A stretch of DNA of 37,745 nt from IMG/VR virus record IMGVR_UViG_2541047874_000005. One strand, 5' to 3'. Below the pieces are notes generated by a model, which was not told the DNA's origin, searched no databases, and worked only from the letters and a program-made list of their open reading frames with translations. The translations under genes and the position numbers were made by a program. Shown here piece after piece: positions 1 through 37,745 of this stretch. How positions within the stretch are numbered: the stretch's first letter is position 1; the number at the start of each line of letters is the position of its first letter. Source of the DNA: a virus. Taxonomy: Duplodnaviria; Heunggongvirae; Uroviricota; Caudoviricetes.

Positions 1-20
1 CACTGTTTATCCATACAGTT
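1..20 (+). promoter_or_regulatory. LexA (SOS) box 1 upstream of dinI-like gene
   Basis: CTGT-N8-ACAG at 3..18 (cactgtttatccatacagtt) matches the E. coli SOS box consensus. Confidence 0.65.
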
Positions 21-28
21 AAAAATAA

Positions 29-48
29 CACTGTATACAAACACAGTA
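29..48 (+). promoter_or_regulatory. LexA (SOS) box 2 upstream of dinI-like gene
   Basis: CTGT-N8-ACAG at 31..46 (ctgtatacaaacacag), 15 nt before the GAGGG RBS and ATG at 62. Confidence 0.65.
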
Positions 49-61
49 TAGAGGGACTTTT

Positions 62-310
62 ATGCGTATTGAAATCTGCATAGCCAAAGAAAAAATGACT
101 AAAATGCCAACCGGTGCTGTGGATGCGTTAAAGGAAGAATTAACCCGACGCATCAGTAAACGTTATGACGATGTAGAGGTGATCGTAAAAGCCACCAGCA
201 ACGATGGCCTTTCTGTTACGCGCACTGCCGATAAAGATTCAGCTAAAACTTTTGTTCAGGAAACTCTGAAAGATACCTGGGAGTCTGCTGACGAGTGGTT
301 TGTTCACTAA
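62..310 (+). CDS. dinI: DinI-family DNA-damage-inducible protein (RecA modulator)
   Basis: 82 aa; MRIE..IAK...LP.GA.DAL..EL.RRI and C-terminal [11 protein letters not shown] match my recollection of E. coli DinI over the full length; RBS GAGGG; preceded by two SOS boxes. Confidence 0.85.
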
Positions 311-377
311 TTAGCACGTAAAATCTGTAACGGCTGGAAATCATTCAATACTCGCACTATCGAAAGTTAACCAGCCA

Positions 378-416
378 GCCGCAGTATCCTATCATGACAA
401 GTTACTGCGGCTTTTT
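378..416 (+). terminator. Rho-independent terminator after dinI-like gene
   Basis: GCCGCAGTA (378..386) pairs with TACTGCGGC (403..411), followed by TTTTT (412..416). Confidence 0.5.
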
Positions 417-427
417 ACTTTTTATAT

Positions 428-715
428 TTAACGGATCAACATCCAGATCAGCAGACACGCCACCACCGGCACAGCAAAATCCATCAGGCTTGCTACATCC
501 CACGCGCGAGGATCAAAACCGCCCCACCACGGCATATTCATACGCTTGCCATGCCCGAACATTTCAATCCAGCGATATTCTGCCTGGGTGTGTTCACGCG
601 CAATGAAGAACGTACAACCGGCTATCGCTCCGTAAGCCCAGTTTCCGGTAAAAAGACCAACCAGAAACTGAGTGGCCACCGCACAAAGTGCATGGAACAC
701 CGGTGTTAAGTCCAT
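428..715 (-). CDS. Small integral membrane protein of unknown function, translationally coupled downstream of the tail fibre gene
   Basis: 95 aa with three hydrophobic segments; GGAGGA RBS 7 nt before ATG at 715, 2 nt after the tail fibre stop. No family recognised. Confidence 0.6.
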   Translation of the reverse strand: MDLTPVFHALCAVATQFLVGLFTGNWAYGAIAGCTFFIAREHTQAEYRWIEMFGHGKRMNMPWWGGFDPRAWDVASLMDFAVPVVACLLIWMLIR

Positions 716-717
716 AA

Positions 718-1233
718 TTATTCCTCCAGTAAATCAACACGGCGGGTAAGTGCGCTGATACTCTCTGTCAGCGCATCCACCTGGCTGACAACAGCACGCA
801 GACACCACCAGAGAAGCTCCTCTTTCCGGAAGCGATAACGGCTTCCTGCTTCGGTTGCAGGGCGAACAAGAACCCTTTCCGCCTGTCGGGTAAGCACACG
901 GGTTGTCCCGCTCAACAGCTCCCCTTCATCCGAATAAATCGCTGGCTGAACCGGAATATCTTCATACTCTTCCGGTATATCTTCGTACTGTGCCTCCTCC
1001 GCTTCCCACGAATCCAGACAAAATGCGCTGTATTTCCGCCAGTCCAGACCGTGTTTCTCCATCACGGCTATCGCGGCCTGGACTGTCGGCCCGGCGTGCA
1101 GACGCGCGTCCTCGCCCTCCTCCTCAATTCTCTGTAACCAGCGCCACACGCCCGGAAGCCGTGCTATTTCTGCAAATGCCGCGTTTTCGGCTGCCGTCGC
1201 ATCGCGCGGTGTATCCTTTAACGTCGCATCCGA
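718..1233 (-). other. Putative peptidase-S74-like autoproteolytic chaperone domain of the tail fibre (last ~171 aa)
   Basis: SDATLK begins at residue 781 (Ser codon TCG at 1233..1231 on minus strand); pattern S-D-x-x-L-K then hydrophobic helix and terminal heptad-like [17 protein letters not shown]. Confidence 0.45.
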
Positions 1234-3573
1234 CACAACGGTCGGCGAGTTGCAGAGATACACGCTCCGGAACGCTTTGTTGGGCGCACCCAGGTCGCTG
1301 GTATTGTTAACCGATGGCCGGAATGCACCGTTAATATCTGTATCCATCTGCATGAATGCAGTGCCGTCACTACGGGCTGCAATTACATAAGCGTCAGCAG
1401 AATCGTCATAAATACCCAGATTCCCGACTGTTGATACCTGGAAAGCTCCCGCCTTCAGCGTGGTGCTGATGGTCATGCGCTTCTGGGTTTCGTCATCCGA
1501 TTTAATATTCACGCCCTGCAGGTATGCCACATTCCAGCGATTTGGCGATGACCCCAGATTCATTGCCTTGTCCTGGTCGGGATGAAATGACGGCGAGACC
1601 GGACTCAATAATACAGACCAGGTTTCACTGCCATCGGTGCAATAAAGCCTTGTGCGTCCCGCCGACTGAGTATCGTTCATTGAGTAAAGGTTAATCCCGC
1701 CACCGCTCAACAAATCCACGTCAGCGCGTATTTCCAGACAATCGTGCACGGCGTTCAGTCGGTGTTTCCACTGAACGTAGCGGCCTGTGTATTCTCCGGT
1801 TCGGAACGCATCCCCGAACAAACGAAAAACAGCAGCAGAAGTGTCTGTATCCGGAGCCTCCTTTCTGACCTCAAATAACGGGCGATGCGAGCGCAGATTC
1901 TGCTCATAGGCTGCCACCTGGAAGTCTTCATTGGGTGACAGGGCAATATTTACAGCATTGGGACTCAGAAAAAGGCTGGCATGGCTGTCAGGAAACGCCA
2001 CGCCGGAGTCCACCAGATAGCCTGTGCCGTCGTAAGCCTCCACGGAAACCACAGCTTTGCTGCGTTTTGTCGCCACGCCACACGTATAAGACTTCGTGGC
2101 ATCATATTTCGTTGCAGCCGCCGTTCCATATGCTGTAGGCGTCCAGTAAGATGGATTCACCGGGGAACGGCCAGAAAAATTTGTTGCACGTGCTGCAAAG
2201 TATGCCCCCTCAAAAGAAACCACATCGGCTGTCTGACACCAGAAATCCATATCGAGCAGATACAGTTTTCCGTTATGGAGAGCCAGCCCTTCGGCTTCCT
2301 GCAAAACGGGATACCCCAGCTCTGCATTCCCCAGCATTTTCTGGCGGCCATACCTGGCACGAACGCCATCCACATTGAACTGTCTGACAACTTCGCCCGT
2401 TGACAGGTTATATACAACAATGCGGTGAGTCAGAAATACGCCTGTATAACCGTAATAAGCAAACAGATAATGACCATCGCTGGCCATCCCCTGAAATGCC
2501 TGCGACACCATTGGCTGAGTGGACAGATAAATCCGGTGTTTAAACGTCAGAGAGGCGCGATCGAAAACATAAACTGTGCGGCGATCATCCCTGTTGTAAT
2601 GAAGATGAACTGCTTCATTACTTGACTGAACAATCAACAGGCTTCCGTCTGCCGACAATGCCACCGTTATAATTTCATCCCCGGTAAAAAAGTCAGAGGT
2701 GAAAATCTCCGTACGGGTGACATCTGTCAGACTGGTGTCAGCCCCATTCCAGTTGATGATATTCACACCCTTGCCGTCAGCGGTCGGGGTATACAGCATC
2801 ACGCGACCGTCTTCACATACAGCCCCGATACTCTGGTGACCAATATCAGCGAAAACGGGAGAAAACGAAATGACCGTCGGGTTTTCGTTTTCTCCGTCAG
2901 GGTTAAATGTCGTTTCAACAATCCTTACGCCACCCGATACAGGCTGATGCAGAAACATTCTGGTTCCCTGCGGCGTATCACAGATACAGAACCCCTGGCT
3001 CATATTATCCGCGCCGTCAAAAATACCGGCGTAGTCGATATCATGAATTACTTTATGCTGGAGGGCGTCGTAATCAATGATGTCGCGGCGCAGAGAAATA
3101 TCCGCCGATCCATCAAACTCAACACCGTCAATCCTGACTGGCGTCTTAAGCTTTGATGCGGTAGCTGCGTTACCGTCCAGTTCACCAGCAACACCACCAT
3201 TGAAACTCTGCCTGCCGCTCCACGTATTTTCTGTGCTTAATAGTGGGATCTTTTCACCGCTGCTTCCTGTCTCTCTTAAACCAAGATTTTCGAGAGCAGT
3301 TTTCACTGTGCCATCCAATTTGATGTCGCCAAACGGATTCTTGCGGCTTAACAGCAGCGAACGAAGCGCGGTAAGCAGCTGGTCATGCCGCCCCTTCTCC
3401 AGGCTGGCACCGGATGCTTCCACAACACTGCAAAGCTCTTCCTGCAACATGTCAAAGTAGTCATCATCCAGATCGGTGGCAGGCGTACCGGTCTGGGGGT
3501 TGCCACGGGTAAAACCGTTCTTACCCGCGCCGAACTTATCCTTCTGCGCGGTTTTCGTGTCTATACGATGCAT
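718..3573 (-). CDS. Tail fibre / receptor-binding protein with C-terminal S74-like intramolecular chaperone domain
   Basis: 951 aa; N-terminus [26 protein letters not shown]...[12 protein letters not shown] is the conserved phage tail-fibre N-terminal anchor; sits after the gp48-like gene as in Mu; C-terminus has SDATLK (Ser/Lys dyad spacing), [17 protein letters not shown] and a terminal coiled coil. Confidence 0.85.
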
Positions 3574-3576
3574 GGA

Positions 3577-4161
3577 TTACTCCGGATATTTAAAAATTAC
3601 GTAGGTATGCGACGGGCAGAGTTTGTTAAGCACGCACTCGACAACGGTGTCGCCCCAGATACGCAATGTGGAATTACAGGGATCACCACATGTCATCCAG
3701 GTGGTGTTGGTGGCGGCTGGCATGTTGACCTGCCAGTAATACCGCCATTCCGGCGCATTCACCGCGTCAGTACAGGCAGATGAGCAGGTGAAAGTGCTTT
3801 TGTCGTATCGCGTGATGGTAGCGTCTGGTCTGCCCAGGGCAGCAAGCTGTGCAAGGTAAAAATCCTCATTGATGCCGCCCGCCAGGTTAACCTTCGCATC
3901 CAGTCGTTGCTGACGCTGGCGAAGGGTCTGTGTCCCTGCGGGAATACATTCATCCGGCAGGCCGCACAGACGCTCCCAGCGATTTATCAGTTCGGTGGTG
4001 GTGCGCGGATCCAGCTCCCGCATCAGGGCATCCGCACGCTGATGAACGCGGGTTAATGACGGTGCCGCACCGGCAATCGCCGGATCGCTAGCTGACCACG
4101 CCGGACCGGGCGGCAACAGTGCCGATAACAGGCGGATGTAATCATCGTTTGTCACGTCCAT
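3577..4161 (-). CDS. Mu gp48-like baseplate/tail protein (DUF2313, YmfQ-like)
   Basis: 194 aa; position between J-like baseplate gene and tail fibre matches Mu gp48 / e14 YmfQ; Cys-rich C-terminus. Confidence 0.65.
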
Positions 4162-5210
4162 GAAATCGTCCCCAGAACCGCCAGCTCATTTTTCGCAATG
4201 GAGATATTGTCCACCGGTGCAAACAACTGATGGCTGTATTCCCCGTTCGCACCGGAAATCGCCTCACTGATACGCGATACCTTCAGTTCTCCCTGCGGAT
4301 AACCATCACGCAGCAGGAACGAACGCAACTCTGCGGTAATGGCAGCCCGTATTTCTGGTGTGTCCGGCGTCACGCGGATATGAAAATCCACCGTATGTGC
4401 CACCGGCCTGAATACATACAAATCAGAGCCTGCCACCGGGGCCAGTGGCTCAATGTGTTGTCTTGCCGCCGTTTCCGTTGATTCTTCCGGAATGGGATTA
4501 ATCAGGTCACTGCTGGCAATCATCACACCGACAGTTCCCGTTCCCATCCAGTGACGGTATGTCCATGCGCGGGTAATGCCTGGCACTTCTTTAGCCCAGA
4601 CAACATAGTCCCCGTCAGCCCCGCCCTGAGGCGTCCAGTAATACCGCTCAATGACGCGGGCGCGCCACGTTTCCAGCTCTTCAGTATCAAATCCACCTGT
4701 CAGGGTATCTGCCACGCCAGAAGACGGCAGACCATTAACCGGCGTGACCAGGATTAATGACGTACCGTCGTCAGCGTTACCGACCGCGCCTGCACTTGAG
4801 CAGGCGATCGGCACGCGCAGGACACCACCGGAGCTGGTTGCATCGGCAGTTGCCGTGTACTGAACCAGGTCATCGCGCTGAATAACACTCCCGGCAGTCA
4901 CCTTCAGGCCATCGCTGACACCTTCCCAGCGCATATACCCGCTGGCAGCCGTGCCCCCCTTGCGCGGACACCGTTTCATCGCAGCATGTCGCGCCAGCCA
5001 GGACTCATCGCACAGGTCAGGCAGCATGTTCATTGCCAGATAATCGATGTACCCGTAAACCGTATGCAGCGCCGCCGCATACACCTTTGCCCGCACGTCT
5101 TCATCCATGCGCCGGAGCGTGTCGCTGACGTCCAGCCTGGCGAATAAATCGTTACGGAGCATACTGATATTTTCTGCCAGCGTCGGGCGCTGAAATTCAC
5201 TGTCCGCCAT
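4152..5210 (-). CDS. Baseplate J-like protein (Mu gp47-like)
   Basis: 352 aa; size and position in the gp45-46-47-48 order of Mu-type baseplates. Confidence 0.75.
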
Positions 5211-5625
5211 GCGTTATCGCACTCCACAGATCATCAAAAGAAATCATTATCGGTCCGTCACGACGCCAGAGGGTGATACTGTTACCCAGCTCATTAATCC
5301 CGGTGCGGCGGATATCCAGATCAATACGGGACACCACGCCGTCATCAATCATCCATTGCAGGCATTCGCGGATATACCCCCTTACCGTCTGCACCAACTG
5401 ATTGGTCAGTTTGCTGCGCTGAAGCAGCCACAGCCGGGAGCCGTAACGGTCATTCTGTACCGCAGGCCAGGTATCCCCCCACCATCCCATCGGGACGTCG
5501 GCATTGTCATCAGGCTCCGCCCGCCGCCAGGTAAAAAGGGAAATCACCACGGCGCGGGTCAGCGGATCCAGCGGTGCGCTGGCGCAGGTGCGTTTACCGT
5601 TCACCGTCAGCCACAGTTCCATCAT
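5197..5625 (-). CDS. Mu gp46-like baseplate protein
   Basis: 142 aa; position between V-like spike and J-like protein; overlapping start/stop with neighbours. Confidence 0.6.
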   Translation of the reverse strand: MMELWLTVNGKRTCASAPLDPLTRAVVISLFTWRRAEPDDNADVPMGWWGDTWPAVQNDRYGSRLWLLQRSKLTNQLVQTVRGYIRECLQWMIDDGVVSRIDLDIRRTGINELGNSITLWRRDGPIMISFDDLWSAITHGGQ

Positions 5626-6170
5626 GCCTCCATCGCTTTATCAGGTTTGTCGGTGTTACTGCCCTGACCGTTTTCTCTGTGACGATGCTCGTTATAGGCA
5701 AGCCGCATCGCTGACATGGTGGTGCCGCCGGAGTCGCACAGGTCTTTCACCTGTCCTGTCACTTCCAGGTCCATTTCAAAACGTGCCTTAGGCGCATTGC
5801 GAAACGTGATCGTTTTACCTGCACCGTCCACCACGATCCCCTCCCGGGTCAGCGTCACGGACTGCCCCTGATCGTCATAGACAGCCACCTCCCCCGTTTG
5901 CAGCCCTTTCAGGCGGTAGCGACGGTCCGACACCGTAACAACCACCGCATGAGAACGGTCGCCATCCGGAAACAACACCACCGCTTCCGCACCGCTGTTT
6001 GCCCTTGCGGTAAAACCGTAGGGTTCAAGATGTTCAACCCCGGCTTTGGGTTCACCGGCAATCAGGGACACATCCACGGTCTGACATTTCGTGGCGGCAC
6101 TGATGCTTTTCACTACGGCCCGCCCAATCAGGCCGAGGAGTTGTCGCTGCATGGCTTCAATCGCCCTCAT
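5622..6170 (-). CDS. Baseplate assembly protein V-like / Mu gp45-like spike
   Basis: 182 aa; size and position after the gpP-like hub gene. Confidence 0.65.
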   Translation of the reverse strand: MRAIEAMQRQLLGLIGRAVVKSISAATKCQTVDVSLIAGEPKAGVEHLEPYGFTARANSGAEAVVLFPDGDRSHAVVVTVSDRRYRLKGLQTGEVAVYDDQGQSVTLTREGIVVDGAGKTITFRNAPKARFEMDLEVTGQVKDLCDSGGTTMSAMRLAYNEHRHRENGQGSNTDKPDKAMEA

Positions 6171-7249
6171 CAGAACGGGTCCTCCTGTACTCTGGCTTTT
6201 TTCTTTTTCCGCGCGCCGGGGTCTTCGGGTTCAGGCAGATAAGCATCAGGCGGGCCGACACGGATTTCCGTCAGGGTGCCGTTCTGATCCTGAGTAAACG
6301 TGACTTCCGAGACAAGCAGTTCGGTATTGTCAAAACCACAGACCGGATCAAAGACAATCACCCGCTGGTTGGGCTGCCACAGCGTACCGTTACCCTGTCG
6401 CCAGCCCTGCACCACATAGGTGGTTTCATCCGTCCGCGCCGCCCGTTGTCGGGCTTCAAAGTCAGCACGCGCAATACAGCCTGCCCCCGTAGCCTGCCCT
6501 GTCTGCCTGATATACATCGGACGGTAACGGGCAATAAATGCGTCCTCTGTGCGGGCCCGCAGCGCGGTGGTGGTGGCCTCACCGAAATCATCGTCGTTTC
6601 CGGCACGCTGCCCCGCCACCTGGTAAACAGAAAACCGCTCCCGGATACTCTTCTCCGTATCACAGGAAAGGATATTTTCCCCAAGTACCAGCGCGGTATG
6701 TGCCCGCGTTGAGCCAATACCGCCAATCACCAGCCTGCCGTGCGGGTCGTCGTAAGCCAGTGTCTGCTGCTGACCGAGTATTTTGTTGATCACCTCAATC
6801 ACCGTTTCGCCGTGATCAGGCTGGACATCAGGAATAGCACCCGACGGCGCACCATTGTTCACCACCTCAATGCCGAAAGGCGCAGCAAGCGCCTGCGCAA
6901 TCTGTACCAGCGATCGTCCGTTAAACTGTGTCGGTTCAGCTGCACAGTCAATCAGGTCAGCGGTCAGACTACGTCCGGCAATACCGGTGCTGACCGAACG
7001 GGCATCGTAACGAACGGGGGTCGCCTCCACCCAGCCAGTGATCACCAGCTCATCACCAATCAGCACTTCCACTTTTGAACCGTTTTTAATGCGCGGCTGA
7101 AGCGTGGTGATACCCTCATCTCCCGGCCACTGGCGGGTGATCTCCACACTGAAATCCCGCGCCAGCCGTTCAATACCGGCACCGATGCGCACCGATGTCC
7201 AGCCATTCCACTCCCGGCCATTTACCCGTAGCGTGACATTGTCGTTCAT
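6170..7249 (-). CDS. Mu gpP-like (late control D-like) baseplate hub / tail protein
   Basis: 359 aa; follows the DNA-circulation (gpN-like) gene as in Mu; C-terminal lysine-rich tail. Confidence 0.7.
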   Translation of the reverse strand: MNDNVTLRVNGREWNGWTSVRIGAGIERLARDFSVEITRQWPGDEGITTLQPRIKNGSKVEVLIGDELVITGWVEATPVRYDARSVSTGIAGRSLTADLIDCAAEPTQFNGRSLVQIAQALAAPFGIEVVNNGAPSGAIPDVQPDHGETVIEVINKILGQQQTLAYDDPHGRLVIGGIGSTRAHTALVLGENILSCDTEKSIRERFSVYQVAGQRAGNDDDFGEATTTALRARTEDAFIARYRPMYIRQTGQATGAGCIARADFEARQRAARTDETTYVVQGWRQGNGTLWQPNQRVIVFDPVCGFDNTELLVSEVTFTQDQNGTLTEIRVGPPDAYLPEPEDPGARKKKKARVQEDPF

Positions 7250-8574
7250 TGCACTGGCACCTTCAGAGGGATCACCGGCACAAAGCCGGGATGCGTAATG
7301 GCATTACGCCGGATAATGTCCGCGTCACGCGCCGCGTTATCAAACCAGGTCGCCGCCAGCACCAGCGCGGGTAAAACCTCATCCGGCGTGCGCTGAATGA
7401 TCCGTGCAGACTGTTCAAGGCGCGTGTTGATATCCGCATTCAGATCTGCTTTCACCCGGCGCAGCGCCAGAAACAGCGCATCACTGGTTGTACGGGACAA
7501 CTCCTTATCAATTGCCGTATTCAGTGTGTCGCGAATGTCAGTCAGTTCTTCCCACGTTGGCAGATCAACCGTGTTTTTCACCGCCGGTGCATTGTTCAGT
7601 GCCGGATGCGTAACGGAAGGCCAGCCGGTGCTCTGCGCGGGTGTTGTTGACTGCCCCACTGCGGCATTCTGCATCACCGCGGAAGTTGTTGGCGCAGGCA
7701 ATCGGGTTACGGCATACGCCGCTTCGCTGATTGCGGTCGTACGAAGGGTGCTGGCAACCACGTTACGCTGCTGCGTCGCCGTAGCGGTGGTTTTACTGTC
7801 CGTTTTCCAGACGCCGCGCGGTTGCAGATCGCTGCCGAGGCTGACACCGGAAAGCGTTTTGATCATGGTGACCAGGTCGCTGGCGTTACCATAAAGGCGT
7901 TTCCCGGTACGCCACATTTTCTGCACCTGCTCAACGAAATTTTTGCCTGACGATGGCGGCGGCAGAAGTACCGAGATATCCCCCTGCAACAGCCTGGCGG
8001 CATCCGATACGGCAGAATCCACCACTTTCATCGCATCAGAAACATACCCCAGCATTGTGCTGGCATTACCAACGACGTCGTTCTGCACAAAATCCGCCAC
8101 GCTATCGATACTGAAACCGCTGAAGCTGTCACTGATGCAGTCATCCAGTGCAGAACAGGATGACATCAGCGTCTGCGCCGTCGCCGCACCTGATGTGGGG
8201 TAAGAGAGTTCTCCTGCTTCGACAAACTTCAGGTCAAAGCGGACAATACGCCCTTCACTTTTCGATGTGCTGACCCGAACTTCCCCGTCAACACAGACTT
8301 TCAGCTCACCGTATGTCGGATGGACAAGCGTGCCGGGACCGGGTTTATTCAGCGCGTCAATCAGGCGATCACGCTGGTCAAAGCAGTCATCTCCCACCAC
8401 ATAAGCTGTGATGGACGGGCGGAAAGTGACTTTTCCCAGGTCTTCGGTATAGGGCTTGTCGCGGTTCGGGTATTCGTGTGTTTCCACACGGCGACCAGTT
8501 CCCGCACTTTCTTCTTCAACCTTAAACGGTACGCCGCGAAATGACGCATCCTGAAGCCTGTCTTTCCACGTCAT
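7246..8574 (-). CDS. Mu gpN-like DNA circulation protein (tail/baseplate)
   Basis: 442 aa; N-terminus MTWKDRLQDASFRGVPFKVEEE...THEYPNRDKPYTEDLG resembles the Mu N family N-terminal domain; first gene after tape measure in Mu-type tails. Confidence 0.75.
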   Translation of the reverse strand: MTWKDRLQDASFRGVPFKVEEESAGTGRRVETHEYPNRDKPYTEDLGKVTFRPSITAYVVGDDCFDQRDRLIDALNKPGPGTLVHPTYGELKVCVDGEVRVSTSKSEGRIVRFDLKFVEAGELSYPTSGAATAQTLMSSCSALDDCISDSFSGFSIDSVADFVQNDVVGNASTMLGYVSDAMKVVDSAVSDAARLLQGDISVLLPPPSSGKNFVEQVQKMWRTGKRLYGNASDLVTMIKTLSGVSLGSDLQPRGVWKTDSKTTATATQQRNVVASTLRTTAISEAAYAVTRLPAPTTSAVMQNAAVGQSTTPAQSTGWPSVTHPALNNAPAVKNTVDLPTWEELTDIRDTLNTAIDKELSRTTSDALFLALRRVKADLNADINTRLEQSARIIQRTPDEVLPALVLAATWFDNAARDADIIRRNAITHPGFVPVIPLKVPVQ

Positions 8575-8585
8575 ATAAACTCCGG

Positions 8586-8642
8586 ATACAAAAAACCCGC
8601 CAAATCTGCTTTGTCAGTTATTTACATCGCAGAAGATGTGGC
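8586..8642 (-). terminator. Rho-independent terminator after the moron gene
   Basis: On minus strand: CCCGCCAcATCtTCTGC ... GCAGATtTGGCGGG imperfect hairpin followed by TTTTTT. Confidence 0.5.
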
Positions 8643-8664
8643 GGGAATTTAATATTTTTAATTA

Positions 8665-9159
8665 CTATCTGAGTTGAACATCAATGGAATAAATATCACC
8701 ACTCTTTATAAATTTAGAATCTGTCCTTTCATCAAAAGATTCAAATGACTGTACCTTTAAAAACTTTTTCATTTTATTTTCAAAAATACTTTCATTAACA
8801 CCAGTTAAATACTTGAATGCTCTACCAGCAAGGACCTCATTACTTAAATCCATTGTGTTTTTATTGTCTTTGAAAAACCAAACAATAACCTTTTGTGGGC
8901 ATGATGGATTATAAACAGATATATAAAACTGCGGCTCATATTTTTCATCAGCGTCATCACTAAGCATTTCTTCAGAAGATAATTCCCTTCTGAATTCATA
9001 TTGCCGCTTAGTTATTCCTTCATCCTTTATTATCTCTTGCTTAACTGGTGCAATACCTATAGAAGAGATTAATTCTGACTCATTAAAGCTGAACTTACAC
9101 TCTTCCGCAGCCAAGTTAAAAGATAAAAGTGCAGATATAAAAAAAACAAAGATACGCAT
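8665..9159 (-). CDS. AT-rich moron: predicted secreted/periplasmic protein of unknown function
   Basis: About 164 aa from the ATG at 9159 (ORF track extends to 9177); AGGGA RBS; N-terminal signal peptide MRIFVFFISALLSFNLAAEE; markedly AT-rich compared with flanking tail genes; own terminator; TATAAT about 30 nt upstream. Confidence 0.7.
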   Translation of the reverse strand: MRIFVFFISALLSFNLAAEECKFSFNESELISSIGIAPVKQEIIKDEGITKRQYEFRRELSSEEMLSDDADEKYEPQFYISVYNPSCPQKVIVWFFKDNKNTMDLSNEVLAGRAFKYLTGVNESIFENKMKKFLKVQSFESFDERTDSKFIKSGDIYSIDVQLR

Positions 9160-9258
9160 AATCATCCCTTCAATCATTTGTAAGGAATGATTATATTAAC
9201 TACTTAAAGCTGAAAACCCAAATTATGCCAGACAAAAACACATTAATCATTTTGTGCA

Positions 9259-11091
9259 CTACCTGAACCGCGTATAGCCAACATCATGGCTGACATCAAA
9301 ACCGCTGGATCGCGTTTCCATAACTCGCATACCCGGAGGCGAATTCACAAAAGATACCTTGATCTCACCATCAACTTTTGGCACAGAAGCTTTGTTAATC
9401 ATGAAGGGATTCGGGCCTGTGGCATCGGAGGCGTTGTTTGCCTGAGCCGGATCCACCGCCGGATAAGGAGTGTATCCCCGTGGCGGTATTCCCGTCCCAT
9501 AAGCATCATAAGCACCCGCGCCCCACTGCGCCGAGTTAATGGCATCGACCGTGTCACCGGAACTGTCGGTAAACCATTCAATAATCGGCGTCAGCTTATC
9601 CCACATATCCTGAAACCACTTAACAACCGGTCCCCAGTTATTGACCACCATCCCCAGCGGCGACCAGGCAAAAACCTTCTTCAGAAGTTCCCAGCCTGCC
9701 TCAAAATAAGGACCAATGGTTTCCCAGAGCTTCTTGAAATAAGGTCCGACAACATCCCAGTTAGTGATAATTAATCCCGCAGCCAGAGCAATCGCCGTCG
9801 CAATCATGCCAATCGGCGTCATCGACATAATCCTGCTGACAATACTGATGGCACTGCCCACGCCCATCAATCCCAGTTTCAGAATCGCAAGACCGGCAGC
9901 AAGCCCGACGACGCCGCGAATAACCCGGGGATTTTCATCCGCAAAATTCGTGAATTTCTCCCCCAACTCCCCCAGCCATTGTGTGATATTTTTAGCGTCA
10001 CCAGAAAATGCGCCGCCAATAGCCGCAAGGCCGTTAGTTGCGGTCCCTGTCATTGCCTCCCACAGGTTGGACAGCGTACCAAGCTGTGCCTGAACACGCT
10101 TATTCAGGCTGGCCTGTTTATTCATCTTCTGCTGGATCTGATCGTAGCCATCCTTTCCTTTATCGATTAATGCATTGACCACCTGAAGGGTTTCGGCATC
10201 ATCACCAAATATTGCCTTAAGTACACCTGTTCGCTTAACGTCGGTCAGTTTTCGCAGCTTTGCCAGTTGCCTGAACATGTTATCAAGACCGCCAAAACTT
10301 CCTTTGCCGTCAGTAAAATCGAGCTGTACCCCGAGTTTCTGACGGGCCATGACTTTATTGACGTCCCTGATTTTCTTAACGCTTAATCCGGACTGAATAA
10401 CTTTTCGCAGGGCATTACCTGCCGACTCCCCATTCATCCCCATCTGATCCATCATGACGCTGATGGGAGCAAGGCTCTGTGCAGCCTGAAGACCGTCCTT
10501 ATTCACCATCTTCAGAACAGAACTGGTTTTAGTGAAGAAGGACAACATGTTTGTATCGTCAACGCCCAGATAAAACGCCTTCTGGATAGTATCGAACAGC
10601 CCCATCATGTCTTCTGACGCCGTTCCGGTAGCATCCTGCATCTTTGCAGCAAACTCAGCGGCCGCTTCTGGTGTTTTTTTCAGTTGTACCGCAAGATAAG
10701 CTGTCGCTTTACCCACACCGCCCAGAATGTTTTCTGCCGGGATCCCCTGACGCACCAGCATCTGCATCATGTTCTGGAAATCAGCCGTTGTACCGGGTAG
10801 CTGGTTACCCAGGCCAATAGCCAGTTTATTGATGTCCTGAAAGCTCTTTCCAACCTCGCCGTTCGCATCCATCATGGCGACTTTCAGCCCGGTGGCGGCG
10901 TTTTCCTGATCGGCATAAGATTTCAGGGAAAGCGTCAGACCCGCTGCCAGTCCGCCACCAAGCGCCATCCCACCCTGTGACGCTTCTTCCGCCAGGCGTT
11001 TAAATCCCCGGATTTTCTTTTGCATTTTCGACAGCGCGGGAGAAAGCCTGTCGACACCGGTGATCAACGCCTTAAGCTCAAATTCAGCCAT
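9259..11091 (-). CDS. Tail tape measure protein
   Basis: 610 aa; Ala/Gly-rich, hydrophobic internal segment (VVGLAAGLAILKLGLMGVGSAISIV...), Trp-rich C-terminal region; follows tube and chaperone genes. Confidence 0.8.
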   Translation of the reverse strand: MAEFELKALITGVDRLSPALSKMQKKIRGFKRLAEEASQGGMALGGGLAAGLTLSLKSYADQENAATGLKVAMMDANGEVGKSFQDINKLAIGLGNQLPGTTADFQNMMQMLVRQGIPAENILGGVGKATAYLAVQLKKTPEAAAEFAAKMQDATGTASEDMMGLFDTIQKAFYLGVDDTNMLSFFTKTSSVLKMVNKDGLQAAQSLAPISVMMDQMGMNGESAGNALRKVIQSGLSVKKIRDVNKVMARQKLGVQLDFTDGKGSFGGLDNMFRQLAKLRKLTDVKRTGVLKAIFGDDAETLQVVNALIDKGKDGYDQIQQKMNKQASLNKRVQAQLGTLSNLWEAMTGTATNGLAAIGGAFSGDAKNITQWLGELGEKFTNFADENPRVIRGVVGLAAGLAILKLGLMGVGSAISIVSRIMSMTPIGMIATAIALAAGLIITNWDVVGPYFKKLWETIGPYFEAGWELLKKVFAWSPLGMVVNNWGPVVKWFQDMWDKLTPIIEWFTDSSGDTVDAINSAQWGAGAYDAYGTGIPPRGYTPYPAVDPAQANNASDATGPNPFMINKASVPKVDGEIKVSFVNSPPGMRVMETRSSGFDVSHDVGYTRFR

Positions 11092-11266
11092 GTGTGCGTT
11101 TCTCCTGCTCTATCCTGTTTGCCTGACTGACCAGCAAGGGAATTTCACTGATCGGCATATTCAGCAATTCGAAGGGATTAATGCGCCAGTAGCTGGCGCA
11201 GTCAAAGAAGCGATCAGTGAGGTATTCAGCCGTCAGGCCTGGAGGAAAAAACCGGCCACAAGCCAC
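11084..11266 (-). CDS. Frameshift extension of tail assembly chaperone (-1 frame; gpGT / E-prime analogue)
   Basis: ORF in -1 frame overlapping the 3' end of the chaperone gene; entered via slippery heptamer T_TTT_TTC; ends at the tape-measure start. Confidence 0.6.
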   Translation of the reverse strand: MACGRFFPPGLTAEYLTDRFFDCASYWRINPFELLNMPISEIPLLVSQANRIEQEKRTHG

Positions 11267-11502
11267 GCCGCTGCATTCAGGTCTGCCGGAGACATCTGGT
11301 CGACAGAGCTTTGCGGCACTTTCGCCAGCCGCACAATGTATTTCGACACCACATGCGCCAGAAGTCTGACGGACTCATCCTGATTCATCTGGTAGGGATA
11401 CCCCAGCTCGCGGACATCCTTCCCGGTGGGTTCATCAAACTCCAGTACGGAGAGTGTCTCGCCATGAGCAATAATCGGTTTCTTTAACTCAAGCTCTTTC
11501 AT
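11233..11502 (-). CDS. Tail assembly chaperone
   Basis: 89 aa between tube and tape-measure genes; contains the slippery site near its 3' end. Confidence 0.7.
   Translation of the reverse strand: MKELELKKPIIAHGETLSVLEFDEPTGKDVRELGYPYQMNQDESVRLLAHVVSKYIVRLAKVPQSSVDQMSPADLNAAAWLVAGFFLQA
11245..11251 (-). promoter_or_regulatory. Programmed -1 ribosomal frameshift slippery site (TTTTTTC)
   Basis: Minus-strand GGT TTT TTC in the 0 frame (VAGFF); -1 frame continues FFPPGLTAEY..., exactly as in the overlapping ORF. Confidence 0.65.
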
Positions 11503-11858
11503 TACTGGTAATCCCCTTCTTCACCGTGGAACTCAAGATCAACCGTGCCTTCTTCGGCATTATGGTTCGCTTCGCCGTGCAGCCAGGCAGACGACAGTAC
11601 ATAGACCTGACCGTTCGCCAGCTCGGCAGTGATTGTCATCTCATCAGACGAGGTGATTTTGCTCACCGGAAAATTCTTCGGCACCTTGAAGGTCCCTTTG
11701 ACATAAGGCGCACGGTGAGTTTCCTTGCGGTCCACTGAACCGTCCAGGCCGATGATGTCATCATTGACCGTCCTGTTCATGGGCACCTCAATGCCGCCGG
11801 TCAGCGATAGCTGCTGACCGTCAATTTTGAAATAACAGGTTCCCCCGATACGGGCCAT
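11502..11858 (-). CDS. Tail tube protein (Mu gpM-like)
   Basis: 118 aa directly downstream of the sheath gene with overlapping stop/start. Confidence 0.7.
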   Translation of the reverse strand: MARIGGTCYFKIDGQQLSLTGGIEVPMNRTVNDDIIGLDGSVDRKETHRAPYVKGTFKVPKNFPVSKITSSDEMTITAELANGQVYVLSSAWLHGEANHNAEEGTVDLEFHGEEGDYQ

Positions 11859-13354
11859 TATGCGGACTCCTCTGAATACTGAAGACGGAACTGGTTAACC
11901 ACGGCAAAGACACGCAACTGGTTAACATAGTCAGGCGGGAACAGCGTGTTCAGGCGGTTCGGATCGCTGGCATCACGCTCCACAACCAGGTACTGTTTAA
12001 AAAGTTCGTAGTTTTCCACGATCCCCGCACGCTCAAGCTGACGGTAGGTTGCCAGCAGTTCCCCTTTGATCACCGCCGGGGTGACAATCGCCTGACCGGG
12101 ACCAAAGCGGGTACCGTCGCTGGCAAGCTTGTGACGCCCGTACTTACTGGTAATGACGGATTTCAGTTTGCGCAGCACATACGCGCTGGTATGCAGCGTC
12201 TCGCTGTCGAGGTAGCTGTTATCCGCAACCCCGTAAGCGTTTTTCCTGTACGTGGTGACATCACGCTGAATGCGCAGCACCCCGCTTTCGACATACGCCG
12301 TTGCCACGCCATGAGACAGCAGGGTCTGCTGCTCGGTCATCGTGAACCGTTTCCCCTTCGGCGCAGGCAGCATACCCACCAGCTCACCGGTCTGCGTGGG
12401 ACGTGCAGGATCGTTGCGGATAAACACCGCTGCGCGGGCGGTACGGCTTGCCGCCAGCTCGTCGGCAGGTGTCTGGGTTTCTTTTTCGTACCCCGCCAGG
12501 GTAATGTGCTGCTGGTTAAACTGGTCACCTGCGGTCACCAGTTCTGACAGCGTGCCGGTCTTTGCCGTATACACATGACCATACAGCTGACGCGCATAGC
12601 TCCAGCGACCGCTGGTATCGTTCATCTCGGTCACCAGCGTGTTAACGGAGGCAGTGTCGTTGAACGGCAGACCGATATAATCAAACGGCTCATCCGCCAT
12701 TGCAGCCACCGCGCCGGTGAGAACAGGAGCGCCCGTTCCGGCGGTCCCCGCCGCCACGGCAATCTGTACGCCCGCTGGCAGCACTTCGCCCCCACCAAAG
12801 CCGTAGTAATTGAGGCTGACAGGAATTTCATTCCCGCAAAGCCCCTTATGACGCGCGGTCAGCGTGACCACGCCTGCCGAAGATGAGGCCGTAAACGGCA
12901 GAGCCGGAACGGCATTGATGGCATCCTTGATATTGCTGGCAATCGTCGCGACGTTATCGCCGTTGGTCACCGGTGCCTGCACGCGGGTACGTCCCACATA
13001 AACATTTACCGTGCCGGTTTCGGTTGCCGCCCCGGTCACCGTCAGCGTAACCGTTGCCGCCGCGCCTGTGGCTTCCGGAACGGCAATCACATACAGCTCG
13101 CCAAACGGGTCGGTCTGGCGATAAGCCTCGACCATACGCGCCAGTTGACTTCCCGCACCACAAATCTGGCGTGCATAGTCTGCCGACGGCATCAGCACCA
13201 GACTGTTGGCAACAATCTCTGCACCGTTATTGGCGTGACCAATCAGCAACGATGCCCCGCTGTCCTGTGCAGTATTCGCCGCCGAGTTATCCATTTCCGC
13301 ATAAAACAGCGGAACCAGCGTATTCGACGGAATGGTGTTAAAGCTTATCGTCAT
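11858..13354 (-). CDS. Tail sheath protein (Mu gpL-like)
   Basis: 498 aa; N-terminus MTISFNTIPSNTLVPLFYAEMDNS typical of Mu-type sheath proteins; size and position. Confidence 0.85.
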   Translation of the reverse strand: MTISFNTIPSNTLVPLFYAEMDNSAANTAQDSGASLLIGHANNGAEIVANSLVLMPSADYARQICGAGSQLARMVEAYRQTDPFGELYVIAVPEATGAAATVTLTVTGAATETGTVNVYVGRTRVQAPVTNGDNVATIASNIKDAINAVPALPFTASSSAGVVTLTARHKGLCGNEIPVSLNYYGFGGGEVLPAGVQIAVAAGTAGTGAPVLTGAVAAMADEPFDYIGLPFNDTASVNTLVTEMNDTSGRWSYARQLYGHVYTAKTGTLSELVTAGDQFNQQHITLAGYEKETQTPADELAASRTARAAVFIRNDPARPTQTGELVGMLPAPKGKRFTMTEQQTLLSHGVATAYVESGVLRIQRDVTTYRKNAYGVADNSYLDSETLHTSAYVLRKLKSVITSKYGRHKLASDGTRFGPGQAIVTPAVIKGELLATYRQLERAGIVENYELFKQYLVVERDASDPNRLNTLFPPDYVNQLRVFAVVNQFRLQYSEESA

Positions 13355-13516
13355 CGGTGTTCACCTTTTTATTAACGCGCCGGATATCACCCGCTGCTTC
13401 ACGGCGCAGCCAGTAGTTGTTCTCGTCAACATTTCGCCCTTCGGCGGGCAAAAGGTCACCGCGGGCAGGGTCAGGCACTGACCGCCCTTTAACAGGTTTC
13501 ACAAACATGAAGATTC

Positions 13517-14077
13517 TCAGGAAGGAAGGGTTATTTCGGTGTGATGTTCGATATCGCCGTCAGGCCCGTTACCGGGATCGAGATAATCAACATCAATCGC
13601 CAGCGTTCGCAGTTCATCCAGACTGTTCAGGTCATCCTGCTGGCGGGTATCGTCTTCGGTCAGCTCGCTGATGACCGAAAAATCGAACTGATAAATCAGC
13701 TCATGACGATTCAGATCCAGCAGCGTGCCGCCGTCATAGGTAATCGGGTTACCGCACGCTTCCGGGTTCCAGCCCAGCAGGGCCTTAAAGAGCATTTGCC
13801 GGACATCGTCCACCACATCATACGAGGCAAACTGACCGCGCTCATCACGCCCGTTACTCAGTATGACAACCACGGAGAAGCCCTCTTTCAGCTCCTGCCA
13901 GTAGTCGGTCTGGCTTTTGTTTTCTCCCGGAGAATCATCACCCGGTACAACATATGCCGCCGGGAGTCTCAGCTTTCCGACCTCCGGCAGATTTTTGAAC
14001 TGTGCCGCGCCTGCCACCCGATTTTCAAAATACGGGCAGCGGGCACGCAGCGCAGCAATAACAGGCGTCAGTTTCAT
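13517..14077 (-). CDS. Mu gp37-like tail completion protein (tentative)
   Basis: 186 aa immediately upstream of the sheath gene; family assignment by position only. Confidence 0.45.
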   Translation of the reverse strand: MKLTPVIAALRARCPYFENRVAGAAQFKNLPEVGKLRLPAAYVVPGDDSPGENKSQTDYWQELKEGFSVVVILSNGRDERGQFASYDVVDDVRQMLFKALLGWNPEACGNPITYDGGTLLDLNRHELIYQFDFSVISELTEDDTRQQDDLNSLDELRTLAIDVDYLDPGNGPDGDIEHHTEITLPS

Positions 14078-14580
14078 CTGAGTCGTCGCTCCGGCTTCAG
14101 TGATTTACGTAATTCCCGCGCCAGAAAATAGCGTGTCCAGCTGCGGTTCTTTTCAAGAGTTTCCACCATAAAGTTATTACGTGGAGCCAGCCGCCAGCCG
14201 CTGCCACCGGATGCACCACGATGATGACTACGACGACGTTTTGCTCCTCCCCGGACACCAAAAAACAGAAACGCCGGATAGAAGTCACCAGAGATCATCC
14301 GGTTCCCCTTCCCGTTGCGCTGGTTAGGGGCAATGCGTGTCATAAAACCGGCTCGCTTTTTACTGGCTCTCGGCACCATGTAACCAATCGAACGAGCCAG
14401 GCGTCCGGTCTGATAACCGGGGTTTTCACCCGGTGCCGACCGCGCACGGCGCATCACCAGCCGACGGGCATCACGCATATGACGCTGCCCAATCGTGACA
14501 AACGCCCGCCGGACACGGGCGCGGTTAAAGCGCATCTCCGCGGGCTGCTGAACATCAACGTGAAAAAAGGGAGTCGCCAT
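14074..14580 (-). CDS. HK97 gp10-family tail component
   Basis: 168 aa; GENPGYQTGRLARSIGY resembles the gp10-family motif; basic C-terminus. Confidence 0.65.
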   Translation of the reverse strand: MATPFFHVDVQQPAEMRFNRARVRRAFVTIGQRHMRDARRLVMRRARSAPGENPGYQTGRLARSIGYMVPRASKKRAGFMTRIAPNQRNGKGNRMISGDFYPAFLFFGVRGGAKRRRSHHRGASGGSGWRLAPRNNFMVETLEKNRSWTRYFLARELRKSLKPERRLR

Positions 14581-14965
14581 TGCTGCCTCCGTGACTCTGC
14601 GTAAATTCGCCCAGTTCCGTACACTCCAGCAGCAGAAAGCGCCGCGCCCCGTTCAGATCGCGCTGACGTTTCACCCGGTACACACTGTCACCGCAGACCA
14701 CCTCATAATCAGCGGTGATCCCCCTGCGGTAACGAATGGTGATGTAATGGGTGATGGCGTTCCCGGTCTGCGCGGTTTCCTGCCAGGTGGTGGCACTGGT
14801 CTGGATAACCTTCGCCCATGTCCGGAACGTAACCGGATATTGAGGCTCCACGCCAAAGTTATCCGCGGGCATATCCACCCGCTGGCGGATCAGGACGCGT
14901 TTATTCAGTTCGCCGGGGTCCGGCAGAATGTAGGTTGCGCTGGTCTGCGCCTGACGAATTTTCAT
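14555..14965 (-). CDS. Head-tail joining / head closure protein
   Basis: 136 aa between the gp6-like connector and gp10-like gene; typical HK97-type order. Confidence 0.55.
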   Translation of the reverse strand: MKIRQAQTSATYILPDPGELNKRVLIRQRVDMPADNFGVEPQYPVTFRTWAKVIQTSATTWQETAQTGNAITHYITIRYRRGITADYEVVCGDSVYRVKRQRDLNGARRFLLLECTELGEFTQSHGGSNGDSLFSR

Positions 14966-15285
14966 TGCGGAAAGTACCTGTACGGGCCAACAAGCCAGCC
15001 AAAACTCTGCGGCATGTCGAGTTTCTCCACTTCCGTAACCGACGAGCGGTTTTCGTAAAAATGGCTGATAAGCATCAGCATCCCCAGACGAATATCATCC
15101 GGCAGGTGTAGCCCGTCCGGGTCGCTGTCCGGAATGGTTTCATCCGGTGCATAGAGCTTCCGGTTCAGATACGTTTCCGTCCGCTTTTGCGCCGCACAGG
15201 CCAGCATTTGCAGATGGCGGTCATCAACATCGAAATCCTCATCCAGCCGGAGTTGGGCTTTAATCTCTTCCATTGTCAGAAGCAT
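14962..15285 (-). CDS. gp6-like head-tail connector (DNA packaging) protein
   Basis: 107 aa; MLLTMEEIKAQLRLDEDFDVDD... is typical of this family; position after major capsid. Confidence 0.7.
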   Translation of the reverse strand: MLLTMEEIKAQLRLDEDFDVDDRHLQMLACAAQKRTETYLNRKLYAPDETIPDSDPDGLHLPDDIRLGMLMLISHFYENRSSVTEVEKLDMPQSFGWLVGPYRYFPQ

Positions 15286-15287
15286 AC

Positions 15288-15488
15288 TCAGCCCTCTTTA
15301 CTGGTCGTGGCTTTTTTCTCTTTTGCCGCTTTACTGCTTTTTGCACTGATTCCGCGCTCTGCTAACCCGGCCTGAAGTGCAATCTCCTGCACCCGGGCAG
15401 GAAGCGCCCCGTCGTCATACTCACCGGCCCGAATGACCTCAACACGCATACCGTCCGGTGACCATTTCAGATCTTGTTTCAGGATCAT
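15288..15488 (-). CDS. Small hypothetical protein (possible head-associated)
   Basis: 66 aa ORF between capsid and connector genes; Lys-rich C-terminus; no family recognised. Confidence 0.4.
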   Translation of the reverse strand: MILKQDLKWSPDGMRVEVIRAGEYDDGALPARVQEIALQAGLAERGISAKSSKAAKEKKATTSKEG

Positions 15489-15537
15489 GATTCTTCACCC
15501 GTCAGAACAGGGGGCGCGGTTCCGCGCCACTGAATGA

Positions 15538-16743
15538 TTACGCCGCTGCAATCTTCAGCAGTTTGATGGCCTGCGAATCGACCAGCATCCCGCCGGTGCG
15601 CTTGGTGGTATAAAAACCGACAAACGGTTTATTGGTGTACGGATCACGCAGAATGCGGGTGCCGATACGGTCAACGATGGTGTAACCCCGTTTGAAGTTA
15701 CCAAATGCAATGGCTTTCGCATCAGCGGCGATATCCGGCATCTGTTCGTTTTCAGCGATACCGTAACCCGCCAGAGAGGACGGCTGCCCCAGTTCCAGCC
15801 CCGGACGCCACAGATAGTTACCCTCGGTGTCTTTCAGCAGACGGATGGCAAACAGGCTGTTGTTGTTCATCATGAACTTCGCGCCAGTGCGGTGTGCCTT
15901 TCGCAGCGTGTAAATCAGTTTGATAATGGCGTCTGCGGTCACCGCAGTCGCGTCGCCGGATACAATATGCTGAAGTTTGCCGAACGCCCGGACCTTGTCG
16001 GTTTCATCCGTGGATTCATACACCAGGAACCCTTTCGGCTTCTTGGTACCATCGCCGGTGGTAAAGGCAATTTCTTCCTGTTCGGCAAATTCGATTGCCA
16101 GCTCGCTGTTGATCCAGGCCTCCACGTTGAAAAAGGCATCATCCAGCATTTTCTGGGTGGCCTGCGGGTTACCGTAGATTTCCCCCATGAAAGGTTCAAT
16201 CAGCCCCAGTTTTGAGGTGGCAGTCTGGGAACGCGCGTCAGTCTCGCCAACCCATCCGGAAGCCGTGCCGCCCAGATTCACCAGTTTTTTGTAGTCGGAA
16301 CCGCCAACGGTGATCACCGTGGCTTCCTGGCGCATCACCACTTCATCTTTCAGCAGGGTCAGAATGTTGCGATCCAGCGCTTCCGGCACGGCGTAGCCAC
16401 CGTCTTCATCGGTGCCCACCTGTAATGCCTTGCGCTCCAGATCGCGCAGACCATCTTCACGGCCTTTACGCAGGAAGCCCACAAACGCTTCTTTATGCTC
16501 GGTGGCCAGTTTATTTTGCGCACCACCTGCCGGACGTTTCAGCTCAAGCAGCTCTTTTTCAAGATCGCTTTTGAGGTTTTCCAGCTCGCTGAGTTTCCCG
16601 TTCAGGGTTTCCACCTGCCCGGCAAGTTTGCCTTTTTCCTGCTCAATCGCATCCACGCGCTTGTCGTTCTTTGCTTTGAAGTCGTCAAACTTCTGCTGCA
16701 GCTCCTGCGCGACCTGTTCGACATCTTTAATATCAACCGCCAT
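15538..16743 (-). CDS. Major capsid protein, HK97 family
   Basis: 401 aa; N-terminal coiled-coil delta domain then HK97-fold-length body; follows prohead protease. Confidence 0.9.
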   Translation of the reverse strand: MAVDIKDVEQVAQELQQKFDDFKAKNDKRVDAIEQEKGKLAGQVETLNGKLSELENLKSDLEKELLELKRPAGGAQNKLATEHKEAFVGFLRKGREDGLRDLERKALQVGTDEDGGYAVPEALDRNILTLLKDEVVMRQEATVITVGGSDYKKLVNLGGTASGWVGETDARSQTATSKLGLIEPFMGEIYGNPQATQKMLDDAFFNVEAWINSELAIEFAEQEEIAFTTGDGTKKPKGFLVYESTDETDKVRAFGKLQHIVSGDATAVTADAIIKLIYTLRKAHRTGAKFMMNNNSLFAIRLLKDTEGNYLWRPGLELGQPSSLAGYGIAENEQMPDIAADAKAIAFGNFKRGYTIVDRIGTRILRDPYTNKPFVGFYTTKRTGGMLVDSQAIKLLKIAAA

Positions 16744-16757
16744 CGTATTTCTCCTGA

Positions 16758-17444
16758 TTAGAAGTTCAGATTTTTCAGTGCATCCAGTGCAGAGCCCACA
16801 TCCTCAGCGTCGCGCAGGGACAGTGCGCCATAGCCCCCGGCCATGAATGCTTTGGCCTGGGTACGGGAGAGTCCGACATCACGCAGGACTCTTTCGATTT
16901 TTTTCTGTTCGGGGATTTCCCCGCGGGCCAGTGCGTTCTTGACGTCGCTGATCCGCGCCTCGTCGTTAGACGGGAACGTCACCAGGCTGACTTCCCAGAG
17001 GTCGATTTCTTTCAGCAGAAAGGCTTCTTTCGTCCGGTCGTATTCCCAGTCCTTCAGGACGTACCCAATAGAAAGGCCGGTTAACGAACCGGCCTTCATG
17101 TGTGCATGTGCGCGTTTTGCCAGGGGATCATCATCAATGAGCAACCGCCCCCTGACGTAAAGCCCGACATCGTCTTCCTTCATTTCGGTGTAAACACCGA
17201 TAGGTTCATCCATGCGGTGCTGCCAGAGCAGCGCAGGTAACGCTTTTCGGTCACTCCACGCCCGCAGGGAAGCAGCAAATGCCCCGGACATCACCACATC
17301 ATCGTGGCTGTCCTTTACACCAAAGACGGAGCCATACCCTTCAAACTCACCGGAGTCACTGACAGATTTCAGACTCAGAGGTACATCAAGACGTTGTTTC
17401 GTCTGCATTGGCGTTATCCTTCTGCTTACCGGCTTTACTGCCAT
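16758..17444 (-). CDS. Prohead maturation protease (HK97 family)
   Basis: 228 aa; position between portal and capsid; overlaps the portal 3' end. Confidence 0.85.
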   Translation of the reverse strand: MAVKPVSRRITPMQTKQRLDVPLSLKSVSDSGEFEGYGSVFGVKDSHDDVVMSGAFAASLRAWSDRKALPALLWQHRMDEPIGVYTEMKEDDVGLYVRGRLLIDDDPLAKRAHAHMKAGSLTGLSIGYVLKDWEYDRTKEAFLLKEIDLWEVSLVTFPSNDEARISDVKNALARGEIPEQKKIERVLRDVGLSRTQAKAFMAGGYGALSLRDAEDVGSALDALKNLNF

Positions 17445-18627
17445 CGGAGGGTTTCGTGGTCATGTTCATCGGTGTGAGATAGACATCACCACCGGGACGC
17501 GGATTCATATCTTCCAGGTCGCGGCAGTCATTGGGAGAGTAAATTCCCCAGTTAATCCCGGTGGCGTAGGCTTCAAAACGGGACTTCATATCCCCGCGCA
17601 GTAACGCCCCGGCGTTAAATTTGGCGTAATAAACGCCCTGCTTACTTTTTCGTACCAGTCCGGTGTTGATCCGCTGTTCGATGCGGGTCAGATACGGCAC
17701 CAGTGAATAGTTGATAAATCCGAGCCCCAGTTCTTCGATATTGTTGAAGGTGGCGCGATCGGTGTTCTGCACCATGTGCAATGGCACCCGGAACAGACGA
17801 CAGATTTCTTCAAGCTGAAACTTGCGGGTTTCCAGGAACTGGCTGTCCTCTGCGTTCAACGCCATCGACTTCCAGTCCAGCCCCATCTCAAGGATCATCG
17901 GGCGGTGAGCATTGCCAAGCCCGGTGTGACGCTCCTCAAAATCTTTCTTCAGGCGCTCATAAGCCTGATCCGACAGCGTCTGCTCTGTACGCAACACACC
18001 CGACGTCACCGCGCCATTGCTGAACAGTCTGGCCCCGTGCTCTTCGGTCGCTGCCGCCAGCGATATTGCCTCGCGGGCATAGGCGATGGGATTCAGTCCC
18101 ACCAGACCGTCCAGCGTCAGCGTGCGCACATGCCAGATATCTTCCTGGCTCAGTACATCCGTGGAGCCGTCCGGAAATGTGACCTGGTAAACCGGTTCCC
18201 AGCTACTGTTAAGCTTCGGTACCACACAACCGGGATCGACGGGCAGCAGTTCAGCCACTTCGCCAAATGCTTTCACTTTGTAGGCGTAAAAATTTCCCCT
18301 CAGACACAGACAGGTGACCACCAGCTCCCAGAACTCCTGCGGCGTCATATAGCTATTGGGATGCGTGGAAATCAGTTTATGCAGACGTTCGCCGGTGGCT
18401 CTCTGCTTCAGGCTGCCGTTCAGGTGATACAGATTGCAGGGCAACATCCCGACCGACTCTGCCAGCACTCTGACGCAGGAAAAAACCGCCGTCAGTCGCA
18501 TGGCTCGCTGACTGCTGATCTGCTTTCCGGTATAGGTGTCGTAGGACAACCCGATGGCATCCGCCAGCTCTGCTGGCGTGGTCACCGGTGCGTCACTTTT
18601 TCGTTGAAATAATCCCGAAAAGAACAC
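17386..18627 (-). CDS. Portal protein, HK97 family
   Basis: 413 aa; N-terminus MFFSGLFQRK... and size match HK97-type portals; follows TerL. Confidence 0.9.
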   Translation of the reverse strand: MFFSGLFQRKSDAPVTTPAELADAIGLSYDTYTGKQISSQRAMRLTAVFSCVRVLAESVGMLPCNLYHLNGSLKQRATGERLHKLISTHPNSYMTPQEFWELVVTCLCLRGNFYAYKVKAFGEVAELLPVDPGCVVPKLNSSWEPVYQVTFPDGSTDVLSQEDIWHVRTLTLDGLVGLNPIAYAREAISLAAATEEHGARLFSNGAVTSGVLRTEQTLSDQAYERLKKDFEERHTGLGNAHRPMILEMGLDWKSMALNAEDSQFLETRKFQLEEICRLFRVPLHMVQNTDRATFNNIEELGLGFINYSLVPYLTRIEQRINTGLVRKSKQGVYYAKFNAGALLRGDMKSRFEAYATGINWGIYSPNDCRDLEDMNPRPGGDVYLTPMNMTTKPSDGSKAGKQKDNANADETTS

Positions 18628-18809
18628 TATTTACCTCCACCAACAGACAGCTGTGTACGGTCGAGATATCGCGCCACCAGCCACGACCAGAACAGGCACA
18701 ACGCCCCGGCAACAACAAACCCCGCCGGGGGATAAATCAGCCAGGCACCATACGCCAGCAAAAGCGCCCCCAGCACGCCCACCAGAGGCGCGAGAATCAG
18801 CATGATCAT
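18627..18809 (-). CDS. Small hydrophobic membrane protein between terL and portal
   Basis: 60 aa, two predicted TM segments; GAGGT RBS 5 nt upstream of ATG; start/stop coupled to neighbours. Confidence 0.45.
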
Positions 18810-18820
18810 AATTACCTCAG

Positions 18821-20554
18821 TTAAAGCGAGCGGATCCCATAGGACTCAATGTGGTCAGACAGCGTGTCTTCTTTCTCGTACAACATGGCTCTGCCAACCG
18901 CCATAATCAGCGCAACTGCACCATCGATTTTGTTTTCCGCCTGCTCTTTGACGGGCTTCACCACATCATCGTTACCCGGGATGGTTTTGCCGACCACGTT
19001 GCCGATACACCAGGCCATGATGGGATTGCCATCATGATGAAAGCGCCCCGATTCAATCGCCGCTTCCAGCTCTTTCATCGGATCGGACATGTTGGTGTAG
19101 TTCTGAATGATGGTGATGGGGTTCAGGTCTTCATCAGCAAGGTCATGTGACAGCCCGGTCGCCCCGAAGGGGTCGATGGGTGACTCGCTGACCGGGCTGA
19201 TTTTGTTCGCCGCTTTGGCCTCTTCGAGGATGTAGCGATAATCCACCTCTGCACCATCGGTAACTGTCAGGACGCCCATTTCCACCCATTTCTGAAAGCG
19301 TTCGGCTGTCCGGCGATCTTCATTTTTCTCGACGCTGTACACCGTGTCATACGGTACCCAGAAACGAGGGGCCACACTGTAGTAATGCGTTTTACCGTCA
19401 ATCTCGCGGGTATAAAGTCGCGCCATGCTGTTCATATCCAGTTTACGCGCCAGGTCAAAGGCCAGAATGCACGGCTGCCCCTCGAATTGCTCAAGAGTCA
19501 GTGATTTATCCTCACAGCTCTGCCAGCTCACCAGGTTGAAATACGCCGAACGCGCCGACACCCAGATATTGAGGTGTTTTGTTTTAAAGACGTTTGCCAG
19601 ACGGGCGTTATTTTTCGCACGCTGCTGCTGACTTAACAAAAATTCGCGATAAACCGACACGCCAATATTTGGATTGGCTTTTTCCAGCACCTGCGGGTCG
19701 GTCCAGTCGTCACCTTCATCAACGGTATAGATGATCCCGAACAGTTCATCGTTGGGCACCGAGCCGTTGAGCATCTCGATGACTTCCCGCCGCTTGTCGT
19801 AGCACGGCCCCTCAATGTTGTACCCGGCAGTGGTGATGGCCCACATCAGTGGCTGACGTCGCGCCCCCATCCCGGTAAGCATCGTGGTGTAAAGCGCATC
19901 GGTGGCGTGCTCGTGATATTCATCCACCACCGCACAGTGGGGTGATGAACCATCACCGGGGTTACCGATCAGCGGTTCAAACCGCGCGCCATCCTCCGGA
20001 CGGTTCATGTTTGAGGCGTTAACCTCAATCCCGAACGCTTCCGTCAGCATTGGTGTGCGTTTACACATCAGTCGCGCCGGACGAAAGACTTCCCACGCCT
20101 GTTTCTCTGTCGTGGCACCGGAATACACTTCCGCGCCAAACTCGTTATCACAGGCAAAACAATACAGGGCAACACCGGCAGAGATTGCCGATTTACCGTT
20201 CTTACGGGGAATTTCGGTATACACCTCCCGGAAGCGGCGCAACCGGGTGCCTTTATTGACCCAGCCAAACGCACAGCAGATCACAAATAGCTGCCACGGC
20301 TCCAGCGTGATGGGCATCCGTTTAAATGCCCACTCACCCTTGGTGTGCGGCAACAGCTGAATAAATTTGGCGGCCCGTTCAGCCAGGTCCTTGTCGAAGC
20401 GGTAACGAAACGACTTACTTTTTTCCGCCATCAGGTCATCAAGATGGCGCTGGCAGGCCTGAATCACAAACTGGCAGGCAACAATCTTTCCGCGCACGAC
20501 ATCCCGGGCATACTGATTTGCAGCATTTACGTTGGGGTAAGATTTCCGGCTCAT
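18821..20554 (-). CDS. Terminase large subunit
   Basis: 577 aa; N-terminal ATPase region (EIPRKNGKS Walker A-like) and C-terminal nuclease region; follows TerS with 4-nt overlap. Confidence 0.9.
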
Positions 20555-21054
20555 GATTCGATAATTTTCAGAAACGGGTTAGTGGCTTTCTTCTGCCCCG
20601 CCAGGCCAATCAGACGCTGGCGGCTGCTGGGGTCGAGTCCGAGCATTGCCCCCGTACTGCTCATCTCGGACTCCTGTTCTTTTTTGGCGGTCAGCTCCGG
20701 ATTTTTGACCATGCCGCCCATTGCACCGGTGATGGTGTTGCCCTGTCTGGCAATATTTTTCACGGCACGTCGCCAGAACTCATAGGCTACGCACCACCGC
20801 TCAAGCACTGCGAGGTCAGTCACGCACAGCAGGCCCTGACCGCAGAGTTCTTTGGTTGTCAGTTGCCACATGATCGTGGCGAGAGGGAGCTCTTCTTCAG
20901 CGAACCACTCCGGTGGCTCAACACCTTTGATGGGCGTAAAAACGGGTTCATCTTTGTTCAGGGCTCGCTTGCCGGGGTTTCCGGCCAGCGCCTTGCGCGC
21001 CGTTGGCTTGGGGCGACGCCCGGAACGCCCCGCCGTTCCAGCCATATGCGGCAC
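20551..21054 (-). CDS. Terminase small subunit, P27 family
   Basis: 167 aa; [22 protein letters not shown] is the P27-family signature. Confidence 0.8.
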
Positions 21055-21082
21055 TCCTGGTTAAATTTCATTTTTCGCGGGT

Positions 21083-21150
21083 ATAAAAAAACGATGGGGC
21101 GGGCAGTCCGGAAGACGTCAGGTCACAGGGATTTGACCCGCCCCTCCCCT
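21083..21150. other. Candidate cos site / GC-rich dyad element between HNH and terS
   Basis: GGGGCGGG (21096..21103) and CCCGCCCC (21138..21145) inverted repeat flanked by an A-run; HNH-terS-terL arrangement is typical of cos-packaging HK97-like phages. Confidence 0.3.
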
Positions 21151-21170
21151 CAGACAGTTGAGAATTATTA

Positions 21171-21521
21171 TCACTTTAACCGTTCACGGGCCGTCTTCGC
21201 CTTATGGCACGGCCAGCACAGACTCTGCAGATTACTGTCAGCATCAGTGCCGCCATGCGCTTTAGGGATGATGTGGTCAACAGTTTTCGCCTCACGCACC
21301 ACACCAGCACGCAGACATAACTGACACAGGCCTTTGTCACGCTTCAGGACACGCGCGCGGATACTGTCCCACTTCGAACCGTAGCCGCGCTGATGACGGG
21401 ATTGTCCAGGTTTGTATTGCTTCCAGCCTTCGCTTTTGTGGCTTTCGCAATAGCCTGACGGGTCAGTGGTGGTATGGCGGCAGCCGCGAACACGGCAGGC
21501 TTTTGGGGTTCGTGGGGGCAT
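21171..21521 (-). CDS. HNH endonuclease (packaging-associated)
   Basis: 116 aa; CxxC ... DHIIP ... H ... CWPCH (HNH/zinc motif); immediately upstream of terminase genes. Confidence 0.85.
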   Translation of the reverse strand: MPPRTPKACRVRGCRHTTTDPSGYCESHKSEGWKQYKPGQSRHQRGYGSKWDSIRARVLKRDKGLCQLCLRAGVVREAKTVDHIIPKAHGGTDADSNLQSLCWPCHKAKTARERLK

Positions 21522-21571
21522 TTAAATTTCTCCTTCAATCATTACTACTGGTCTACCCATCGTAATGGCAA

Positions 21572-21600
21572 CAAAAAACCGCCCGTGGAAAGTGGGCGGT
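21572..21600 (-). terminator. Rho-independent terminator after the GrlR-like moron
   Basis: Minus strand CCGCCCAC-loop-GGGCGG hairpin followed by TTTTTT. Confidence 0.55.
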
Positions 21601-21616
21601 TTAGGAGAGAATCGAT

Positions 21617-21937
21617 TTAAATCAAATTGCCGATAAATTTCGCCTGTACAGACAGAGTCGCACCAGGAACACCAGCAATTCCACCTTCAAGGTAATAACC
21701 ATCCCCAATATCTCTCACAGAGAGATCCATCACATAATCGTTAAGGCCTGCAATAACGTTTTGTGCTGAAGGGTTATGGCGGGATACATGAAGTTTCAAT
21801 ACCCCATCTTGTACACGCCCCTGATAGGTAAACCCAAAATCACCACCATTAACCGCATTATCCTTCACAACGACCGTGCCATTGCCAACATCATTATGAC
21901 CGCTTCTGAACACAACAAAATAAATGCCGTCTTTCAT
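21617..21937 (-). CDS. Moron: GrlR-like small beta-barrel protein (tentative family)
   Basis: 106 aa; MKDGIYFVVFRS...GNG...GGD...YQG...L.V.RHN matches my recollection of GrlR-family proteins; lower GC than neighbours; own terminator; AT-rich upstream region. Confidence 0.5.
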   Translation of the reverse strand: MKDGIYFVVFRSGHNDVGNGTVVVKDNAVNGGDFGFTYQGRVQDGVLKLHVSRHNPSAQNVIAGLNDYVMDLSVRDIGDGYYLEGGIAGVPGATLSVQAKFIGNLI

Positions 21938-22029
21938 GTGTATAGTCCTTCAAAAAAATCACCCAAATCAGGTGCTTTGTATCTATTGGGTCATCACATA
22001 TCAAATCAAGGAACAAAATAAAGTGAACA

Positions 22030-22299
22030 TCATTTTTTTTGCATGATGTGACCACGCTCAACGTCAATCCTTCTGATGTCAGCTTTATCGGTATTACACT
22101 GCGCCAATGCAGACAACAAGGCGGCATTCAGATCTAAGCTCGAGCCCCACGTAAAATGATCAGGTAAATCAGGCTGAGGGGTTTCAGCCGTCAGGCTGGC
22201 TGGTAACGGAACTACCGGAACCTGGACGTAAACTGTTCGCGTACTTCCGCAACCGGTCAGCAGCGGCAGCAGGCACAGGACGTGAAGCACAATCATCAT
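22030..22299 (-). CDS. Rz1: o-spanin (Rz1-like outer membrane lipoprotein)
   Basis: Lipobox LLTGC, proline-rich mature region; +1-frame overlap with the 3' part of Rz and extension beyond it. Confidence 0.65.
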   Translation of the reverse strand: MMIVLHVLCLLPLLTGCGSTRTVYVQVPVVPLPASLTAETPQPDLPDHFTWGSSLDLNAALLSALAQCNTDKADIRRIDVERGHIMQKK

Positions 22300-22576
22300 C
22301 CGCAACAGCCACTTTGATATCTTCCTGGGTTCTCTGTGACTCCAGTGCGATCTGCTGTTTTGCATGTTGATTCGCCTCCTGAATGATGTTCGTTATTGCC
22401 ATAGTACGCAGAACATTCGCGGTGATAGTCTCAGTAGAATCAGCTCGCTGTTCCGCAGCATCAGCACGCTTCTGCTCCTCCAGAAACTTTCCATGATAGT
22501 GATTCGCTGACCAGACAAGACCACCAGCGACACAAGCAATAAACGTTAAAATGAGCGCCCAATAACTCATCTTCAT
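22184..22576 (-). CDS. Rz: i-spanin (Rz-like)
   Basis: 130 aa; N-terminal TM helix then charged helical periplasmic domain; directly downstream of the endolysin. Confidence 0.7.
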   Translation of the reverse strand: MKMSYWALILTFIACVAGGLVWSANHYHGKFLEEQKRADAAEQRADSTETITANVLRTMAITNIIQEANQHAKQQIALESQRTQEDIKVAVADDDCASRPVPAAAADRLRKYANSLRPGSGSSVTSQPDG

Positions 22577-23187
22577 ACCAGCAGCGCCGCCCGCGCCTTG
22601 TTGTATCGGACCTTACGATCCTCAATACCGTTCAAACCGCCGTTAATGATGCGCGTAACACGGTTAATATCGGCACCGTAGATCATGCAACCTTTAGAGG
22701 TGTAGAACCATGCAGCTGAGCGCGCAGCCTGTAGTTCCTGTTCCAGTTGTTCAGGTGAAGTCACCAGATCTAACTTCAGCGCCGCGCCACAGATGCGATA
22801 ATTATGGAGGCCAGTGATTTGAATTAATCCTCTACCACGATATTTCCAGCCATCACCTGGTGCTTTGTTACCCAGTCGGTTGCTATACACCAGATTGGCA
22901 ATAGCATCCTGACGAGCTGCATGTCCGGATGTTCTGCCAAGGGCATCAGCCTGCTGCTGTGTGATCCTCTTTCCGAACGTCGCCACCAGCGCAGATGGTG
23001 TGTAGTTAAAATTTTCAACTACGGCGCTAAACCCCATCGACTCATGGCCTACCTGAGCGATAAACATTGCCTGATCCGCTGGTGCTGTAATGCCGAATTC
23101 CTTCATCGCCGCATCAATGTGCGGAAACCAGCGCGCAGCCAGCCCGGCGCTAATACCAGCCGCCTTTTGAAATAATTGTTGGTTCAT
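22573..23187 (-). CDS. Endolysin, glycoside hydrolase family 19 (chitinase-like)
   Basis: 204 aa; GHESMGF and YRGRGLIQITGLHNY match GH19 catalytic motifs. Confidence 0.85.
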   Translation of the reverse strand: MNQQLFQKAAGISAGLAARWFPHIDAAMKEFGITAPADQAMFIAQVGHESMGFSAVVENFNYTPSALVATFGKRITQQQADALGRTSGHAARQDAIANLVYSNRLGNKAPGDGWKYRGRGLIQITGLHNYRICGAALKLDLVTSPEQLEQELQAARSAAWFYTSKGCMIYGADINRVTRIINGGLNGIEDRKVRYNKARAALLV

Positions 23188-23468
23188 TAGTGCCTCAGAT
23201 GATCAACCAGACGTGCAACGTTGCCTCTGACGGCCACCAGCACGGAAAGAAAAATAGTGTTCGCCACGATAATGGGCCATGAGGAATGGGGATAAATCCC
23301 ACAGAGATAGGCCAACGGAACAGCACTGTATGTAACAGTAATCAGCCAGGCTAAACGTGAAACCCAAGGACGATGCCGCGAATCACCACGACGATAAAAC
23401 ATCAGAGTAATAACAACACAAGCACATAACAGCGCATTTATAGTTGCTGTCGGGTCATTTAGCTCCAC
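23187..23468 (-). CDS. Holin-like/antiholin-like membrane protein
   Basis: 93 aa, 2-3 TM helices, charged C-terminus; immediately upstream of endolysin. Confidence 0.55.
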   Translation of the reverse strand: MELNDPTATINALLCACVVITLMFYRRGDSRHRPWVSRLAWLITVTYSAVPLAYLCGIYPHSSWPIIVANTIFLSVLVAVRGNVARLVDHLRH

Positions 23469-23841
23469 CTGAACCTCCCCGGCGCGTTATGAGCGCCACC
23501 AGCGAGCCGATATCCTGATTATTCAGGAACGTCAGGATTTTAACGGCTAAAGCAGAGACGATTACGGCACCAATAGCATCCAGAGGTTTATCACTGTATC
23601 CGGTCAAGTTCGCCAGCTTGGAGCCAACCAACCCAGAGCAAAGAATCCCGGCAATATATGACACGATAAAATATGCCAGTCGGCGCGATGCACTCAGATC
23701 TGCTGCTGTTGCTATGTAGAATACAGCCCCTGCAAATGCGCCAAATACAACGCCGTAATCAGTTCCGGTCAGCAGTCCATAAACACTGGCACCCGTCAGG
23801 GCACCACCAGCCAGCCCAGTACCGGAAATCGGATCGGACAT
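23455..23841 (-). CDS. Putative holin
   Basis: 128 aa, Gly/Ala-rich TM helices; first gene of the lysis cassette. Confidence 0.55.
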   Translation of the reverse strand: MSDPISGTGLAGGALTGASVYGLLTGTDYGVVFGAFAGAVFYIATAADLSASRRLAYFIVSYIAGILCSGLVGSKLANLTGYSDKPLDAIGAVIVSALAVKILTFLNNQDIGSLVALITRRGGSGGAK

Positions 23842-23920
23842 TTAGCCCCCTCTTAATTGCTGTTGGTCCTCTCAGATATGAGGGGAAGGGATCTTAATGA
23901 CAGTCTGTTTATTATTTCAG

Positions 23921-24177
23921 TCAAATACTACCCTGTTGATGATTTCTCAGAAGCGAACTTGACTCCCAAGGGAAACTCAACTTTCCGTTAAAACCACCAG
24001 CAGACATTCGTTCAATTTCCACAGAAATATCACTGAGCCGTTCTTCAAGCTCTGCTTTTTCTTTTACCAGACGGTTATAGCGGCTTAGATGAAGCTTTTG
24101 CTGCTCCAGCCAGTCTTCAAGCTGTTCAACAGTCATACCAGGGTTAAAAAAATATGGCTGCTGCTTTTCGCCCTGCA
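23921..24177 (-). CDS. Hypothetical protein, first ORF after tR'
   Basis: About 85 aa from the ATG at 24177 just after the terminator hairpin; the longer ORF in the track (to 24247) would span the terminator. Confidence 0.4.
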
Positions 24178-24189
24178 TTATTGACCTCC

Positions 24190-24220
24190 AGAAAAGCAAA
24201 AACCCCGCCGAAGCGAGGTT
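24190..24220 (-). terminator. tR'-like intrinsic terminator of the late leader transcript
   Basis: Minus strand CCTCGC-TTCG-GCGGGG hairpin (one G.U pair) followed by TTTTTGCTTTT; about 60-70 nt downstream of the putative PR'. Confidence 0.5.
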
Positions 24221-24328
24221 TGTTATGATTTCGTTAACGGCAGACATACAAAGCCCATCGTTAAGAGAATCCTAACCAAATTTTTTGAAAAATGCAAGAA
24301 TTACGTCGCCATCTTCGGCGAAAATCAT
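24221..24328 (-). promoter_or_regulatory. Putative late promoter PR' with Q-utilisation region
   Basis: Minus strand TTGCAT (24297..24292), 17 nt spacer, TAGGAT (24274..24269), immediately after the Q stop. Confidence 0.4.
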
Positions 24329-25081
24329 TTATCTTGTCACTTTTCTCAATTGTGTCTCTGCATATGCTTCTTCCTGCCAGCACTTTGTAACCAGTTTATC
24401 AATGACATCTGCATATCCTTTGTACCACTGATAATCCGTCAGATCCGGTACCAGCTTCTGGACATGATGCCGCGCCAGTGTGGTTGGTAAACGGCTAAAC
24501 CGGTTTCCATTGCAACGCCCACAAATCTTATAAACAGGCGCACCATGAAGCCGGGTTCTTTTTTCATCCAGTACAATACCTTTCCCCTTACACCCTCTGC
24601 ACGCTGTGCTGACCTCTCCCTTACCATGACAATGCTGACATAGTTCCTTCACCCACTCTTCCTTGATAACAGATTCCCCGCTTCTGGAGTGTTTCACCAC
24701 TTCGCGCAATACATTATGAAATCCAGTACCAGCACAATGCTCACAGCGAGCCTTACTTGCCGCAGACCTGGAATAATCAGCAAAGGCAAAATTCACAAGG
24801 TAAGGGATGATCTGTAACCGGGTTTCTTCACTCAATTTGTTCAATGTCGGGTTATCCAGTGCCATCGCGTAATTGAGCAGACCTTCAATCGCAAACTGAG
24901 GATCCTGAACACCAACTTTTGCCAGGAATAAGGCAAACCCAAGCGGTGCTTTCGACTGCACCATCCCCTGCGCAGCCATTACATCCGTAATTGTTAAACC
25001 ACCAGAGCCTGTCGCCGGTGCGTCATCGCTCAGTTTTGGAGATTTCGGGGAGTAATATTTCGGTAAGGCTTCAAGGTTCAT
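24329..25081 (-). CDS. Q: Late-gene antitermination protein Q
   Basis: About 250 aa from the ATG at 25081; multiple CxxC/HCH zinc-finger-like motifs; directly upstream of the late promoter/terminator and lysis genes. Confidence 0.75.
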   Translation of the reverse strand: MNLEALPKYYSPKSPKLSDDAPATGSGGLTITDVMAAQGMVQSKAPLGFALFLAKVGVQDPQFAIEGLLNYAMALDNPTLNKLSEETRLQIIPYLVNFAFADYSRSAASKARCEHCAGTGFHNVLREVVKHSRSGESVIKEEWVKELCQHCHGKGEVSTACRGCKGKGIVLDEKRTRLHGAPVYKICGRCNGNRFSRLPTTLARHHVQKLVPDLTDYQWYKGYADVIDKLVTKCWQEEAYAETQLRKVTR

Positions 25082-25094
25082 GCTCGTTCTCCAC

Positions 25095-26090
25095 TTACGC
25101 CAGCACGCCAATTGCCAGCGCACGATCGATAAAACGAAATATCAGCTCCAGCTGGGAGCCATACTTCTCTTCAAATGCCACGGTATCCGCATGCAGCTCG
25201 TCGTGATGCTTTCTGCACAAAGGCAACACAAAGAGGTCATGCGCTTTTGTACCCATTCCCCCCTGACCGTGGCCTATCAGGTGGTGGGGATCATCAGCTG
25301 GCTTTCCACAACATGCACACGGCTGTGTCTTAACCCAGCGCGTGTACTTTTCATTAACCCAGCGGCGACGTTTTGGGCGTAACATAAAAGACTCCGGCGA
25401 CTCCGGATCCACTTTCAGCGCCAGCACCTTTTTCGCTTTATCCTGGATAATGCTGGTGGCAGGAACCGAAGGAACAAGGTCACTCTCCCGGGTGACAGAC
25501 GGCACAACAGGCTTCGGTAATCTCAGTGCCTTACGGGCTGCACTTTCCGGTAAGGCATCCGCCAGGTCATTACGAACCAGCCACCAGCACAGTTCCGGCA
25601 TTGTCACAACGTGACTGTCATCAAAACCGAGATCACGGCGCACAACAGATAACACCCAGCGGGCACAGTTATCCGTTGCCATTGATTCCAGCCGTTCCGT
25701 GAACTGATCGCGCAACTGGTTATCGCAGTGCCAGCACAGACGGATTGCGCCCGGAGCGTGCCGCATTGTGGTCATGTTCTCGCTGTGCCAGTCGGAATGA
25801 GGCCACTGGCAGCCTTTTTCACGAAGTAACCAGCTTTCAAGACATTCCACGCCACCAGCACGACGGATCACTGCCTCATTGCGGAACACGGCCCGAACGG
25901 CAGGATCATCCGCCAGCGGTTGTGATGCCGCCGGAACGGCACCACTGGCGAAAGATGAATAACGTTCCGGCTCAGGCTCCAGCAGGACACGCCCCTGCAT
26001 AAACAGGGGCATCAGCTCTGAACCTGGCCTGAACAATACGATCCCCATACGCGGGGCAATTTCAGGGGTCAGTAGTGCTCTCACGGTCAC
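25095..26090 (-). CDS. DUF968-like prophage protein with C-terminal Cys/His cluster
   Basis: 331 aa; C-terminus CACCGK...HHLIGHGQGG...CRKHHDELH suggests a zinc-binding/HNH-like fold; recalled similarity to ydfU-type genes preceding Q. Confidence 0.55.
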   Translation of the reverse strand: MTVRALLTPEIAPRMGIVLFRPGSELMPLFMQGRVLLEPEPERYSSFASGAVPAASQPLADDPAVRAVFRNEAVIRRAGGVECLESWLLREKGCQWPHSDWHSENMTTMRHAPGAIRLCWHCDNQLRDQFTERLESMATDNCARWVLSVVRRDLGFDDSHVVTMPELCWWLVRNDLADALPESAARKALRLPKPVVPSVTRESDLVPSVPATSIIQDKAKKVLALKVDPESPESFMLRPKRRRWVNEKYTRWVKTQPCACCGKPADDPHHLIGHGQGGMGTKAHDLFVLPLCRKHHDELHADTVAFEEKYGSQLELIFRFIDRALAIGVLA

Positions 26091-26091
26091 C

Positions 26092-26901
26092 TCAATGAAC
26101 GGTATCGAGCAGCTTTAACAGCTCAGGGAATCGGGATTCGAAGAAATGCGGCTGCGTCTCGCGCGGATTTGCGGGACTGGTGATGTTCTTGCCGAACATG
26201 CAGCCTTTCGCTGTCAGCAACCAGAATTTTTTGATGTTGTTAATCGCAGTGCGGCTGTATCGTTCACGTTGTTCAACGATCCCCAGCTTCGCCATCTGGT
26301 GATATGCCTGATTAGCTGTCAGGCGGATACCATACTGCTTCAGCAGTGCACTCAGTGACAGCGTGGGGCGGCTTGAGCCATCAGGCGCGTCAGCAGGAGC
26401 ATCAATGGCATAGCGCGGTGCCAGATTCGGTAAGCCAACAGCCTCCTGAAGCTTCTGACAGGCTCCAAGCACTGATGAGTTAGACAGATTTAATTCCCGG
26501 CGCATAAAGTCCAGCAGGATCACGCCAGCCTGCATCTTGTCAGCAGCCTGTCCGGATAATTTTTCCGGTGCGCTGGTTACCATGTCGAAAGTACGGATCA
26601 CCTTCAGATGGAATGACGGGCTGATCCACATTGCATAGGCATACACCAGTTCTTTGCAGACATACGTCCCCTGGTTATTTCCGCCATTAATGACGCTAAC
26701 TGGTTGATTTTGTTCCAGAGGCGGAATTCCACCCTCGGTGAAAAGTTGTTCAATCAATTCACAGGTTTGCTTATTGGAGAGCCAGTATTTCGGGCGGTTT
26801 TTTTGTTCTCCCCCGGCAGCCCTGTGCAGATCGTTCAGGCTGTAACGCCCATAAGCATCACGACGAACTTCAATACCATCAATGACCATCAGATTATTCA
26901 T
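26092..26901 (-). CDS. KilA-N domain protein (antirepressor-like)
   Basis: About 269 aa from the ATG at 26901 (AGGAG RBS); N-terminal domain MVIDGIEVRRDAYGRYSLNDLHRAAGG...YVCKELVYAYAMWISPSFHLKVIRTF is KilA-N-like. Confidence 0.75.
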   Translation of the reverse strand: MNNLMVIDGIEVRRDAYGRYSLNDLHRAAGGEQKNRPKYWLSNKQTCELIEQLFTEGGIPPLEQNQPVSVINGGNNQGTYVCKELVYAYAMWISPSFHLKVIRTFDMVTSAPEKLSGQAADKMQAGVILLDFMRRELNLSNSSVLGACQKLQEAVGLPNLAPRYAIDAPADAPDGSSRPTLSLSALLKQYGIRLTANQAYHQMAKLGIVEQRERYSRTAINNIKKFWLLTAKGCMFGKNITSPANPRETQPHFFESRFPELLKLLDTVH

Positions 26902-26920
26902 ACTTCGTTTCTCCTCTTGA

Positions 26921-27310
26921 TCAGGCGGCTGCACCCGCCGTTTTCTCGTACTTACTGATGGTGATCTCGACCTTCCCTTTCGGGATAACCGGTCCCCACT
27001 CCACCAGCATTCTTTTCACCTGTCTGTCGTCTTCCCACACACCCGCGTGGGTCAACGCGTCAAACAGCGCCTTGTTATAGTTGTCCAGATCGCGGATCCG
27101 GTTATCCGGAGGAAACAACACGATCTCCACTGCAGCAGGTGCCGACGTTGGTTTTGGCAGACGACGTAACTGCTCAACTATTGCTGCGCACGCCGCGCTC
27201 TGAAATTTTCGCCCCGCCGCGCTTATCAGGCTCTTACCAGCAAATGCCCCTTTGTTGGGGTGTCGCCAGTACGTGTTCACGCTGGGCGGGAAAGGCAGGA
27301 TCAGCTTCAT
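26921..27310 (-). CDS. rusA: RusA-family Holliday junction resolvase
   Basis: 129 aa; LPFPPSVNTYWRH ... DLDNYNKALFDALTHAGVWEDDRQV match the RusA fold and acidic residues. Confidence 0.85.
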   Translation of the reverse strand: MKLILPFPPSVNTYWRHPNKGAFAGKSLISAAGRKFQSAACAAIVEQLRRLPKPTSAPAAVEIVLFPPDNRIRDLDNYNKALFDALTHAGVWEDDRQVKRMLVEWGPVIPKGKVEITISKYEKTAGAAA

Positions 27311-27633
27311 ACTTTCAGGCCTCTCTCATGTAACCAGTGGGTTGCACGCAGCCTGGCGTTTTCCTCACCGGCAAGCAGTGAGCGGATAATCCCGACCGCC
27401 TCGCTGTCGTCGTCCTTCACCGCGGTATGAAGAGTGATACCCCGGGCCACGCCACGCTTTATCGTGATGACGCCTTTTTTCTCCAGTGCGCGAAGATGTT
27501 CCACCGCTGCATTCACTGAACGGTATCCCAGCATGGTTGCCACCTCCTGATTGGTTGGCGGGAAGCCACGTTCTTTCTGGTAAGAAATCAGCATATCCAG
27601 CACCTGCTGCTGGCATTGAGTTAACGTCGTCAT
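27307..27633 (-). CDS. LexA N-terminal DNA-binding-domain-only protein (no S24 peptidase domain)
   Basis: 108 aa; residues 1-70 align with the LexA winged-helix DBD (QQQVLDMLISYQKERGFPPTNQEVATMLGYRSVNAAVEHLRALEKKGVITI); only about 38 further residues, no Ala-Gly site or Ser/Lys dyad. Confidence 0.75.
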   Translation of the reverse strand: MTTLTQCQQQVLDMLISYQKERGFPPTNQEVATMLGYRSVNAAVEHLRALEKKGVITIKRGVARGITLHTAVKDDDSEAVGIIRSLLAGEENARLRATHWLHERGLKV

Positions 27634-28316
27634 GCCGCCATCTCCCTGACCAGTTTTTCCGCCTGCTGGCGAACCTGCGCCAGAAACGCCTCACCACATG
27701 CCTCAAGTTCATCACGCCCGATGTAGCTGATTGCCGGTCCCTTCCAGGTCTTGTCGAAAACAGCAATAGCACCAGCGAAGAAAGCGCCTGTCGGCACCTG
27801 CTTCTCGTCCTTCGGTATAAACCAGGCAGGCAGTTCAAAACCAATACGCCCGCGAATAAAAGCAATATGATCTGCATCTTCCGGCCACCACACTTCGCTG
27901 GTGGCCGCTTTGATCAGGAAAACATAGCGCCCGCCCTTATCACGCATGACACTGGCATGTTTCATGATGTAACGCATGCCGGTGATGTATTGCCCCTCAT
28001 GCTGACTGGCGCGGCTGTATGGGGGATTACCAAAGGCAGCACCTTTAAGCTCCGCAAGACGTTCTGACCAGTCATGCGCCAGCGCGTTATCTTCCGCCGT
28101 GTAATACGCGGCACATTTGGCGTTATCACCGTCAGTAAACAGATCCAGAACAAACGGGCCAAACAGGGTGTTAATTCCCCAGAAAATGTTGTCCGGCGTG
28201 CGCCACTGATCGCCCACTTCCTTCAGTTCATGGGCTGGTTTGTTCCGCAGTTCCACCAGCGCCTGGCAATATTTATTACTCATTAAGCCCCCACGTAATT
28301 CCCTGACAGATACCAC
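27630..28316 (-). CDS. Phage-type DNA N6-adenine methyltransferase (orphan)
   Basis: 228 aa; motif IV FGNPPYS; no adjacent restriction endonuclease; likely start at internal M (MSNKYCQ) given overlap with the upstream gene. Confidence 0.8.
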   Translation of the reverse strand: MVSVRELRGGLMSNKYCQALVELRNKPAHELKEVGDQWRTPDNIFWGINTLFGPFVLDLFTDGDNAKCAAYYTAEDNALAHDWSERLAELKGAAFGNPPYSRASQHEGQYITGMRYIMKHASVMRDKGGRYVFLIKAATSEVWWPEDADHIAFIRGRIGFELPAWFIPKDEKQVPTGAFFAGAIAVFDKTWKGPAISYIGRDELEACGEAFLAQVRQQAEKLVREMAA

Positions 28317-28777
28317 TCTTCACCCGATGCAGCGCGCTTGCTGCTTTTCCGTAAGCACCGCTCACGACGCGCCAGAAAATTGTTTCGTTCTGGCTGGGAG
28401 TGGCTTTCACGGAATGCCGCCATCCACACGGTTGCAGCACGACGGTATAAGCCCCTGGACTCCAGTTCTTCAGCCTGGCGGGTCAGGCACAAAATCACCC
28501 GTGGATCGTTAGTGCCGACATAGAAATTGCGCACAGGTCTGGTTTCTCGAACTGGTTGTGGTTCCGGTTCCTGCGCTCTCTCAGTCAGGCGCGGGAAATG
28601 TCTGCGTGTATCTCCTTCACAACGGTGAGCCACACGCCCACTCTGACGTAACTTGCTTGCTGACTGCAGAACGCGCTGCCGTGAGTAACCTGCAAAAGCA
28701 TCCGCAATGTCTCCGGAAGTACACCCCGGATGGGCTTCAATGAATTTCTGAACTTCATTCAAAAGACTCATGATCAC
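28283..28777 (-). CDS. Protein with C-terminal PerC-like domain (putative transcriptional activator)
   Basis: 164 aa; C-terminal EELESRGLYRRAATVWMAAF...RRERCLRK matches my recollection of the PerC-family GLWRRAA.RW...RRE.CL motif. Confidence 0.45.
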   Translation of the reverse strand: MIMSLLNEVQKFIEAHPGCTSGDIADAFAGYSRQRVLQSASKLRQSGRVAHRCEGDTRRHFPRLTERAQEPEPQPVRETRPVRNFYVGTNDPRVILCLTRQAEELESRGLYRRAATVWMAAFRESHSQPERNNFLARRERCLRKSSKRAASGEEWYLSGNYVGA

Positions 28778-29592
28778 CCCCTGAATCCTTCCGGGATCTG
28801 GCTGTAGTCCACGTTGTCGTAACTGGCTTTGAAGTACGGGTCCTCGCGTCTGGCTGCAGATACCGCAGGAACTTCCCAGGATTCTTCGAAATGACGATCC
28901 GGACCAAAGAACGTGACAGCCTGTTTCACAAATTGTGTGCCGCTGTTACCCATCGCAGATACCCAGCCCGCGTAGCGTTTCACACCTTCCAGCATGGTTT
29001 CGGGGTTTACCCCCTCATTCAAACGGGCTTTCCAGGCTTTGAAGGCTGCAGATTTTGAATTGCCACCAGCACGTTTGGGATATACCAGCCATGCCTGCTC
29101 AAACTCCGGAGAGTATTCCGGTCGGTTTGAACGAACTCGCACGGACTCATCAACTGATGCACCAACAGCTATTGGTTCATTGACTGGTTCTTTGACTGGT
29201 TCAAAAGAGTGACTGGTTCTGGGTGAATCTCCTGCACTACCACCTGGTGCAACTCCTGCACTACCTGGTGAATTTGCTGCACCAGATAGTGAATTATTTG
29301 CACTACCCCCTAGTGAATCTCCTGCACCATCCAGATGAAGGAGATAGATATTACTTGAGTTACCTTTTTCACCTTTCCGGGTGACTTTTTTTACCAGCCC
29401 GGACTCACAAAGGGCCGCAATATGATTCATCACAGAACGTTTGCTAATCTCGCACTGGTCAGCAATATGCTGGTAGCTGGGCCAGCACTCACCCTGATCG
29501 CTGGCATTATCAGCCAGCTTGATCAGAACCAGTTTTCGCAATGGATTACCCACTCGAATTTTCATCGCTTTAACCATCAGCTCCATACTCAT
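28774..29592 (-). CDS. Putative replication initiation protein (N-terminal wHTH, low-complexity linker, C-terminal domain)
   Basis: 272 aa; N-terminal winged-helix-like VLIKLADNASDQGECWPSYQHIADQCEISKRSVMNHIAALCESGLV; Gly/Ser/Ala/Asn repeat linker encoded by tandem DNA repeats; lambda-O-like architecture. Confidence 0.55.
   Translation of the reverse strand: MSMELMVKAMKIRVGNPLRKLVLIKLADNASDQGECWPSYQHIADQCEISKRSVMNHIAALCESGLVKKVTRKGEKGNSSNIYLLHLDGAGDSLGGSANNSLSGAANSPGSAGVAPGGSAGDSPRTSHSFEPVKEPVNEPIAVGASVDESVRVRSNRPEYSPEFEQAWLVYPKRAGGNSKSAAFKAWKARLNEGVNPETMLEGVKRYAGWVSAMGNSGTQFVKQAVTFFGPDRHFEESWEVPAVSAARREDPYFKASYDNVDYSQIPEGFRG
29180..29340. repeat. Iteron-like tandem repeats inside the replication gene (candidate origin)
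   Basis: Three copies of GACTGGTTC (29182..29219) and about five degenerate 21-24 bp units of the form GTGAATCTCCTGCACTACC (29220..29335). Confidence 0.45.
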
Positions 29593-29825
29593 GCTGCACC
29601 TCCGAGATGCTTCATGTTTTTTCCGGAGCGAAAGGCTATAAGCGGCATACTGACGCGGTAATTACGGCCCAGCGGTTCACAAACCACCTTCTGACATTCA
29701 CGGTCAACCAGGCTAACACGTAGAACATGCCCTGCAGGCGTGGTGTACCACTGCCCAACTGTAGGAATTGATGTTTTTTTACGCTGAAGTAAACGGCGAA
29801 TATTGAGGCTCAACAGATTAAGCAT
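29589..29825 (-). CDS. Small hypothetical protein
   Basis: 78 aa ORF with start/stop overlaps to both neighbours; basic. Confidence 0.4.
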   Translation of the reverse strand: MLNLLSLNIRRLLQRKKTSIPTVGQWYTTPAGHVLRVSLVDRECQKVVCEPLGRNYRVSMPLIAFRSGKNMKHLGGAA

Positions 29826-30654
29826 GACGATGCCCTCCGCTGATATTCAGGAGACGGTGAATATGAAAATTAGCCTTATCCGCCAGACGAATACGTTCAG
29901 CCTGCAAGTTAAGAAGGGTTTCTACCAAAACCTGATGCGCCTGCGGATCCGAAAGAGTTACCTTGCGCAGAGCACGTAGTGCAGTTGTTACATAACTGAG
30001 TTTATGTAAGTCTTCATCATTCAGACGAGTGAGGGCTGGGACAGTAGCCATGATGGCAGCCTCCTTGATCGGTGAAATACTTCCACCACCGGAAACGCCA
30101 ATTTCGCTGGTGGTGAACTGAACGGGGTTGGCGTAACCGGTGATCAAGGAAACCGGCGCATCTTTCGATGCCCCCGCCCAGCCCACCATAACTTTGATGT
30201 GAGCAAATGCGGACGATAAAAAAGACGCTGGCGCGTCATATATCGCCTTGATCAATTCCAGGACGCCAATCCCGGCACCCGCTTTATAAGGTGCCTGAAC
30301 AGTGTAACGTCCCGGAATGGCAGAATCAATGTGCTGGTGGTCCTTCACACTCAACAAAATCACGCCTGAATTTCCACAAAGGACTAAAGCACTCATGCGG
30401 GTAGTCTTTGCGAAGATAGATAACGCGCTGTGTTTCTGGCTCCCAACGAATAACATGAACATAAAGTCCTCTTCCGTCACGAAACCAGCGGTTAAGTTCC
30501 TGCACAACTCGCCCCCCACAGTCAGGTAAAGTTCTCTGTGGTTACTTACAGCCAGGTGATTTGGTAATCTGCATTCATGCCGTAACAACAGGTGTTCAGC
30601 GACACTGACCACCAGCTGTTGCGACAAACGGTTATTTGCCGTTAAACTGTTCAT
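29818..30654 (-). CDS. Hypothetical early protein
   Basis: 278 aa; between CII-like and replication genes; no Walker motif; no family recognised. Confidence 0.5.
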   Translation of the reverse strand: MNSLTANNRLSQQLVVSVAEHLLLRHECRLPNHLAVSNHRELYLTVGGELCRNLTAGFVTEEDFMFMLFVGSQKHSALSIFAKTTRMSALVLCGNSGVILLSVKDHQHIDSAIPGRYTVQAPYKAGAGIGVLELIKAIYDAPASFLSSAFAHIKVMVGWAGASKDAPVSLITGYANPVQFTTSEIGVSGGGSISPIKEAAIMATVPALTRLNDEDLHKLSYVTTALRALRKVTLSDPQAHQVLVETLLNLQAERIRLADKANFHIHRLLNISGGHRHA

Positions 30655-31214
30655 GCGTTAGTTTCTCCACAGACACAAAACGCCACGACGCCCGGAGCTG
30701 CACACTCGCGGGCGTCACTCTTTTCTGGAGCGCAAAAGATTTTGTAGACCAGTGCTGCATGCTCCTGGAGCTTCGAAATTGACAGATACAACTCATCATT
30801 AATTGCTGTCTGCTCGTGTGGCTCCACTACCCCATCTTCGATTGCCGAACGAATCTGCTTTGAGTAACTCCCGATCTGTTCGATGACTTCCAGCAGGCGC
30901 TGGTTTATATCGGCGTTCTCTACTTCCTCAATTTCAGGAAGCGATACAAACACCCCACCAGCAGACTGTGCGACAGCATCCGCAATGTAGTGAGTGCCAG
31001 CCGCGCGCTGTAAAATCATTGCCCATCCCAGCGGGAAAATCTGATCGCCATCTGCACGAAGGCGGTTGAATAAAGCGTTCTCTGTTACATCCAGCCACTC
31101 AGCAGCTTCAGCGTAACCCCCCGGCAACGCCGCGATAGTTTTTCTGACAGCTTTCACGTACCACTCAGGCTGTTTTTCTACTTTCCAGTGATGCTTACCC
31201 ACGGTTAGCCTCAT
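30651..31214 (-). CDS. Putative CII-like regulatory protein (tentative)
   Basis: 187 aa, first gene after cro-like; family assignment by position and size only. Confidence 0.4.
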   Translation of the reverse strand: MRLTVGKHHWKVEKQPEWYVKAVRKTIAALPGGYAEAAEWLDVTENALFNRLRADGDQIFPLGWAMILQRAAGTHYIADAVAQSAGGVFVSLPEIEEVENADINQRLLEVIEQIGSYSKQIRSAIEDGVVEPHEQTAINDELYLSISKLQEHAALVYKIFCAPEKSDARECAAPGVVAFCVCGETNA

Positions 31215-31245
31215 CGTTCTGTGGTTAAAAATTGAAGGTGTTCTG

Positions 31246-31446
31246 TTAATCTTTCGGATAGATATCCGGTCTTAAGTCAGATTTCGTAATTGCACCTGAC
31301 GTGCATTGCTCAAGTTTTTTAGCCAGCACAAAACTGGCTTTTTTATAACCATTGAAAACCAGCCGTAAGTAGCCTGGTGTTGAGCCAACTTTTCCGGCCA
31401 ACTCGCCCTGCTGTTCTTTGGTTAAAGAGTCCCAATACGCTTTCAT
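31246..31446 (-). CDS. cro: Cro-like HTH repressor
   Basis: About 66 aa from the ATG at 31446 (GGAGGT RBS); HTH-like LAGKVGSTPGYLRLVF...AITKSDLRPD; divergent from cI. Confidence 0.6.
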   Translation of the reverse strand: MKAYWDSLTKEQQGELAGKVGSTPGYLRLVFNGYKKASFVLAKKLEQCTSGAITKSDLRPDIYPKD

Positions 31447-31536
31447 ACAATATGTACCTCCGATATACATATTACATGATTGAGATGAACCTTCAAGATA
31501 CTTGTACCCTATCGGTACAAAGGTTTTAATTTCGTT
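31447..31536. promoter_or_regulatory. cI-cro divergent promoter/operator region
   Basis: 90-bp intergenic region with palindromes: TTGTACC-ctatc-GGTACAA (31502..31520), TACAATATGTA (about 31446..31456), TTGAGAT/AGATAC half-site-like elements. Confidence 0.55.
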
Positions 31537-32211
31537 ATGAAAACAGTCCATGACATCCGGCGGTCTAACGCCAGAAAACTGAGAGATGGTGTTGGCGGGA
31601 ATTCTTCCTTTGCCACCATGATTGATCGCGAGCCAACCCAGACCAGCAGGTTTATGGGAGATGGTGCTACTAAAAATATCGGTGACAGCATGGCACGGCA
31701 CATCGAAAAATGTTTCGACCTGCCTGTCGGATGGCTTGATCAAGAACACCAGACAACAAACATCACAAAAAAACCTGATGTTTCAATTACTAACAAACAA
31801 ATAACGTTAGTCCCTGTCATATCATGGGTACAGGCCGGAGCATGGAAAGAAGTTGGCTATTCTGAGGTTGATTTGAGCACAGCAGAAACTTATCCCTGCC
31901 CTGTACCCTGTGGCGAAATGACTTATATCTTGCGGGTGATTGGTGATTCAATGATTGATGAGTACCGCCCGGGAGACATGATTTTTGTTGATCCCGAAGT
32001 CCCTGCCTGCCACGGTGACGACGTTATTGCATTGATGCACGATACAGGCGAAACCACCTTCAAGCGATTGATAGAAGATGGAACACAGCGTTATCTCAAA
32101 GCATTAAACCCAAACTGGCCTGAGCCTTACATTAAGATTAACGGTAATTGCTCTATAATTGGTACAGTAATTTTCTCAGGAAAACCAAGAAGATACAAAA
32201 TAAAGGCCTAA
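31537..32211 (+). CDS. cI: CI-type prophage repressor with S24 (LexA-like) autopeptidase domain
   Basis: 224 aa; C-terminal VIGDSM...GD...K and a QAG cleavage-site-like motif; N-terminal HTH-like region; divergent from cro. Confidence 0.85.
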   Translation: MKTVHDIRRSNARKLRDGVGGNSSFATMIDREPTQTSRFMGDGATKNIGDSMARHIEKCFDLPVGWLDQEHQTTNITKKPDVSITNKQITLVPVISWVQAGAWKEVGYSEVDLSTAETYPCPVPCGEMTYILRVIGDSMIDEYRPGDMIFVDPEVPACHGDDVIALMHDTGETTFKRLIEDGTQRYLKALNPNWPEPYIKINGNCSIIGTVIFSGKPRRYKIKA

Positions 32212-32222
32212 TCAATATTTAT

Positions 32223-32246
32223 AACCTGCTTCGGCAGGTTTTTTTA
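32223..32246 (+). terminator. Rho-independent terminator after cI
   Basis: ACCTGC-TTCG-GCAGGT hairpin followed by TTTTTTT. Confidence 0.7.
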
Positions 32247-32249
32247 TAC

Positions 32250-32286
32250 TTGACAATGTACCCTTGAGATACATAATGTATCTCAA
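32250..32286 (+). promoter_or_regulatory. PL-like early-left promoter with palindromic operator
   Basis: TTGACA (32250..32255), 16 nt spacer, CATAAT (32272..32277); perfect palindrome TTGAGATACAT-A-ATGTATCTCAA (32264..32286) overlapping the -10. Confidence 0.6.
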
Positions 32287-32760
32287 AGAAACATGCCACA
32301 GGCAAGATTAAACAAAATTTGGTTGTAACACGGCGTATGGCACATGCGTCGTTAGCGGTCTGGGGACGTTAAAGGGGACAATCCACTCCTTGCTCGGGCA
32401 AACAAACCAGGTAGCCGGAATGTGCAAGTCAATGATGATGCTGATAAGACGCCTAACCAGCGTGGCGGTTCGGTTTGACACCTGGGAAGAGACCAGGGTG
32501 CAACGATGAGGGCATTTATGGAACCGCGACAAAGTGTGGTGCCGTAACTGGCTAAGTGCTCTCAGCGTTGTGGTGAATGCGCAGGCTGATGCGCGAAAGA
32601 CATTGCAGCTAATGCGGAAAAGAGCTGTTCGGCGGGGCAATTAAACGCCCGTGAGAGTCTGAAATAACCGCAAGCCGGAGATCAGCACCGGTCACCACAA
32701 CAGCCACTGCTTTGGCGGTACCAGTTTGTACACTTGCTTCCGGCTGGTACCGTCCTTTTT
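32287..32760 (+). ncRNA. Candidate noncoding leader/sRNA from the PL-like promoter, ending in a DicF-like hairpin
   Basis: No ORF over 29 codons on + strand across about 450 nt after the promoter; terminal segment CTTTGGCGGTACCAGTTTGTAC resembles my recollection of the DicF core. Confidence 0.3.
32714..32760 (+). terminator. Strong intrinsic terminator hairpin (tL-like / sRNA 3' end)
   Basis: GGCGGTACCAG (32714..32724) pairs with CTGGTACCGTCC (32744..32755), 11 bp with one G.U, followed by TTTTT. Confidence 0.6.
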
Positions 32761-32897
32761 ACAAAACAGAGAAGAGCATCACCGGACGACGGGCTCATAA
32801 CCCAATCCATCCGGGCGGCTGCCACCGCAGGTGTTCTTCTCTGTTTTGTGGAGAAACTAATCGGCCTTGCAGGGTCGATATGATGAGGAGCAGCAAA

Positions 32898-33260
32898 ATG
32901 GCTAGCGAACGCAGTACTGATGTGCAGGCATTTATCGGGGAGCTGGACGGCGGCGTATTTGAAACCAAAATCGGCGCAGTTCTCAGTGAAGTCGCTTCCG
33001 GTGTGATGAACACGAAAACCAAAGGTAAGGTCTCACTCAACCTGGAAATCGAACCATTTGATGAGAACCGTGTGAAAATCAAACACAAACTCTCATATGT
33101 TCGCCCGACTAACCGCGGGAAAATTTCCGAAGAAGACACCACCGAAACGCCGATGTATGTCAATCGCGGTGGTCGCCTGACTATTCTGCAGGAAGACCAG
33201 GGACAATTACTGACTCTTGCCGGTGAACCTGACGGAAAACTCCGCGCAGCAGGTCATTAA
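32898..33260 (+). CDS. YfdP-like hypothetical protein
   Basis: 120 aa from ATG at 32898 (AGGAG RBS 7 nt upstream); same length and position as yfdP in the K-12 CPS-53 yfdPQRS cluster (recalled). Confidence 0.55.
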   Translation: MASERSTDVQAFIGELDGGVFETKIGAVLSEVASGVMNTKTKGKVSLNLEIEPFDENRVKIKHKLSYVRPTNRGKISEEDTTETPMYVNRGGRLTILQEDQGQLLTLAGEPDGKLRAAGH

Positions 33261-33324
33261 TACGTTATTAATAAACTGATTATTTATCTCATCACTGAAT
33301 ATCTTTATATAGTGAGGACTTATT

Positions 33325-34149
33325 ATGTCTCAGAACTTAGACGCAACCGCAATTAATCAAATCCATGCCCTTATTTCTGCTCAGGGTGTTAATGAAATTA
33401 TCAGTAATATTGGTGCCGACGCAGTGGCATTACCTGAAAATTTCCGCATTCATGATCTGGAAAAATTTAATTTAAATCGCTTCCGTTTCCGTGGTGCGCT
33501 TTCCACTGCCAGCATCGATGACTTTACCCGTTATTCTAAAGATCTTGCAGATGAAGGCACCCGCTGCTTTATCGATGCCGATAATATGCGAGCAGTCAGT
33601 GTGCTTAACCTGGGTACTATTGATGAACCAGGTCACGCAGATAATACCGCCACTCTCAAACTGAAAAAGACAGCACCGTTCTCTGCTCTGTTGTCTGTTA
33701 ACGGCGAGCGTCATTCCCAGAAGTCACTGGCAGAATGGATTGAAGACTGGGCCGACTACCTTGTGGGCTTTGATGCTAATGGTGACGCTATTCAGGCAAC
33801 AAAAGCGGCTGCGGCTGTCCGTAAAATCACGATTGAAGCAAACCAGACCGCTGATTTTGAAGATAATGACTTCAGCGGCAAACGCTCCCTGATGGAGTCT
33901 GTCGAAGCGAAAACCAAAGATATTATGCCAGTGGCATTTGAATTTAAATGCGTTCCGTTTGAAGGTCTGAAAGAACGTCCATTTAAATTACGCCTCAGCA
34001 TTATCACTGGCGATCGTCCTGTACTGGTTCTGCGCATTATTCAGCTGGAAGCAATGCAAGAAGAAATGGCTAACGAATTTCGTGATCTGCTTGTTGAGAA
34101 ATTCAAAGACAGCAAAGTAGAAACCTTTATTGGTACTTTCACCGCCTGA
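33325..34149 (+). CDS. YfdQ-like protein (DUF2303)
   Basis: 274 aa, identical length to K-12 YfdQ as I recall it; follows the yfdP-like gene. Confidence 0.6.
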
Positions 34150-34276
34150 TTTCATTACTGCAAATGCCCCTGCGGGGGCATTTATGGAAACGTAATTAAC
34201 TCAATAATCACCGGATGGTGAGGGATTCTTTTTAGCAGAATTCAGCGCGGTGCAGCGCATATACGTGGAGAACAAA

Positions 34277-34813
34277 ATGTCATTTATTAAAACTTTTTCC
34301 GGGAAGCATTTTTATTATGACAGGATAAATAAAGACGACATCGATATTAACGATATCGCGGTTTCCCTTTCAAATATCTGTCGCTTTGCAGGACATCTTT
34401 CACACTTCTACAGTGTCGCCCAGCATGCGGTGCTTTGCAGCCAACTGGTGCCGCAGGAATTTGCTTTTGAAGCGTTAATGCATGATGCAACAGAAGCGTA
34501 TTGCCAGGACATCCCCGCACCACTAAAACGCCTTCTTCCTGACTATAAACGGATGGAAGAAAAAATAGACGCCGTAATCCGTGAGAAATACGGGTTACCT
34601 CCTGTTATGAGCACGCCAGTGAAATATGCCGATCTCATCATGCTGGCAACCGAACGCCGCGATCTCGGACTTGATGATGGCTCTTTCTGGCCTGTATTGG
34701 AAGGTATCCCGGCAACAGAGATGTTCAAAGTGATTCCACTGGCTCCAGGCCATGCCTACGGGATGTTTATGGAACGTTTTAACGAGTTATCGGAGTTACG
34801 CAAATGCGCATGA
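34277..34813 (+). CDS. YfdR-like HD-domain phosphohydrolase (putative 5'-deoxynucleotidase)
   Basis: 178 aa from MSFIKTF; H...HD-type motif (ALMHDATEAY) consistent with the HD superfamily. Confidence 0.6.
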   Translation: MSFIKTFSGKHFYYDRINKDDIDINDIAVSLSNICRFAGHLSHFYSVAQHAVLCSQLVPQEFAFEALMHDATEAYCQDIPAPLKRLLPDYKRMEEKIDAVIREKYGLPPVMSTPVKYADLIMLATERRDLGLDDGSFWPVLEGIPATEMFKVIPLAPGHAYGMFMERFNELSELRKCA

Positions 34814-35166
34814 ATGTTTTCGAAATGGAAGGGTTTCTTCGCGGGAAATGTGTACCGCAAGATCTGAAAGTGAACGAAACAAATGCTGAGTACCTGGTAC
34901 GTAAATTCGATGCGCTTGAAGCTAAATGTGCGGCACTGGAAAACAAAATAATACCAGTGTCAGCTGAACTACCACCAGCAAATGAAAGTGTTCTGTTATT
35001 TGATGCTAACGGAGAAGGCTGGCTGATTGGCTGGCGTTCTCTCTGGTACACCTGGGGACAAAAAGAAACCGGAGAATGGCAGTGGACATTTCAGGTCGGG
35101 GACATTGAAAGCGTCAATATCACTCACTGGGCAGTAATGCCAAAAGCACCGGAGGCTGGAGCATAA
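34804..35166 (+). CDS. YfdS-like protein (DUF551-like C-terminus)
   Basis: 120 aa; C-terminal ITHWAVMPKAPE motif; overlaps the upstream stop. Confidence 0.55.
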   Translation: MRMNVFEMEGFLRGKCVPQDLKVNETNAEYLVRKFDALEAKCAALENKIIPVSAELPPANESVLLFDANGEGWLIGWRSLWYTWGQKETGEWQWTFQVGDIESVNITHWAVMPKAPEAGA

Positions 35167-35786
35167 TGACCACATTTACCGATAAAGAACTGATTAAAGA
35201 AATCAAAGAGCGTATCAGCAGCCTGGAGGTTCGAGACGATATTGAGCGCCGTGCTTATGAAATTGCTCTGGCATCGCTGGAAGAGGAGCCGGTGGCATGG
35301 CTACATTCAGACAATGACTTAGGTATTCCAGCAATAACCAGGAGTAAAAACATTGCTGACAGTTGGTTATCAAAGGGCTGGTATGTTCAGCCGCTATATA
35401 TAGCCAAGCCAGTGCCGGTGGTGCCAGATGCTCGTCCGACTTTAAATAATGGCATAGTCGGTTTTGATGAAGGCTGGAACGCCTGCCGCGCCACCATGCT
35501 TCACGGTGTCAAACCTGTAAGCCAGACTTACAAGTTGAACAAGCTGTCTGGCAACTCTCCGGTAACTCCGGATGGTTGGATAAGCTGTAGTGAGCGAATG
35601 CCGAACGATAAACAATATGTTTGGTGTTGGGGTAAGTCTTACGGCTGGACTGAGTGCGATACCTTCGAAGGGTATTACGATTGTTCGAGAAACAAATGGT
35701 GGGCAGTTACTGACGATGGGGAAGAACCGGCATTGAAAGTAACCCACTGGATGCCGCTACCGGAACCGCCGCAGGAGGTGAAGTAA
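35166..35786 (+). CDS. Hypothetical protein with DUF551-like C-terminal motif
   Basis: 206 aa; C-terminal VTHWMPLPEPP resembles the YfdS-like C-terminus; N-terminal coiled-coil-like region. Confidence 0.5.
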   Translation: MTTFTDKELIKEIKERISSLEVRDDIERRAYEIALASLEEEPVAWLHSDNDLGIPAITRSKNIADSWLSKGWYVQPLYIAKPVPVVPDARPTLNNGIVGFDEGWNACRATMLHGVKPVSQTYKLNKLSGNSPVTPDGWISCSERMPNDKQYVWCWGKSYGWTECDTFEGYYDCSRNKWWAVTDDGEEPALKVTHWMPLPEPPQEVK

Positions 35787-36358
35787 TGAATAACTTAATG
35801 ATCGACCTTGAGACGATGGGGAAAAATAAGGATGCACCGATCGTTTCCATTGGCGCGGTGTTCTTCACTCCAGAAACCGGAGACATCGGACAAGAATTCT
35901 ATACGGTTGTTAGCCTAGAAAGTGCTATGGGGCAAGGAGCTACACCTGACGGCGATACCATCCTGTGGTGGTTGAAACAGAGCTCTGAAGCACGAGCTGC
36001 AATCTGTATTGATGATACTTTGTCGATCAGCGATGCACTCTCTGAACTGAGCCATTTCATTAATCAGCATGCAGACAATACAAAATATTTAAAAGTCTGG
36101 GGTAACGGGGCCACCTTCGACAACGTAATTTTACGTGGAGCTTACGAGCGAGCAGGACAAATCTGCCCGTGGGCGTACTGGAATGACCACGATGTACGCA
36201 CGATCGTTACGCTTGGGCGTTCCATCGGATTCGACCCAAAAATGGACATGCCTTTCGATGGAGAACGGCACAACGCCCTGGCTGATGCCCGTCATCAGGC
36301 AAAATATGTTTCCGCTATCTGGCAGAAACTAATTCCTGCCACCAGCACAGAATTATGA
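35786..36358 (+). CDS. DEDD-family 3'-5' exonuclease (DnaQ-like)
   Basis: 190 aa; MIDLETMG (Exo I D-x-E), WGNGATFDNVIL (Exo II), HNALADARH (Exo III, DEDDh). Confidence 0.75.
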   Translation: MNNLMIDLETMGKNKDAPIVSIGAVFFTPETGDIGQEFYTVVSLESAMGQGATPDGDTILWWLKQSSEARAAICIDDTLSISDALSELSHFINQHADNTKYLKVWGNGATFDNVILRGAYERAGQICPWAYWNDHDVRTIVTLGRSIGFDPKMDMPFDGERHNALADARHQAKYVSAIWQKLIPATSTEL

Positions 36359-36394
36359 TTTTCCCGGGTGCAGCCGGTTTTGATGGAGAAAATT

Positions 36395-36667
36395 ATGAAC
36401 ACCTTGTTTTTACTGATGGCTGAATTCAATACCCCAAACATTGAACTCTCAGCAGTTAGTCAAAAATACTTTGGTATGAGTCCAGCCACAGCAGAAGCAA
36501 AAGCAAACGCTTGTAAGTTGCCTGTACCTACATATCGCATCGGTACATCACAAAAAGCAAAACGCTGCATCAACATTCAGGATCTTGCGGAATATATTGA
36601 CAAAAGACGGGAAGAAGGGCGAGCTGAGTGGGAAAAAGTCAGAACGGAAAAACAAAAATATAACTAA
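36395..36667 (+). CDS. Excisionase-like / PrtN-family DNA-binding protein
   Basis: About 90 aa from ATG at 36395 (GGAG RBS); LPVPTYRIG...INIQDLAEYIDKRREE matches PrtN/Xis-like winged-helix proteins; last gene of the early-left operon. Confidence 0.55.
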   Translation: MNTLFLLMAEFNTPNIELSAVSQKYFGMSPATAEAKANACKLPVPTYRIGTSQKAKRCINIQDLAEYIDKRREEGRAEWEKVRTEKQKYN

Positions 36668-36683
36668 ACTAAAACTATGGATA

Positions 36684-36709
36684 ACCCGTATATGTACGGG
36701 TTATTTTTC
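36684..36709 (+). terminator. Terminator after the xis-like gene (overlaps the convergent gene's stop)
   Basis: ACCCGTA-tatg-TACGGGT hairpin followed by TATTTTT. Confidence 0.55.
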
Positions 36710-37249
36710 TTTATCACTATCTTTTCTTGATTTGAACAATCCACTAACAACGAAACCAACCAAACCAACAATACTAATTGTACTTGTACCTAGTAATGCA
36801 ACGATCGCTTCAACTGGAGGCTTTCCTTCATGTGCAATAAGAAACGATGTAAACATTGCGACAACGAATAAGCACCAACACGACATAAACCAAACCGTGA
36901 ATGAGGCCATTTTTGTCCGAAGCTCATTGTCTATTTCTTTACCAGTTGCGTCAGCTATCTTATCCCGTACTTGTGATTTGAGCATATCAAGCTGAGCTTG
37001 AAGACTGTCCATTCTGTTCTGCTGCATAAACTCATGCAATGCACCAGTATTAGAACCAAACTCTTCTGCCTCCAGAATAGCTTTATTTTCTGAAGAAGAA
37101 TCATCGTCGCTCTCATGATTAGACGGCTCAAATGCAGATTTAAAAATCTGTTCTTGACTGTCAGTAGAGTTTAAGGATGCTTCAGAGCGACCATTTTCAA
37201 CACCTGCGGCCGCTCCGATAAGTTTATAGATATCTGAATTGTGAGACAT
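36701..37249 (-). CDS. Small membrane protein, candidate toxin/effector partner of the Panacea protein
   Basis: 182 aa; acidic Ser-rich N-terminal region, helical middle, two C-terminal TM helices; AT-rich; 22 nt after the Panacea gene. Confidence 0.6.
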   Translation of the reverse strand: MSHNSDIYKLIGAAAGVENGRSEASLNSTDSQEQIFKSAFEPSNHESDDDSSSENKAILEAEEFGSNTGALHEFMQQNRMDSLQAQLDMLKSQVRDKIADATGKEIDNELRTKMASFTVWFMSCWCLFVVAMFTSFLIAHEGKPPVEAIVALLGTSTISIVGLVGFVVSGLFKSRKDSDKEK

Positions 37250-37271
37250 GTCATCCCTGAATATTACTTTT

Positions 37272-37745
37272 TCAGAGGCCCTGACATTGCTGTCGGTTAT
37301 TCAATAAATCATGATAATAAGCCTTGATCGCATCATTTGAGATGATTGACGAGCCAATACCATTATAAGCTTGTGACCAAGGCGTACCAGGCATATGAGT
37401 TAGAGTTGATAACTCAATTCCATTTTTCGAGCCGTAAAATTTATAAACAGCCCCTATAATGCTCTCTGCTTGTGGATCCATAGTAACAATGCCACCAAAA
37501 GGAGCTACTGCTACATTCGTAACAGGTTTATTCCCATAATCTTTGAAAGCATCGTACATTCCAGGAATAACTGGACCGTACTTCCACGCGGAGACACATT
37601 CATTGAGCAAAGGCTTACCTGTTAATGCTAAATAGTAACCATGTGCAATATAAGTAAGCTTCTGCAGTTGCATGTGGGTCAGAGGATTATGATGTTGGTT
37701 TCCCAACGTTATGAATTTATTGGCTATTTGTACCGGGCTGTACAT
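37272..37745 (-). CDS. Panacea-domain (DUF4065) protein, putative PanA-type antitoxin
   Basis: 157 aa; PLTHMQLQKLTYIAHGYYLALTGKPLL...AWKYGPVIPGMYDAFKDYG matches my recollection of the Panacea hallmark; ATG coincides with the window edge, so the true start and upstream region are unverified. Confidence 0.7.
   Translation of the reverse strand: MYSPVQIANKFITLGNQHHNPLTHMQLQKLTYIAHGYYLALTGKPLLNECVSAWKYGPVIPGMYDAFKDYGNKPVTNVAVAPFGGIVTMDPQAESIIGAVYKFYGSKNGIELSTLTHMPGTPWSQAYNGIGSSIISNDAIKAYYHDLLNNRQQCQGL

Follow-up and report, generated by a model that had tools for sequence, protein, structure and literature searches.

Lambda, P22 and 434 have three operators at OL. HK022 is a lambdoid phage that lacks N, and its pL transcript starts with a functional RNA, the putL antiterminator; HK022 putL and putR are two-stem RNAs of ~70 nt. 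Phage 933W, also lambdoid, has an OL without a third site, and its repressor has been reported not to bind OR1 and OR2 cooperatively (PMC5977221). SfV and SfIV, which have the same region as the DNA described here, have been reported to have no N, cII or cIII homologues, and the SfIV paper treats operators only generically (PMC3851460). The GenBank record of SfV has a 'putative operator region' in the cro-cI interval, and that of Ayreon already marks a promoter and a terminator at the position that we analysed; operators at pL are annotated in none of the GenBank records of SfV, SfIV, cdtI, Ayreon, 2H10 and the Stx2c phages.

The cro-cI-pL DNA of these phages is 96–99% identical to that of the window (the whole stretch of 37,745 nt that was analysed). 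Across 31200-32950, identity is 99% to phage cdtI, and 96–98% to Stx2c-converting phages, Ayreon, 2H10, SfV and SfIV. Judged from its DNA, the prophage is lambdoid, with an immunity region of the SfV/cdtI/Stx2c type that has the following layout:

31246 to 31446, minus strand: cro (66 aa), an ORF divergent from cI, called cro in the SfV, cdtI and Ayreon records
31537 to 32211, plus strand: cI repressor gene (224 aa), encoding an N-terminal DNA-binding domain and a LexA/lambda-cI-type S24 autocleavage domain
32223 to 32247, plus strand: intrinsic (immunity) terminator of cI, with a 7-bp stem, a 4-nt loop and a T7 run
32250 to 32255, plus strand: −35 element of pL, TTGACA, a promoter in the Ayreon record
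32272 to 32277, plus strand: −10 element of pL, CATAAT, made up of the end of operator OLa, one A and the start of operator OLb
32295 to 32897: ORF-less leader, ~600 nt between pL and the first gene
32898 to 33260: ORF, first gene of the leftward operon

The cro product matched PHROG 35 ('transcriptional repressor') with an E value of 3e-15, and its Pfam matches, to YdaS/HTH_3, were weak. We detected a Peptidase_S24 domain in cI (Pfam, E 1.5e-26), which was also assigned to PHROG repressor families. The C-terminal domain of cI matched structures of the lambda cI C-terminal domain (PDB, E 2e-9), residues 1–76 matched Rep of phage SPC32H (PDB 5d50, E 0.0026), and residues 1–97 are 100% identical to cI of SfV, cdtI and the Stx2c phages. 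As expected of a lambdoid switch, the gene for a self-cleaving-type repressor is divergent from a gene for a small Cro-like repressor. Downstream of the cI stop codon (32211), a terminator-like stem-loop (32223-32240) is followed by TTTTTTT; this terminator is marked in the SfV and Ayreon records, and is kept in all relatives compared. The −35 element of pL begins 3 nt past the T-run, and TTGACA-16-CATAAT (32250-32277) has 11 of the 12 consensus bases and gave the top promoter match within 31000-33200, confirming the original prediction of a near-consensus promoter immediately after the cI terminator. From the position of the −10 element, we predict that pL transcription starts at ~32284-32285. 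We found no N gene preceded by nutL at the head of the pL operon: the first ORF (32898-33260) had no Pfam match at E ≤ 0.01 and PHROG matches only to families of unknown function (phrog_204), and ~600 nt without an ORF precede it. Regulators encoded nearby include a CII/CP76-like protein and an Ash-family protein.

Five copies of one symmetric operator motif are present in the immunity region, three between cI and cro and two at pL. The two sites at pL meet within a long palindrome:

31452 to 31470, unstranded: site a, ATGTACC-TCCGA-TATACAT, with 1 mismatch to the consensus; reference copy of repeat family D1
31485 to 31503, unstranded: site b, ATGAACC-TTCAA-GATACTT
31502 to 31520, unstranded: site c, TTGTACC-CTATC-GGTACAA, the repeat cited in the original prediction and the site nearest the cI start
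32256 to 32274, unstranded: OLa, ATGTACC-CTTGA-GATACAT, with 0 mismatches; a member of family D1
32276 to 32294, unstranded: OLb, ATGTATC-TCAAA-GAAACAT, with 1 mismatch
32264 to 32286, unstranded: 23-bp palindrome, made up of the last 4 nt of the OLa spacer, the OLa right half-site, one A, the OLb left half-site and the first 4 nt of the OLb spacer

The consensus of these five 19-bp, two-fold symmetric sites is ATGTAYC-N5-GRTACAT, and in all five the half-sites face each other across exactly 5 nt. An unsupervised and thus blind repeat search of 31400-32350 returned 20-nt direct copies at 31452-71, 31485-504, 32256-75 and 32276-95 as its largest family (D1), and paired 31503-19 with 32257-73 (family D4). 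We also trained a weight matrix on the three cI-cro sites alone, and scanned all 37,745 bases. OLa (24.0 bits) and OLb (19.4 bits) were the top-scoring non-training positions and the next scored 9.6 bits, although this test is not fully independent, since recognition of sites b and c drew in part on the pL sites. A search with the consensus found the five sites at 0–2 mismatches; at ≤3 mismatches there were 8 matches in the window versus 3.5 expected, and no shuffle reached 8. In the matrix scan, no third operator near pL scored above 5 bits, the best match within 300 bp being 4.9 bits at 32180. The best operator-like match outside the five sites, TGTACC-TACATATCGCATC-GGTACAT (36522-36548; 9.6 bits, 2 mismatches), is found within an ORF, 4.2 kb further downstream than pL, and is probably a chance occurrence.

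OLa occupies the entire spacer between the −35 and −10 elements, together with the first 3 nt of the −10, whereas OLb spans the last 2 nt of the −10 through the predicted start. Of the ten half-sites, GAAACAT on the right of OLb is the weakest. We infer a similar relationship at pR, where the −10 is likely to be TAATAT: site a begins at the end of this element, which is the position that OLb holds at pL, and shares bases with the Shine-Dalgarno sequence of cro and with the start region of the putative promoter. The spacer of site b contains the putative pR −35 (TTGAAG, minus strand), and CAA (TTG on the minus strand) is kept in relatives. Sites b and c share 2 bp, with their centres 17 bp apart, and the junction ACTTGTACC is invariant in 19 relatives; with such tight spacing, occupancy of the two sites may be interdependent or mutually exclusive.

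This locus is similar to lambda OL/pL in several respects. In both, an S24-domain cI gene is followed by a terminator and then by a strong co-directional promoter, copies of the cI-cro operator recur over the core elements of that promoter, a second early promoter downstream of cI, and adjacent sites have same-face spacing. There are also clear differences. The lambda/P22/434 pattern of three sites at OL is replaced by two sites, the operator is 19 bp rather than the 17 bp of lambda, and its copies cover the spacer and the start point, whereas those of lambda cover the −10 and −35. In addition, the locus has a 600-nt non-coding leader and no N gene, and the N-terminal domains of its cI and lambda cI have unrelated sequences. 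Phage 933W likewise has two OL sites, but its repressor family and operator sequence differ from those described here. In the pL region of HK022 (730-775 of locus L032, minus strand), ATGTAC-TATTG-GTACTT and ATGAAC-TTTAA-GTACAT have the same TGTAC/GTACA core as the sites in the window; however, the distance between half-site cores is 2 bp shorter in HK022, and its repressor is not a detectable homologue.

The palindrome across the −10 element was the starting point of the original prediction, and its description was accurate: TTGAGATACAT-A-ATGTATCTCAA (32264-32286) is perfect over 11+1+11 nt, with the −10 hexamer inside. With up to 3 mismatches tolerated, the window contains no second copy, and 100 shuffles yielded 0 matches. 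The symmetry runs on imperfectly past the 11-nt arms to 19+1+19 nt, with 84% complementarity, a first sign that the palindrome consists of two adjacent copies of a larger symmetric unit. GATACAT, which ends OLa, mirrors ATGTATC, which begins OLb, and with 1 base between them these two half-sites generate a 15-bp palindrome by construction. The adjoining spacer 4-mers, TTGA and TCAA, are complementary in the window, lengthening the palindrome from 15 to 23 bp; in our reading, this complementarity just happens to be present in this lineage, by accident. The palindrome is thus best understood as the junction of tandem OLa and OLb, for which a second regulator is not needed. A striking perfect palindrome can arise as a one-base accident atop two ordinary sites.

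To assess conservation, we used loci with cI relatives (73–100% identical) from species-representative genomes of ~15 genera and from Hafnia phage yong2, which gave a first set of 21 pL sequences. With further copies among IMG/VR loci, there were 30 distinct pL sequences, from genera that include Escherichia, Klebsiella, Hafnia, Pantoea, Edwardsiella and Rahnella. TTGACA, CATAAT and the spacing between them are invariant in the 30 distinct variants, supporting the proposal that this is an operator-controlled early-left promoter. Across 21 to 30 variants, the near-invariant positions are TTGACA, ATGTACC, GRTACAT-A-ATGTACC (which contains CATAAT) and the 16-nt spacing, whereas the two N5 spacers are free to vary. 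The −10 hexamer, which lies across GRTACAT-A-ATGTACC, accounts for part of the conservation of this block. The half-sites of the cI-cro sites are conserved in 19 distinct relatives. At OLb, the left half-site is nearly invariant, but the right half-site is weakly conserved, and is poorly conserved or absent in several relatives (e.g. loci L011, L014 and L016). Perfect arms around the central A are 5–8 nt long in 29 variants, and 11 nt long in the window alone (n = 30). In the nearest relatives, cdtI and Ayreon, position 32284 is A versus C in the window, giving 8-nt arms and a palindrome of 17 bp versus 23 bp. Mirror complementarity between the spacers averages 1.8 of 5 positions across the 30 variants, versus ~1.25 by chance. 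Together, the arm lengths, the near-chance complementarity of the spacers and the near-invariant half-sites indicate that selection acts on the half-sites and not on a long palindrome.

A more distant relative also carries the motif. Pseudomonas phage vB_Pae_CF3a, whose repressor has an N-terminal domain 58% identical to that of cI, has ATGTACC-TCCTG-GGTACAA in its repressor-cro intergenic region, indicating that the motif travels with the DNA-binding domain. Two further TGTAC-type sites lie in the same intergenic region (2414-2490 of locus L005). We found no TGTAC-type sites 3' of the repressor gene in this phage; the palindrome CTGTATATACAG occurs there twice instead. H-19B, with a cI N-terminal domain that is 41% identical, was dropped as a guide to the operators, its operator regions having no similar motif.

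We considered three other explanations for the palindrome. The original prediction held that it was not an obvious copy of the cI-cro repeats (TTGTACC...GGTACAA), and hence that a regulator other than cI may bind it. As a separate operator, it could serve an antirepressor-linked regulator or a host factor, for example, and it is indeed perfect, statistically unique and placed over the −10, with other regulators (CII/CP76-like, Ash-family) encoded nearby. However, two full copies of the cI-cro motif are present at pL, and motif comparison found half-sites shared with the cI-cro region at the sequence level; these cI-type half-sites fully explain the conserved inner part of the palindrome. Across the 30 variants, there is neither conservation nor co-variation of the outer 4 nt of each arm, and the change at 32284 in cdtI and Ayreon already breaks the palindrome. 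We therefore consider a separate operator very unlikely: of the original interpretation, the early-left promoter stands and the separate regulator does not. It is somewhat less improbable, but still very unlikely, that the sites at pL are read in another register, with one dimer on the 15-bp GATACAT-A-ATGTATC and ATGTACC at 32256 as an extra half-site. The half-sites at 32256-62, 32268-74 and 32276-82 are near-invariant while the fourth (32288-94) is weak, which favours this register. Nevertheless, no such spacing occurs in the cI-cro region, where all three copies have the N5 spacing, and the sole head-to-head junction there, GATAC-TT-GTACC, is 3 bp tighter than GATAC-ATAAT-GTATC at pL. Moreover, it is rare for a single protein to recognise one half-site at two spacings when the distance between cores differs by 6 bp.

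The palindrome could also act as a nucleic-acid structure, either as a cruciform or as a hairpin in cI read-through RNA that reinforces the terminator. The fold of 32256-32294 as single-stranded DNA has an energy of −7.9 kcal/mol and a z-score of −4.9 versus shuffles, but a good fold is automatic for any palindrome. The stem is AT-rich, is not followed by a U-run, and varies in length among relatives. Transcripts from pL could not form the hairpin, since their predicted start lies inside the right arm. We regard a structural role as extremely unlikely. A match to Rfam STnc50 on the minus strand, over the terminator and the palindrome, was rejected as a chance similarity that reflects just two hairpins (24 bits versus a gathering threshold of 55; E 0.45).

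We conclude that OL/pL is an ordinary lambda-type arrangement with previously unannotated operators, belonging to the SfV immunity group, and that pL is very probably shut off by two tandem operators for the phage's own cI and, by analogy, Cro. Each 19-bp ATGTAYC-N5-GRTACAT would be read by one repressor dimer, with OLa in the spacer between −35 and −10, and OLb extending from the −10 and centred on the predicted start site. The centres of OLa and OLb are 20 bp apart, about two helical turns, which would place two dimers on the same face of the DNA. Two such dimers could bind cooperatively through their lambda-cI-like C-terminal domains, excluding RNA polymerase, and SOS-induced self-cleavage of cI would then free pL. 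The right half of OLb is the weakest, and some relatives have it in degenerate form or lack it, so that OLb probably has low affinity and depends on OLa. It may be weak and rely on cooperativity, or be no more than a half-site in some phages. Our analysis supplies the missing OL annotation for an immunity type that is common to SfV, SfIV, cdtI and Stx2c-converting phages. ATGTAYC-N5-GRTACAT could be used to predict immunity groups and repressor targets in prophages of E. coli and Shigella, including toxin-converting prophages.

The ORF-less stretch between pL and the first gene (32295-32897) is a mosaic, and is widely shared. Its first element is a structured RNA:

32331 to 32532, plus strand: conserved pseudoknotted RNA of ~200 nt, the first element transcribed from pL (~+47 to +250)

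This leader RNA contains an invariant 19-mer, GGTAGCCGGAATGTGCAAG, at 32410. We identified it in at least 120 IMG/VR viral contigs and in 177 GenBank phage records, which include lambdoid, P1-like and epsilon15-like phages. In P1, it lies between a tRNA and ban/dnaB, and among epsilon15-like phages it is found in phiV10, SPN9TCW and EC.W1-9. It is also present in 1375 of 5426 complete E. coli genomes (~25%), and is annotated in none of them. Using 45 diverse copies, we derived a model with helices P1, P2, P3 and P4 and a pseudoknot that is 96.6% paired; when partners are slid by 1–3 columns, the paired fraction drops to 27–49%. In the same 45 copies, both partners have changed at 11 pairs (105 cells). 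From the G-U pairs, the RNA can be assigned to the pL strand.

The leader RNA had no match to Rfam 15 at E ≤ 1 in the leader of the window, and a scan of five related loci with Rfam detected flanking tRNAs only, with no match to the leader RNA. A literature search for an invariant 14-mer of this RNA returned irrelevant matches only. By eye, ACGGCG...CATGCGTCG...AGCG resembles HK022 put RNA. We rejected homology on the basis of a covariance-model search: with filters off, our model of the leader RNA (R1) found neither putL (L032, minus strand, ~640-715) nor putR (~1858-1930) in HK022 at E ≤ 10. The put-like resemblance is therefore not homology.

The leader RNA always heads accessory or early transcription units. 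We rejected the idea of a specific downstream partner gene, since the first ORFs downstream of it form many clusters that are unrelated to each other. A tRNA on the same strand abuts the leader RNA in 45 of 128 loci, either ~15 nt upstream or directly downstream (e.g. 1201-1515 of L033, 1124-1416 of L034 and 1201-1499 of L035), and in none of the 128 is there an opposite-strand tRNA next to it. These adjoining same-strand tRNAs suggest joint transcription followed by release through tRNA-processing enzymes. In 28 loci, a tRNA-Arg begins ~165 nt (164–230) after the invariant 19-mer, and 17 loci have a tRNA whose end lies 94 nt upstream of the 19-mer. Tentatively, the leader RNA might represent a class of phage RNA, cis-acting or processed, that has not been described before, although we consider this somewhat doubtful. 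One possibility is that it is an N-independent device that would carry pL transcription through a downstream hairpin (32714-32760). A role in carrying pL transcription into the operon is possible given that SfV and SfIV have been reported to be without N (PMC3851460). In phages that lack N, the leader RNA could matter more than the operators that we describe.

Three further elements lie in the leader downstream of this RNA. The hairpin at 32714-32760 (plus strand) is conserved and terminator-like, with a 13-bp stem in the fold and a 13-nt loop region, followed by CUUUUU. It is directly followed by a Y-shaped hairpin of ~100 nt (32756-32854, plus strand), which lies shortly before the first pL gene (32898). 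The outer stem of the Y-shaped hairpin has compensatory changes in 11 relatives (e.g. GC:5/CG:5 at one pair), and this region had no Rfam match in the window. In Hafnia phage yong2 (3367-3440 of L004), a tRNA-Gly(CCC) directly follows the counterpart of the Y-shaped hairpin, indicating that tRNAs recur at this place in related leaders. Lastly, a 40-nt stretch at 32552-32596 (AGTGCTCTCAGCGTTGTGG...) recurs with ~90% identity in many phages that are unrelated, among them HK620, several Klebsiella phages of 39–160 kb, and Erwinia and Cronobacter phages. In phiV10, EC.W1-9 and SPN9TCW, this stretch lies directly 5' of the 5' end of a tRNA.

Follow-up and report, generated by a model that had tools for sequence, protein, structure and literature searches.

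What is made from a long stretch of DNA that lies behind a good promoter and ahead of the first gene of its operon? The question was raised by a 37,745-nucleotide sequence of a Caudoviricetes virus (IMG/VR record IMGVR_UViG_2541047874_000005; "the window" hereafter). From the letters alone, an initial annotation had noticed a near-consensus promoter firing rightward after cI, no credible gene before 32898 and no N-like antiterminator gene. These three observations were confirmed. The promoter matches the consensus at 11 of 12 positions. The gene at 32898 is yfdP-like and belongs to phrog_204. No N-like family is found in the PL operon, which contains yfdP, yfdQ, an HD phosphatase, unknown genes, an exonuclease and xis. 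The minus strand codes for a Q-like protein at 24329-25123. In the record of phage Ayreon, a terminator and a promoter were annotated by its authors at the equivalent place. Part of the leader region is carried by 2666 of 5426 complete E. coli genomes, about half.

Between the repressor gene and yfdP, the leader comprises about 470 untranslated nucleotides. It is built as a mosaic, with the structured modules A, X and B in a row and a terminator at the end (Table 1). The proposal that the stretch is an untranslated structured RNA was supported.

Table 1. Features of the leader region and its surroundings (window coordinates).
Feature	Position	Strand	Remarks
cI-like repressor gene	31537-32211		upstream of leader
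Intrinsic terminator of cI-like repressor gene	32223-32240	+	AACCTGCTTCGGCAGGTT then T-run; annotated terminator in Ayreon
PL-like sigma-70 promoter	32250-32277	+	TTGACA 32250-32255, 16 nt, CATAAT 32272-32277; start predicted at about 32284; same promoter in SfIV; annotated in Ayreon
Operator-like palindrome	32264-32286	.	TTGAGATACAtaaTGTATCTCAA; perfect, overlaps -10 hexamer; read off sequence
Minus-strand ORF, spurious	32308-32640	-	110 codons; overlooked in initial annotation; hypothetical protein in some phage records, e.g. mEp460
Module A, structured RNA	32321-32504	+	closing stem GGUUGUAACAC / GUGCAAC; hairpin 32331-32351; invariant core CAGGUAGCCGGAAUGUGCAAG 32408-32428
Module A further hairpin	32481-32497	+	CCUGG-GAAGAGA-CCAGG
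Cassette X, long irregular helix	32501-32570	+	closing stem CAACGAUGAGGGCA / UGCUCUCAGCGUUG
Published 193-nt sRNA-17	32566-32759	+	module B, linker and terminator; primers of Sun et al. 2020 mapped
Module B scaffold	32567-32701	+	closing stem 32567-32576 / 32692-32701
Module B hairpin 1	32579-32594	+	GCGCA-GGCUGA-UGCGC
Module B hypervariable insert	32595-32674	+
Module B hairpin 2	32675-32691	+	CCGG-AGAUCAGCA-CCGG
Intrinsic terminator ending leader	32714-32760	+	13-bp stem, 15-nt loop, U5; 5' arm and first loop bases (32711-32731) DicF-like
yfdP 5'UTR long helix	32756-32855	+	ACAAAACAGAGAAGA 32761-32775 with UCUUCUCUGUUUUGU 32835-32849; can take in terminator U-tract
yfdP-like gene	32898-33260	+	first protein gene of early-left operon; phrog_204, E 1.2e-49; PGAP yfdP in E. 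coli

Three exchangeable RNA modules

Compared with shuffled sequences, folding energies were unexceptional for the region as a whole and at the module level (z = -1.2, -1.5 and 0.1). Energies were therefore uninformative for the whole region, module A and module B, and covariation was needed instead. For module A, seven base pairs with compensatory changes were found by RNAalifold in 11 diverse copies. P1 carries the module too, in the interval from tRNA-Ile2 to ban, as does phiV10, where tRNA-Arg follows immediately; at least 120 viral contigs have a copy. A tRNA on the same strand was present within 500 nt of 51 of 120 copies.

Cassette X gave a clear energy signal, its fold having a dG of -33.4 kcal/mol (z = -4.83) that was matched by none of 200 shuffles. 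A closing stem of at least 10 pairs was observed in 91 of 109 cases against 47 of 109 in a shuffle control. As this control is weak, the argument for X is instead the large number of differing stem sequences with full complementarity, at least ten versions of which were found among other phages. The cassette is a candidate substrate of RNase III.

In module B, the two hairpin loops carry GCUGA and UCAGC, which are mutually complementary. Exact compensation was observed in other copies, GGCCGA occurring with UCGGC or ACGGC, and GGUUGA with UCAAC. The stems covary as well, the distal closing pairs being paired in 96, 91 and 83% of cases as compared to 65, 54 and 47% after shuffling. Changes of a single partner that yield G.U can be tolerated only with the plus strand as the RNA. 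Modules A, X and B are plus-strand RNA structures, and they are shared in a mosaic fashion with P1, phiV10, SfIV, ST64B and phages of Klebsiella, Salmonella and Erwinia.

The core 23-mer of module B (32572-32594) was found without change in more than 120 viral contigs and in the genomes of 102 species, ranging over Alpha-, Beta- and Gammaproteobacteria. The module is otherwise diverse: the first 126 instances examined fell into 95 variants. A cI/LexA-like repressor gene upstream on the same strand was the commonest neighbour (17 of the 102 genome loci), on the downstream side are recT, exo, yfdPQR or lysis genes, and no conserved protein partner adjoining the module was found in the 102 genomes. 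A terminator downstream was enriched (38% versus 19%). Searches of the literature on the P1 dicF-like region, phage tRNA-adjacent RNAs and the core sequences turned up no account of such a family, and the core scaffold of module B, strikingly conserved among proteobacterial phages and prophages, seems to have gone undescribed as one.

Rfam was silent over 32287-32900, both at the gathering thresholds and at E<=10. The initial annotation would have taken the lack of a significant Rfam hit as a refutation; although this is formally what was obtained, the criterion is a poor one because the module family is absent from Rfam. Weak matches to STnc50 and STnc370 were discarded, being merely the cI terminator on the opposite strand. 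A sister subtype of module B did score on the STnc100 model (RF02076; gathering score 47 bits), with 38.4 bits in SfIV, 35.1 bits in ST64B and 34.4 bits in the Qin dicF-dicB spacer. The same model reached 48 bits in the array of Klebsiella phage Madison and gave no match at E<=10 on the window. The link between the window and STnc100 was made through the 16-nt 5' end CGUUGUGGUGAAUGCG, common to the window and the SfIV/ST64B subtype, together with the 3' end, likewise shared, and the identical position.

STnc100 has been reported to be structurally homologous to PasD. Both are Hfq-bound prophage sRNAs, and the Hfq association and trans targets of PasD come from RIL-seq (PMC13192938). The architecture of these RNAs is that of the window: a closing helix UGGUGA/UCACCA, a hairpin right after its 5' strand, another right before its 3' strand and an intrinsic terminator at the end, for a total of about 200 nt. 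However, the hairpins of the window differ in sequence, and the 5-bp loop-loop complementarity is not evident in STnc100. STnc100 and PasD have also been described near Q, stx and lysis genes rather than in a PL leader (PMC13192938, PMC12370729).

A published sRNA at the same locus

An RNA from this locus has been characterized by experiment. In E. coli K1 RS218, sRNA-17 was identified as a 193-nt RNA by RACE and Northern blotting (Sun et al. 2020, Front Microbiol 11:574833, PMC7719688). All 18 primers and probes of that study (supplementary Table S2) map to 32317-32896, 15 of them without mismatch. The full-length, RACE and Northern oligonucleotides fit 32566-32759 with 0-2 mismatches, which places sRNA-17 there and makes it an experimentally known RNA. 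Its strand, like the orientation of the RS218 gene, was deduced from primer design: the Northern probe and the 5'-RACE primers pair with the plus strand and the 3'-RACE primers are sense, so that the RNA is on the plus strand. The initial annotation had suggested a prophage sRNA or a processed leader; this view was borne out by an RNA whose 3' end is at the terminator, in a near-identical, mEp460-like prophage and upstream of yfdP.

Our picture of the locus nevertheless differs from the published one. Sun et al. described a stand-alone gene and read 32317-32566 as an ArcA-bound promoter (PMC7719688), which places the promoter in modules A and X. They report no Rfam homologue, and the DicF-like arm, the STnc100-type scaffold, the array and the wide distribution are unmentioned. 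There is also a longer transcript that runs through A, X and B; the qRT-PCR amplicon of the same study maps to 32317-32712. The 5' end of sRNA-17, C32566, is positioned one base 5' of the closing stem of module B and inside the long X helix. This position argues that C32566 is most likely a processing site and not a transcription start. An internal start is conceivable, although no sigma-70-like promoter was seen within 32317-32566. The published picture would then have to be corrected, the "promoter" being upstream RNA. The phenotypes, which include one in blood survival and a derepression of yfdR, and the 95-fold increase of yfdP may be polar, having been obtained with a cassette-replacement mutant.

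The RNA ends with a hairpin that the initial annotation had described as an 11-bp GC-rich stem followed by U5. The terminator hairpin and the U5 (32756-32760) were retained, but the stem has 13 bp, 32714-32726 pairing with 32742-32754, G.U pairs included, and is followed by one C. Its fold (dG -21.3 kcal/mol, z = -2.97) was equalled by none of 200 shuffles. The same hairpin is present in SfIV, and a different, unrelated one at the same spot in ST64B.

Taken as a whole, the data are best explained by a precursor made of exchangeable modules and processed to a chassis-type trans-acting sRNA, a reading to which we give a probability of roughly 0.55. The PL-like promoter would drive an untranslated precursor of about 470 nt, in which the stably folded modules A, X and B, each exchangeable on its own, would precede the intrinsic terminator. 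The 193-nt RNA, consisting of module B and the terminator, accumulates in the lysogen of a near-identical prophage (PMC7719688). By analogy with DicF maturation, its 5' end would be made by RNase III or RNase E cleavage. Module B would serve as a conserved chassis for stability and handling, built of the closing stem and of the two hairpins, which the loop-loop contact would lock together, and the hypervariable insert would supply specificity. The product would be a regulatory sRNA working in trans, a mode of action that, together with Hfq, also seems to be that of the more distant relatives STnc100 and PasD. The terminator would insulate the genes from yfdP to exo-xis from leaky transcription in the lysogen. 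This reading defines an RNA chassis by a covarying closing stem and a loop-loop contact backed by exact compensatory changes. On this view, DicF, STnc100/PasD and sRNA-17 would all come from modular untranslated operons of a single kind.

Alternative readings of the leader

More tentatively, module B could be an unrecognised pan-proteobacterial class of phage RNA, its core kept nearly invariant by docking on a universally conserved host machine. The near-exact conservation across bacterial classes, which tells against the chassis reading, would seem to exceed the needs of a stability scaffold and hints at a specific partner. It raises the question of which conserved partner fixes a 23-nt RNA sequence from Enterobacterales to Burkholderiales. 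The machine could be RNA polymerase, in which case temperate phages without N would have put-like, protein-free antitermination, or an enzyme that handles tRNA or other RNA. Together with phage tRNAs, arrays of the modules might form a "stable-RNA operon" heading early phage transcription, and DicF, STnc100, PasD and sRNA-17 would all be its products.

We consider it unlikely that the RNA itself acts as a processive antiterminator, one or several modules, especially B, binding the elongating RNA polymerase as put does. Read-through of 32714-32760 and of downstream signals would then replace N, and exo and xis would be expressed after induction. In favour of this, besides the missing N-like gene, no further plus-strand promoter precedes yfdP, and expression of xis and exo must still pass a good terminator. 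Module B is typically found in leaders of long operons, those behind a repressor gene included, and also in the ban/tRNA operon of P1. The exact 23-mer across proteobacterial classes points to a partner that is itself conserved universally, as RNA polymerase is. The locus resembles HK022 put in having a cis-encoded structured RNA just 3' of an early promoter in a lambdoid-type phage without N. However, the HK022 immunity/put region gave no significant match to the window by blastn (best E 0.41, in IS903), and put is about 70 nt long, with two long stem-loops and no insert (PMC9378689). In addition, the abundant 193-nt RNA stops at the terminator, 12 nt past module B, showing that a polymerase that has made B terminates there (PMC7719688). 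STnc100 and PasD, its relatives, are Hfq-bound sRNAs that occur free (PMC13192938). No boxA with up to 3 mismatches was found in 32250-32900, and boxA matches overall were at chance level. SfIV, which has the sister module, carries a perfect rrn-type boxA, which argues for a Nus-factor solution in that phage at least. How exo and xis are expressed without N in phages of the SfV/ST64B/mEp460 type becomes a testable question, and no answer was found in the literature searched.

Less probable still is that the modules are tRNA-like or Y-RNA-like decoys. Such RNAs, shaped like tRNAs and transcribed together with those of the phage, would titrate or attract enzymes of tRNA handling or RNA surveillance, or else the anticodon nucleases of host defence. 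The layout is cloverleaf-like: a terminal helix of about 7 bp is separated by a 2-nt linker from hairpin 1, a variable region comes next, and hairpin 2 directly adjoins the 3' strand. The loop-loop contact resembles the D/T elbow, T-arm-like hairpins occur within some inserts, and the modules adjoin genuine tRNAs. All 65 tRNAs located within 500 nt of a module are on the module's strand. Against this, ARAGORN found no tRNA gene in the window, the Rfam tRNA and YrlA models gave no match there at E<=10, just 14 of 127 copies of module B lie within 500 nt of a tRNA, and the search for a conserved protein neighbour was negative. An identity with YrlA or another Y RNA was rejected, as the resemblance is limited to GGUGAAUG in the 5' strand, one mismatch away from the YrlA Ro-binding motif GNCGAAN0-1G (PMC4201824), and no model match accompanies it.

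Ro60 is, to our knowledge, absent from E. coli K-12, which also counts against the decoys. The leader of the P1 ban operon is a related setting. In P1, module A lies directly 3' of tRNA-Ile2 with an X-type helix, the promoter is repressor-controlled, and module B follows tRNA-Thr in some isolates. In contrast to the window, genuine tRNA genes and tciABC lie between the P1 modules. No assigned function for the ban leader spacers was found in the literature searched.

It is very doubtful that the terminal hairpin is released as an RNA of about 50-60 nt, orthologous to DicF, that blocks cell division by pairing with ftsZ mRNA. The DicF likeness noted initially holds for the 5' arm of the hairpin and for its position. 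The arm is identical to DicF at 20 of 21 bases, TTTGGCGGTAcCAGTTTgTAC matching TTTGGCGGTAtCAGTTT-TAC. When 32200-32950 was compared by blastn with the 4-kb Qin dicBF locus, the best match was dicF, in the same orientation. Window 32711-32761 and Qin 2395-2441 are identical at 37 of 51 positions (E 0.024 in this small search space), and diverge outside the 5' arm. As in Qin, a linker-plus-terminator unit follows a closed RNA module in a repressor-proximal (PL-equivalent) operon, with a long untranslated multi-module stretch and an adjoining STnc100-like module. The homologous ban leader of P1 has an annotated "dicF-like region".

The likeness does not extend further. The covariance search proposed initially gave no DicF match (RF00039; threshold 48 bits) in 32150-32950, even at E<=10, as compared to 76.7 bits for Qin dicF as a positive control. 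In DicF, the 3' region and loop pair with the ftsZ ribosome-binding site (PMC5069750). Here the 3' arm differs and the loop is UUUGUACACUUGCUUCCGG in place of UUUUACUCCGU, which carries the anti-Shine-Dalgarno bases, so that the ftsZ-pairing bases are absent. As a target, ftsZ was not favoured either: the predicted duplex with positions -80 to +40 was no better than with shuffled RNA (a fraction of 0.67 as good or better), in a weak test that ignores intramolecular structure. The species detected has 193 nt rather than about 50 (PMC7719688), no species of 53 nt being known from this locus. The unrelated terminator of ST64B at the equivalent spot also speaks against orthology. Under the main reading, the resemblance would reflect shared ancestry or exchange of a linker-plus-terminator unit, not a common target.

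That the stretch codes for protein, through the minus-strand 110-codon ORF or a small plus-strand one, can practically be dismissed: hypothetical proteins are annotated here in the mEp460, Ayreon and cdtI records and the minus-strand ORF is open throughout 19 close homologues, but its substitutions at codon positions 1, 2 and 3 (17/55/9) follow a non-coding pattern, it has no PHROG match, it crosses and is cut by the mosaic module breakpoints, conservation is accounted for by RNA covariation, and in the annotation shown for 25 of the 2921 E. coli records that match, PGAP has nothing across the stretch but yfdP. On the plus strand, the limit of 29 codons given initially did not hold once alternative starts were allowed, ORFs then reaching 39 codons (TTG, 32390-32509), 36 (GTG) and 49 (TTG, 32734-32883); the absence of a credible gene was upheld, none having family support.

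Structure continues beyond the leader terminator. The minimum-energy fold of 32756-32900 (dG -61.4 kcal/mol) contains a helix of about 25 bp in the yfdP 5'UTR, and a compensatory change in this helix was observed in ST64B (AGAAAAG / CUUUUCU).

Layout of the locus and its published RNA

The window is the complete genome of an SfV/mEp460-type temperate phage. The initial annotation had proposed a near-consensus promoter after cI, with the next credible gene at 32898 and no N-like gene, and this was confirmed. Eleven of the 12 promoter positions agree with the sigma-70 consensus, and in the phage Ayreon record, a terminator and a promoter are annotated by its authors at the equivalent positions. 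After the yfdP-like gene come yfdQ, an HD phosphatase gene, unknowns, an exonuclease gene and xis. No N-like protein is encoded among the genes of this operon; the Q-like antiterminator gene lies far off, on the opposite arm of the genome.

Features of the locus, of its structured RNA modules and of related loci
Feature	Position	Strand	Remark
C4 antisense RNA	30106-30193	-	clear Rfam match, 82 bits
IsrK	30218-30294	-	clear Rfam match, 64 bits
S24-type repressor gene (cI)	31537-32211	+	ends in terminator 32223-32240
Promoter	32250-32277	+	TTGACA, 16 nt, CATAAT
23-bp palindrome	32264-32286		overlaps promoter
110-codon ORF	32308-32640	-	annotated in some phage records
Module A	32321-32504	+	
Cassette X	32501-32570	+	between A and B
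Module B	32567-32701	+	
Module B, element 1			conserved 5' end, GUUGUGGUGAAU
Module B, element 2			hairpin 1, GCGCA-GGCUGA-UGCGC
Module B, element 3			hairpin 2, CCGG-AGAUCAGCA-CCGG
Module B, element 4			3' strand, (Y)CACCACAAC
Terminal hairpin, 13 bp, plus U5	32714-32754	+	end of untranslated stretch
Long yfdP 5'UTR helix, ~25 bp	32756-32855		conserved; covaries, compensatory change in ST64B
yfdP-like gene	starts 32898	+	phrog_204; first family-supported gene 3' of promoter
Qin closed RNA module 5' of DicF	L003 2252-2366		closing stem GUUGUGGC/GCUGCAAC
Qin closed RNA module 3' of DicF	L003 2433-2642		

Plus-strand ORFs in the gap reach 36-49 codons when TTG or GTG starts are allowed, slightly above the 29 codons first given as a maximum, though no family-supported gene precedes yfdP. 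The minus-strand ORF, overlooked initially, had no match in PHROG. Among 19 homologues, its substitutions at codon positions 1/2/3 number 17/55/9, which is the reverse of a coding pattern. In the 25 records listed of the 2921 matching E. coli records, PGAP annotated yfdP alone under the matching region.

The specific RNA at this locus is already published: Sun et al. 2020 (PMC7719688) reported the 193-nt 'sRNA-17' from E. coli K1 RS218, where it belongs to an mEp460-like prophage. A prophage sRNA was one of the options proposed initially. Mapping of its oligonucleotides onto the window placed the full-length product at 32566-32759, from one base 5' of the module B closing stem to the U-tract. 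The polarity of the oligonucleotides assigns sRNA-17 to the yfdP strand, nested 5'-RACE primers and Northern probe being complementary to the plus strand and 3'-RACE primers sense. The qRT-PCR amplicon (32317-32712, 396 nt) extends across A, X and B, which implies that a precursor longer than the 193-nt sRNA-17 exists. The ArcA gel-shift 'promoter' fragment (32317-32566) corresponds to modules A and X. The deletion of Sun et al. takes out 32592-32709 only, and the 95-fold increase of yfdP in the mutant (PMC7719688) may have arisen in cis or by polarity. The authors reported no Rfam homologue, and the features of the present analysis are absent from their paper (PMC7719688). As side observations, the amplicon is twice as long as the RNA to be quantified, and the proposed ArcA site (GTTA, 12 nt, GTTA, ~32352-32371) falls within conserved module A RNA.

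In the best-supported reading, the leader would be an untranslated, modular precursor that is processed to give a scaffolded sRNA as its 3' product, and its terminator would shield the early-left genes.

Modules of the leader and their covariation

Sensitive blastn of the region against phage genomes breaks 32311-32900 into blocks found independently of one another. Module A lies directly 3' of tRNA-Ile2 in the P1 ban operon and directly 5' of tRNA-Arg in phiV10; module B comes after tRNA-Thr in some P1 isolates. The 40-nt 5' core of module B is shared by very diverse phages of Klebsiella, Salmonella, Erwinia, Edwardsiella and Cronobacter, and the hairpin with the yfdP leader is present in SfIV-type phages. 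The C1-controlled ban operon of P1 (AF234172, 68510-73694) is a mixed array of untranslated RNA, tRNAs and genes: a 'dicF-like region', an untranslated RNA of ~450 nt that contains an X-type helix, tRNA-Asn, tRNA-Thr, tciABC, tRNA-Ile2, module A and ban. Some P1 isolates (L005) have additional module B copies 3' of tRNA-Thr.

Between its conserved ends, module B holds an insert of ~40 to 270 nt that is wholly different from phage to phage; the first 126 instances comprise 95 distinct variants. In 53 fixed-length variants, the closing stem shows 12 changes (10 one-sided to G.U, one compensatory A-U and one mismatch), and the one-sided G.U changes are compatible only with the plus strand as the RNA. 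Hairpin 2 shows five double compensatory changes and no mismatch in these variants, and hairpin 1 has a GCACA/UGUGC variant. Among 90 distinct bacterial-genome copies, the three distal closing pairs are paired in 96%, 91% and 83%, with four to five pair types per position, as compared to 65%, 54% and 47% in shuffled columns (maxima over 1000 shuffles 80%, 67% and 62%).

The two loops of module B are complementary (GCUGA with UCAGC). Copies with loop-1 variants were scanned for. GGCCGA goes with UCGGC (L239) or ACGGC (L241), GGUUGA with UCAAC (L245) or wobble-compatible UCAGC (L247), and four transversion variants each carry one mismatch. The three exact compensations and the invariance of the loop-2 pairing positions in 53 canonical copies therefore argue for a kissing contact.

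Cassette X forms a long helix (z = -4.83) whose closing stem exists in at least 10 sequence versions, each fully complementary. In module A, seven pairs from two hairpins have undergone compensatory changes, and G-C to A-U exchanges are seen in its first hairpin. The yfdP 5'UTR helix is able to take in the terminator U-tract; it is a candidate for RNase III cleavage or for a structure that forms only upon read-through.

T-arm-like hairpins (GGTTCGAnTCC) were seen in some module B inserts (L269, L297, L332, L121) and X cassettes (L005, L007, L010), in two cases with a D-arm-like hairpin as well; ARAGORN called no tRNA in them. In the 5' strand of the module B closing helix, GGUGAAUG (32572-32579) is one base off GNCGAAN0-1G, the motif proposed for Ro60 binding in bacterial YrlA Y RNAs. 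Because a YrlA model search gave no match, this likeness is probably a coincidence.

Terminal hairpin, DicF and STnc100 relatives

The stretch does end in a hairpin plus U5, with 13 bp instead of the 11 bp noted initially (dG -21.3 kcal/mol; 0 of 200 shuffles as stable). Its presumed DicF character was sustained in part. Aligned with 4 kb of the E. coli K-12 Qin dicBF locus, the region gave dicF itself as top match and with matching orientation, at 37/51 identity overall (E 0.024) and 20/21 for the 5' arm. However, the Rfam DicF model, which scores 76.7 bits on Qin, had no match in the region even at E<=10. The 3' arm pairs differently from that of DicF, and the loop, which in DicF holds the anti-Shine-Dalgarno bases, is replaced. 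The ftsZ ribosome-binding site is paired by the DicF 3' region (PMC5069750); ftsZ pairing predicted for the window hairpin RNA was not above that of shuffled RNA. From the alignment, the resemblance is real but local, and is best read as a common 'linker plus terminator' unit. The initial interpretation finds partial support: the stretch is an untranslated sRNA locus, and its likeness to DicF is loose. Qin DicF also comes after a closed RNA module, and an STnc100-like module then follows; both flanks are laid out like the modules of the window.

STnc100 and PasD are, according to a 2026 preprint (PMC13192938), structural homologues and abundant Hfq-bound prophage sRNAs, and STnc100 is also found downstream of stx2 (PMC12370729). 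The STnc100 consensus has a closing helix and two flanking hairpins as in module B, then a terminator. SfIV and ST64B share the order cI, terminator, promoter, long leader and yfdP, and their version of module B is a sister subtype having the 16-nt 5' end and the 3' end in common with the window copy. The Rfam STnc100 model did not detect the window copy; it scored 38.4 bits in SfIV, 35.1 in ST64B and 34.4 in the Qin dicF-dicB spacer, against a gathering score of 47, and gave a full match (48 bits) in a Klebsiella phage array. In the literature searched, neither the structural class of module B nor its connection with DicF and STnc100 appears to have been described.

That the leader modules act in antitermination in place of N would fit the lack of N, the leader position typical of the module and an extreme conservation suggesting a conserved partner. 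We nevertheless consider it unlikely: the stable RNA stops at the terminator directly 3' of module B, and SfIV meets at least part of its read-through need via a perfect rrn-type boxA, which the window lacks. One phage group, this suggests, holds different solutions to read-through. In the SfIV PL leader (L134, ~547-559 and 606-810), the boxA (GCTCTTTAACAA) is accompanied by a small ORF that by eye resembles Qin YdfC; no such ORF was found in the window.

Distribution of the modules and a C4/IsrK locus

The exact module B 23-mer GGTGAATGCGCAGGCTGATGCGC occurs in at least 120 viral contigs and in 102 species-representative genomes, of Enterobacterales, many Burkholderiales, other Gammaproteobacteria, some Alphaproteobacteria and a few MAGs of other phyla. 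No protein family is constantly beside it at these 102 loci. A cI/LexA-like repressor, upstream and on the same strand, is the most frequent neighbour (17/102); next in frequency come genes of recT-like, endolysin, yfdP/Q/R and exonuclease type. Of 190 distinct copies, 38% have a terminator-like hairpin within the next 160 nt, as compared to 19% in the upstream control. A tRNA gene is present within 500 nt in 51/120 module A and 14/127 module B copies, on the same strand in every case. Among the 23-mer locations are (pro)phage regions of Yersinia, Janthinobacterium, Pseudomonas, Pelagibacterium and MAGs labelled Geobacteraceae or Acidobacteriota; across the 102 genomes the insert is unrelated case by case.

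Elsewhere in the window, the C4 and IsrK matches stand back to back within a 278-codon ORF (29818-30654) annotated as a protein or 'immunity region' in phage records. The locus looks like an antirepressor control cassette of the P1 immI / Gifsy-1 isrK type in the PR operon, and the upstream part of the ORF may be spurious.

Follow-up and report, generated by a model that had tools for sequence, protein, structure and literature searches.

RNase III sites are known from the N leader of phage lambda, from between the early genes of phage T7 and from around 16S and 23S rRNA. The enzyme accommodates about 22 bp of double-stranded RNA and cuts intramolecular stems (PMC6212723). In the Qin prophage, the small RNA DicF is matured by RNase III as well as RNase E from a polycistronic transcript, and RNase III processing of the dicBF transcript yields a 190-nt DicF whose 5' end the enzyme creates (PMC10448788). 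Another small RNA, sRNA-17, has been published as a 193-nt RNA of E. coli K1 strain RS218, with its primers and RACE design given in Table S2 of that work, and was reported to affect the survival of meningitis E. coli in blood; its authors reported no Rfam homologue and drew no link to DicF (PMC7719688). We describe a conserved RNA module, acting in cis, that a lambdoid prophage carries in its early-left (PL) transcript and in which a long helix, P1, closes a three-way junction at the border between sRNA-17 and the early-left mRNA. Tentatively, and with slightly less than even confidence, we propose that P1 serves as a processing helix for RNase III, whose cleavage of read-through transcripts would part the sRNA from the early-left mRNA.

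The window (the whole stretch of DNA analysed, 37,745 nt) is a lambdoid prophage, whose + strand here corresponds to the 'leftward' early operon (PL). The 1.1 kb around the element are 91-99% identical to phages cdtI, Ayreon, mEp460 and 2H10 and to Stx2a/2c/2k converting phages. A PL-like promoter, overlapped by a 19-nt operator palindrome (palindrome 32256-32294) and matched by an annotated promoter at the corresponding place in phage Ayreon, is the presumed source of the element-bearing transcript, and a leader of about 610 nt lies between it and yfdP (Table 1). No N-like gene was seen in this prophage. For the related phage LLS, which has no N, the authors suggested put-type RNA antitermination (PMC12315714). 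A put-like stretch at ~32325-32400 (+), ~40-115 nt into the PL transcript, resembles HK022 putL (ACGGCG...CAUGCGUCG..AGCG...CAAU...GCUC), and the motif was found in 26 fetched loci, Kosakonia included; judged from this resemblance, the stretch, if functional, would account for terminator read-through in a phage without N.

Table 1. Features of the early-left leader and of the RNA element, with the related copies in phage tRNA arrays (L numbers denote collected loci).
Feature	Position	Strand	Description and basis
LexA/cI-type repressor gene (ymfK-like)	31537-32211	+	
Terminator of the repressor gene	32223-32240	+	
PL-like promoter	32250-32277	+	TTGACA-16-CATAAT, 11/12 matches in promoter scan
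sRNA-17	32566-32758	+	starts CGUUGUGGUGAAUGCG, ends in the terminator U-tract; primers of PMC7719688, Table S2
Upstream intrinsic terminator	32714-32760	+	GGCGGUACCAGU.../...GCUGGUACCGUC followed by UUUUU; stem 32714-32726 with 32742-32754; predicted folds
P1 5' strand	32756-32780	+	closing helix; 32756-32760 is the U-tract of the upstream terminator; MFE fold
P2 arm	32782-32814	+	CCGGA/UCCGG outer helix, GA/UC, GGG/CCC, 7-nt loop CUCAUAA (32794-32800)
P3 arm	32815-32828	+	GCGG/CCGC (32815-32818 with 32825-32828), loop CUGCCA
P1 3' strand	32830-32854	+	ends GUGGAGA, paired with the terminator U-tract
Small hairpin	32860-32879	+	8 bp, UGCA tetraloop; 3' of the element and 5' of the yfdP ribosome-binding site; predicted folds
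yfdP SD and start codon	GAGGAG 32885-32890, ATG 32898-32900	+	sequence; RefSeq annotation of a 99%-identical locus, strain HS13-1
yfdP	32898-33260	+	followed by yfdQ (DUF2303) and yfdR
tRNA-array copies of the core	L037:2508-2580, L038, L054, L059, L093, L097, L105, L107, L113, L125, L149, L152		

The leader appears in other contexts as well. Parts of it (~32317-32494 and ~32555-32700, the hairpin not included) also occur on ~90-kb E. coli plasmids, all 484 places lying on plasmids; these are possibly phage-plasmids that share put-like or STnc100-like modules. A GUUGUGGUGAAUGCG...CACCACAAC module resembling Rfam STnc100 below its threshold (35.1 and 34.1 bits; E ~1e-5) lies upstream of the DicF-like sRNA in ST64B (L162:1303-1421) and downstream of dicF in Qin (L036:2447-2587); leader modules have been shuffled. 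The PR operon carries a C4 antisense RNA (30106-30193 (-), 82.3 bits) in tandem with isrK (30218-30294 (-), 64.2 bits), both inside a mechanically called 278-aa ORF (29818-30654) in which the Ash domain begins only after them. The ORF is probably an artefact, and the two RNAs likely regulate an Ash/antirepressor-type gene. The two early operons also share an exact 14-mer, TGTGGAGAAACTAA, at 32847-32860 (+) and 30658-30671 (-): the PL copy forms the end of P1 and is kept across genera although no start codon follows it, and the PR copy lies in the ribosome-binding region of an Ash-family gene, the gene after the cII-like gene, where folding of the surrounding RNA gives no significant structure (z -0.5).

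The original prediction for this leader was a long-range inverted repeat with 17-nt arms complementary at 16 positions. Both arms are present with that match, CAAAACAGAGAAGAGCA at 32762-32778 and TGTTCTTCTCTGTTTTG at 32832-32848, the second lying one base to the right of the 32831-32847 first given; the sole mismatch is a G-U pair in RNA (G32776-U32834). A repeat search of the window returned a longer repeat, with 25-nt arms at 32761-32785 and 32825-32849; only four local inverted repeats in the window reach 15 nt, and this one is the longest. Folding of 32755-32855 as RNA, which had been suggested as a check, pairs the two P1 strands over 25 bp, five of them G-U, and places within them the arms P2 (32782-32793 paired with 32801-32814) and P3, with A32781 and A32829 unpaired in the junction. 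The minimum free energy is -51.2 kcal/mol, compared with -25.45 +/- 3.3 kcal/mol in 200 dinucleotide shuffles, none of which is as stable (z -7.8). The element ranks with the most stable of the 3012 windows of 101 nt slid along both strands (mean -26.0, sd 6.9), and folding of the whole 617-nt leader recovered its three-way junction unchanged. The predicted position also holds, the structure beginning in the U-tract of the terminator and stopping 43 nt ahead of the yfdP ATG. The inverted repeat is thus real, yet it is only the base of a conserved three-way junction that had gone unseen, as had the copy of a tRNA anticodon stem-loop in the inner arm.

Is the structure maintained by selection? 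Loci were gathered through the YfdP protein, one genome per species, and a motif scan of viral contigs added more, giving 67 distinct element sequences in total, nearly all folding alike. Among the loci gathered through YfdP, the same fold holds the matching position in Shigella, Mangrovibacter, Enterobacter, Atlantibacter, Leclercia, Superficieibacter, Phytobacter, Kosakonia, Scandinavium and Pseudocitrobacter. In an alignment of 42 diverse sequences, RNAalifold recovers all three helices, and 98.4% of the cells are standard pairs; column shuffles give 92.6%, and sliding the partner by one to three columns leaves 41-60%. Compensatory changes on both sides occur in 12 of the 34 pairs (five in P1, four in P2 and three in P3) and involve 70 cells where 15.8 are expected; none of 500 shuffles reaches any of these measures. 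The conservation and covariation by which the repeat was to be judged are both present. The inner 18 pairs of P1 are 99.2% paired, five of them with two-sided changes; four of the six pairs of the P2 outer helix have changed on both sides, as have three of the four pairs of P3, an arm that ranges from 14 nt to ~40 nt in the homologues. The basal pairs between the U-tract and GGAGA (five in the window, four counted in the alignment) are always compatible and never covary. We regard them as plausible and take the alignment-supported helix as about 20 bp. The 3' end of P1 keeps GTGGAGAAACTAA(C) in nearly all homologues.

Two observations settle the strand and the level at which the structure acts. 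The alignment contains 148 G-U cells and seven A-C cells, and a covariance model built from it scores 112 bits on the + strand of the window and 37 bits on the - strand; together these show an RNA structure of the PL transcript, not a DNA palindrome. Since the inverted repeat adjoins a terminator, it could in principle be a second intrinsic terminator, a feature that acts as DNA (for example a cruciform, a site of recombination or a palindrome bound by protein), or a chance repeat, but we give this group of readings almost no weight. The second terminator that had been considered originally falls away, because the stem is followed by GAGAAACUAAUCGG, with no U-run, and is not called by the terminator scan. 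The 148-to-7 ratio speaks against a DNA element, and a chance repeat is excluded by the shuffles and the covariation.

Further candidates were rejected. A boxA/boxB/boxC reading of the P1 3' strand was dropped because the UGCUCUUU-like run on which it would depend is base-paired and covaries with the partner strand, being UGUUCUUC in the window and UGCCCUUU in eight sequences in which the partner changes along with it. An anti-SD reading of the pyrimidine-rich 3' strand, noticed by eye, failed in that other genera do not preserve its complementarity to the SD. Indels led us to reject coding potential on both strands: element lengths vary between 105 and 133 nt by amounts not divisible by three, so ORFs drawn across the element are not coding.

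The element is unannotated as an RNA, and gene callers draw spurious 'hypothetical proteins' over it. A 'hypothetical protein' or 'frameshifted' pseudogene is annotated over the sRNA terminator and the hairpin in two of the loci (L161:1320-1639; L001:4412-4606 and 4661-5041), and such gene calls are very likely false calls over structured RNA. Records titled Fredinandcohnia humi (a 240-nt contig, 100% identical to E. coli yfdP), Martelella alba and Chryseobacterium sp. (among L013, L016, L017 and L021) contain enterobacterial prophage sequence, probably through assembly contamination or mislabelling.

Two things appear to be under selection, the length of P1 and the sequence of the P2 apex, GACGGGCUCAU..CCAAUCC. 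P1 is 23-26 bp long in 64 of the 67 distinct variants, while its sequence turns over (CAGAGAAGAGCA, CACACAAGAGCA, CATGTGAGCGCA and others), and many variants from outside E. coli carry one to three 1x1 mismatches in it. Prophages of Providencia keep the long stem and its flanks with a different interior from which the inner core is absent, which indicates that selection acts on the long helix itself. Its constrained length, about two turns, points to a double-strand-specific reader. Of an RNase III substrate one would expect a continuous duplex of ~20-22 bp or more, and P1 offers 25 bp, 20 of them supported by the alignment. The experimentally mapped 3' end of sRNA-17 falls where P1 begins (PMC7719688). 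The long helix thus stands at the exact border between sRNA-17 and the mRNA, in a family of transcripts that is matured by RNase III elsewhere, in Qin. Among the three roles first considered for the repeat, namely a processing site, a second terminator and a translational control element, the constrained ~25-bp helix, its place at the sRNA/mRNA border and, by analogy, the RNase III processing of Qin DicF favour the processing site. On the other side, an alignment-supported helix of ~20 bp is near the lower limit for RNase III, and a processing role leaves the strict conservation of the inner arm unexplained.

From the structure and its strand, its conservation and covariation, the constrained length of the helix and its position at the sRNA/mRNA border, we infer the following sequence of events. 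In the lysogen, transcripts would stop at the terminator directly upstream and yield the 193-nt sRNA-17. When RNA polymerase reads through, P1 would form, with ~20 well-supported pairs and up to five weak U-tract pairs. Read-through is presumed to follow induction and to be carried out by terminator-resistant polymerase, possibly by way of the put-like leader RNA, which we invoke because no N gene is present. Host RNase III would then cut both strands of P1, severing the sRNA from the yfdP-yfdQ-yfdR mRNA, after which 3' exonucleases could trim the sRNA back to its terminator. The same cut would give the mRNA a new 5' end and excise the three-way-junction core, which is roughly the size of a tRNA.

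The same helix could also act uncut, as a passive structural insulator that prevents misfolding between sRNA and mRNA and could block 5'-end-dependent scanning of RNase E into the yfdP mRNA. The extreme stability of the element, its context-independent folding and its occurrence ahead of differing genes are what such an insulator would be expected to show, and the element adjoins an sRNA whose Qin counterpart is processed by RNase E (PMC10448788). Neither the 23-26 bp limit on the length of the helix nor the conserved inner loop is explained in this way. Moreover, near-perfect double-stranded RNA of at least 20 bp is unlikely to escape RNase III in E. coli. We therefore hold a purely passive role to be quite improbable and return to processing as the preferred reading of P1.

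How close is the upstream sRNA to DicF? The terminator had been called DicF-like; the strong hairpin and U-tract are indeed there, but the Rfam DicF model (RF00039) gives no match at E up to 10 in 32150-33000, whereas the same library scores 76.7 bits on Qin dicF. Common to DicF and the sRNA of the window are only UUUGGCGGUAyCAG and the terminator layout. Judging by its sequence, sRNA-17 is related to DicF only in architecture, and is loosely DicF-like.

A partial deletion of sRNA-17 raises yfdP reads ~96-fold (PMC7719688), and this result bears on another reading, in which the structure or alternative pairings act as a translational operator that controls ribosome access to yfdP. The element lies in the 5' UTR, 30 nt 5' of the SD, and P1 ties up the conserved GGAG of its own 3' end by base pairing, as one might expect of such an operator. 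However, the SD and the start codon, 30 and 43 nt 3' of the element, both fall outside the structure and are unpaired in the predicted folds, a separate small hairpin stands in between, and the module precedes unrelated genes, so that translational control in the direct sense originally envisaged is not borne out. Pairing of the sRNA seed with the yfdP initiation region, in cis or in trans, was suggested by the full-leader MFE fold and was rejected, being no better than shuffles across 20 loci. The yfdP rise in the deletion mutant may be a cis effect, and read-through out of the resistance cassette that was inserted would account for it. We consider a translational operator very unlikely.

Hairpins with (U/G)GCA(G) loops lie directly 5' of the ribosome-binding site in most of the homologous loci, ahead of yfdP homologues in many genera (L006-L031). 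A similar loop recurs as P3 in 19 of the 67 element variants, and another 15 of the 67 carry P3 loops with UCCUA or UCUCA, reminiscent of Arg anticodon loops.

The apex of P2 is where the element resembles a tRNA. The 14-mer CGGGCTCATAACCC (32790-32803) is identical at 14 of 14 positions to raw positions 29-42 of E. coli metY tRNA-fMet; it is the sole stretch of at least 12 nt common to metY and either strand of the window, and by our own calculation a 14-nt identity is expected ~0.02 times by chance. Three G-C pairs in the anticodon stem mark initiator tRNA, and the window shows the corresponding 7-nt loop with U33 on a G-C-rich stem (CUCAUAA on GGG/CCC). Most of the sequences came from a search pattern containing the P2 motif, which inflates the apparent conservation of that motif. 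The CUCAU motif is also present in 14 of 17 hairpin-bearing loci collected through the YfdP protein, and in nearly all relatives overall; its conservation is accordingly not solely an artefact of the pattern search. One locus, L029, has a different loop. Pairing of the anticodon-like loop with a target in the window was rejected, since matches to its complement there are at chance level.

Relatives of the core lie outside the leader. Both BLAST and the covariance model (positions 22-84, E ~1e-8) find the core junction in lambdoid phages of Klebsiella and in related ones. There it lies downstream of Q, with 5 nt between it and the final tRNA of an array (Asn, Arg-UCU, Thr, Phe, Met-CAU). These copies, ~71 nt long, have a 6-7-bp closing stem that is followed by A/G-CCA in 11 of 11 distinct copies; the variants L040 and L077 have closing stems of 5-6 bp followed by GCCU. 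At the end of their late-operon tRNA arrays, Klebsiella-type lambdoid phages hold an unannotated three-way-junction gene with a long CUCAUAA arm and a variable hairpin. The short stems of these relatives indicate that the extension of P1 by ~18 bp is specific to the mRNA-leader context.

It is conceivable, then, as the main rival or complement to processing, that function resides in the three-way-junction core as a mimic of tRNA with a CAU anticodon loop, and that P1 is only its stalk or excision device. Once released, the RNA would bind or titrate a factor that reads anticodon arms, or be a substrate for it, candidates being a tRNA-fMet-cleaving VapC-type toxin, another anticodon nuclease, MetRS, TilS or the 30S P site. 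The metY identity, unique in the window, the retention of CUCAU in almost all relatives and the occurrence of the core as a tRNA-sized gene with N-CCA in the tRNA arrays of Klebsiella and other phages all argue for mimicry, and enterobacterial VapC toxins do cleave initiator tRNA (PMC5175351). Several features argue against it. ARAGORN finds no tRNA gene in the window and none at the tRNA-array copies, and the Rfam tRNA model matches neither the element nor those copies at E up to 10. The element has no cloverleaf, lacking both D arm and T loop, and the copy in the window has no CCA, its 'acceptor' being a 25-bp stem followed by GAAACU. The core is absent in Providencia, the L029 loop differs, the mimic has no known binding partner, and the motif in the search pattern inflates the conservation cited in its favour. 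Mimicry as the main function therefore seems to us unlikely. A broader version, in which the element belongs to an undescribed family of minimal tRNA mimics in lambdoid phages of Enterobacterales, three-way junctions with a long arm modelled on a CAU anticodon stem-loop of the initiator, Met or Ile2 type, either excised from a 25-bp stalk or encoded as an NCCA-ended pseudo-tRNA gene and acting in trans, for example as a decoy for VapC or other tRNA-targeting defences, we would put forward as speculation of rather low probability. Processing at P1 remains the reading that we prefer for the leader copy.

The element is widespread. Of 5426 complete E. coli genomes, 2492 carry it, with 3321 places in all and as many as five in a single genome; phages SfV, SfII, SfIV, ST64B, cdtI and mEp460 and Stx2a/2c/2k converting phages have it too, and for the hairpin taken by itself SfV and SfIV match the window at 100% identity. 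The genes downstream vary and include yfdP, yfdR and others. E. coli K-12, the strain used for published RNase III maps, is without the element, its copy of the region beginning at window position 32879. Within the window, the covariance model finds no second copy, such as one in the PR operon that would parallel putL/putR or nutL/nutR. Rfam 15 gave nothing credible over the element, either at gathering thresholds or at E up to 10, its only match being a hairpin ribozyme on the opposite strand at chance level (14.5 bits, E 7.1). A literature search on the hairpin, on tRNA-like elements in lambdoid leaders and on links between sRNA-17 and DicF found no description of the element. We conclude that it is an undescribed element, a putative processing helix of a phage leader with an unprecedented tRNA-anticodon-arm core.

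If P1 is an RNase III site, it explains how the prophage sRNA-17 is uncoupled from the early-left mRNA, and the reported effects of the sRNA-17 deletion on yfdP need to be re-read. If the anticodon-arm mimic is functional, it would represent a new type of phage tRNA mimicry, alongside the phage tRNAs that serve as counter-defence.

Among described systems, P1 most resembles the hairpins cut by RNase III in the lambda N leader, at T7 R1.1-type sites and in the leader-trailer helices of 16S and 23S rRNA, with which it shares a long, near-perfect intramolecular helix of about two turns. Like the phage sites, it belongs to the untranslated leader of an antiterminated phage early operon, just 5' of the first gene, and, like the rRNA helices, it is built from the flanks of a structured RNA that cleavage would release. 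Unlike these hairpins, to which it has no sequence similarity, the element encloses a tRNA-like junction and abuts an sRNA terminator, and its cleavage is a prediction.

A parallel in operon architecture is Qin DicF, likewise an sRNA in a repressor-controlled early-left operon with a GGCGGUAyCAG... terminator. In Qin, too, a long-range helix of ~20 bp closes a multibranch structure between the dicF terminator and dicB, and the 193-nt sRNA-17 parallels the 190-nt DicF precursor, the 5' ends of both adjoining a GUUGUGG motif. Folds around these two 5' ends, computed in search of a shared RNase III stem, gave z -0.8 for sRNA-17 and -1.9 for Qin. The systems differ in that the mapped RNase III site of Qin lies upstream of dicF, not downstream, and in that the downstream structure of Qin resembles STnc100 (34 bits, below threshold) and lacks an anticodon-like arm.

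With tRNA-fMet the element shares CUCAUAA on three G-C pairs, and its tRNA-array relatives are tRNA-sized and occupy the slot of a tRNA gene; unlike a tRNA, it is without D arm, T loop and variable region, and the copy in the window is without CCA. Like the Y-RNA-like YrlA, the window copy joins a long stem formed by its 5' and 3' ends to a module that resembles a tRNA. YrlA, to whose Rfam model the element gave no match, mimics the acceptor/T/D part, however, whereas the element mimics the anticodon arm. Finally, HK022 put is a cis-acting structured RNA with two adjacent irregular stem-loops in the early-operon leader of an N-less lambdoid phage, a description that would fit the element equally well, although the element has no similarity to putL or putR and the put-like stretch of this leader lies elsewhere. 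Put has no closing helix and stands at the start of the transcript, ahead of the terminators that are suppressed, whereas the element follows its terminator.

Follow-up and report, generated by a model that had tools for sequence, protein, structure and literature searches.

The Rec modules lambda Red, Rac RecET and P22 Erf/Abc all occupy the same operon slot, i.e. the early-left region from cI to xis. A lambdoid class with no Rec module and high Chi content was defined in PMC12315714 (Genome Res 2025), in which growth of phage LLS was found to be aided by RecBCD and yfdP/Q/R were judged unlikely to be hidden recombinases. The puzzle of the "missing recombinase" is already published there as the LLS class of lambdoid phages.

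For E. coli K-12, it was reported that YfdR binds domain I of DnaA at Phe46, where DnaB and DiaA bind as well, and that initiation at oriC is blocked by overproduced YfdQ together with YfdR and YfdS or YfdT (PMC4776307). However, the effect on DnaA was seen only with multicopy overexpression, the yfdQRST deletion had no phenotype, YfdQ, YfdS and YfdT showed no strong binding to YfdR or DnaA in pull-downs, and the authors themselves allow that the effect is possibly an artefact (PMC4776307).

Here, we analysed the early-left operon of a prophage in a 37,745-nt stretch of DNA (the window). The yfdP-yfdQ-yfdR early operon found here is of an ordinary and very widespread kind and belongs to a lambda-like prophage of the LLS type. 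The gene cluster itself, annotated in thousands of genomes, is not new; the sole unreported item of the region is its leader RNA. Of 5426 complete E. coli genomes, 3971 gave a match to part of the region and 180 to most of it. Probably, we are dealing with the repressor-controlled pL operon of a dusA-integrated, myovirus-tailed lambdoid prophage of the SfV/ST64B/LLS type, which serves accessory host takeover and not recombination. The absent recombinase has a published explanation in Chi-rich, RecBCD-dependent lambdoid phages, which the window reproduces closely. YfdP-YfdQ is among the commonest immediate-early phage gene pairs of Gammaproteobacteria, yet has no attached biochemical function or known fold, and the strongly covarying RNA ahead of the operon is matched in no library.

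Gene content and control region

All six ORFs that a preliminary description had placed on the + strand at 32898-36358 were found there (Table 1). The lengths of 120/274/178/120 aa which it gave for K-12 yfdP-yfdS match K-12 exactly, and the suspected similarity was confirmed by BLASTP against CPS-53 of MG1655, with 97.5-99.2% amino acid identity over the full length (YfdP 99.2%, YfdQ 98.2%, YfdR 97.8%, YfdS 97.5%) and the order P-Q-R-S kept; the operon DNA is 96.7% identical to CPS-53 across 2413 nt. HMM searches likewise returned family matches for each of its calls, DUF2303, HD, DUF551 and DnaQ-like exonuclease: YfdQ belongs to DUF2303 (profile search, E=7e-92), and Pfam DUF551 was matched by the 206-aa protein (E=5e-18) and YfdS (E=1.7e-4). 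The first 42 aa of the 206-aa protein are 93% identical to K-12 YfdT. An NCBIfam search of the operon proteins gave nothing informative. The yfdS start overlaps the yfdR stop by 10 nt and the 206-aa ORF has ATGA start-stop overlaps at both ends; translational coupling is tight throughout the yfdR-yfdS-DUF551-exonuclease genes. For xis, the tabulated start is the PGAP call in a near-identical prophage, while the ORF opens at 36368.

In the near-identical prophage, the repressor (Peptidase_S24, E=1.5e-26; PHROG 4 repressor) is annotated as ymfK / LexA family. The palindromic operator candidate is unique in the window, with 0 expected, and related half sites lie at 31452-31470 in the cI-cro intergenic region. 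The terminator at the operon end is convergent with the Panacea gene pair.

Table 1. Coordinates of the operon, its control region and associated elements within the window.
Feature	Position	Strand	Remarks
Chi cluster	22521..30962	-	13 co-oriented GCTGGTGG sites; between lysis genes and cII
CI-type prophage repressor	31537..32211	+	LexA-like S24 peptidase, e14 YmfK type; directly 5' of operon
Intrinsic-terminator-like hairpin and T-run	32223..32240	+	ends cI transcript; terminator scan
pL promoter candidate	32250..32277	+	TTGACA-16-CATAAT, 11/12 consensus matches
Candidate OL operator	32264..32286	.	perfect 23-bp palindrome over -10 hexamer
Leader domain 1	32555..32701	+	block kept across genera; BLASTN 92-100% identity
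Terminator-like hairpin GGCGGUACCAG...CUGGUACCGUC, then U5 run	32713..32760	+	MFE fold; inside leader
Structured leader RNA	32755..32860	+	outer stem roughly 22-25 bp around three-way junction
Inner hairpin CGGGCUCAUAACCC	32790..32803	+	14/14 nt identical to E. coli initiator tRNA-fMet anticodon stem-loop
yfdP	32898..33260	+	120 aa; new Pfam PF27127
yfdQ	33325..34149	+	274 aa; DUF2303
yfdR	34277..34813	+	178 aa; HD-domain 5'-deoxynucleotidase family; K-12 orthologue binds DnaA
yfdS	34804..35166	+	120 aa; C-terminal DUF551 domain; 97.5% to K-12 YfdS
Second DUF551 gene	35166..35786	+	206 aa; N-terminus YfdT/Ea22-like, C-terminus DUF551
DEDDh 3'-5' exonuclease	35786..36358	+	190 aa; Rv2179c-like; distant T4 DexA homologue
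Excisionase (Xis, PrtN family)	36395..36667	+	PF11112 E=3.9e-23; PHROG 1300 excisionase
Bidirectional terminator hairpin	36679..36706	.	closes operon; terminator scan, both strands

YfdR falls into PHROG 318, dNMP phosphatase (E=2.5e-110), matches PDB 2gz4 (E=6e-14) and has an intact HD motif (H50, H69-D70); the match to Pfam YfbR-like is weak (E=2.8e-5; score 24.3, just below the cut-off of 25.9). As annotated for its K-12 counterpart (97.8% identity), it is predicted to be an HD-domain 5'-deoxynucleotidase specific for dNMP.

The exonuclease matches PF16473 (Rv2179c-like DEDD; E=1.9e-75) with residues 2-179 over 177 model positions, and its DEDDh set is complete, namely D7 and E9 (ExoI D-x-E), D112 (ExoII D), H162 and D167 (ExoIII H-x4-D). 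A 3'-5' activity of the DEDDh type on DNA or RNA, modified or not, is predicted. The catalytic set is shared with T4 DexA (PDB 8kel/8ken, named in PMC12153337; phmmer E=6.5e-9), whereas DexA has 227 aa and the alignment spans residues 3-140 only. One E. coli DexA homologue, EcD (HREX), protects against T4 (PMC12153337), which would fit an operon of benefit to the lysogen or for superinfection exclusion, in which the exonuclease degrades incoming modified T-even DNA like EcD, and YfdQ and YfdS give the stress tolerance reported for CPS-53. Moreover, CPS-53 yfdQ and yfdS deletions are reported to be H2O2-sensitive, and the degraded K-12 prophage has kept the cluster. Nevertheless, such a benefit appears quite improbable. 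The exonuclease keeps Ser80 and Asp83, aligned by phmmer with S87 and D90 of DexA, and since the tetramer-interface Asp (D90 of DexA) is replaced by Ala78 in EcD, the enzyme is not of the EcD type by the criterion of PMC12153337, and its assignment as an anti-T4 HREX was rejected. Furthermore, the operon genes should be silent in the lysogen, because a repressor-controlled promoter and an internal terminator precede them.

The YfdP-YfdQ pair, recombination functions and Chi sites

The HD nucleotidase and the exonuclease had also been suggested to form one nucleotide- or DNA-end-processing module. While their gene identities stand, the distribution lends little support to a unit, as only YfdP-YfdQ is a fixed pair among 76 species-level loci. 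YfdR is found just downstream (next or next-but-one gene) in 50/76, i.e. about two thirds, and the exonuclease in 20/76, about a quarter, of which six are without YfdR. Because both are missing from many yfdPQ loci, the operon proteins need not act together, and the suggested module is a loose mosaic. YfdPQ itself is kept across Enterobacterales, Pseudomonas, Xanthomonas and the marine gammaproteobacteria Photobacterium and Marinobacter. A YfdQ profile search against 1.84 billion proteins resulted in 1769 matches, which are clusters at 50% identity; the best 150 of these are all single-domain proteins of at most about 300 aa, and the absence of fusions among them means that there is no Rosetta-stone clue. 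A YfdQ homologue is present in PDB 9o7m with 36 chains. We found no paper on this entry, which is also absent from the cryo-EM preprint on the CP2-like phage PhiXacm4-11, and the Grad-seq paper holds no YfdQ sedimentation data.

These features could also be read as those of an anti-defence module, in which the HD and DEDD enzymes would destroy immune nucleotide signals and a sponge-like YfdP/YfdQ oligomer would sequester a defence component. The operon is immediate-early, right after pL, YfdQ forms a high-order oligomer, and the gene content is mosaic and fast-shuffling, with other genes of typical counter-defence or accessory character in the slot of relatives, namely those for a MazG-like dATP/dGTP pyrophosphohydrolase, DndB-like and ParB-like proteins and methyltransferases. 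However, we regard this explanation as unlikely: PADLOC matched none of the proteins except by a generic DEDDh model, the literature found holds no experimental link to any defence system, the only annotated activity of YfdR is dNMP dephosphorylation, and the wide YfdPQ conservation argues for a conserved host target and not for a patchy defence system.

The observation that no recombinase is recognisable held for the operon, the early-right genes and the annotation of the near-identical prophage. In contrast to the Red/RecET/Erf modules, the operon encodes no SSAP, 5'-3' exonuclease or anti-RecBCD protein. SSAPs (Red-beta/RecT, Erf, Sak, Sak4) were absent from the operon and early-right ORFs in Pfam and PHROG searches and from the PGAP annotation of the near-identical (98.7%) prophage, in which no recombinase of any kind is listed, and neither a 5'-3' exonuclease (lambda Exo/YqaJ, RecE) nor an anti-RecBCD protein (Gam, GamL, Abc2) was found in the prophage. 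Its nucleases comprise only the DEDDh 3'-5' exonuclease, RusA and HNH proteins. The early-right PHROG scans returned only RusA, one O-like initiator, regulators, a methylase and an HNH protein, and replication genes are limited to a single O-like/DnaD-like gene, with no helicase loader found. Among 150 downstream gene clusters from 76 species, Rec families are absent from the 25 commonest of 63 Pfam families, a count that permits a rare singleton.

The whole window contains 23 Chi sites against 1.58±1.34 expected, a 14-fold excess, and 19 of the 23 lie on the - strand, which is the late-gene strand. [quoted passage not shown] Phage LLS also carries 23 Chi, 20 of them on the top strand, and by both gene order and Chi content the prophage is of the LLS functional type, in which a Rec module is absent and the many Chi sites lie mostly on the strand active for RecBCD entering at the right cos end and are concentrated near this end. 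The Chi enrichment accounts for the missing Rec functions, and judged from this excess the prophage appears to rely on host RecBCD.

Nevertheless, a cryptic recombination module has to be considered, in which YfdP-YfdQ would be an unrecognised annealase or end-binder and the exonuclease would trim ends, replacing Red/RecET/Erf. The operon fills the usual slot of Rec modules, YfdQ resembles annealases in being multimeric (the 36 chains of 9o7m), the pair is located directly 5' of Erf-exo-SSB in Xanthomonas phages, an RdgC-like gene follows the leader RNA in other phages, and a K-12 yfdQ deletion is reported to be MMS-sensitive. However, in the Xanthomonas phages CP2 and MET23-P3 the Erf, YqaJ-type exonuclease and SSB module next to the pair is complete, in phage ArgO145 the cluster co-occurs with a full Rec module (PMC12315714), and AF2 models of YfdQ and YfdP matched no recombinase fold. 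Together with the Chi enrichment, all this speaks against the hidden recombination role considered in the preliminary description, which we hold to be very improbable.

The structured leader RNA

In domain 1 of the leader, TGCTCT resembles boxA and the hairpin GCGCAGGCUGAUGCGC resembles boxB, and the domain is closed in the MFE fold by a long-range helix of GUUGUGGUGA (32567-76) with UCACCACAAC (32692-701); we infer a nut-like element. The position of the following hairpin and T-run is kept across genera (alignment A3). In the 620-nt leader, a search for an N-like ORF gave only short, unconvincing ORFs.

The structured RNA further downstream has an RNAfold z of -5.5 and scores 112 bits against covariance model R1, with one copy per locus; it is also present in phage LLS (108 bits). 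In its alignment, 97.7% of the cells are paired and 12 of 35 pairs show compensatory change compared to 6.1±1.4 in shuffles, of which 0/500 reach 12. This covariation and the many G-U pairs indicate an RNA on the + strand. Rfam 15 gave no relevant match at E<=10 in 32200-32950, and in the leader nothing reached the gathering threshold; across the whole window, only C4 and IsrK were found, at 30.1-30.3 kb. The inner hairpin is unique in the window (0 expected) and consists of invariant columns in alignments A3 and A4, and the tRNA-fMet gene sequence was confirmed in 5426/5426 E. coli genomes. It may represent a tRNA-fMet mimic. A tRNA gene or attP remnant was rejected, as ARAGORN finds no tRNA and the identity ends at the 14-nt anticodon arm. 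Depending on the phage, the leader motif stands before yfdP, yfdR, xis or a gene for an RdgC-like protein, i.e. it travels with the early-left promoter region and not with any single gene.

The put RNA of HK022, a lambdoid phage without N, is a cis-acting processive antiterminator, whose terminator read-through depends on the zinc-binding domain of RNAP beta'. Both put and the leader RNA are structured nascent RNAs between pL and the first gene of a phage without N, and both have a terminator-like hairpin nearby. However, put is built of two adjacent stem-loops and the leader RNA of a three-way junction in a long stem, and the latter is single-copy per genome with no putR counterpart. A putL/putR pair was rejected, given no second copy in the window and no match in HK022; with filters off, model R1 reached at best 15.3 bits (E=0.12) in the whole HK022 genome.

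In lambdoid phages without N, the leader RNA could bring about processive antitermination as put does, a mechanism also guessed by the LLS authors (PMC12315714). Alternatively, the tRNA-fMet mimic could let it interact with the 30S P site, IF3 or MetRS, or serve as a decoy or sensor for initiator-tRNA anticodon nucleases, e.g. VapC. Quite tentatively, the pL leader may be regarded as an undescribed class of cis-acting phage RNA, which would combine a nut-like block, an internal terminator and a covarying RNA with the tRNA-fMet-like hairpin and would gate an operon with a conserved, new-fold core of YfdP and a possibly megadalton YfdQ assembly. Since the leader RNA is present in LLS, a phage that can be grown in the laboratory, the questions on this RNA and on YfdP-YfdQ are directly testable there.

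Proposed role and comparison with known systems

For the favoured host-takeover role, pL would fire upon induction or infection and transcription would pass the structured leader with its internal terminator. YfdP and YfdQ, the conserved pair, would be the first products, of which YfdQ would form a large homo-oligomer, and YfdP/YfdQ with YfdR and the DUF551 protein may shut down initiation of the host chromosome. This shutdown may free DnaB-DnaC for a phage that lacks a helicase loader and has just an O-like initiator. The DexA-like exonuclease beside xis would be an accessory gene that is shuffled independently and serves to scavenge DNA or trim ends, while concatemers and recombination would be left to host RecBCD-RecA at Chi, with RusA resolving the junctions.

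The K-12 prophage CPS-53 (KpLE1) has the same genes in the same order as the window (yfdP-yfdQ-yfdR-yfdS-yfdT-torI). However, it is truncated, with homology beginning only 19 nt before yfdP, and so has no repressor, pL or leader RNA; a short YfdT stands in place of the 206-aa DUF551 protein, there is no exonuclease, and the excisionase is TorI instead of the PrtN-type.

Phage LLS shares the architecture of the window: about 630-690 nt separate the repressor from yfdP, which is followed by yfdQ, the dNMP phosphatase gene, two small genes, the gene for a DnaQ-like exonuclease of 190 aa and xis. Both LLS and the window prophage have an O-like replication gene only, no N, the leader RNA and 23 mostly co-oriented Chi. 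In contrast, LLS carries the virion module of a lambda-like siphovirus, its integration site is the tmRNA gene and its int adjoins xis, whereas the window prophage carries a contractile tail of the Mu/P2 type and its integration site is dusA; here, xis is followed by the Panacea gene pair and the prophage end, and int is placed at the other end by homology with the near-identical MIN14 prophage. LLS proteins are reported to be 76-90% identical to those of ST64B, hence these are relatives and not the same phage.

Gene content and prophage context of the yfd operon

The six consecutive plus-strand ORFs of the early-left operon encode proteins of 120, 274, 178, 120, 206 and 190 aa, the first four of which, YfdP, YfdQ, YfdR and YfdS, are 99.2, 98.2, 97.8 and 97.5% identical over their full length to the proteins of the cryptic prophage CPS-53 of K-12 MG1655 (96.7% identity over 2413 nt at the DNA level). 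The likeness to K-12 yfdPQRS, which the preliminary description had proposed from gene lengths, was borne out by sequence comparison, and the lengths given there (120/274/178/120 aa) were exact. The 206-aa protein has its first 42 residues in common with YfdT. The protein families suggested earlier were also recovered by profile searches: YfdQ belongs to DUF2303 (E=7e-92), DUF551 was matched by both YfdS and the 206-aa protein, and the 190-aa exonuclease is a member of the Rv2179c-like DEDD family over its full length (E=1.9e-75). The HD assignment of YfdR came from a strong match to the PHROG deoxyribonucleoside 5' monophosphate phosphatase (E=2.5e-110), the Pfam HD/YfbR-like match being weak (E=2.8e-5, just below the cut-off); a further match of YfdR was to the HD protein Atu1052 (PDB 2gz4, E=6e-14). 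The catalytic motifs are intact in YfdR (H50, H69-D70) and in the exonuclease (D7, E9, D112, H162, D167). YfdR/YfdS, YfdS/206-aa gene and 206-aa gene/exonuclease overlap by 10, 1 and 1 nt, and the exonuclease is followed by xis after 9 nt (ORF) or 36 nt (PGAP start).

The window comprises most of one prophage, whose nearest complete relative lies between dusA and zur in E. coli MIN14 (98.7% identity across 99% of the 25 kb that were compared). The MIN14 prophage starts with int, DinI, tail fibres and a Mu/P2-like baseplate, sheath and tube, and continues with an HK97-type head, P27-type terminase, HNH and lysis genes. Then follow a Q-like antiterminator, DUF968/HNH, KilA-N, RusA, a repressor-like gene, Dam methylase and PerC, then an O-like/DnaD-like initiator, an Ash-like regulator with C4 and IsrK RNAs, cII-like, cro and cI (YmfK type), and finally the yfd operon, a PrtN-type Xis and, last before the prophage end, the convergently oriented Panacea gene pair. 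This annotation was consistent with PHROG scans of the early-right ORFs in the window. The only replication gene of the window encodes an O-like initiator with a DnaD-like C-terminal part, and neither a helicase nor a helicase loader was found in the window prophage. Within or beside the Ash-like regulator gene we noted C4 antisense and IsrK RNAs, and this region is a P1/P7-type immI-like antirepressor control region inside a lambdoid immunity region. The stretch from xis to the prophage end contains a Panacea-domain (SocA-like antitoxin) gene and a gene for a 182-aa protein with a hydrophobic stretch near its C-terminus, as judged by eye; the two are probably a toxin-antitoxin or defence moron, and PADLOC gave no match for the pair.

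Features of the early-left operon, its leader and neighbouring regions in the window
Feature	Position	Strand	Remark
Chi cluster	22521-30962	-	13 sites, between lysis genes and cII
O-like initiator gene	28774-29592	-	DnaD-like C-terminal part
C4 antisense RNA	30106-30193	-	82 bits
IsrK RNA	30218-30294	-	64 bits
Terminator	32223-32240		after cI
Candidate promoter (pL)	32250-32277		near-consensus
Perfect 23-bp palindrome	32264-32286		spans -10 hexamer; related half sites in cI-cro region
boxA-like TGCTCT and boxB-like hairpin	within 32555-32760	+	conserved across genera; upstream of leader RNA motif
Long-range 10-bp helix	32567-76 with 32692-701	+	
Terminator-like hairpin and U5 run	32713-32760	+	directly before leader RNA motif
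Leader RNA motif	32755-32860	+	
tRNA-fMet-like hairpin	32790-32803	+	within leader RNA motif
Antisense ORF	32795-33163	-	122 aa; overlaps yfdP
yfdP to exonuclease gene	32898-36358	+	six ORFs
Bidirectional terminator			after xis
Panacea gene and 182-aa protein gene	36701-37249 and 37272-37745	-	

Gene neighbourhoods and protein functions

The preliminary description had suggested that the HD nucleotidase and the exonuclease form one processing module. We took one locus per species around YfdQ homologues (41-98% identity), 80 in all, clustered every neighbouring ORF and based the counts on the 76 loci with a full YfdQ. YfdP was directly upstream of YfdQ in 62/76 loci; in 10 further loci naive longest-ORF calling had replaced yfdP by an antisense ORF, whose counterpart in the window is almost certainly spurious. 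YfdR was next or next but one downstream of YfdQ in 50 of the 76 loci, the DUF551 genes were variable, and the exonuclease was present in 20/76, each time between YfdR and xis, but six of these 20 loci were without YfdR. Other occupants of the slot were a MazG-like dATP/dGTP pyrophosphohydrolase, ParB-like, DndB-like and Ea22-like proteins, methyltransferases and SSB. The YfdP-YfdQ pair also occurs in the Pseudomonas phages PG1 and LPPA56, and in the Xanthomonas phages CP2 and MET23-P3 it (YfdP 39%, YfdQ 38% identity) is followed by Erf, a YqaJ-type exonuclease and SSB. The neighbourhood counts thus identify YfdP-YfdQ as the conserved unit, and the proposed module is reduced to two genes of a mosaic operon that often, but not tightly, occur together.

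Direct functional evidence for the yfd cluster is limited to the work of Noguchi and Katayama, in which yfdQRST was recovered as a multicopy suppressor of over-initiation, and oriC initiation was inhibited by yfdQRS or yfdQRT both in vivo and in vitro; purified YfdR bound DnaA in a Phe46-dependent manner and competed moderately with DiaA and DnaB (PMC4776307). The authors themselves cautioned that the deletion was without phenotype and that results from overexpression may mislead (PMC4776307). On these overexpression data, the most likely role in lytic growth is a block of initiation through YfdR and DnaA. Interference with the DnaA-DnaB contact would be attractive because the phage has an O-like initiator and no helicase loader. 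The wider reading, in which the operon would serve host takeover centred on YfdR-DnaA, has the same published basis and is only moderately secure.

The window exonuclease is a distant homologue of the T4 exonuclease A, DexA (PDB 8kel/8ken, E=6.5e-9). One E. coli DexA homologue, EcD, protects against T4 (PMC12153337). The window exonuclease retains Ser80 and also Asp83, whereas EcD has lost this Asp; by the criterion of PMC12153337 the window exonuclease is therefore not of the EcD type.

AF2 models of YfdQ and YfdP (pLDDT 76 and 73) gave no significant match in PDB. PDB entry 9o7m is a 40%-identical YfdQ homologue deposited with 36 chains, which suggests that YfdQ forms a large homo-oligomer, of about 1 MDa if the deposit represents the true assembly. 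Its source sequence is 98.8% identical to YfdQ of the CP2-like Xanthomonas phage MET23-P3 (L005 6959-7783), and no publication on 9o7m was found in the literature searched. The YfdQ family comprises 1769 clusters at 50% identity, and among the best 150 of these all are single-domain proteins, none larger than about 300 aa.

A conserved RNA in the leader

No convincing ORF, nor an N-like gene, was seen in the approximately 620 nt between pL and yfdP, and parts of this leader are better conserved across genera than the proteins. The motif directly before yfdP consists of a stem of about 25 bp (22 covarying pairs in the model) enclosing a three-way junction (z=-5.5), and 14 of 38 pairs showed compensatory changes when 25 sequences, drawn from about 20 genera, were aligned. 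A covariance model was built and run on the window and the 80 species loci. It found a single copy in each locus that matched, invariably on the strand of the operon, with scores above 90 bits in 30/80 loci and weaker matches in four more, and no further copy in the window. In the model alignment 97.7% of cells were paired, against 40-57% in slid controls, and double changes occurred in 12/35 pairs, compared with 6.1±1.4 in shuffles, none of 500 of which reached that number. A real, conserved cis-acting RNA in the leader is well supported.

The motif lies ahead of yfdP in 60/81 IMG/VR contigs, and in the other 21 ahead of yfdR, an RdgC-like gene, another ORF or xis, which argues that it belongs to the pL leader and not to yfdP. 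Direct succession by yfdR was seen in records L168, L175-L177, L182, L237 and L255, and in L170, L185, L190, L195, L196, L218, L221, L222, L233, L241, L257 and L259 the motif is followed by a 305-321-aa protein, which we take by eye to be RdgC-like. The enterobacterial leader RNA, together with enterobacterial-type yfdPQ prophage regions, was also noted in two records labelled 'Chryseobacterium sp. 18061' (L134) and 'Geobacteraceae bacterium' (L141, a MAG); these yfdPQ regions probably reflect assembly contamination or mis-binning.

The invariant inner hairpin, CGGGCUCAUAACCC, with a loop CUCAUAA closed by three G-C pairs, has exactly the sequence of the anticodon stem-loop in initiator tRNA-fMet of E. 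coli, the tRNA gene sequence having been confirmed against all 5426 genomes; the 14-mer is unique in the window, where none is expected. The hairpin may imitate the tRNA, with the 30S P site, IF3, MetRS or a VapC-type nuclease as its possible target. Antitermination, processing or use of the tRNA-fMet mimic are candidate mechanisms of the leader RNA. Rfam 15 contained no match to the leader RNA even at E<=10, and the covariance model gave no match in HK022 (best score 15 bits). Judged by these searches, the leader RNA appears to be an unreported element with no Rfam family and not homologous to HK022 put.

Missing recombinase, Chi sites and phage LLS

The statement that the operon has no recognisable recombinase holds for the whole prophage: PHROG scans of the early-right ORFs found no annealase, 5'-3' exonuclease or anti-RecBCD protein, in agreement with the MIN14 annotation, and RusA is the only recombination-related gene. 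The window carries 23 Chi sites (GCTGGTGG), compared with 1.58±1.34 expected, a density approximately three times that of the E. coli chromosome. Nineteen of the 23 are on the late-gene (minus) strand, and 13 are concentrated in the interval from the lysis genes to cII, where we infer the right end of the packaged DNA to lie.

The lambdoid phage LLS and 71 others have no Rec module, are strongly Chi-enriched in the orientation for RecBCD entry at the right cos end, and LLS grows more poorly without RecB or RecC (PMC12315714). The Chi enrichment and strand bias of the window are as predicted for this class; our recount for LLS (23 Chi, 20 on the top strand) agrees with the published figure. Recombination would thus be outsourced to host RecBCD and Chi. 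The same study lists LLS gp37-39 as yfbR/yfdR-, yfdQ- and yfdP-type genes, notes that ArgO145 and other phages with a complete Rec module carry such genes too, judges them improbable hidden recombinases, does not count the DnaQ-type nucleases found sporadically near int as Rec module members, and reports an O-type replication gene alone for LLS and for 34/314 lambdoid phages (PMC12315714).

Of 5426 complete E. coli genomes, 3971 matched part of the 4-kb region, and 180 had at least 80% of it at one place. Matches were also obtained in 409 phage records, among them SfV, mEp460, many Stx phages and relatives of ST64B. At least 1000 contigs carry the exact exonuclease sequence, and RefSeq already names yfdP, YfdQ family, yfdR 5'-deoxynucleotidase, DUF551 and 3'-5' exonuclease. 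The observation holds but is unremarkable and has been accounted for in print: the operon is an early-left operon of the LLS type, and the prophage family that carries it is very common. The early-left region of LLS, with repressor, 628-nt gap, yfdP, yfdQ, dNMP phosphatase, two small genes, exonuclease (DnaQ-like, 573 nt), xis and then int, has the same architecture as that of the window. LLS also shares the leader RNA (108 bits; L288, the LLS sequence, 31769-31899, minus strand) immediately upstream of its yfdP.

Follow-up and report, generated by a model that had tools for sequence, protein, structure and literature searches.

What is the AT-rich gene pair that closes the right-hand end of this phage DNA, and has it been described before? 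The stretch analyzed here in its full length of 37,745 nt (IMG/VR record IMGVR_UViG_2541047874_000005; hereafter, the window) is a mosaic prophage. The original prediction, made from the letters alone, placed two co-oriented minus-strand genes at this end, 22 nt apart and convergent on the early-left operon, and read them as acquired cargo: a Panacea-domain antitoxin followed by a membrane-protein toxin, that is, a PanAT-like pair. This outline stands, and it matches a published pair from E. coli STEC O31. The prediction went astray in supposing that the toxin-like partner had no recognizable family and that the pair might be uncharacterized, since a pair of toxin cluster T3 that has already been tested has the same antitoxin and a toxin of 96.2% identity. 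The two genes are almost certainly the E. coli PanAT type II toxin–antitoxin module. For panAT the name, a validated toxin–antitoxin phenotype, and the toxic mechanism were therefore already known; what we add concerns the phages that carry the pair, the slot in which it sits, and the signals that may control it.

The two open reading frames were recovered where they had been predicted, and their coordinates are collected in Table 1 together with those of the neighboring features. Both are convergent with the plus-strand early-left genes, which end in an excisionase-like gene.

Table 1. Coordinates of panAT, its neighbors, and the lysis genes of the prophage, in window positions
Feature	Coordinates	Strand	Description
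panA	37272..37745	-	157-aa ORF; Panacea-domain antitoxin without an extra N-terminal domain
panA–panT spacer	37250..37271	-	22 nt, read directly; panT ribosome-binding site (RBS) AGGGA, 4 nt 5' of ATG
panT	36701..37249	-	182-aa ORF; membrane toxin
Bidirectional intrinsic-terminator hairpin	36681..36704	both	ATAACCCGTA-loop-TACGGGTTAT; from a terminator scan
PrtN-family/excisionase-like gene	36395..36667	+	PF11112, E=3.9e-23; PHROG 1300 "excisionase," E=6.2e-40; RefSeq CDS coordinates
Phage_holin_8 gene	23455..23841		Lysis cassette
Muramidase-like gene	22573..23187		Lysis cassette

The compositional contrast on which the prediction leaned is real: the GC fraction of panAT is 0.397 (39.7%) against 0.520 (52.0%) in the remaining 36.7 kb of the window, and only 1.4% of equal-sized segments elsewhere in the stretch are as AT-rich. 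At the 3' side, the stem of the terminator hairpin extends over the stop codon of panT (36701..36703). The hairpin, with an RNA fold of -12.7 kcal/mol (z=-3.08), parts panT from the convergent excisionase-like gene, so that the two belong to separate transcription units. A 136-aa plus-strand ORF antisense to panT (36585..36995) was set aside as a shadow ORF because RefSeq has no annotation there and because it shares sequence with both the terminator and the coding region of panT.

At the 5' side, the ATG formed by the final triplet of the window is the true start of panA: the 157-aa CDS in RefSeq is the same, and an AGGAGG RBS lies 6 nt upstream of the start in the DNA beyond the window, preceded by a predicted consensus promoter. 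The start anticipated for the Panacea gene is thus in place, with a candidate promoter 5' of it. The further possibility that the pair belongs to a larger operon extending past the window can be dismissed; upstream there is only ~300 nt of promoter and leader, and then the dusA remnant at attR. The pair is a self-contained two-gene operon with the arrangement expected of PanAT genes, namely a 22-nt gap, its own promoter 5', its own terminator 3', and attR/dusA beyond.

The Panacea call on the upstream gene was borne out by the HMM search. PanA matches Pfam PF13274 (SocA_Panacea) with E=5.9e-18 and 66.3 bits against a cutoff of 25.7, and the match spans residues 27-123 of the protein and positions 1-112 of the 113 in the profile; the antitoxin therefore carries the Panacea/DUF4065 domain by which PanAT pairs are recognized. 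It also matches PHROG 1281 (E=6.6e-49). The protein is RefSeq WP_000287252.1, identical throughout, as the DNA is 100% identical to that of E. coli EFF60, which carries this CDS.

This accession leads directly to the literature. Kurata et al. (2022, PNAS 119:e2102212119; PMC8832971) described nine experimentally validated PanAT pairs, and their Table 1 lists PanA Esc. col. WP_000287252.1 with PanT Esc. col. WP_000019185.1, from E. coli STEC O31, as a validated toxin–antitoxin pair whose mode of action is given as "Membrane." Dataset S1 of the same article records this pair with the order A|T, a gap of 22, toxin cluster T3, and the LabReport entry "TA." Since the window antitoxin is identical to WP_000287252.1, it is the very protein that was tested.

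The toxin requires a little more care. The window PanT is RefSeq WP_000019187.1, a CDS in E. coli EFF60, and is not the tested allele; by searching with the allele of phage 1720a-02, we located the tested toxin, WP_000019185.1, in strain STEC1588, and ten other RefSeq loci proved to hold panT alleles other than this one. The two proteins are 96.2% identical and differ at 7 of 182 residues (I35A, K37E, S47R, V130A, A131G, T134V, and S178G). The variable N-terminus accounts for three of these substitutions, the less conserved half of the first transmembrane helix (TM1) for three more, and the C-tail for the last; in family alignments of 26 and 41 sequences, all seven positions are variable and none is invariant or nearly so. 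With its acidic N-terminus, its two hydrophobic segments, and this degree of identity to a T3 member, the window toxin falls in cluster T3.

Judged from sequence, every PanAT hallmark that we examined is present in the window pair, and the functional hallmarks are those of published experiments in which the antitoxin was identical and the toxin 96% identical. Database annotation agrees: phage PhiR47_1 (GenBank PV340566.1) and the E. coli EFF60 chromosome match the 1.4-kb panAT region with 100% identity, and the GenBank record of PhiR47_1 already labels the two genes "PanA antitoxin" and "PanT toxin." In our search for literature on this phage, the sole article naming it uses the phage for testing and says nothing of PanAT.

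What, then, does PanT look like? The residue counts and hydropathy agree with the acidic, Ser-rich N-terminus and two C-terminal transmembrane helices that were originally proposed for the 182-aa partner. Residues 1-75 include 15 D/E, only 4 K/R, and 17% Ser, and the Kyte-Doolittle profile places hydrophobic segments at ~114-140 (TM1) and ~145-172 (TM2). The protein matches PHROG 13343 over its full length (E=1.8e-113); against Pfam, no family exceeded the cutoff and only sub-threshold noise was returned (DUF2207_C, DUF2975).

Two successive family alignments, of 26 and 41 sequences that share 31-94% identity with the window protein, divide PanT into a variable N-terminus (1-~100), a juxtamembrane motif (G103..IDNxLR111), TM1, a short loop, TM2, and a basic C-tail. 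The conserved core consists of G103, IDNxLR (106-111), FM..WC.FV of TM1, and the TM2 motif ALLGTSTISIVGLVGFVVSGLFK, which is invariant or almost so across the 41 homologues. An AlphaFold2 model built on the 41-sequence alignment has a mean pLDDT of 59.7 and a pTM of 0.28 and was used for secondary structure only; it gives a helix at 68-139 that runs into TM1, a six-residue loop, and a second helix at 146-178, with residues 16-54 disordered and pLDDT values of 69-85 over residues 111-170. By analogy with the Bartonella toxin discussed below, we propose that PanT may be an N-in/C-in helical hairpin whose residues 1-113 would be cytoplasmic and held by PanA, and that its Gly/Ser/Thr-rich TM2 could serve as an oligomerization or pore-lining element.

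The published experiments indicate what such a protein can do. When E. coli PanT is expressed alone, growth stops, and metabolic labeling reveals that transcription, translation, and replication are shut down together (PMC8832971). The toxin depolarizes the inner membrane (DiSC3(5)) and admits SYTOX Green, which the authors read as the formation of large pores, and co-expression of PanA restores growth to PanT-expressing cells (PMC8832971). The pull-downs of PanA with PanT in the same article cover five other PanAT pairs, the E. coli pair not being among them (PMC8832971). For the Bartonella pair, an AlphaFold model has the Panacea domain contacting the unstructured N-terminus and the pre-TM helix of PanT, and the mutants Y56A and H120E support it (Ernits et al.).

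Put together for the window pair, the window PanT would be inserted in the inner membrane by its pair of C-terminal helices; left un-neutralized it should, as the 96%-identical allele does, depolarize the membrane and make it permeable to SYTOX Green, and macromolecular synthesis would be switched off. PanA, which is cytoplasmic and little more than a Panacea domain, would neutralize the toxin as the identical protein does in experiment, and we infer that it probably does so by direct binding to the cytoplasmic N-terminal or juxtamembrane part of PanT.

A different route to neutralization is suggested by the name of the Pfam family itself. In Caulobacter, SocA acts as an adaptor that brings a replication-clamp toxin to ClpXP. 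PanA, as a member of the same family (SocA_Panacea), could be supposed to act likewise and hand PanT over to ClpXP for proteolysis instead of binding it directly. We find this very improbable: neutralization assays in strains without ClpXP and Lon still work, and neither protease is needed by PanA (PMC8832971), from which it follows that PanA is not a SocA-like proteolytic adaptor; moreover PanT, unlike SocB, is a membrane protein.

It is also worthwhile to look at distant relatives, in which the pairing of the two genes was checked independently of Kurata et al. Three such PanT proteins were inspected, and each is encoded 21-41 nt downstream of a gene for a 156-157-aa Panacea protein. The first, from Enterobacter, is 66% identical to the window toxin. 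The second, from Providencia (48%), lies between antiterminator Q and holin, beside genes for a type I methylase and its specificity subunit. The third (42%) belongs to a P2-like prophage, where gpA/DinI lies on one side of it and the portal gene on the other, with the gene for a 586-aa reverse transcriptase as its neighbor; this site is the P2 hotspot described in PMC9122126. The PanA partners of these toxins co-diverge with them, at 75%, 59%, and 45% identity.

Where does the pair reside in the prophage? The original prediction called it acquired cargo near the attachment end of the prophage, and this is where it is. In E. coli chromosomes, panAT lies ~300 nt from a 105-nt 5' remnant of dusA that marks attR, and the integrase is at the opposite prophage end. 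Comparison with related phages defines a cargo slot that runs from the excisionase-like gene to attR (dusA). Homology to sibling phages devoid of PanAT stops just past the stop codon of the excisionase-like gene, and in these phages only query positions 1-290 of 303 match, which marks the inner border of the slot. In PhiR40_1, the same slot holds a pair annotated as YafO toxin and YafM antitoxin, and homology resumes at GGGAGCCTATTGGGAACCT; in mEp460, it holds two other small genes. Accordingly, panAT forms an AT-rich cassette of ~1.3 kb that brings its own promoter and terminator and occupies a variable slot of a prophage with lambdoid regulation. The resemblance of the window to PhiR47_1 is itself confined to the early and regulatory region.

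The distribution of the cassette was surveyed in three collections. Three isolated phages carry panAT, phiSTEC1575-Stx2k among them, and for two the host was a Shiga-toxin-producing E. coli (STEC); a tblastn search with PanT against 50,697 phage records returned the same three records as the DNA search. In a set of 5426 complete E. coli genomes, the toxin gene was found in 79, each time once and on the chromosome, and the neighboring excisionase-like gene in 741. No match to PanT was obtained by tblastn against 72,556 plasmids.

How is the cassette controlled? Its control region lies beyond the right end of the window and was read from the identical locus of E. coli EFF60 (L004; window coordinate = L004 coordinate + 32367), where the leader occupies positions 1680981-1681170 of the chromosome NZ_CP086678.1. 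A sigma-70 promoter, TTGACA-16-TATAAT, agrees with the consensus at 12 of 12 positions and is placed ~160 nt 5' of the panA ATG. Between this promoter and the AGGAGG are three CTG-N10-CAG boxes (L004 5502-5517, 5479-5494, and 5398-5413), a pattern quoted as the LexA box consensus in PMC2994835 and expected only ~0.04 times in this 185-nt leader; these are predicted sites. Scored with a position weight matrix (PWM) that was put together by hand from 19 E. coli LexA sites, the three reach 20.3, 19.0, and 17.4 bits, inside the 12.7-26.8 range of the training sites. The runner-up in the 9.4-kb locus scores 8.6 bits, and sites of at least 17 bits are expected 0.018 times per shuffled 9.4-kb locus. 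A repeated "ACAGTG" and an ACAG-N8-CTGT inverted repeat were considered as a separate operator and rejected, as the PWM scan shows that they belong to the second and third LexA-like boxes, of which they form the arms.

Conservation should be read with some caution. The three predicted boxes are kept in six of six E. coli and phage loci, which is weak evidence because those loci are ~96% identical. More telling is the diverged Enterobacter cassette, in which both promoter elements (-35 and -10), one strong box (TACTGTATGTATGAACAGTG; 21.3 bits), and the RBS are retained while the DNA in between has drifted. The PWM scan found no LexA box beside panA in the P2-like and Providencia cassettes, and SOS control is therefore not family-wide. 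As for the literature, Kurata et al. used heterologous promoters and LexA and SOS go unmentioned in their article (PMC8832971), and our search for a link between LexA and Panacea found nothing.

From a consensus promoter followed by three predicted LexA boxes, we predict that the cassette is SOS-inducible. In a quiet lysogen, panAT would probably be repressed, and it would be released in the SOS response, be it during prophage induction or on DNA damage. The strong form of this proposal, that E. coli panAT is a LexA-repressed, SOS-induced operon whose pore-former and antidote would be made in quantity only when DNA is damaged or the prophage is induced, is put forward tentatively, and we regard it as possible rather than probable.

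What such a module does for phage or host can be approached only by weighing several readings against one another. A function that benefits the lysogen, for example, defense by abortive infection, would be the most likely and is the one we favor, with prophage stabilization as the alternative. That panAT is primarily an abortive-infection or anti-phage defense of the lysogen is nevertheless a doubtful proposition in its specific form, in which an incoming phage would be sensed through the Panacea domain, or through the loss of a labile PanA, and the freed PanT would permeabilize the membrane before the phage cycle is complete. Relatives of the pair do occur in prophage defense or moron hotspots, both in the order gpA/DinI-[PanA-PanT]-reverse transcriptase-portal of the P2-like hotspot (PMC9122126) and in the lambdoid order Q-[PanA-PanT]-type I methylase/specificity-holin, and this location is circumstantial support for a defense-type role. 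Ernits et al. favor the view that Panacea senses activating cues, and they tie toxin–antitoxin systems to defense; RmrTA of phage Kita, a different membrane-depolarizing toxin–antitoxin system, defends against phages. However, a scan with PADLOC-DB 2.0.0 gave no match for PanT and a single spurious match of PanA to a type I restriction enzyme (E=0.02), our literature search found no phage-challenge result for the E. coli pair, and control by LexA, as predicted here, would be out of the ordinary in a constitutive sentinel. The alternative holds that panAT is an addiction or stabilization module, in which prophage loss or abortive excision is punished by post-segregational killing as PanA would decay faster than its toxin. 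Type II systems on mobile elements are classically assigned this role (PMC8832971); the cassette is directly beside the attachment site, and the slot of a sibling phage holds another toxin–antitoxin pair. We nonetheless consider addiction unlikely, given that ClpXP and Lon are dispensable for neutralization (PMC8832971), that an integrated single-copy prophage is seldom lost by segregation, and that the absence of the toxin from all 72,556 plasmids would be odd for an addiction module.

The predicted LexA boxes invite one more reading, since they would turn PanT on exactly at induction: the toxin could be an SOS-induced auxiliary lysis or holin-like protein, and PanA an antiholin-like brake. 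Two transmembrane helices, a charged C-tail, and pore formation are indeed holin-like. Even so, PanT has no holin match in Pfam or PHROG and its gene lies outside the lysis cassette, while the prophage owns a cassette of its own for this purpose, with a Phage_holin_8 gene and a muramidase-like gene; panAT is carried by only a minority of related prophages, and its family is found in non-lysis contexts across many phyla. A role as lysis helper is thus quite improbable. The pair is not a SocAB-type adaptor system, a lysis-cassette holin, or a catalogued defense system, and the reading to be preferred continues to be a function in favor of the lysogen.

For the wider community, two points go beyond the original work. 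A validated toxin–antitoxin pair is carried by inducible lambdoid phages, Stx2-converting ones included, in a slot where such pairs are exchanged. In addition, the native control region predicts SOS induction and, if this is confirmed, would give a Panacea system the concrete physiological trigger that the field calls unknown. It would also offer a simple handle with which to distinguish defense, stabilization, and induction-coupled killing. In that case, the location of the cassette in swappable toxin–antitoxin or defense slots of several prophage types would hint at abortive infection or competitor exclusion coupled to induction or to the SOS response.

Finally, the pair should be set beside the systems that it most resembles. 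It is like the STEC O31 pair in its A-then-T order, 22-nt gap, flanking excisionase-like gene, and dusA-side leader, but that pair was scored "NotPhage" with PHASTER by Kurata et al., whereas the window pair is plainly prophage or phage cargo. The Bartonella choladocola (apis) pair PanT(T12/D11):PanA is also a membrane-depolarizing pore-former with a charged N-terminus, a C-terminal transmembrane region, and a bare Panacea antidote; its toxin is in another sequence cluster, however, and homology to T3 is only suspected by the authors (PMC8832971). The antitoxin of Caulobacter SocAB shares the Panacea/SocA Pfam domain with PanA, but PanT targets the membrane and PanA works without ClpXP or Lon. 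In TisB/IstR-1, a LexA-controlled small inner-membrane toxin of 29 aa depolarizes the membrane, and this type I system is controlled by an antisense RNA. As in this and other LexA-controlled membrane toxins, panAT combines a membrane-depolarizing toxin with LexA boxes (predicted for panAT); unlike TisB, PanT is 182 aa long and is held by a protein antitoxin. If the prediction is true, an SOS-induced panAT would be the protein-antitoxin counterpart of TisB or of colicin-type SOS modules.

In Dataset S1 of PMC8832971, the E. coli STEC O31 row scores the validated PanAT locus as “NotPhage” in the PHASTER column. This score is contradicted, as the locus is in fact lambdoid phage cargo: it sits within the inducible lambdoid phages PhiR47_1, phiSTEC1575-Stx2k, and 1720a-02, and it adjoins attR in dusA. 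In the sibling phages PhiR40_1 and mEp460, the equivalent slot, bounded by the excisionase-like gene on one side and attP on the other, carries non-PanAT cargo, and it appears to be a place where TA-type cassettes are swapped.

Features of the window and of the related loci
Feature	Coordinates	Strand	Details
PanA C-terminal motif C-x-G-L-stop	window 37272-37290		window PanA and homologues in L022, L024, L026
Sigma-70 promoter and three predicted LexA boxes, panA leader	L004 (E. coli EFF60) 5396-5563 = window-equivalent 37763-37930		past the window's right end
LexA-like box CACTGTTTATCCATACAGTT	window 1-20		~21 bits
LexA-like box CACTGTATACAAACACAGTA	window 29-48		~21 bits
82-aa ORF	window 62-310	+	directly downstream of the two strong LexA-like boxes
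Tail-fibre-like protein, 951 aa	window 718-3573	-	C-terminal Peptidase_S74, E=1.9e-9
170-aa ORF	window 8665-9177	-	tail module, between 610-aa ORF (probable tape measure) and 442-aa ORF
HNH endonuclease, 116 aa	window 21171-21521	-	PF01844, E=2.3e-16; just upstream of terminase genes
Alternative slot cargo, PhiR40_1 (PV340560.1)	L021 1927-2917		pair annotated YafO toxin/YafM antitoxin
Alternative slot cargo, mEp460	L028 2857-3760		two small hypothetical genes, gp23 and gp24
PanA-PanT homologues beside 586-aa reverse-transcriptase gene	L024 3489-6724		P2-like gpA-portal hotspot
PanA-PanT homologues next to genes for a type I methylase and specificity subunit	L026 3502-7692		Providencia lambdoid prophage, antiterminator Q-holin interval

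The window's first base lines up with the one that follows the integrase CDS as annotated in PhiR47_1, and its last (37745) falls exactly on the panA ATG, so the integrase, the two att sites, and the control region of panA lie outside it. In the identical E. coli EFF60 locus, the panA leader carries a perfect sigma-70 consensus (TTGACA-16-TATAAT) and, downstream of it, the three predicted LexA boxes of the form CTG-N10-CAG, which score 17.4-20.3 bits with a matrix built from E. coli LexA sites. This arrangement, of which the original paper (PMC8832971) makes no mention, suggests that the validated pair is SOS-inducible. At the left end, the PhiR47_1 counterpart of the 82-aa ORF bears the annotation “DNA damage-inducible protein,” and the mEp460 gene at the matching position is annotated DinI. 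Taken together, these features place accessory genes under predicted SOS control at each extremity of the prophage.

The C-x-G-L end terminates all four of the PanA homologues compared (CQGL, CQGL, CNGL, and CKGL), at identities down to 45%, and it falls beyond the Pfam Panacea match. Among the diverged loci, no R subunit gene was seen with the methylase and specificity genes of the Providencia prophage.

The early region of the window is 94-99% identical to PhiR47_1, whereas the structural/lysis half (716-24235) has no similarity to it; the prophage is thus mosaic, with a lambdoid early region joined to a late region of another kind. ORF sizes suggest that this late module encodes a contractile tail and an HK97-type head. 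The 170-aa ORF, which has no Pfam match and lies in a pocket of sharply low GC (0.34 over 8501-9000), may be a second moron. The Peptidase_S74 of the tail-fibre-like protein is an intramolecular chaperone domain, and the HNH gene and the terminase genes share the arrangement of HK97-like packaging modules.
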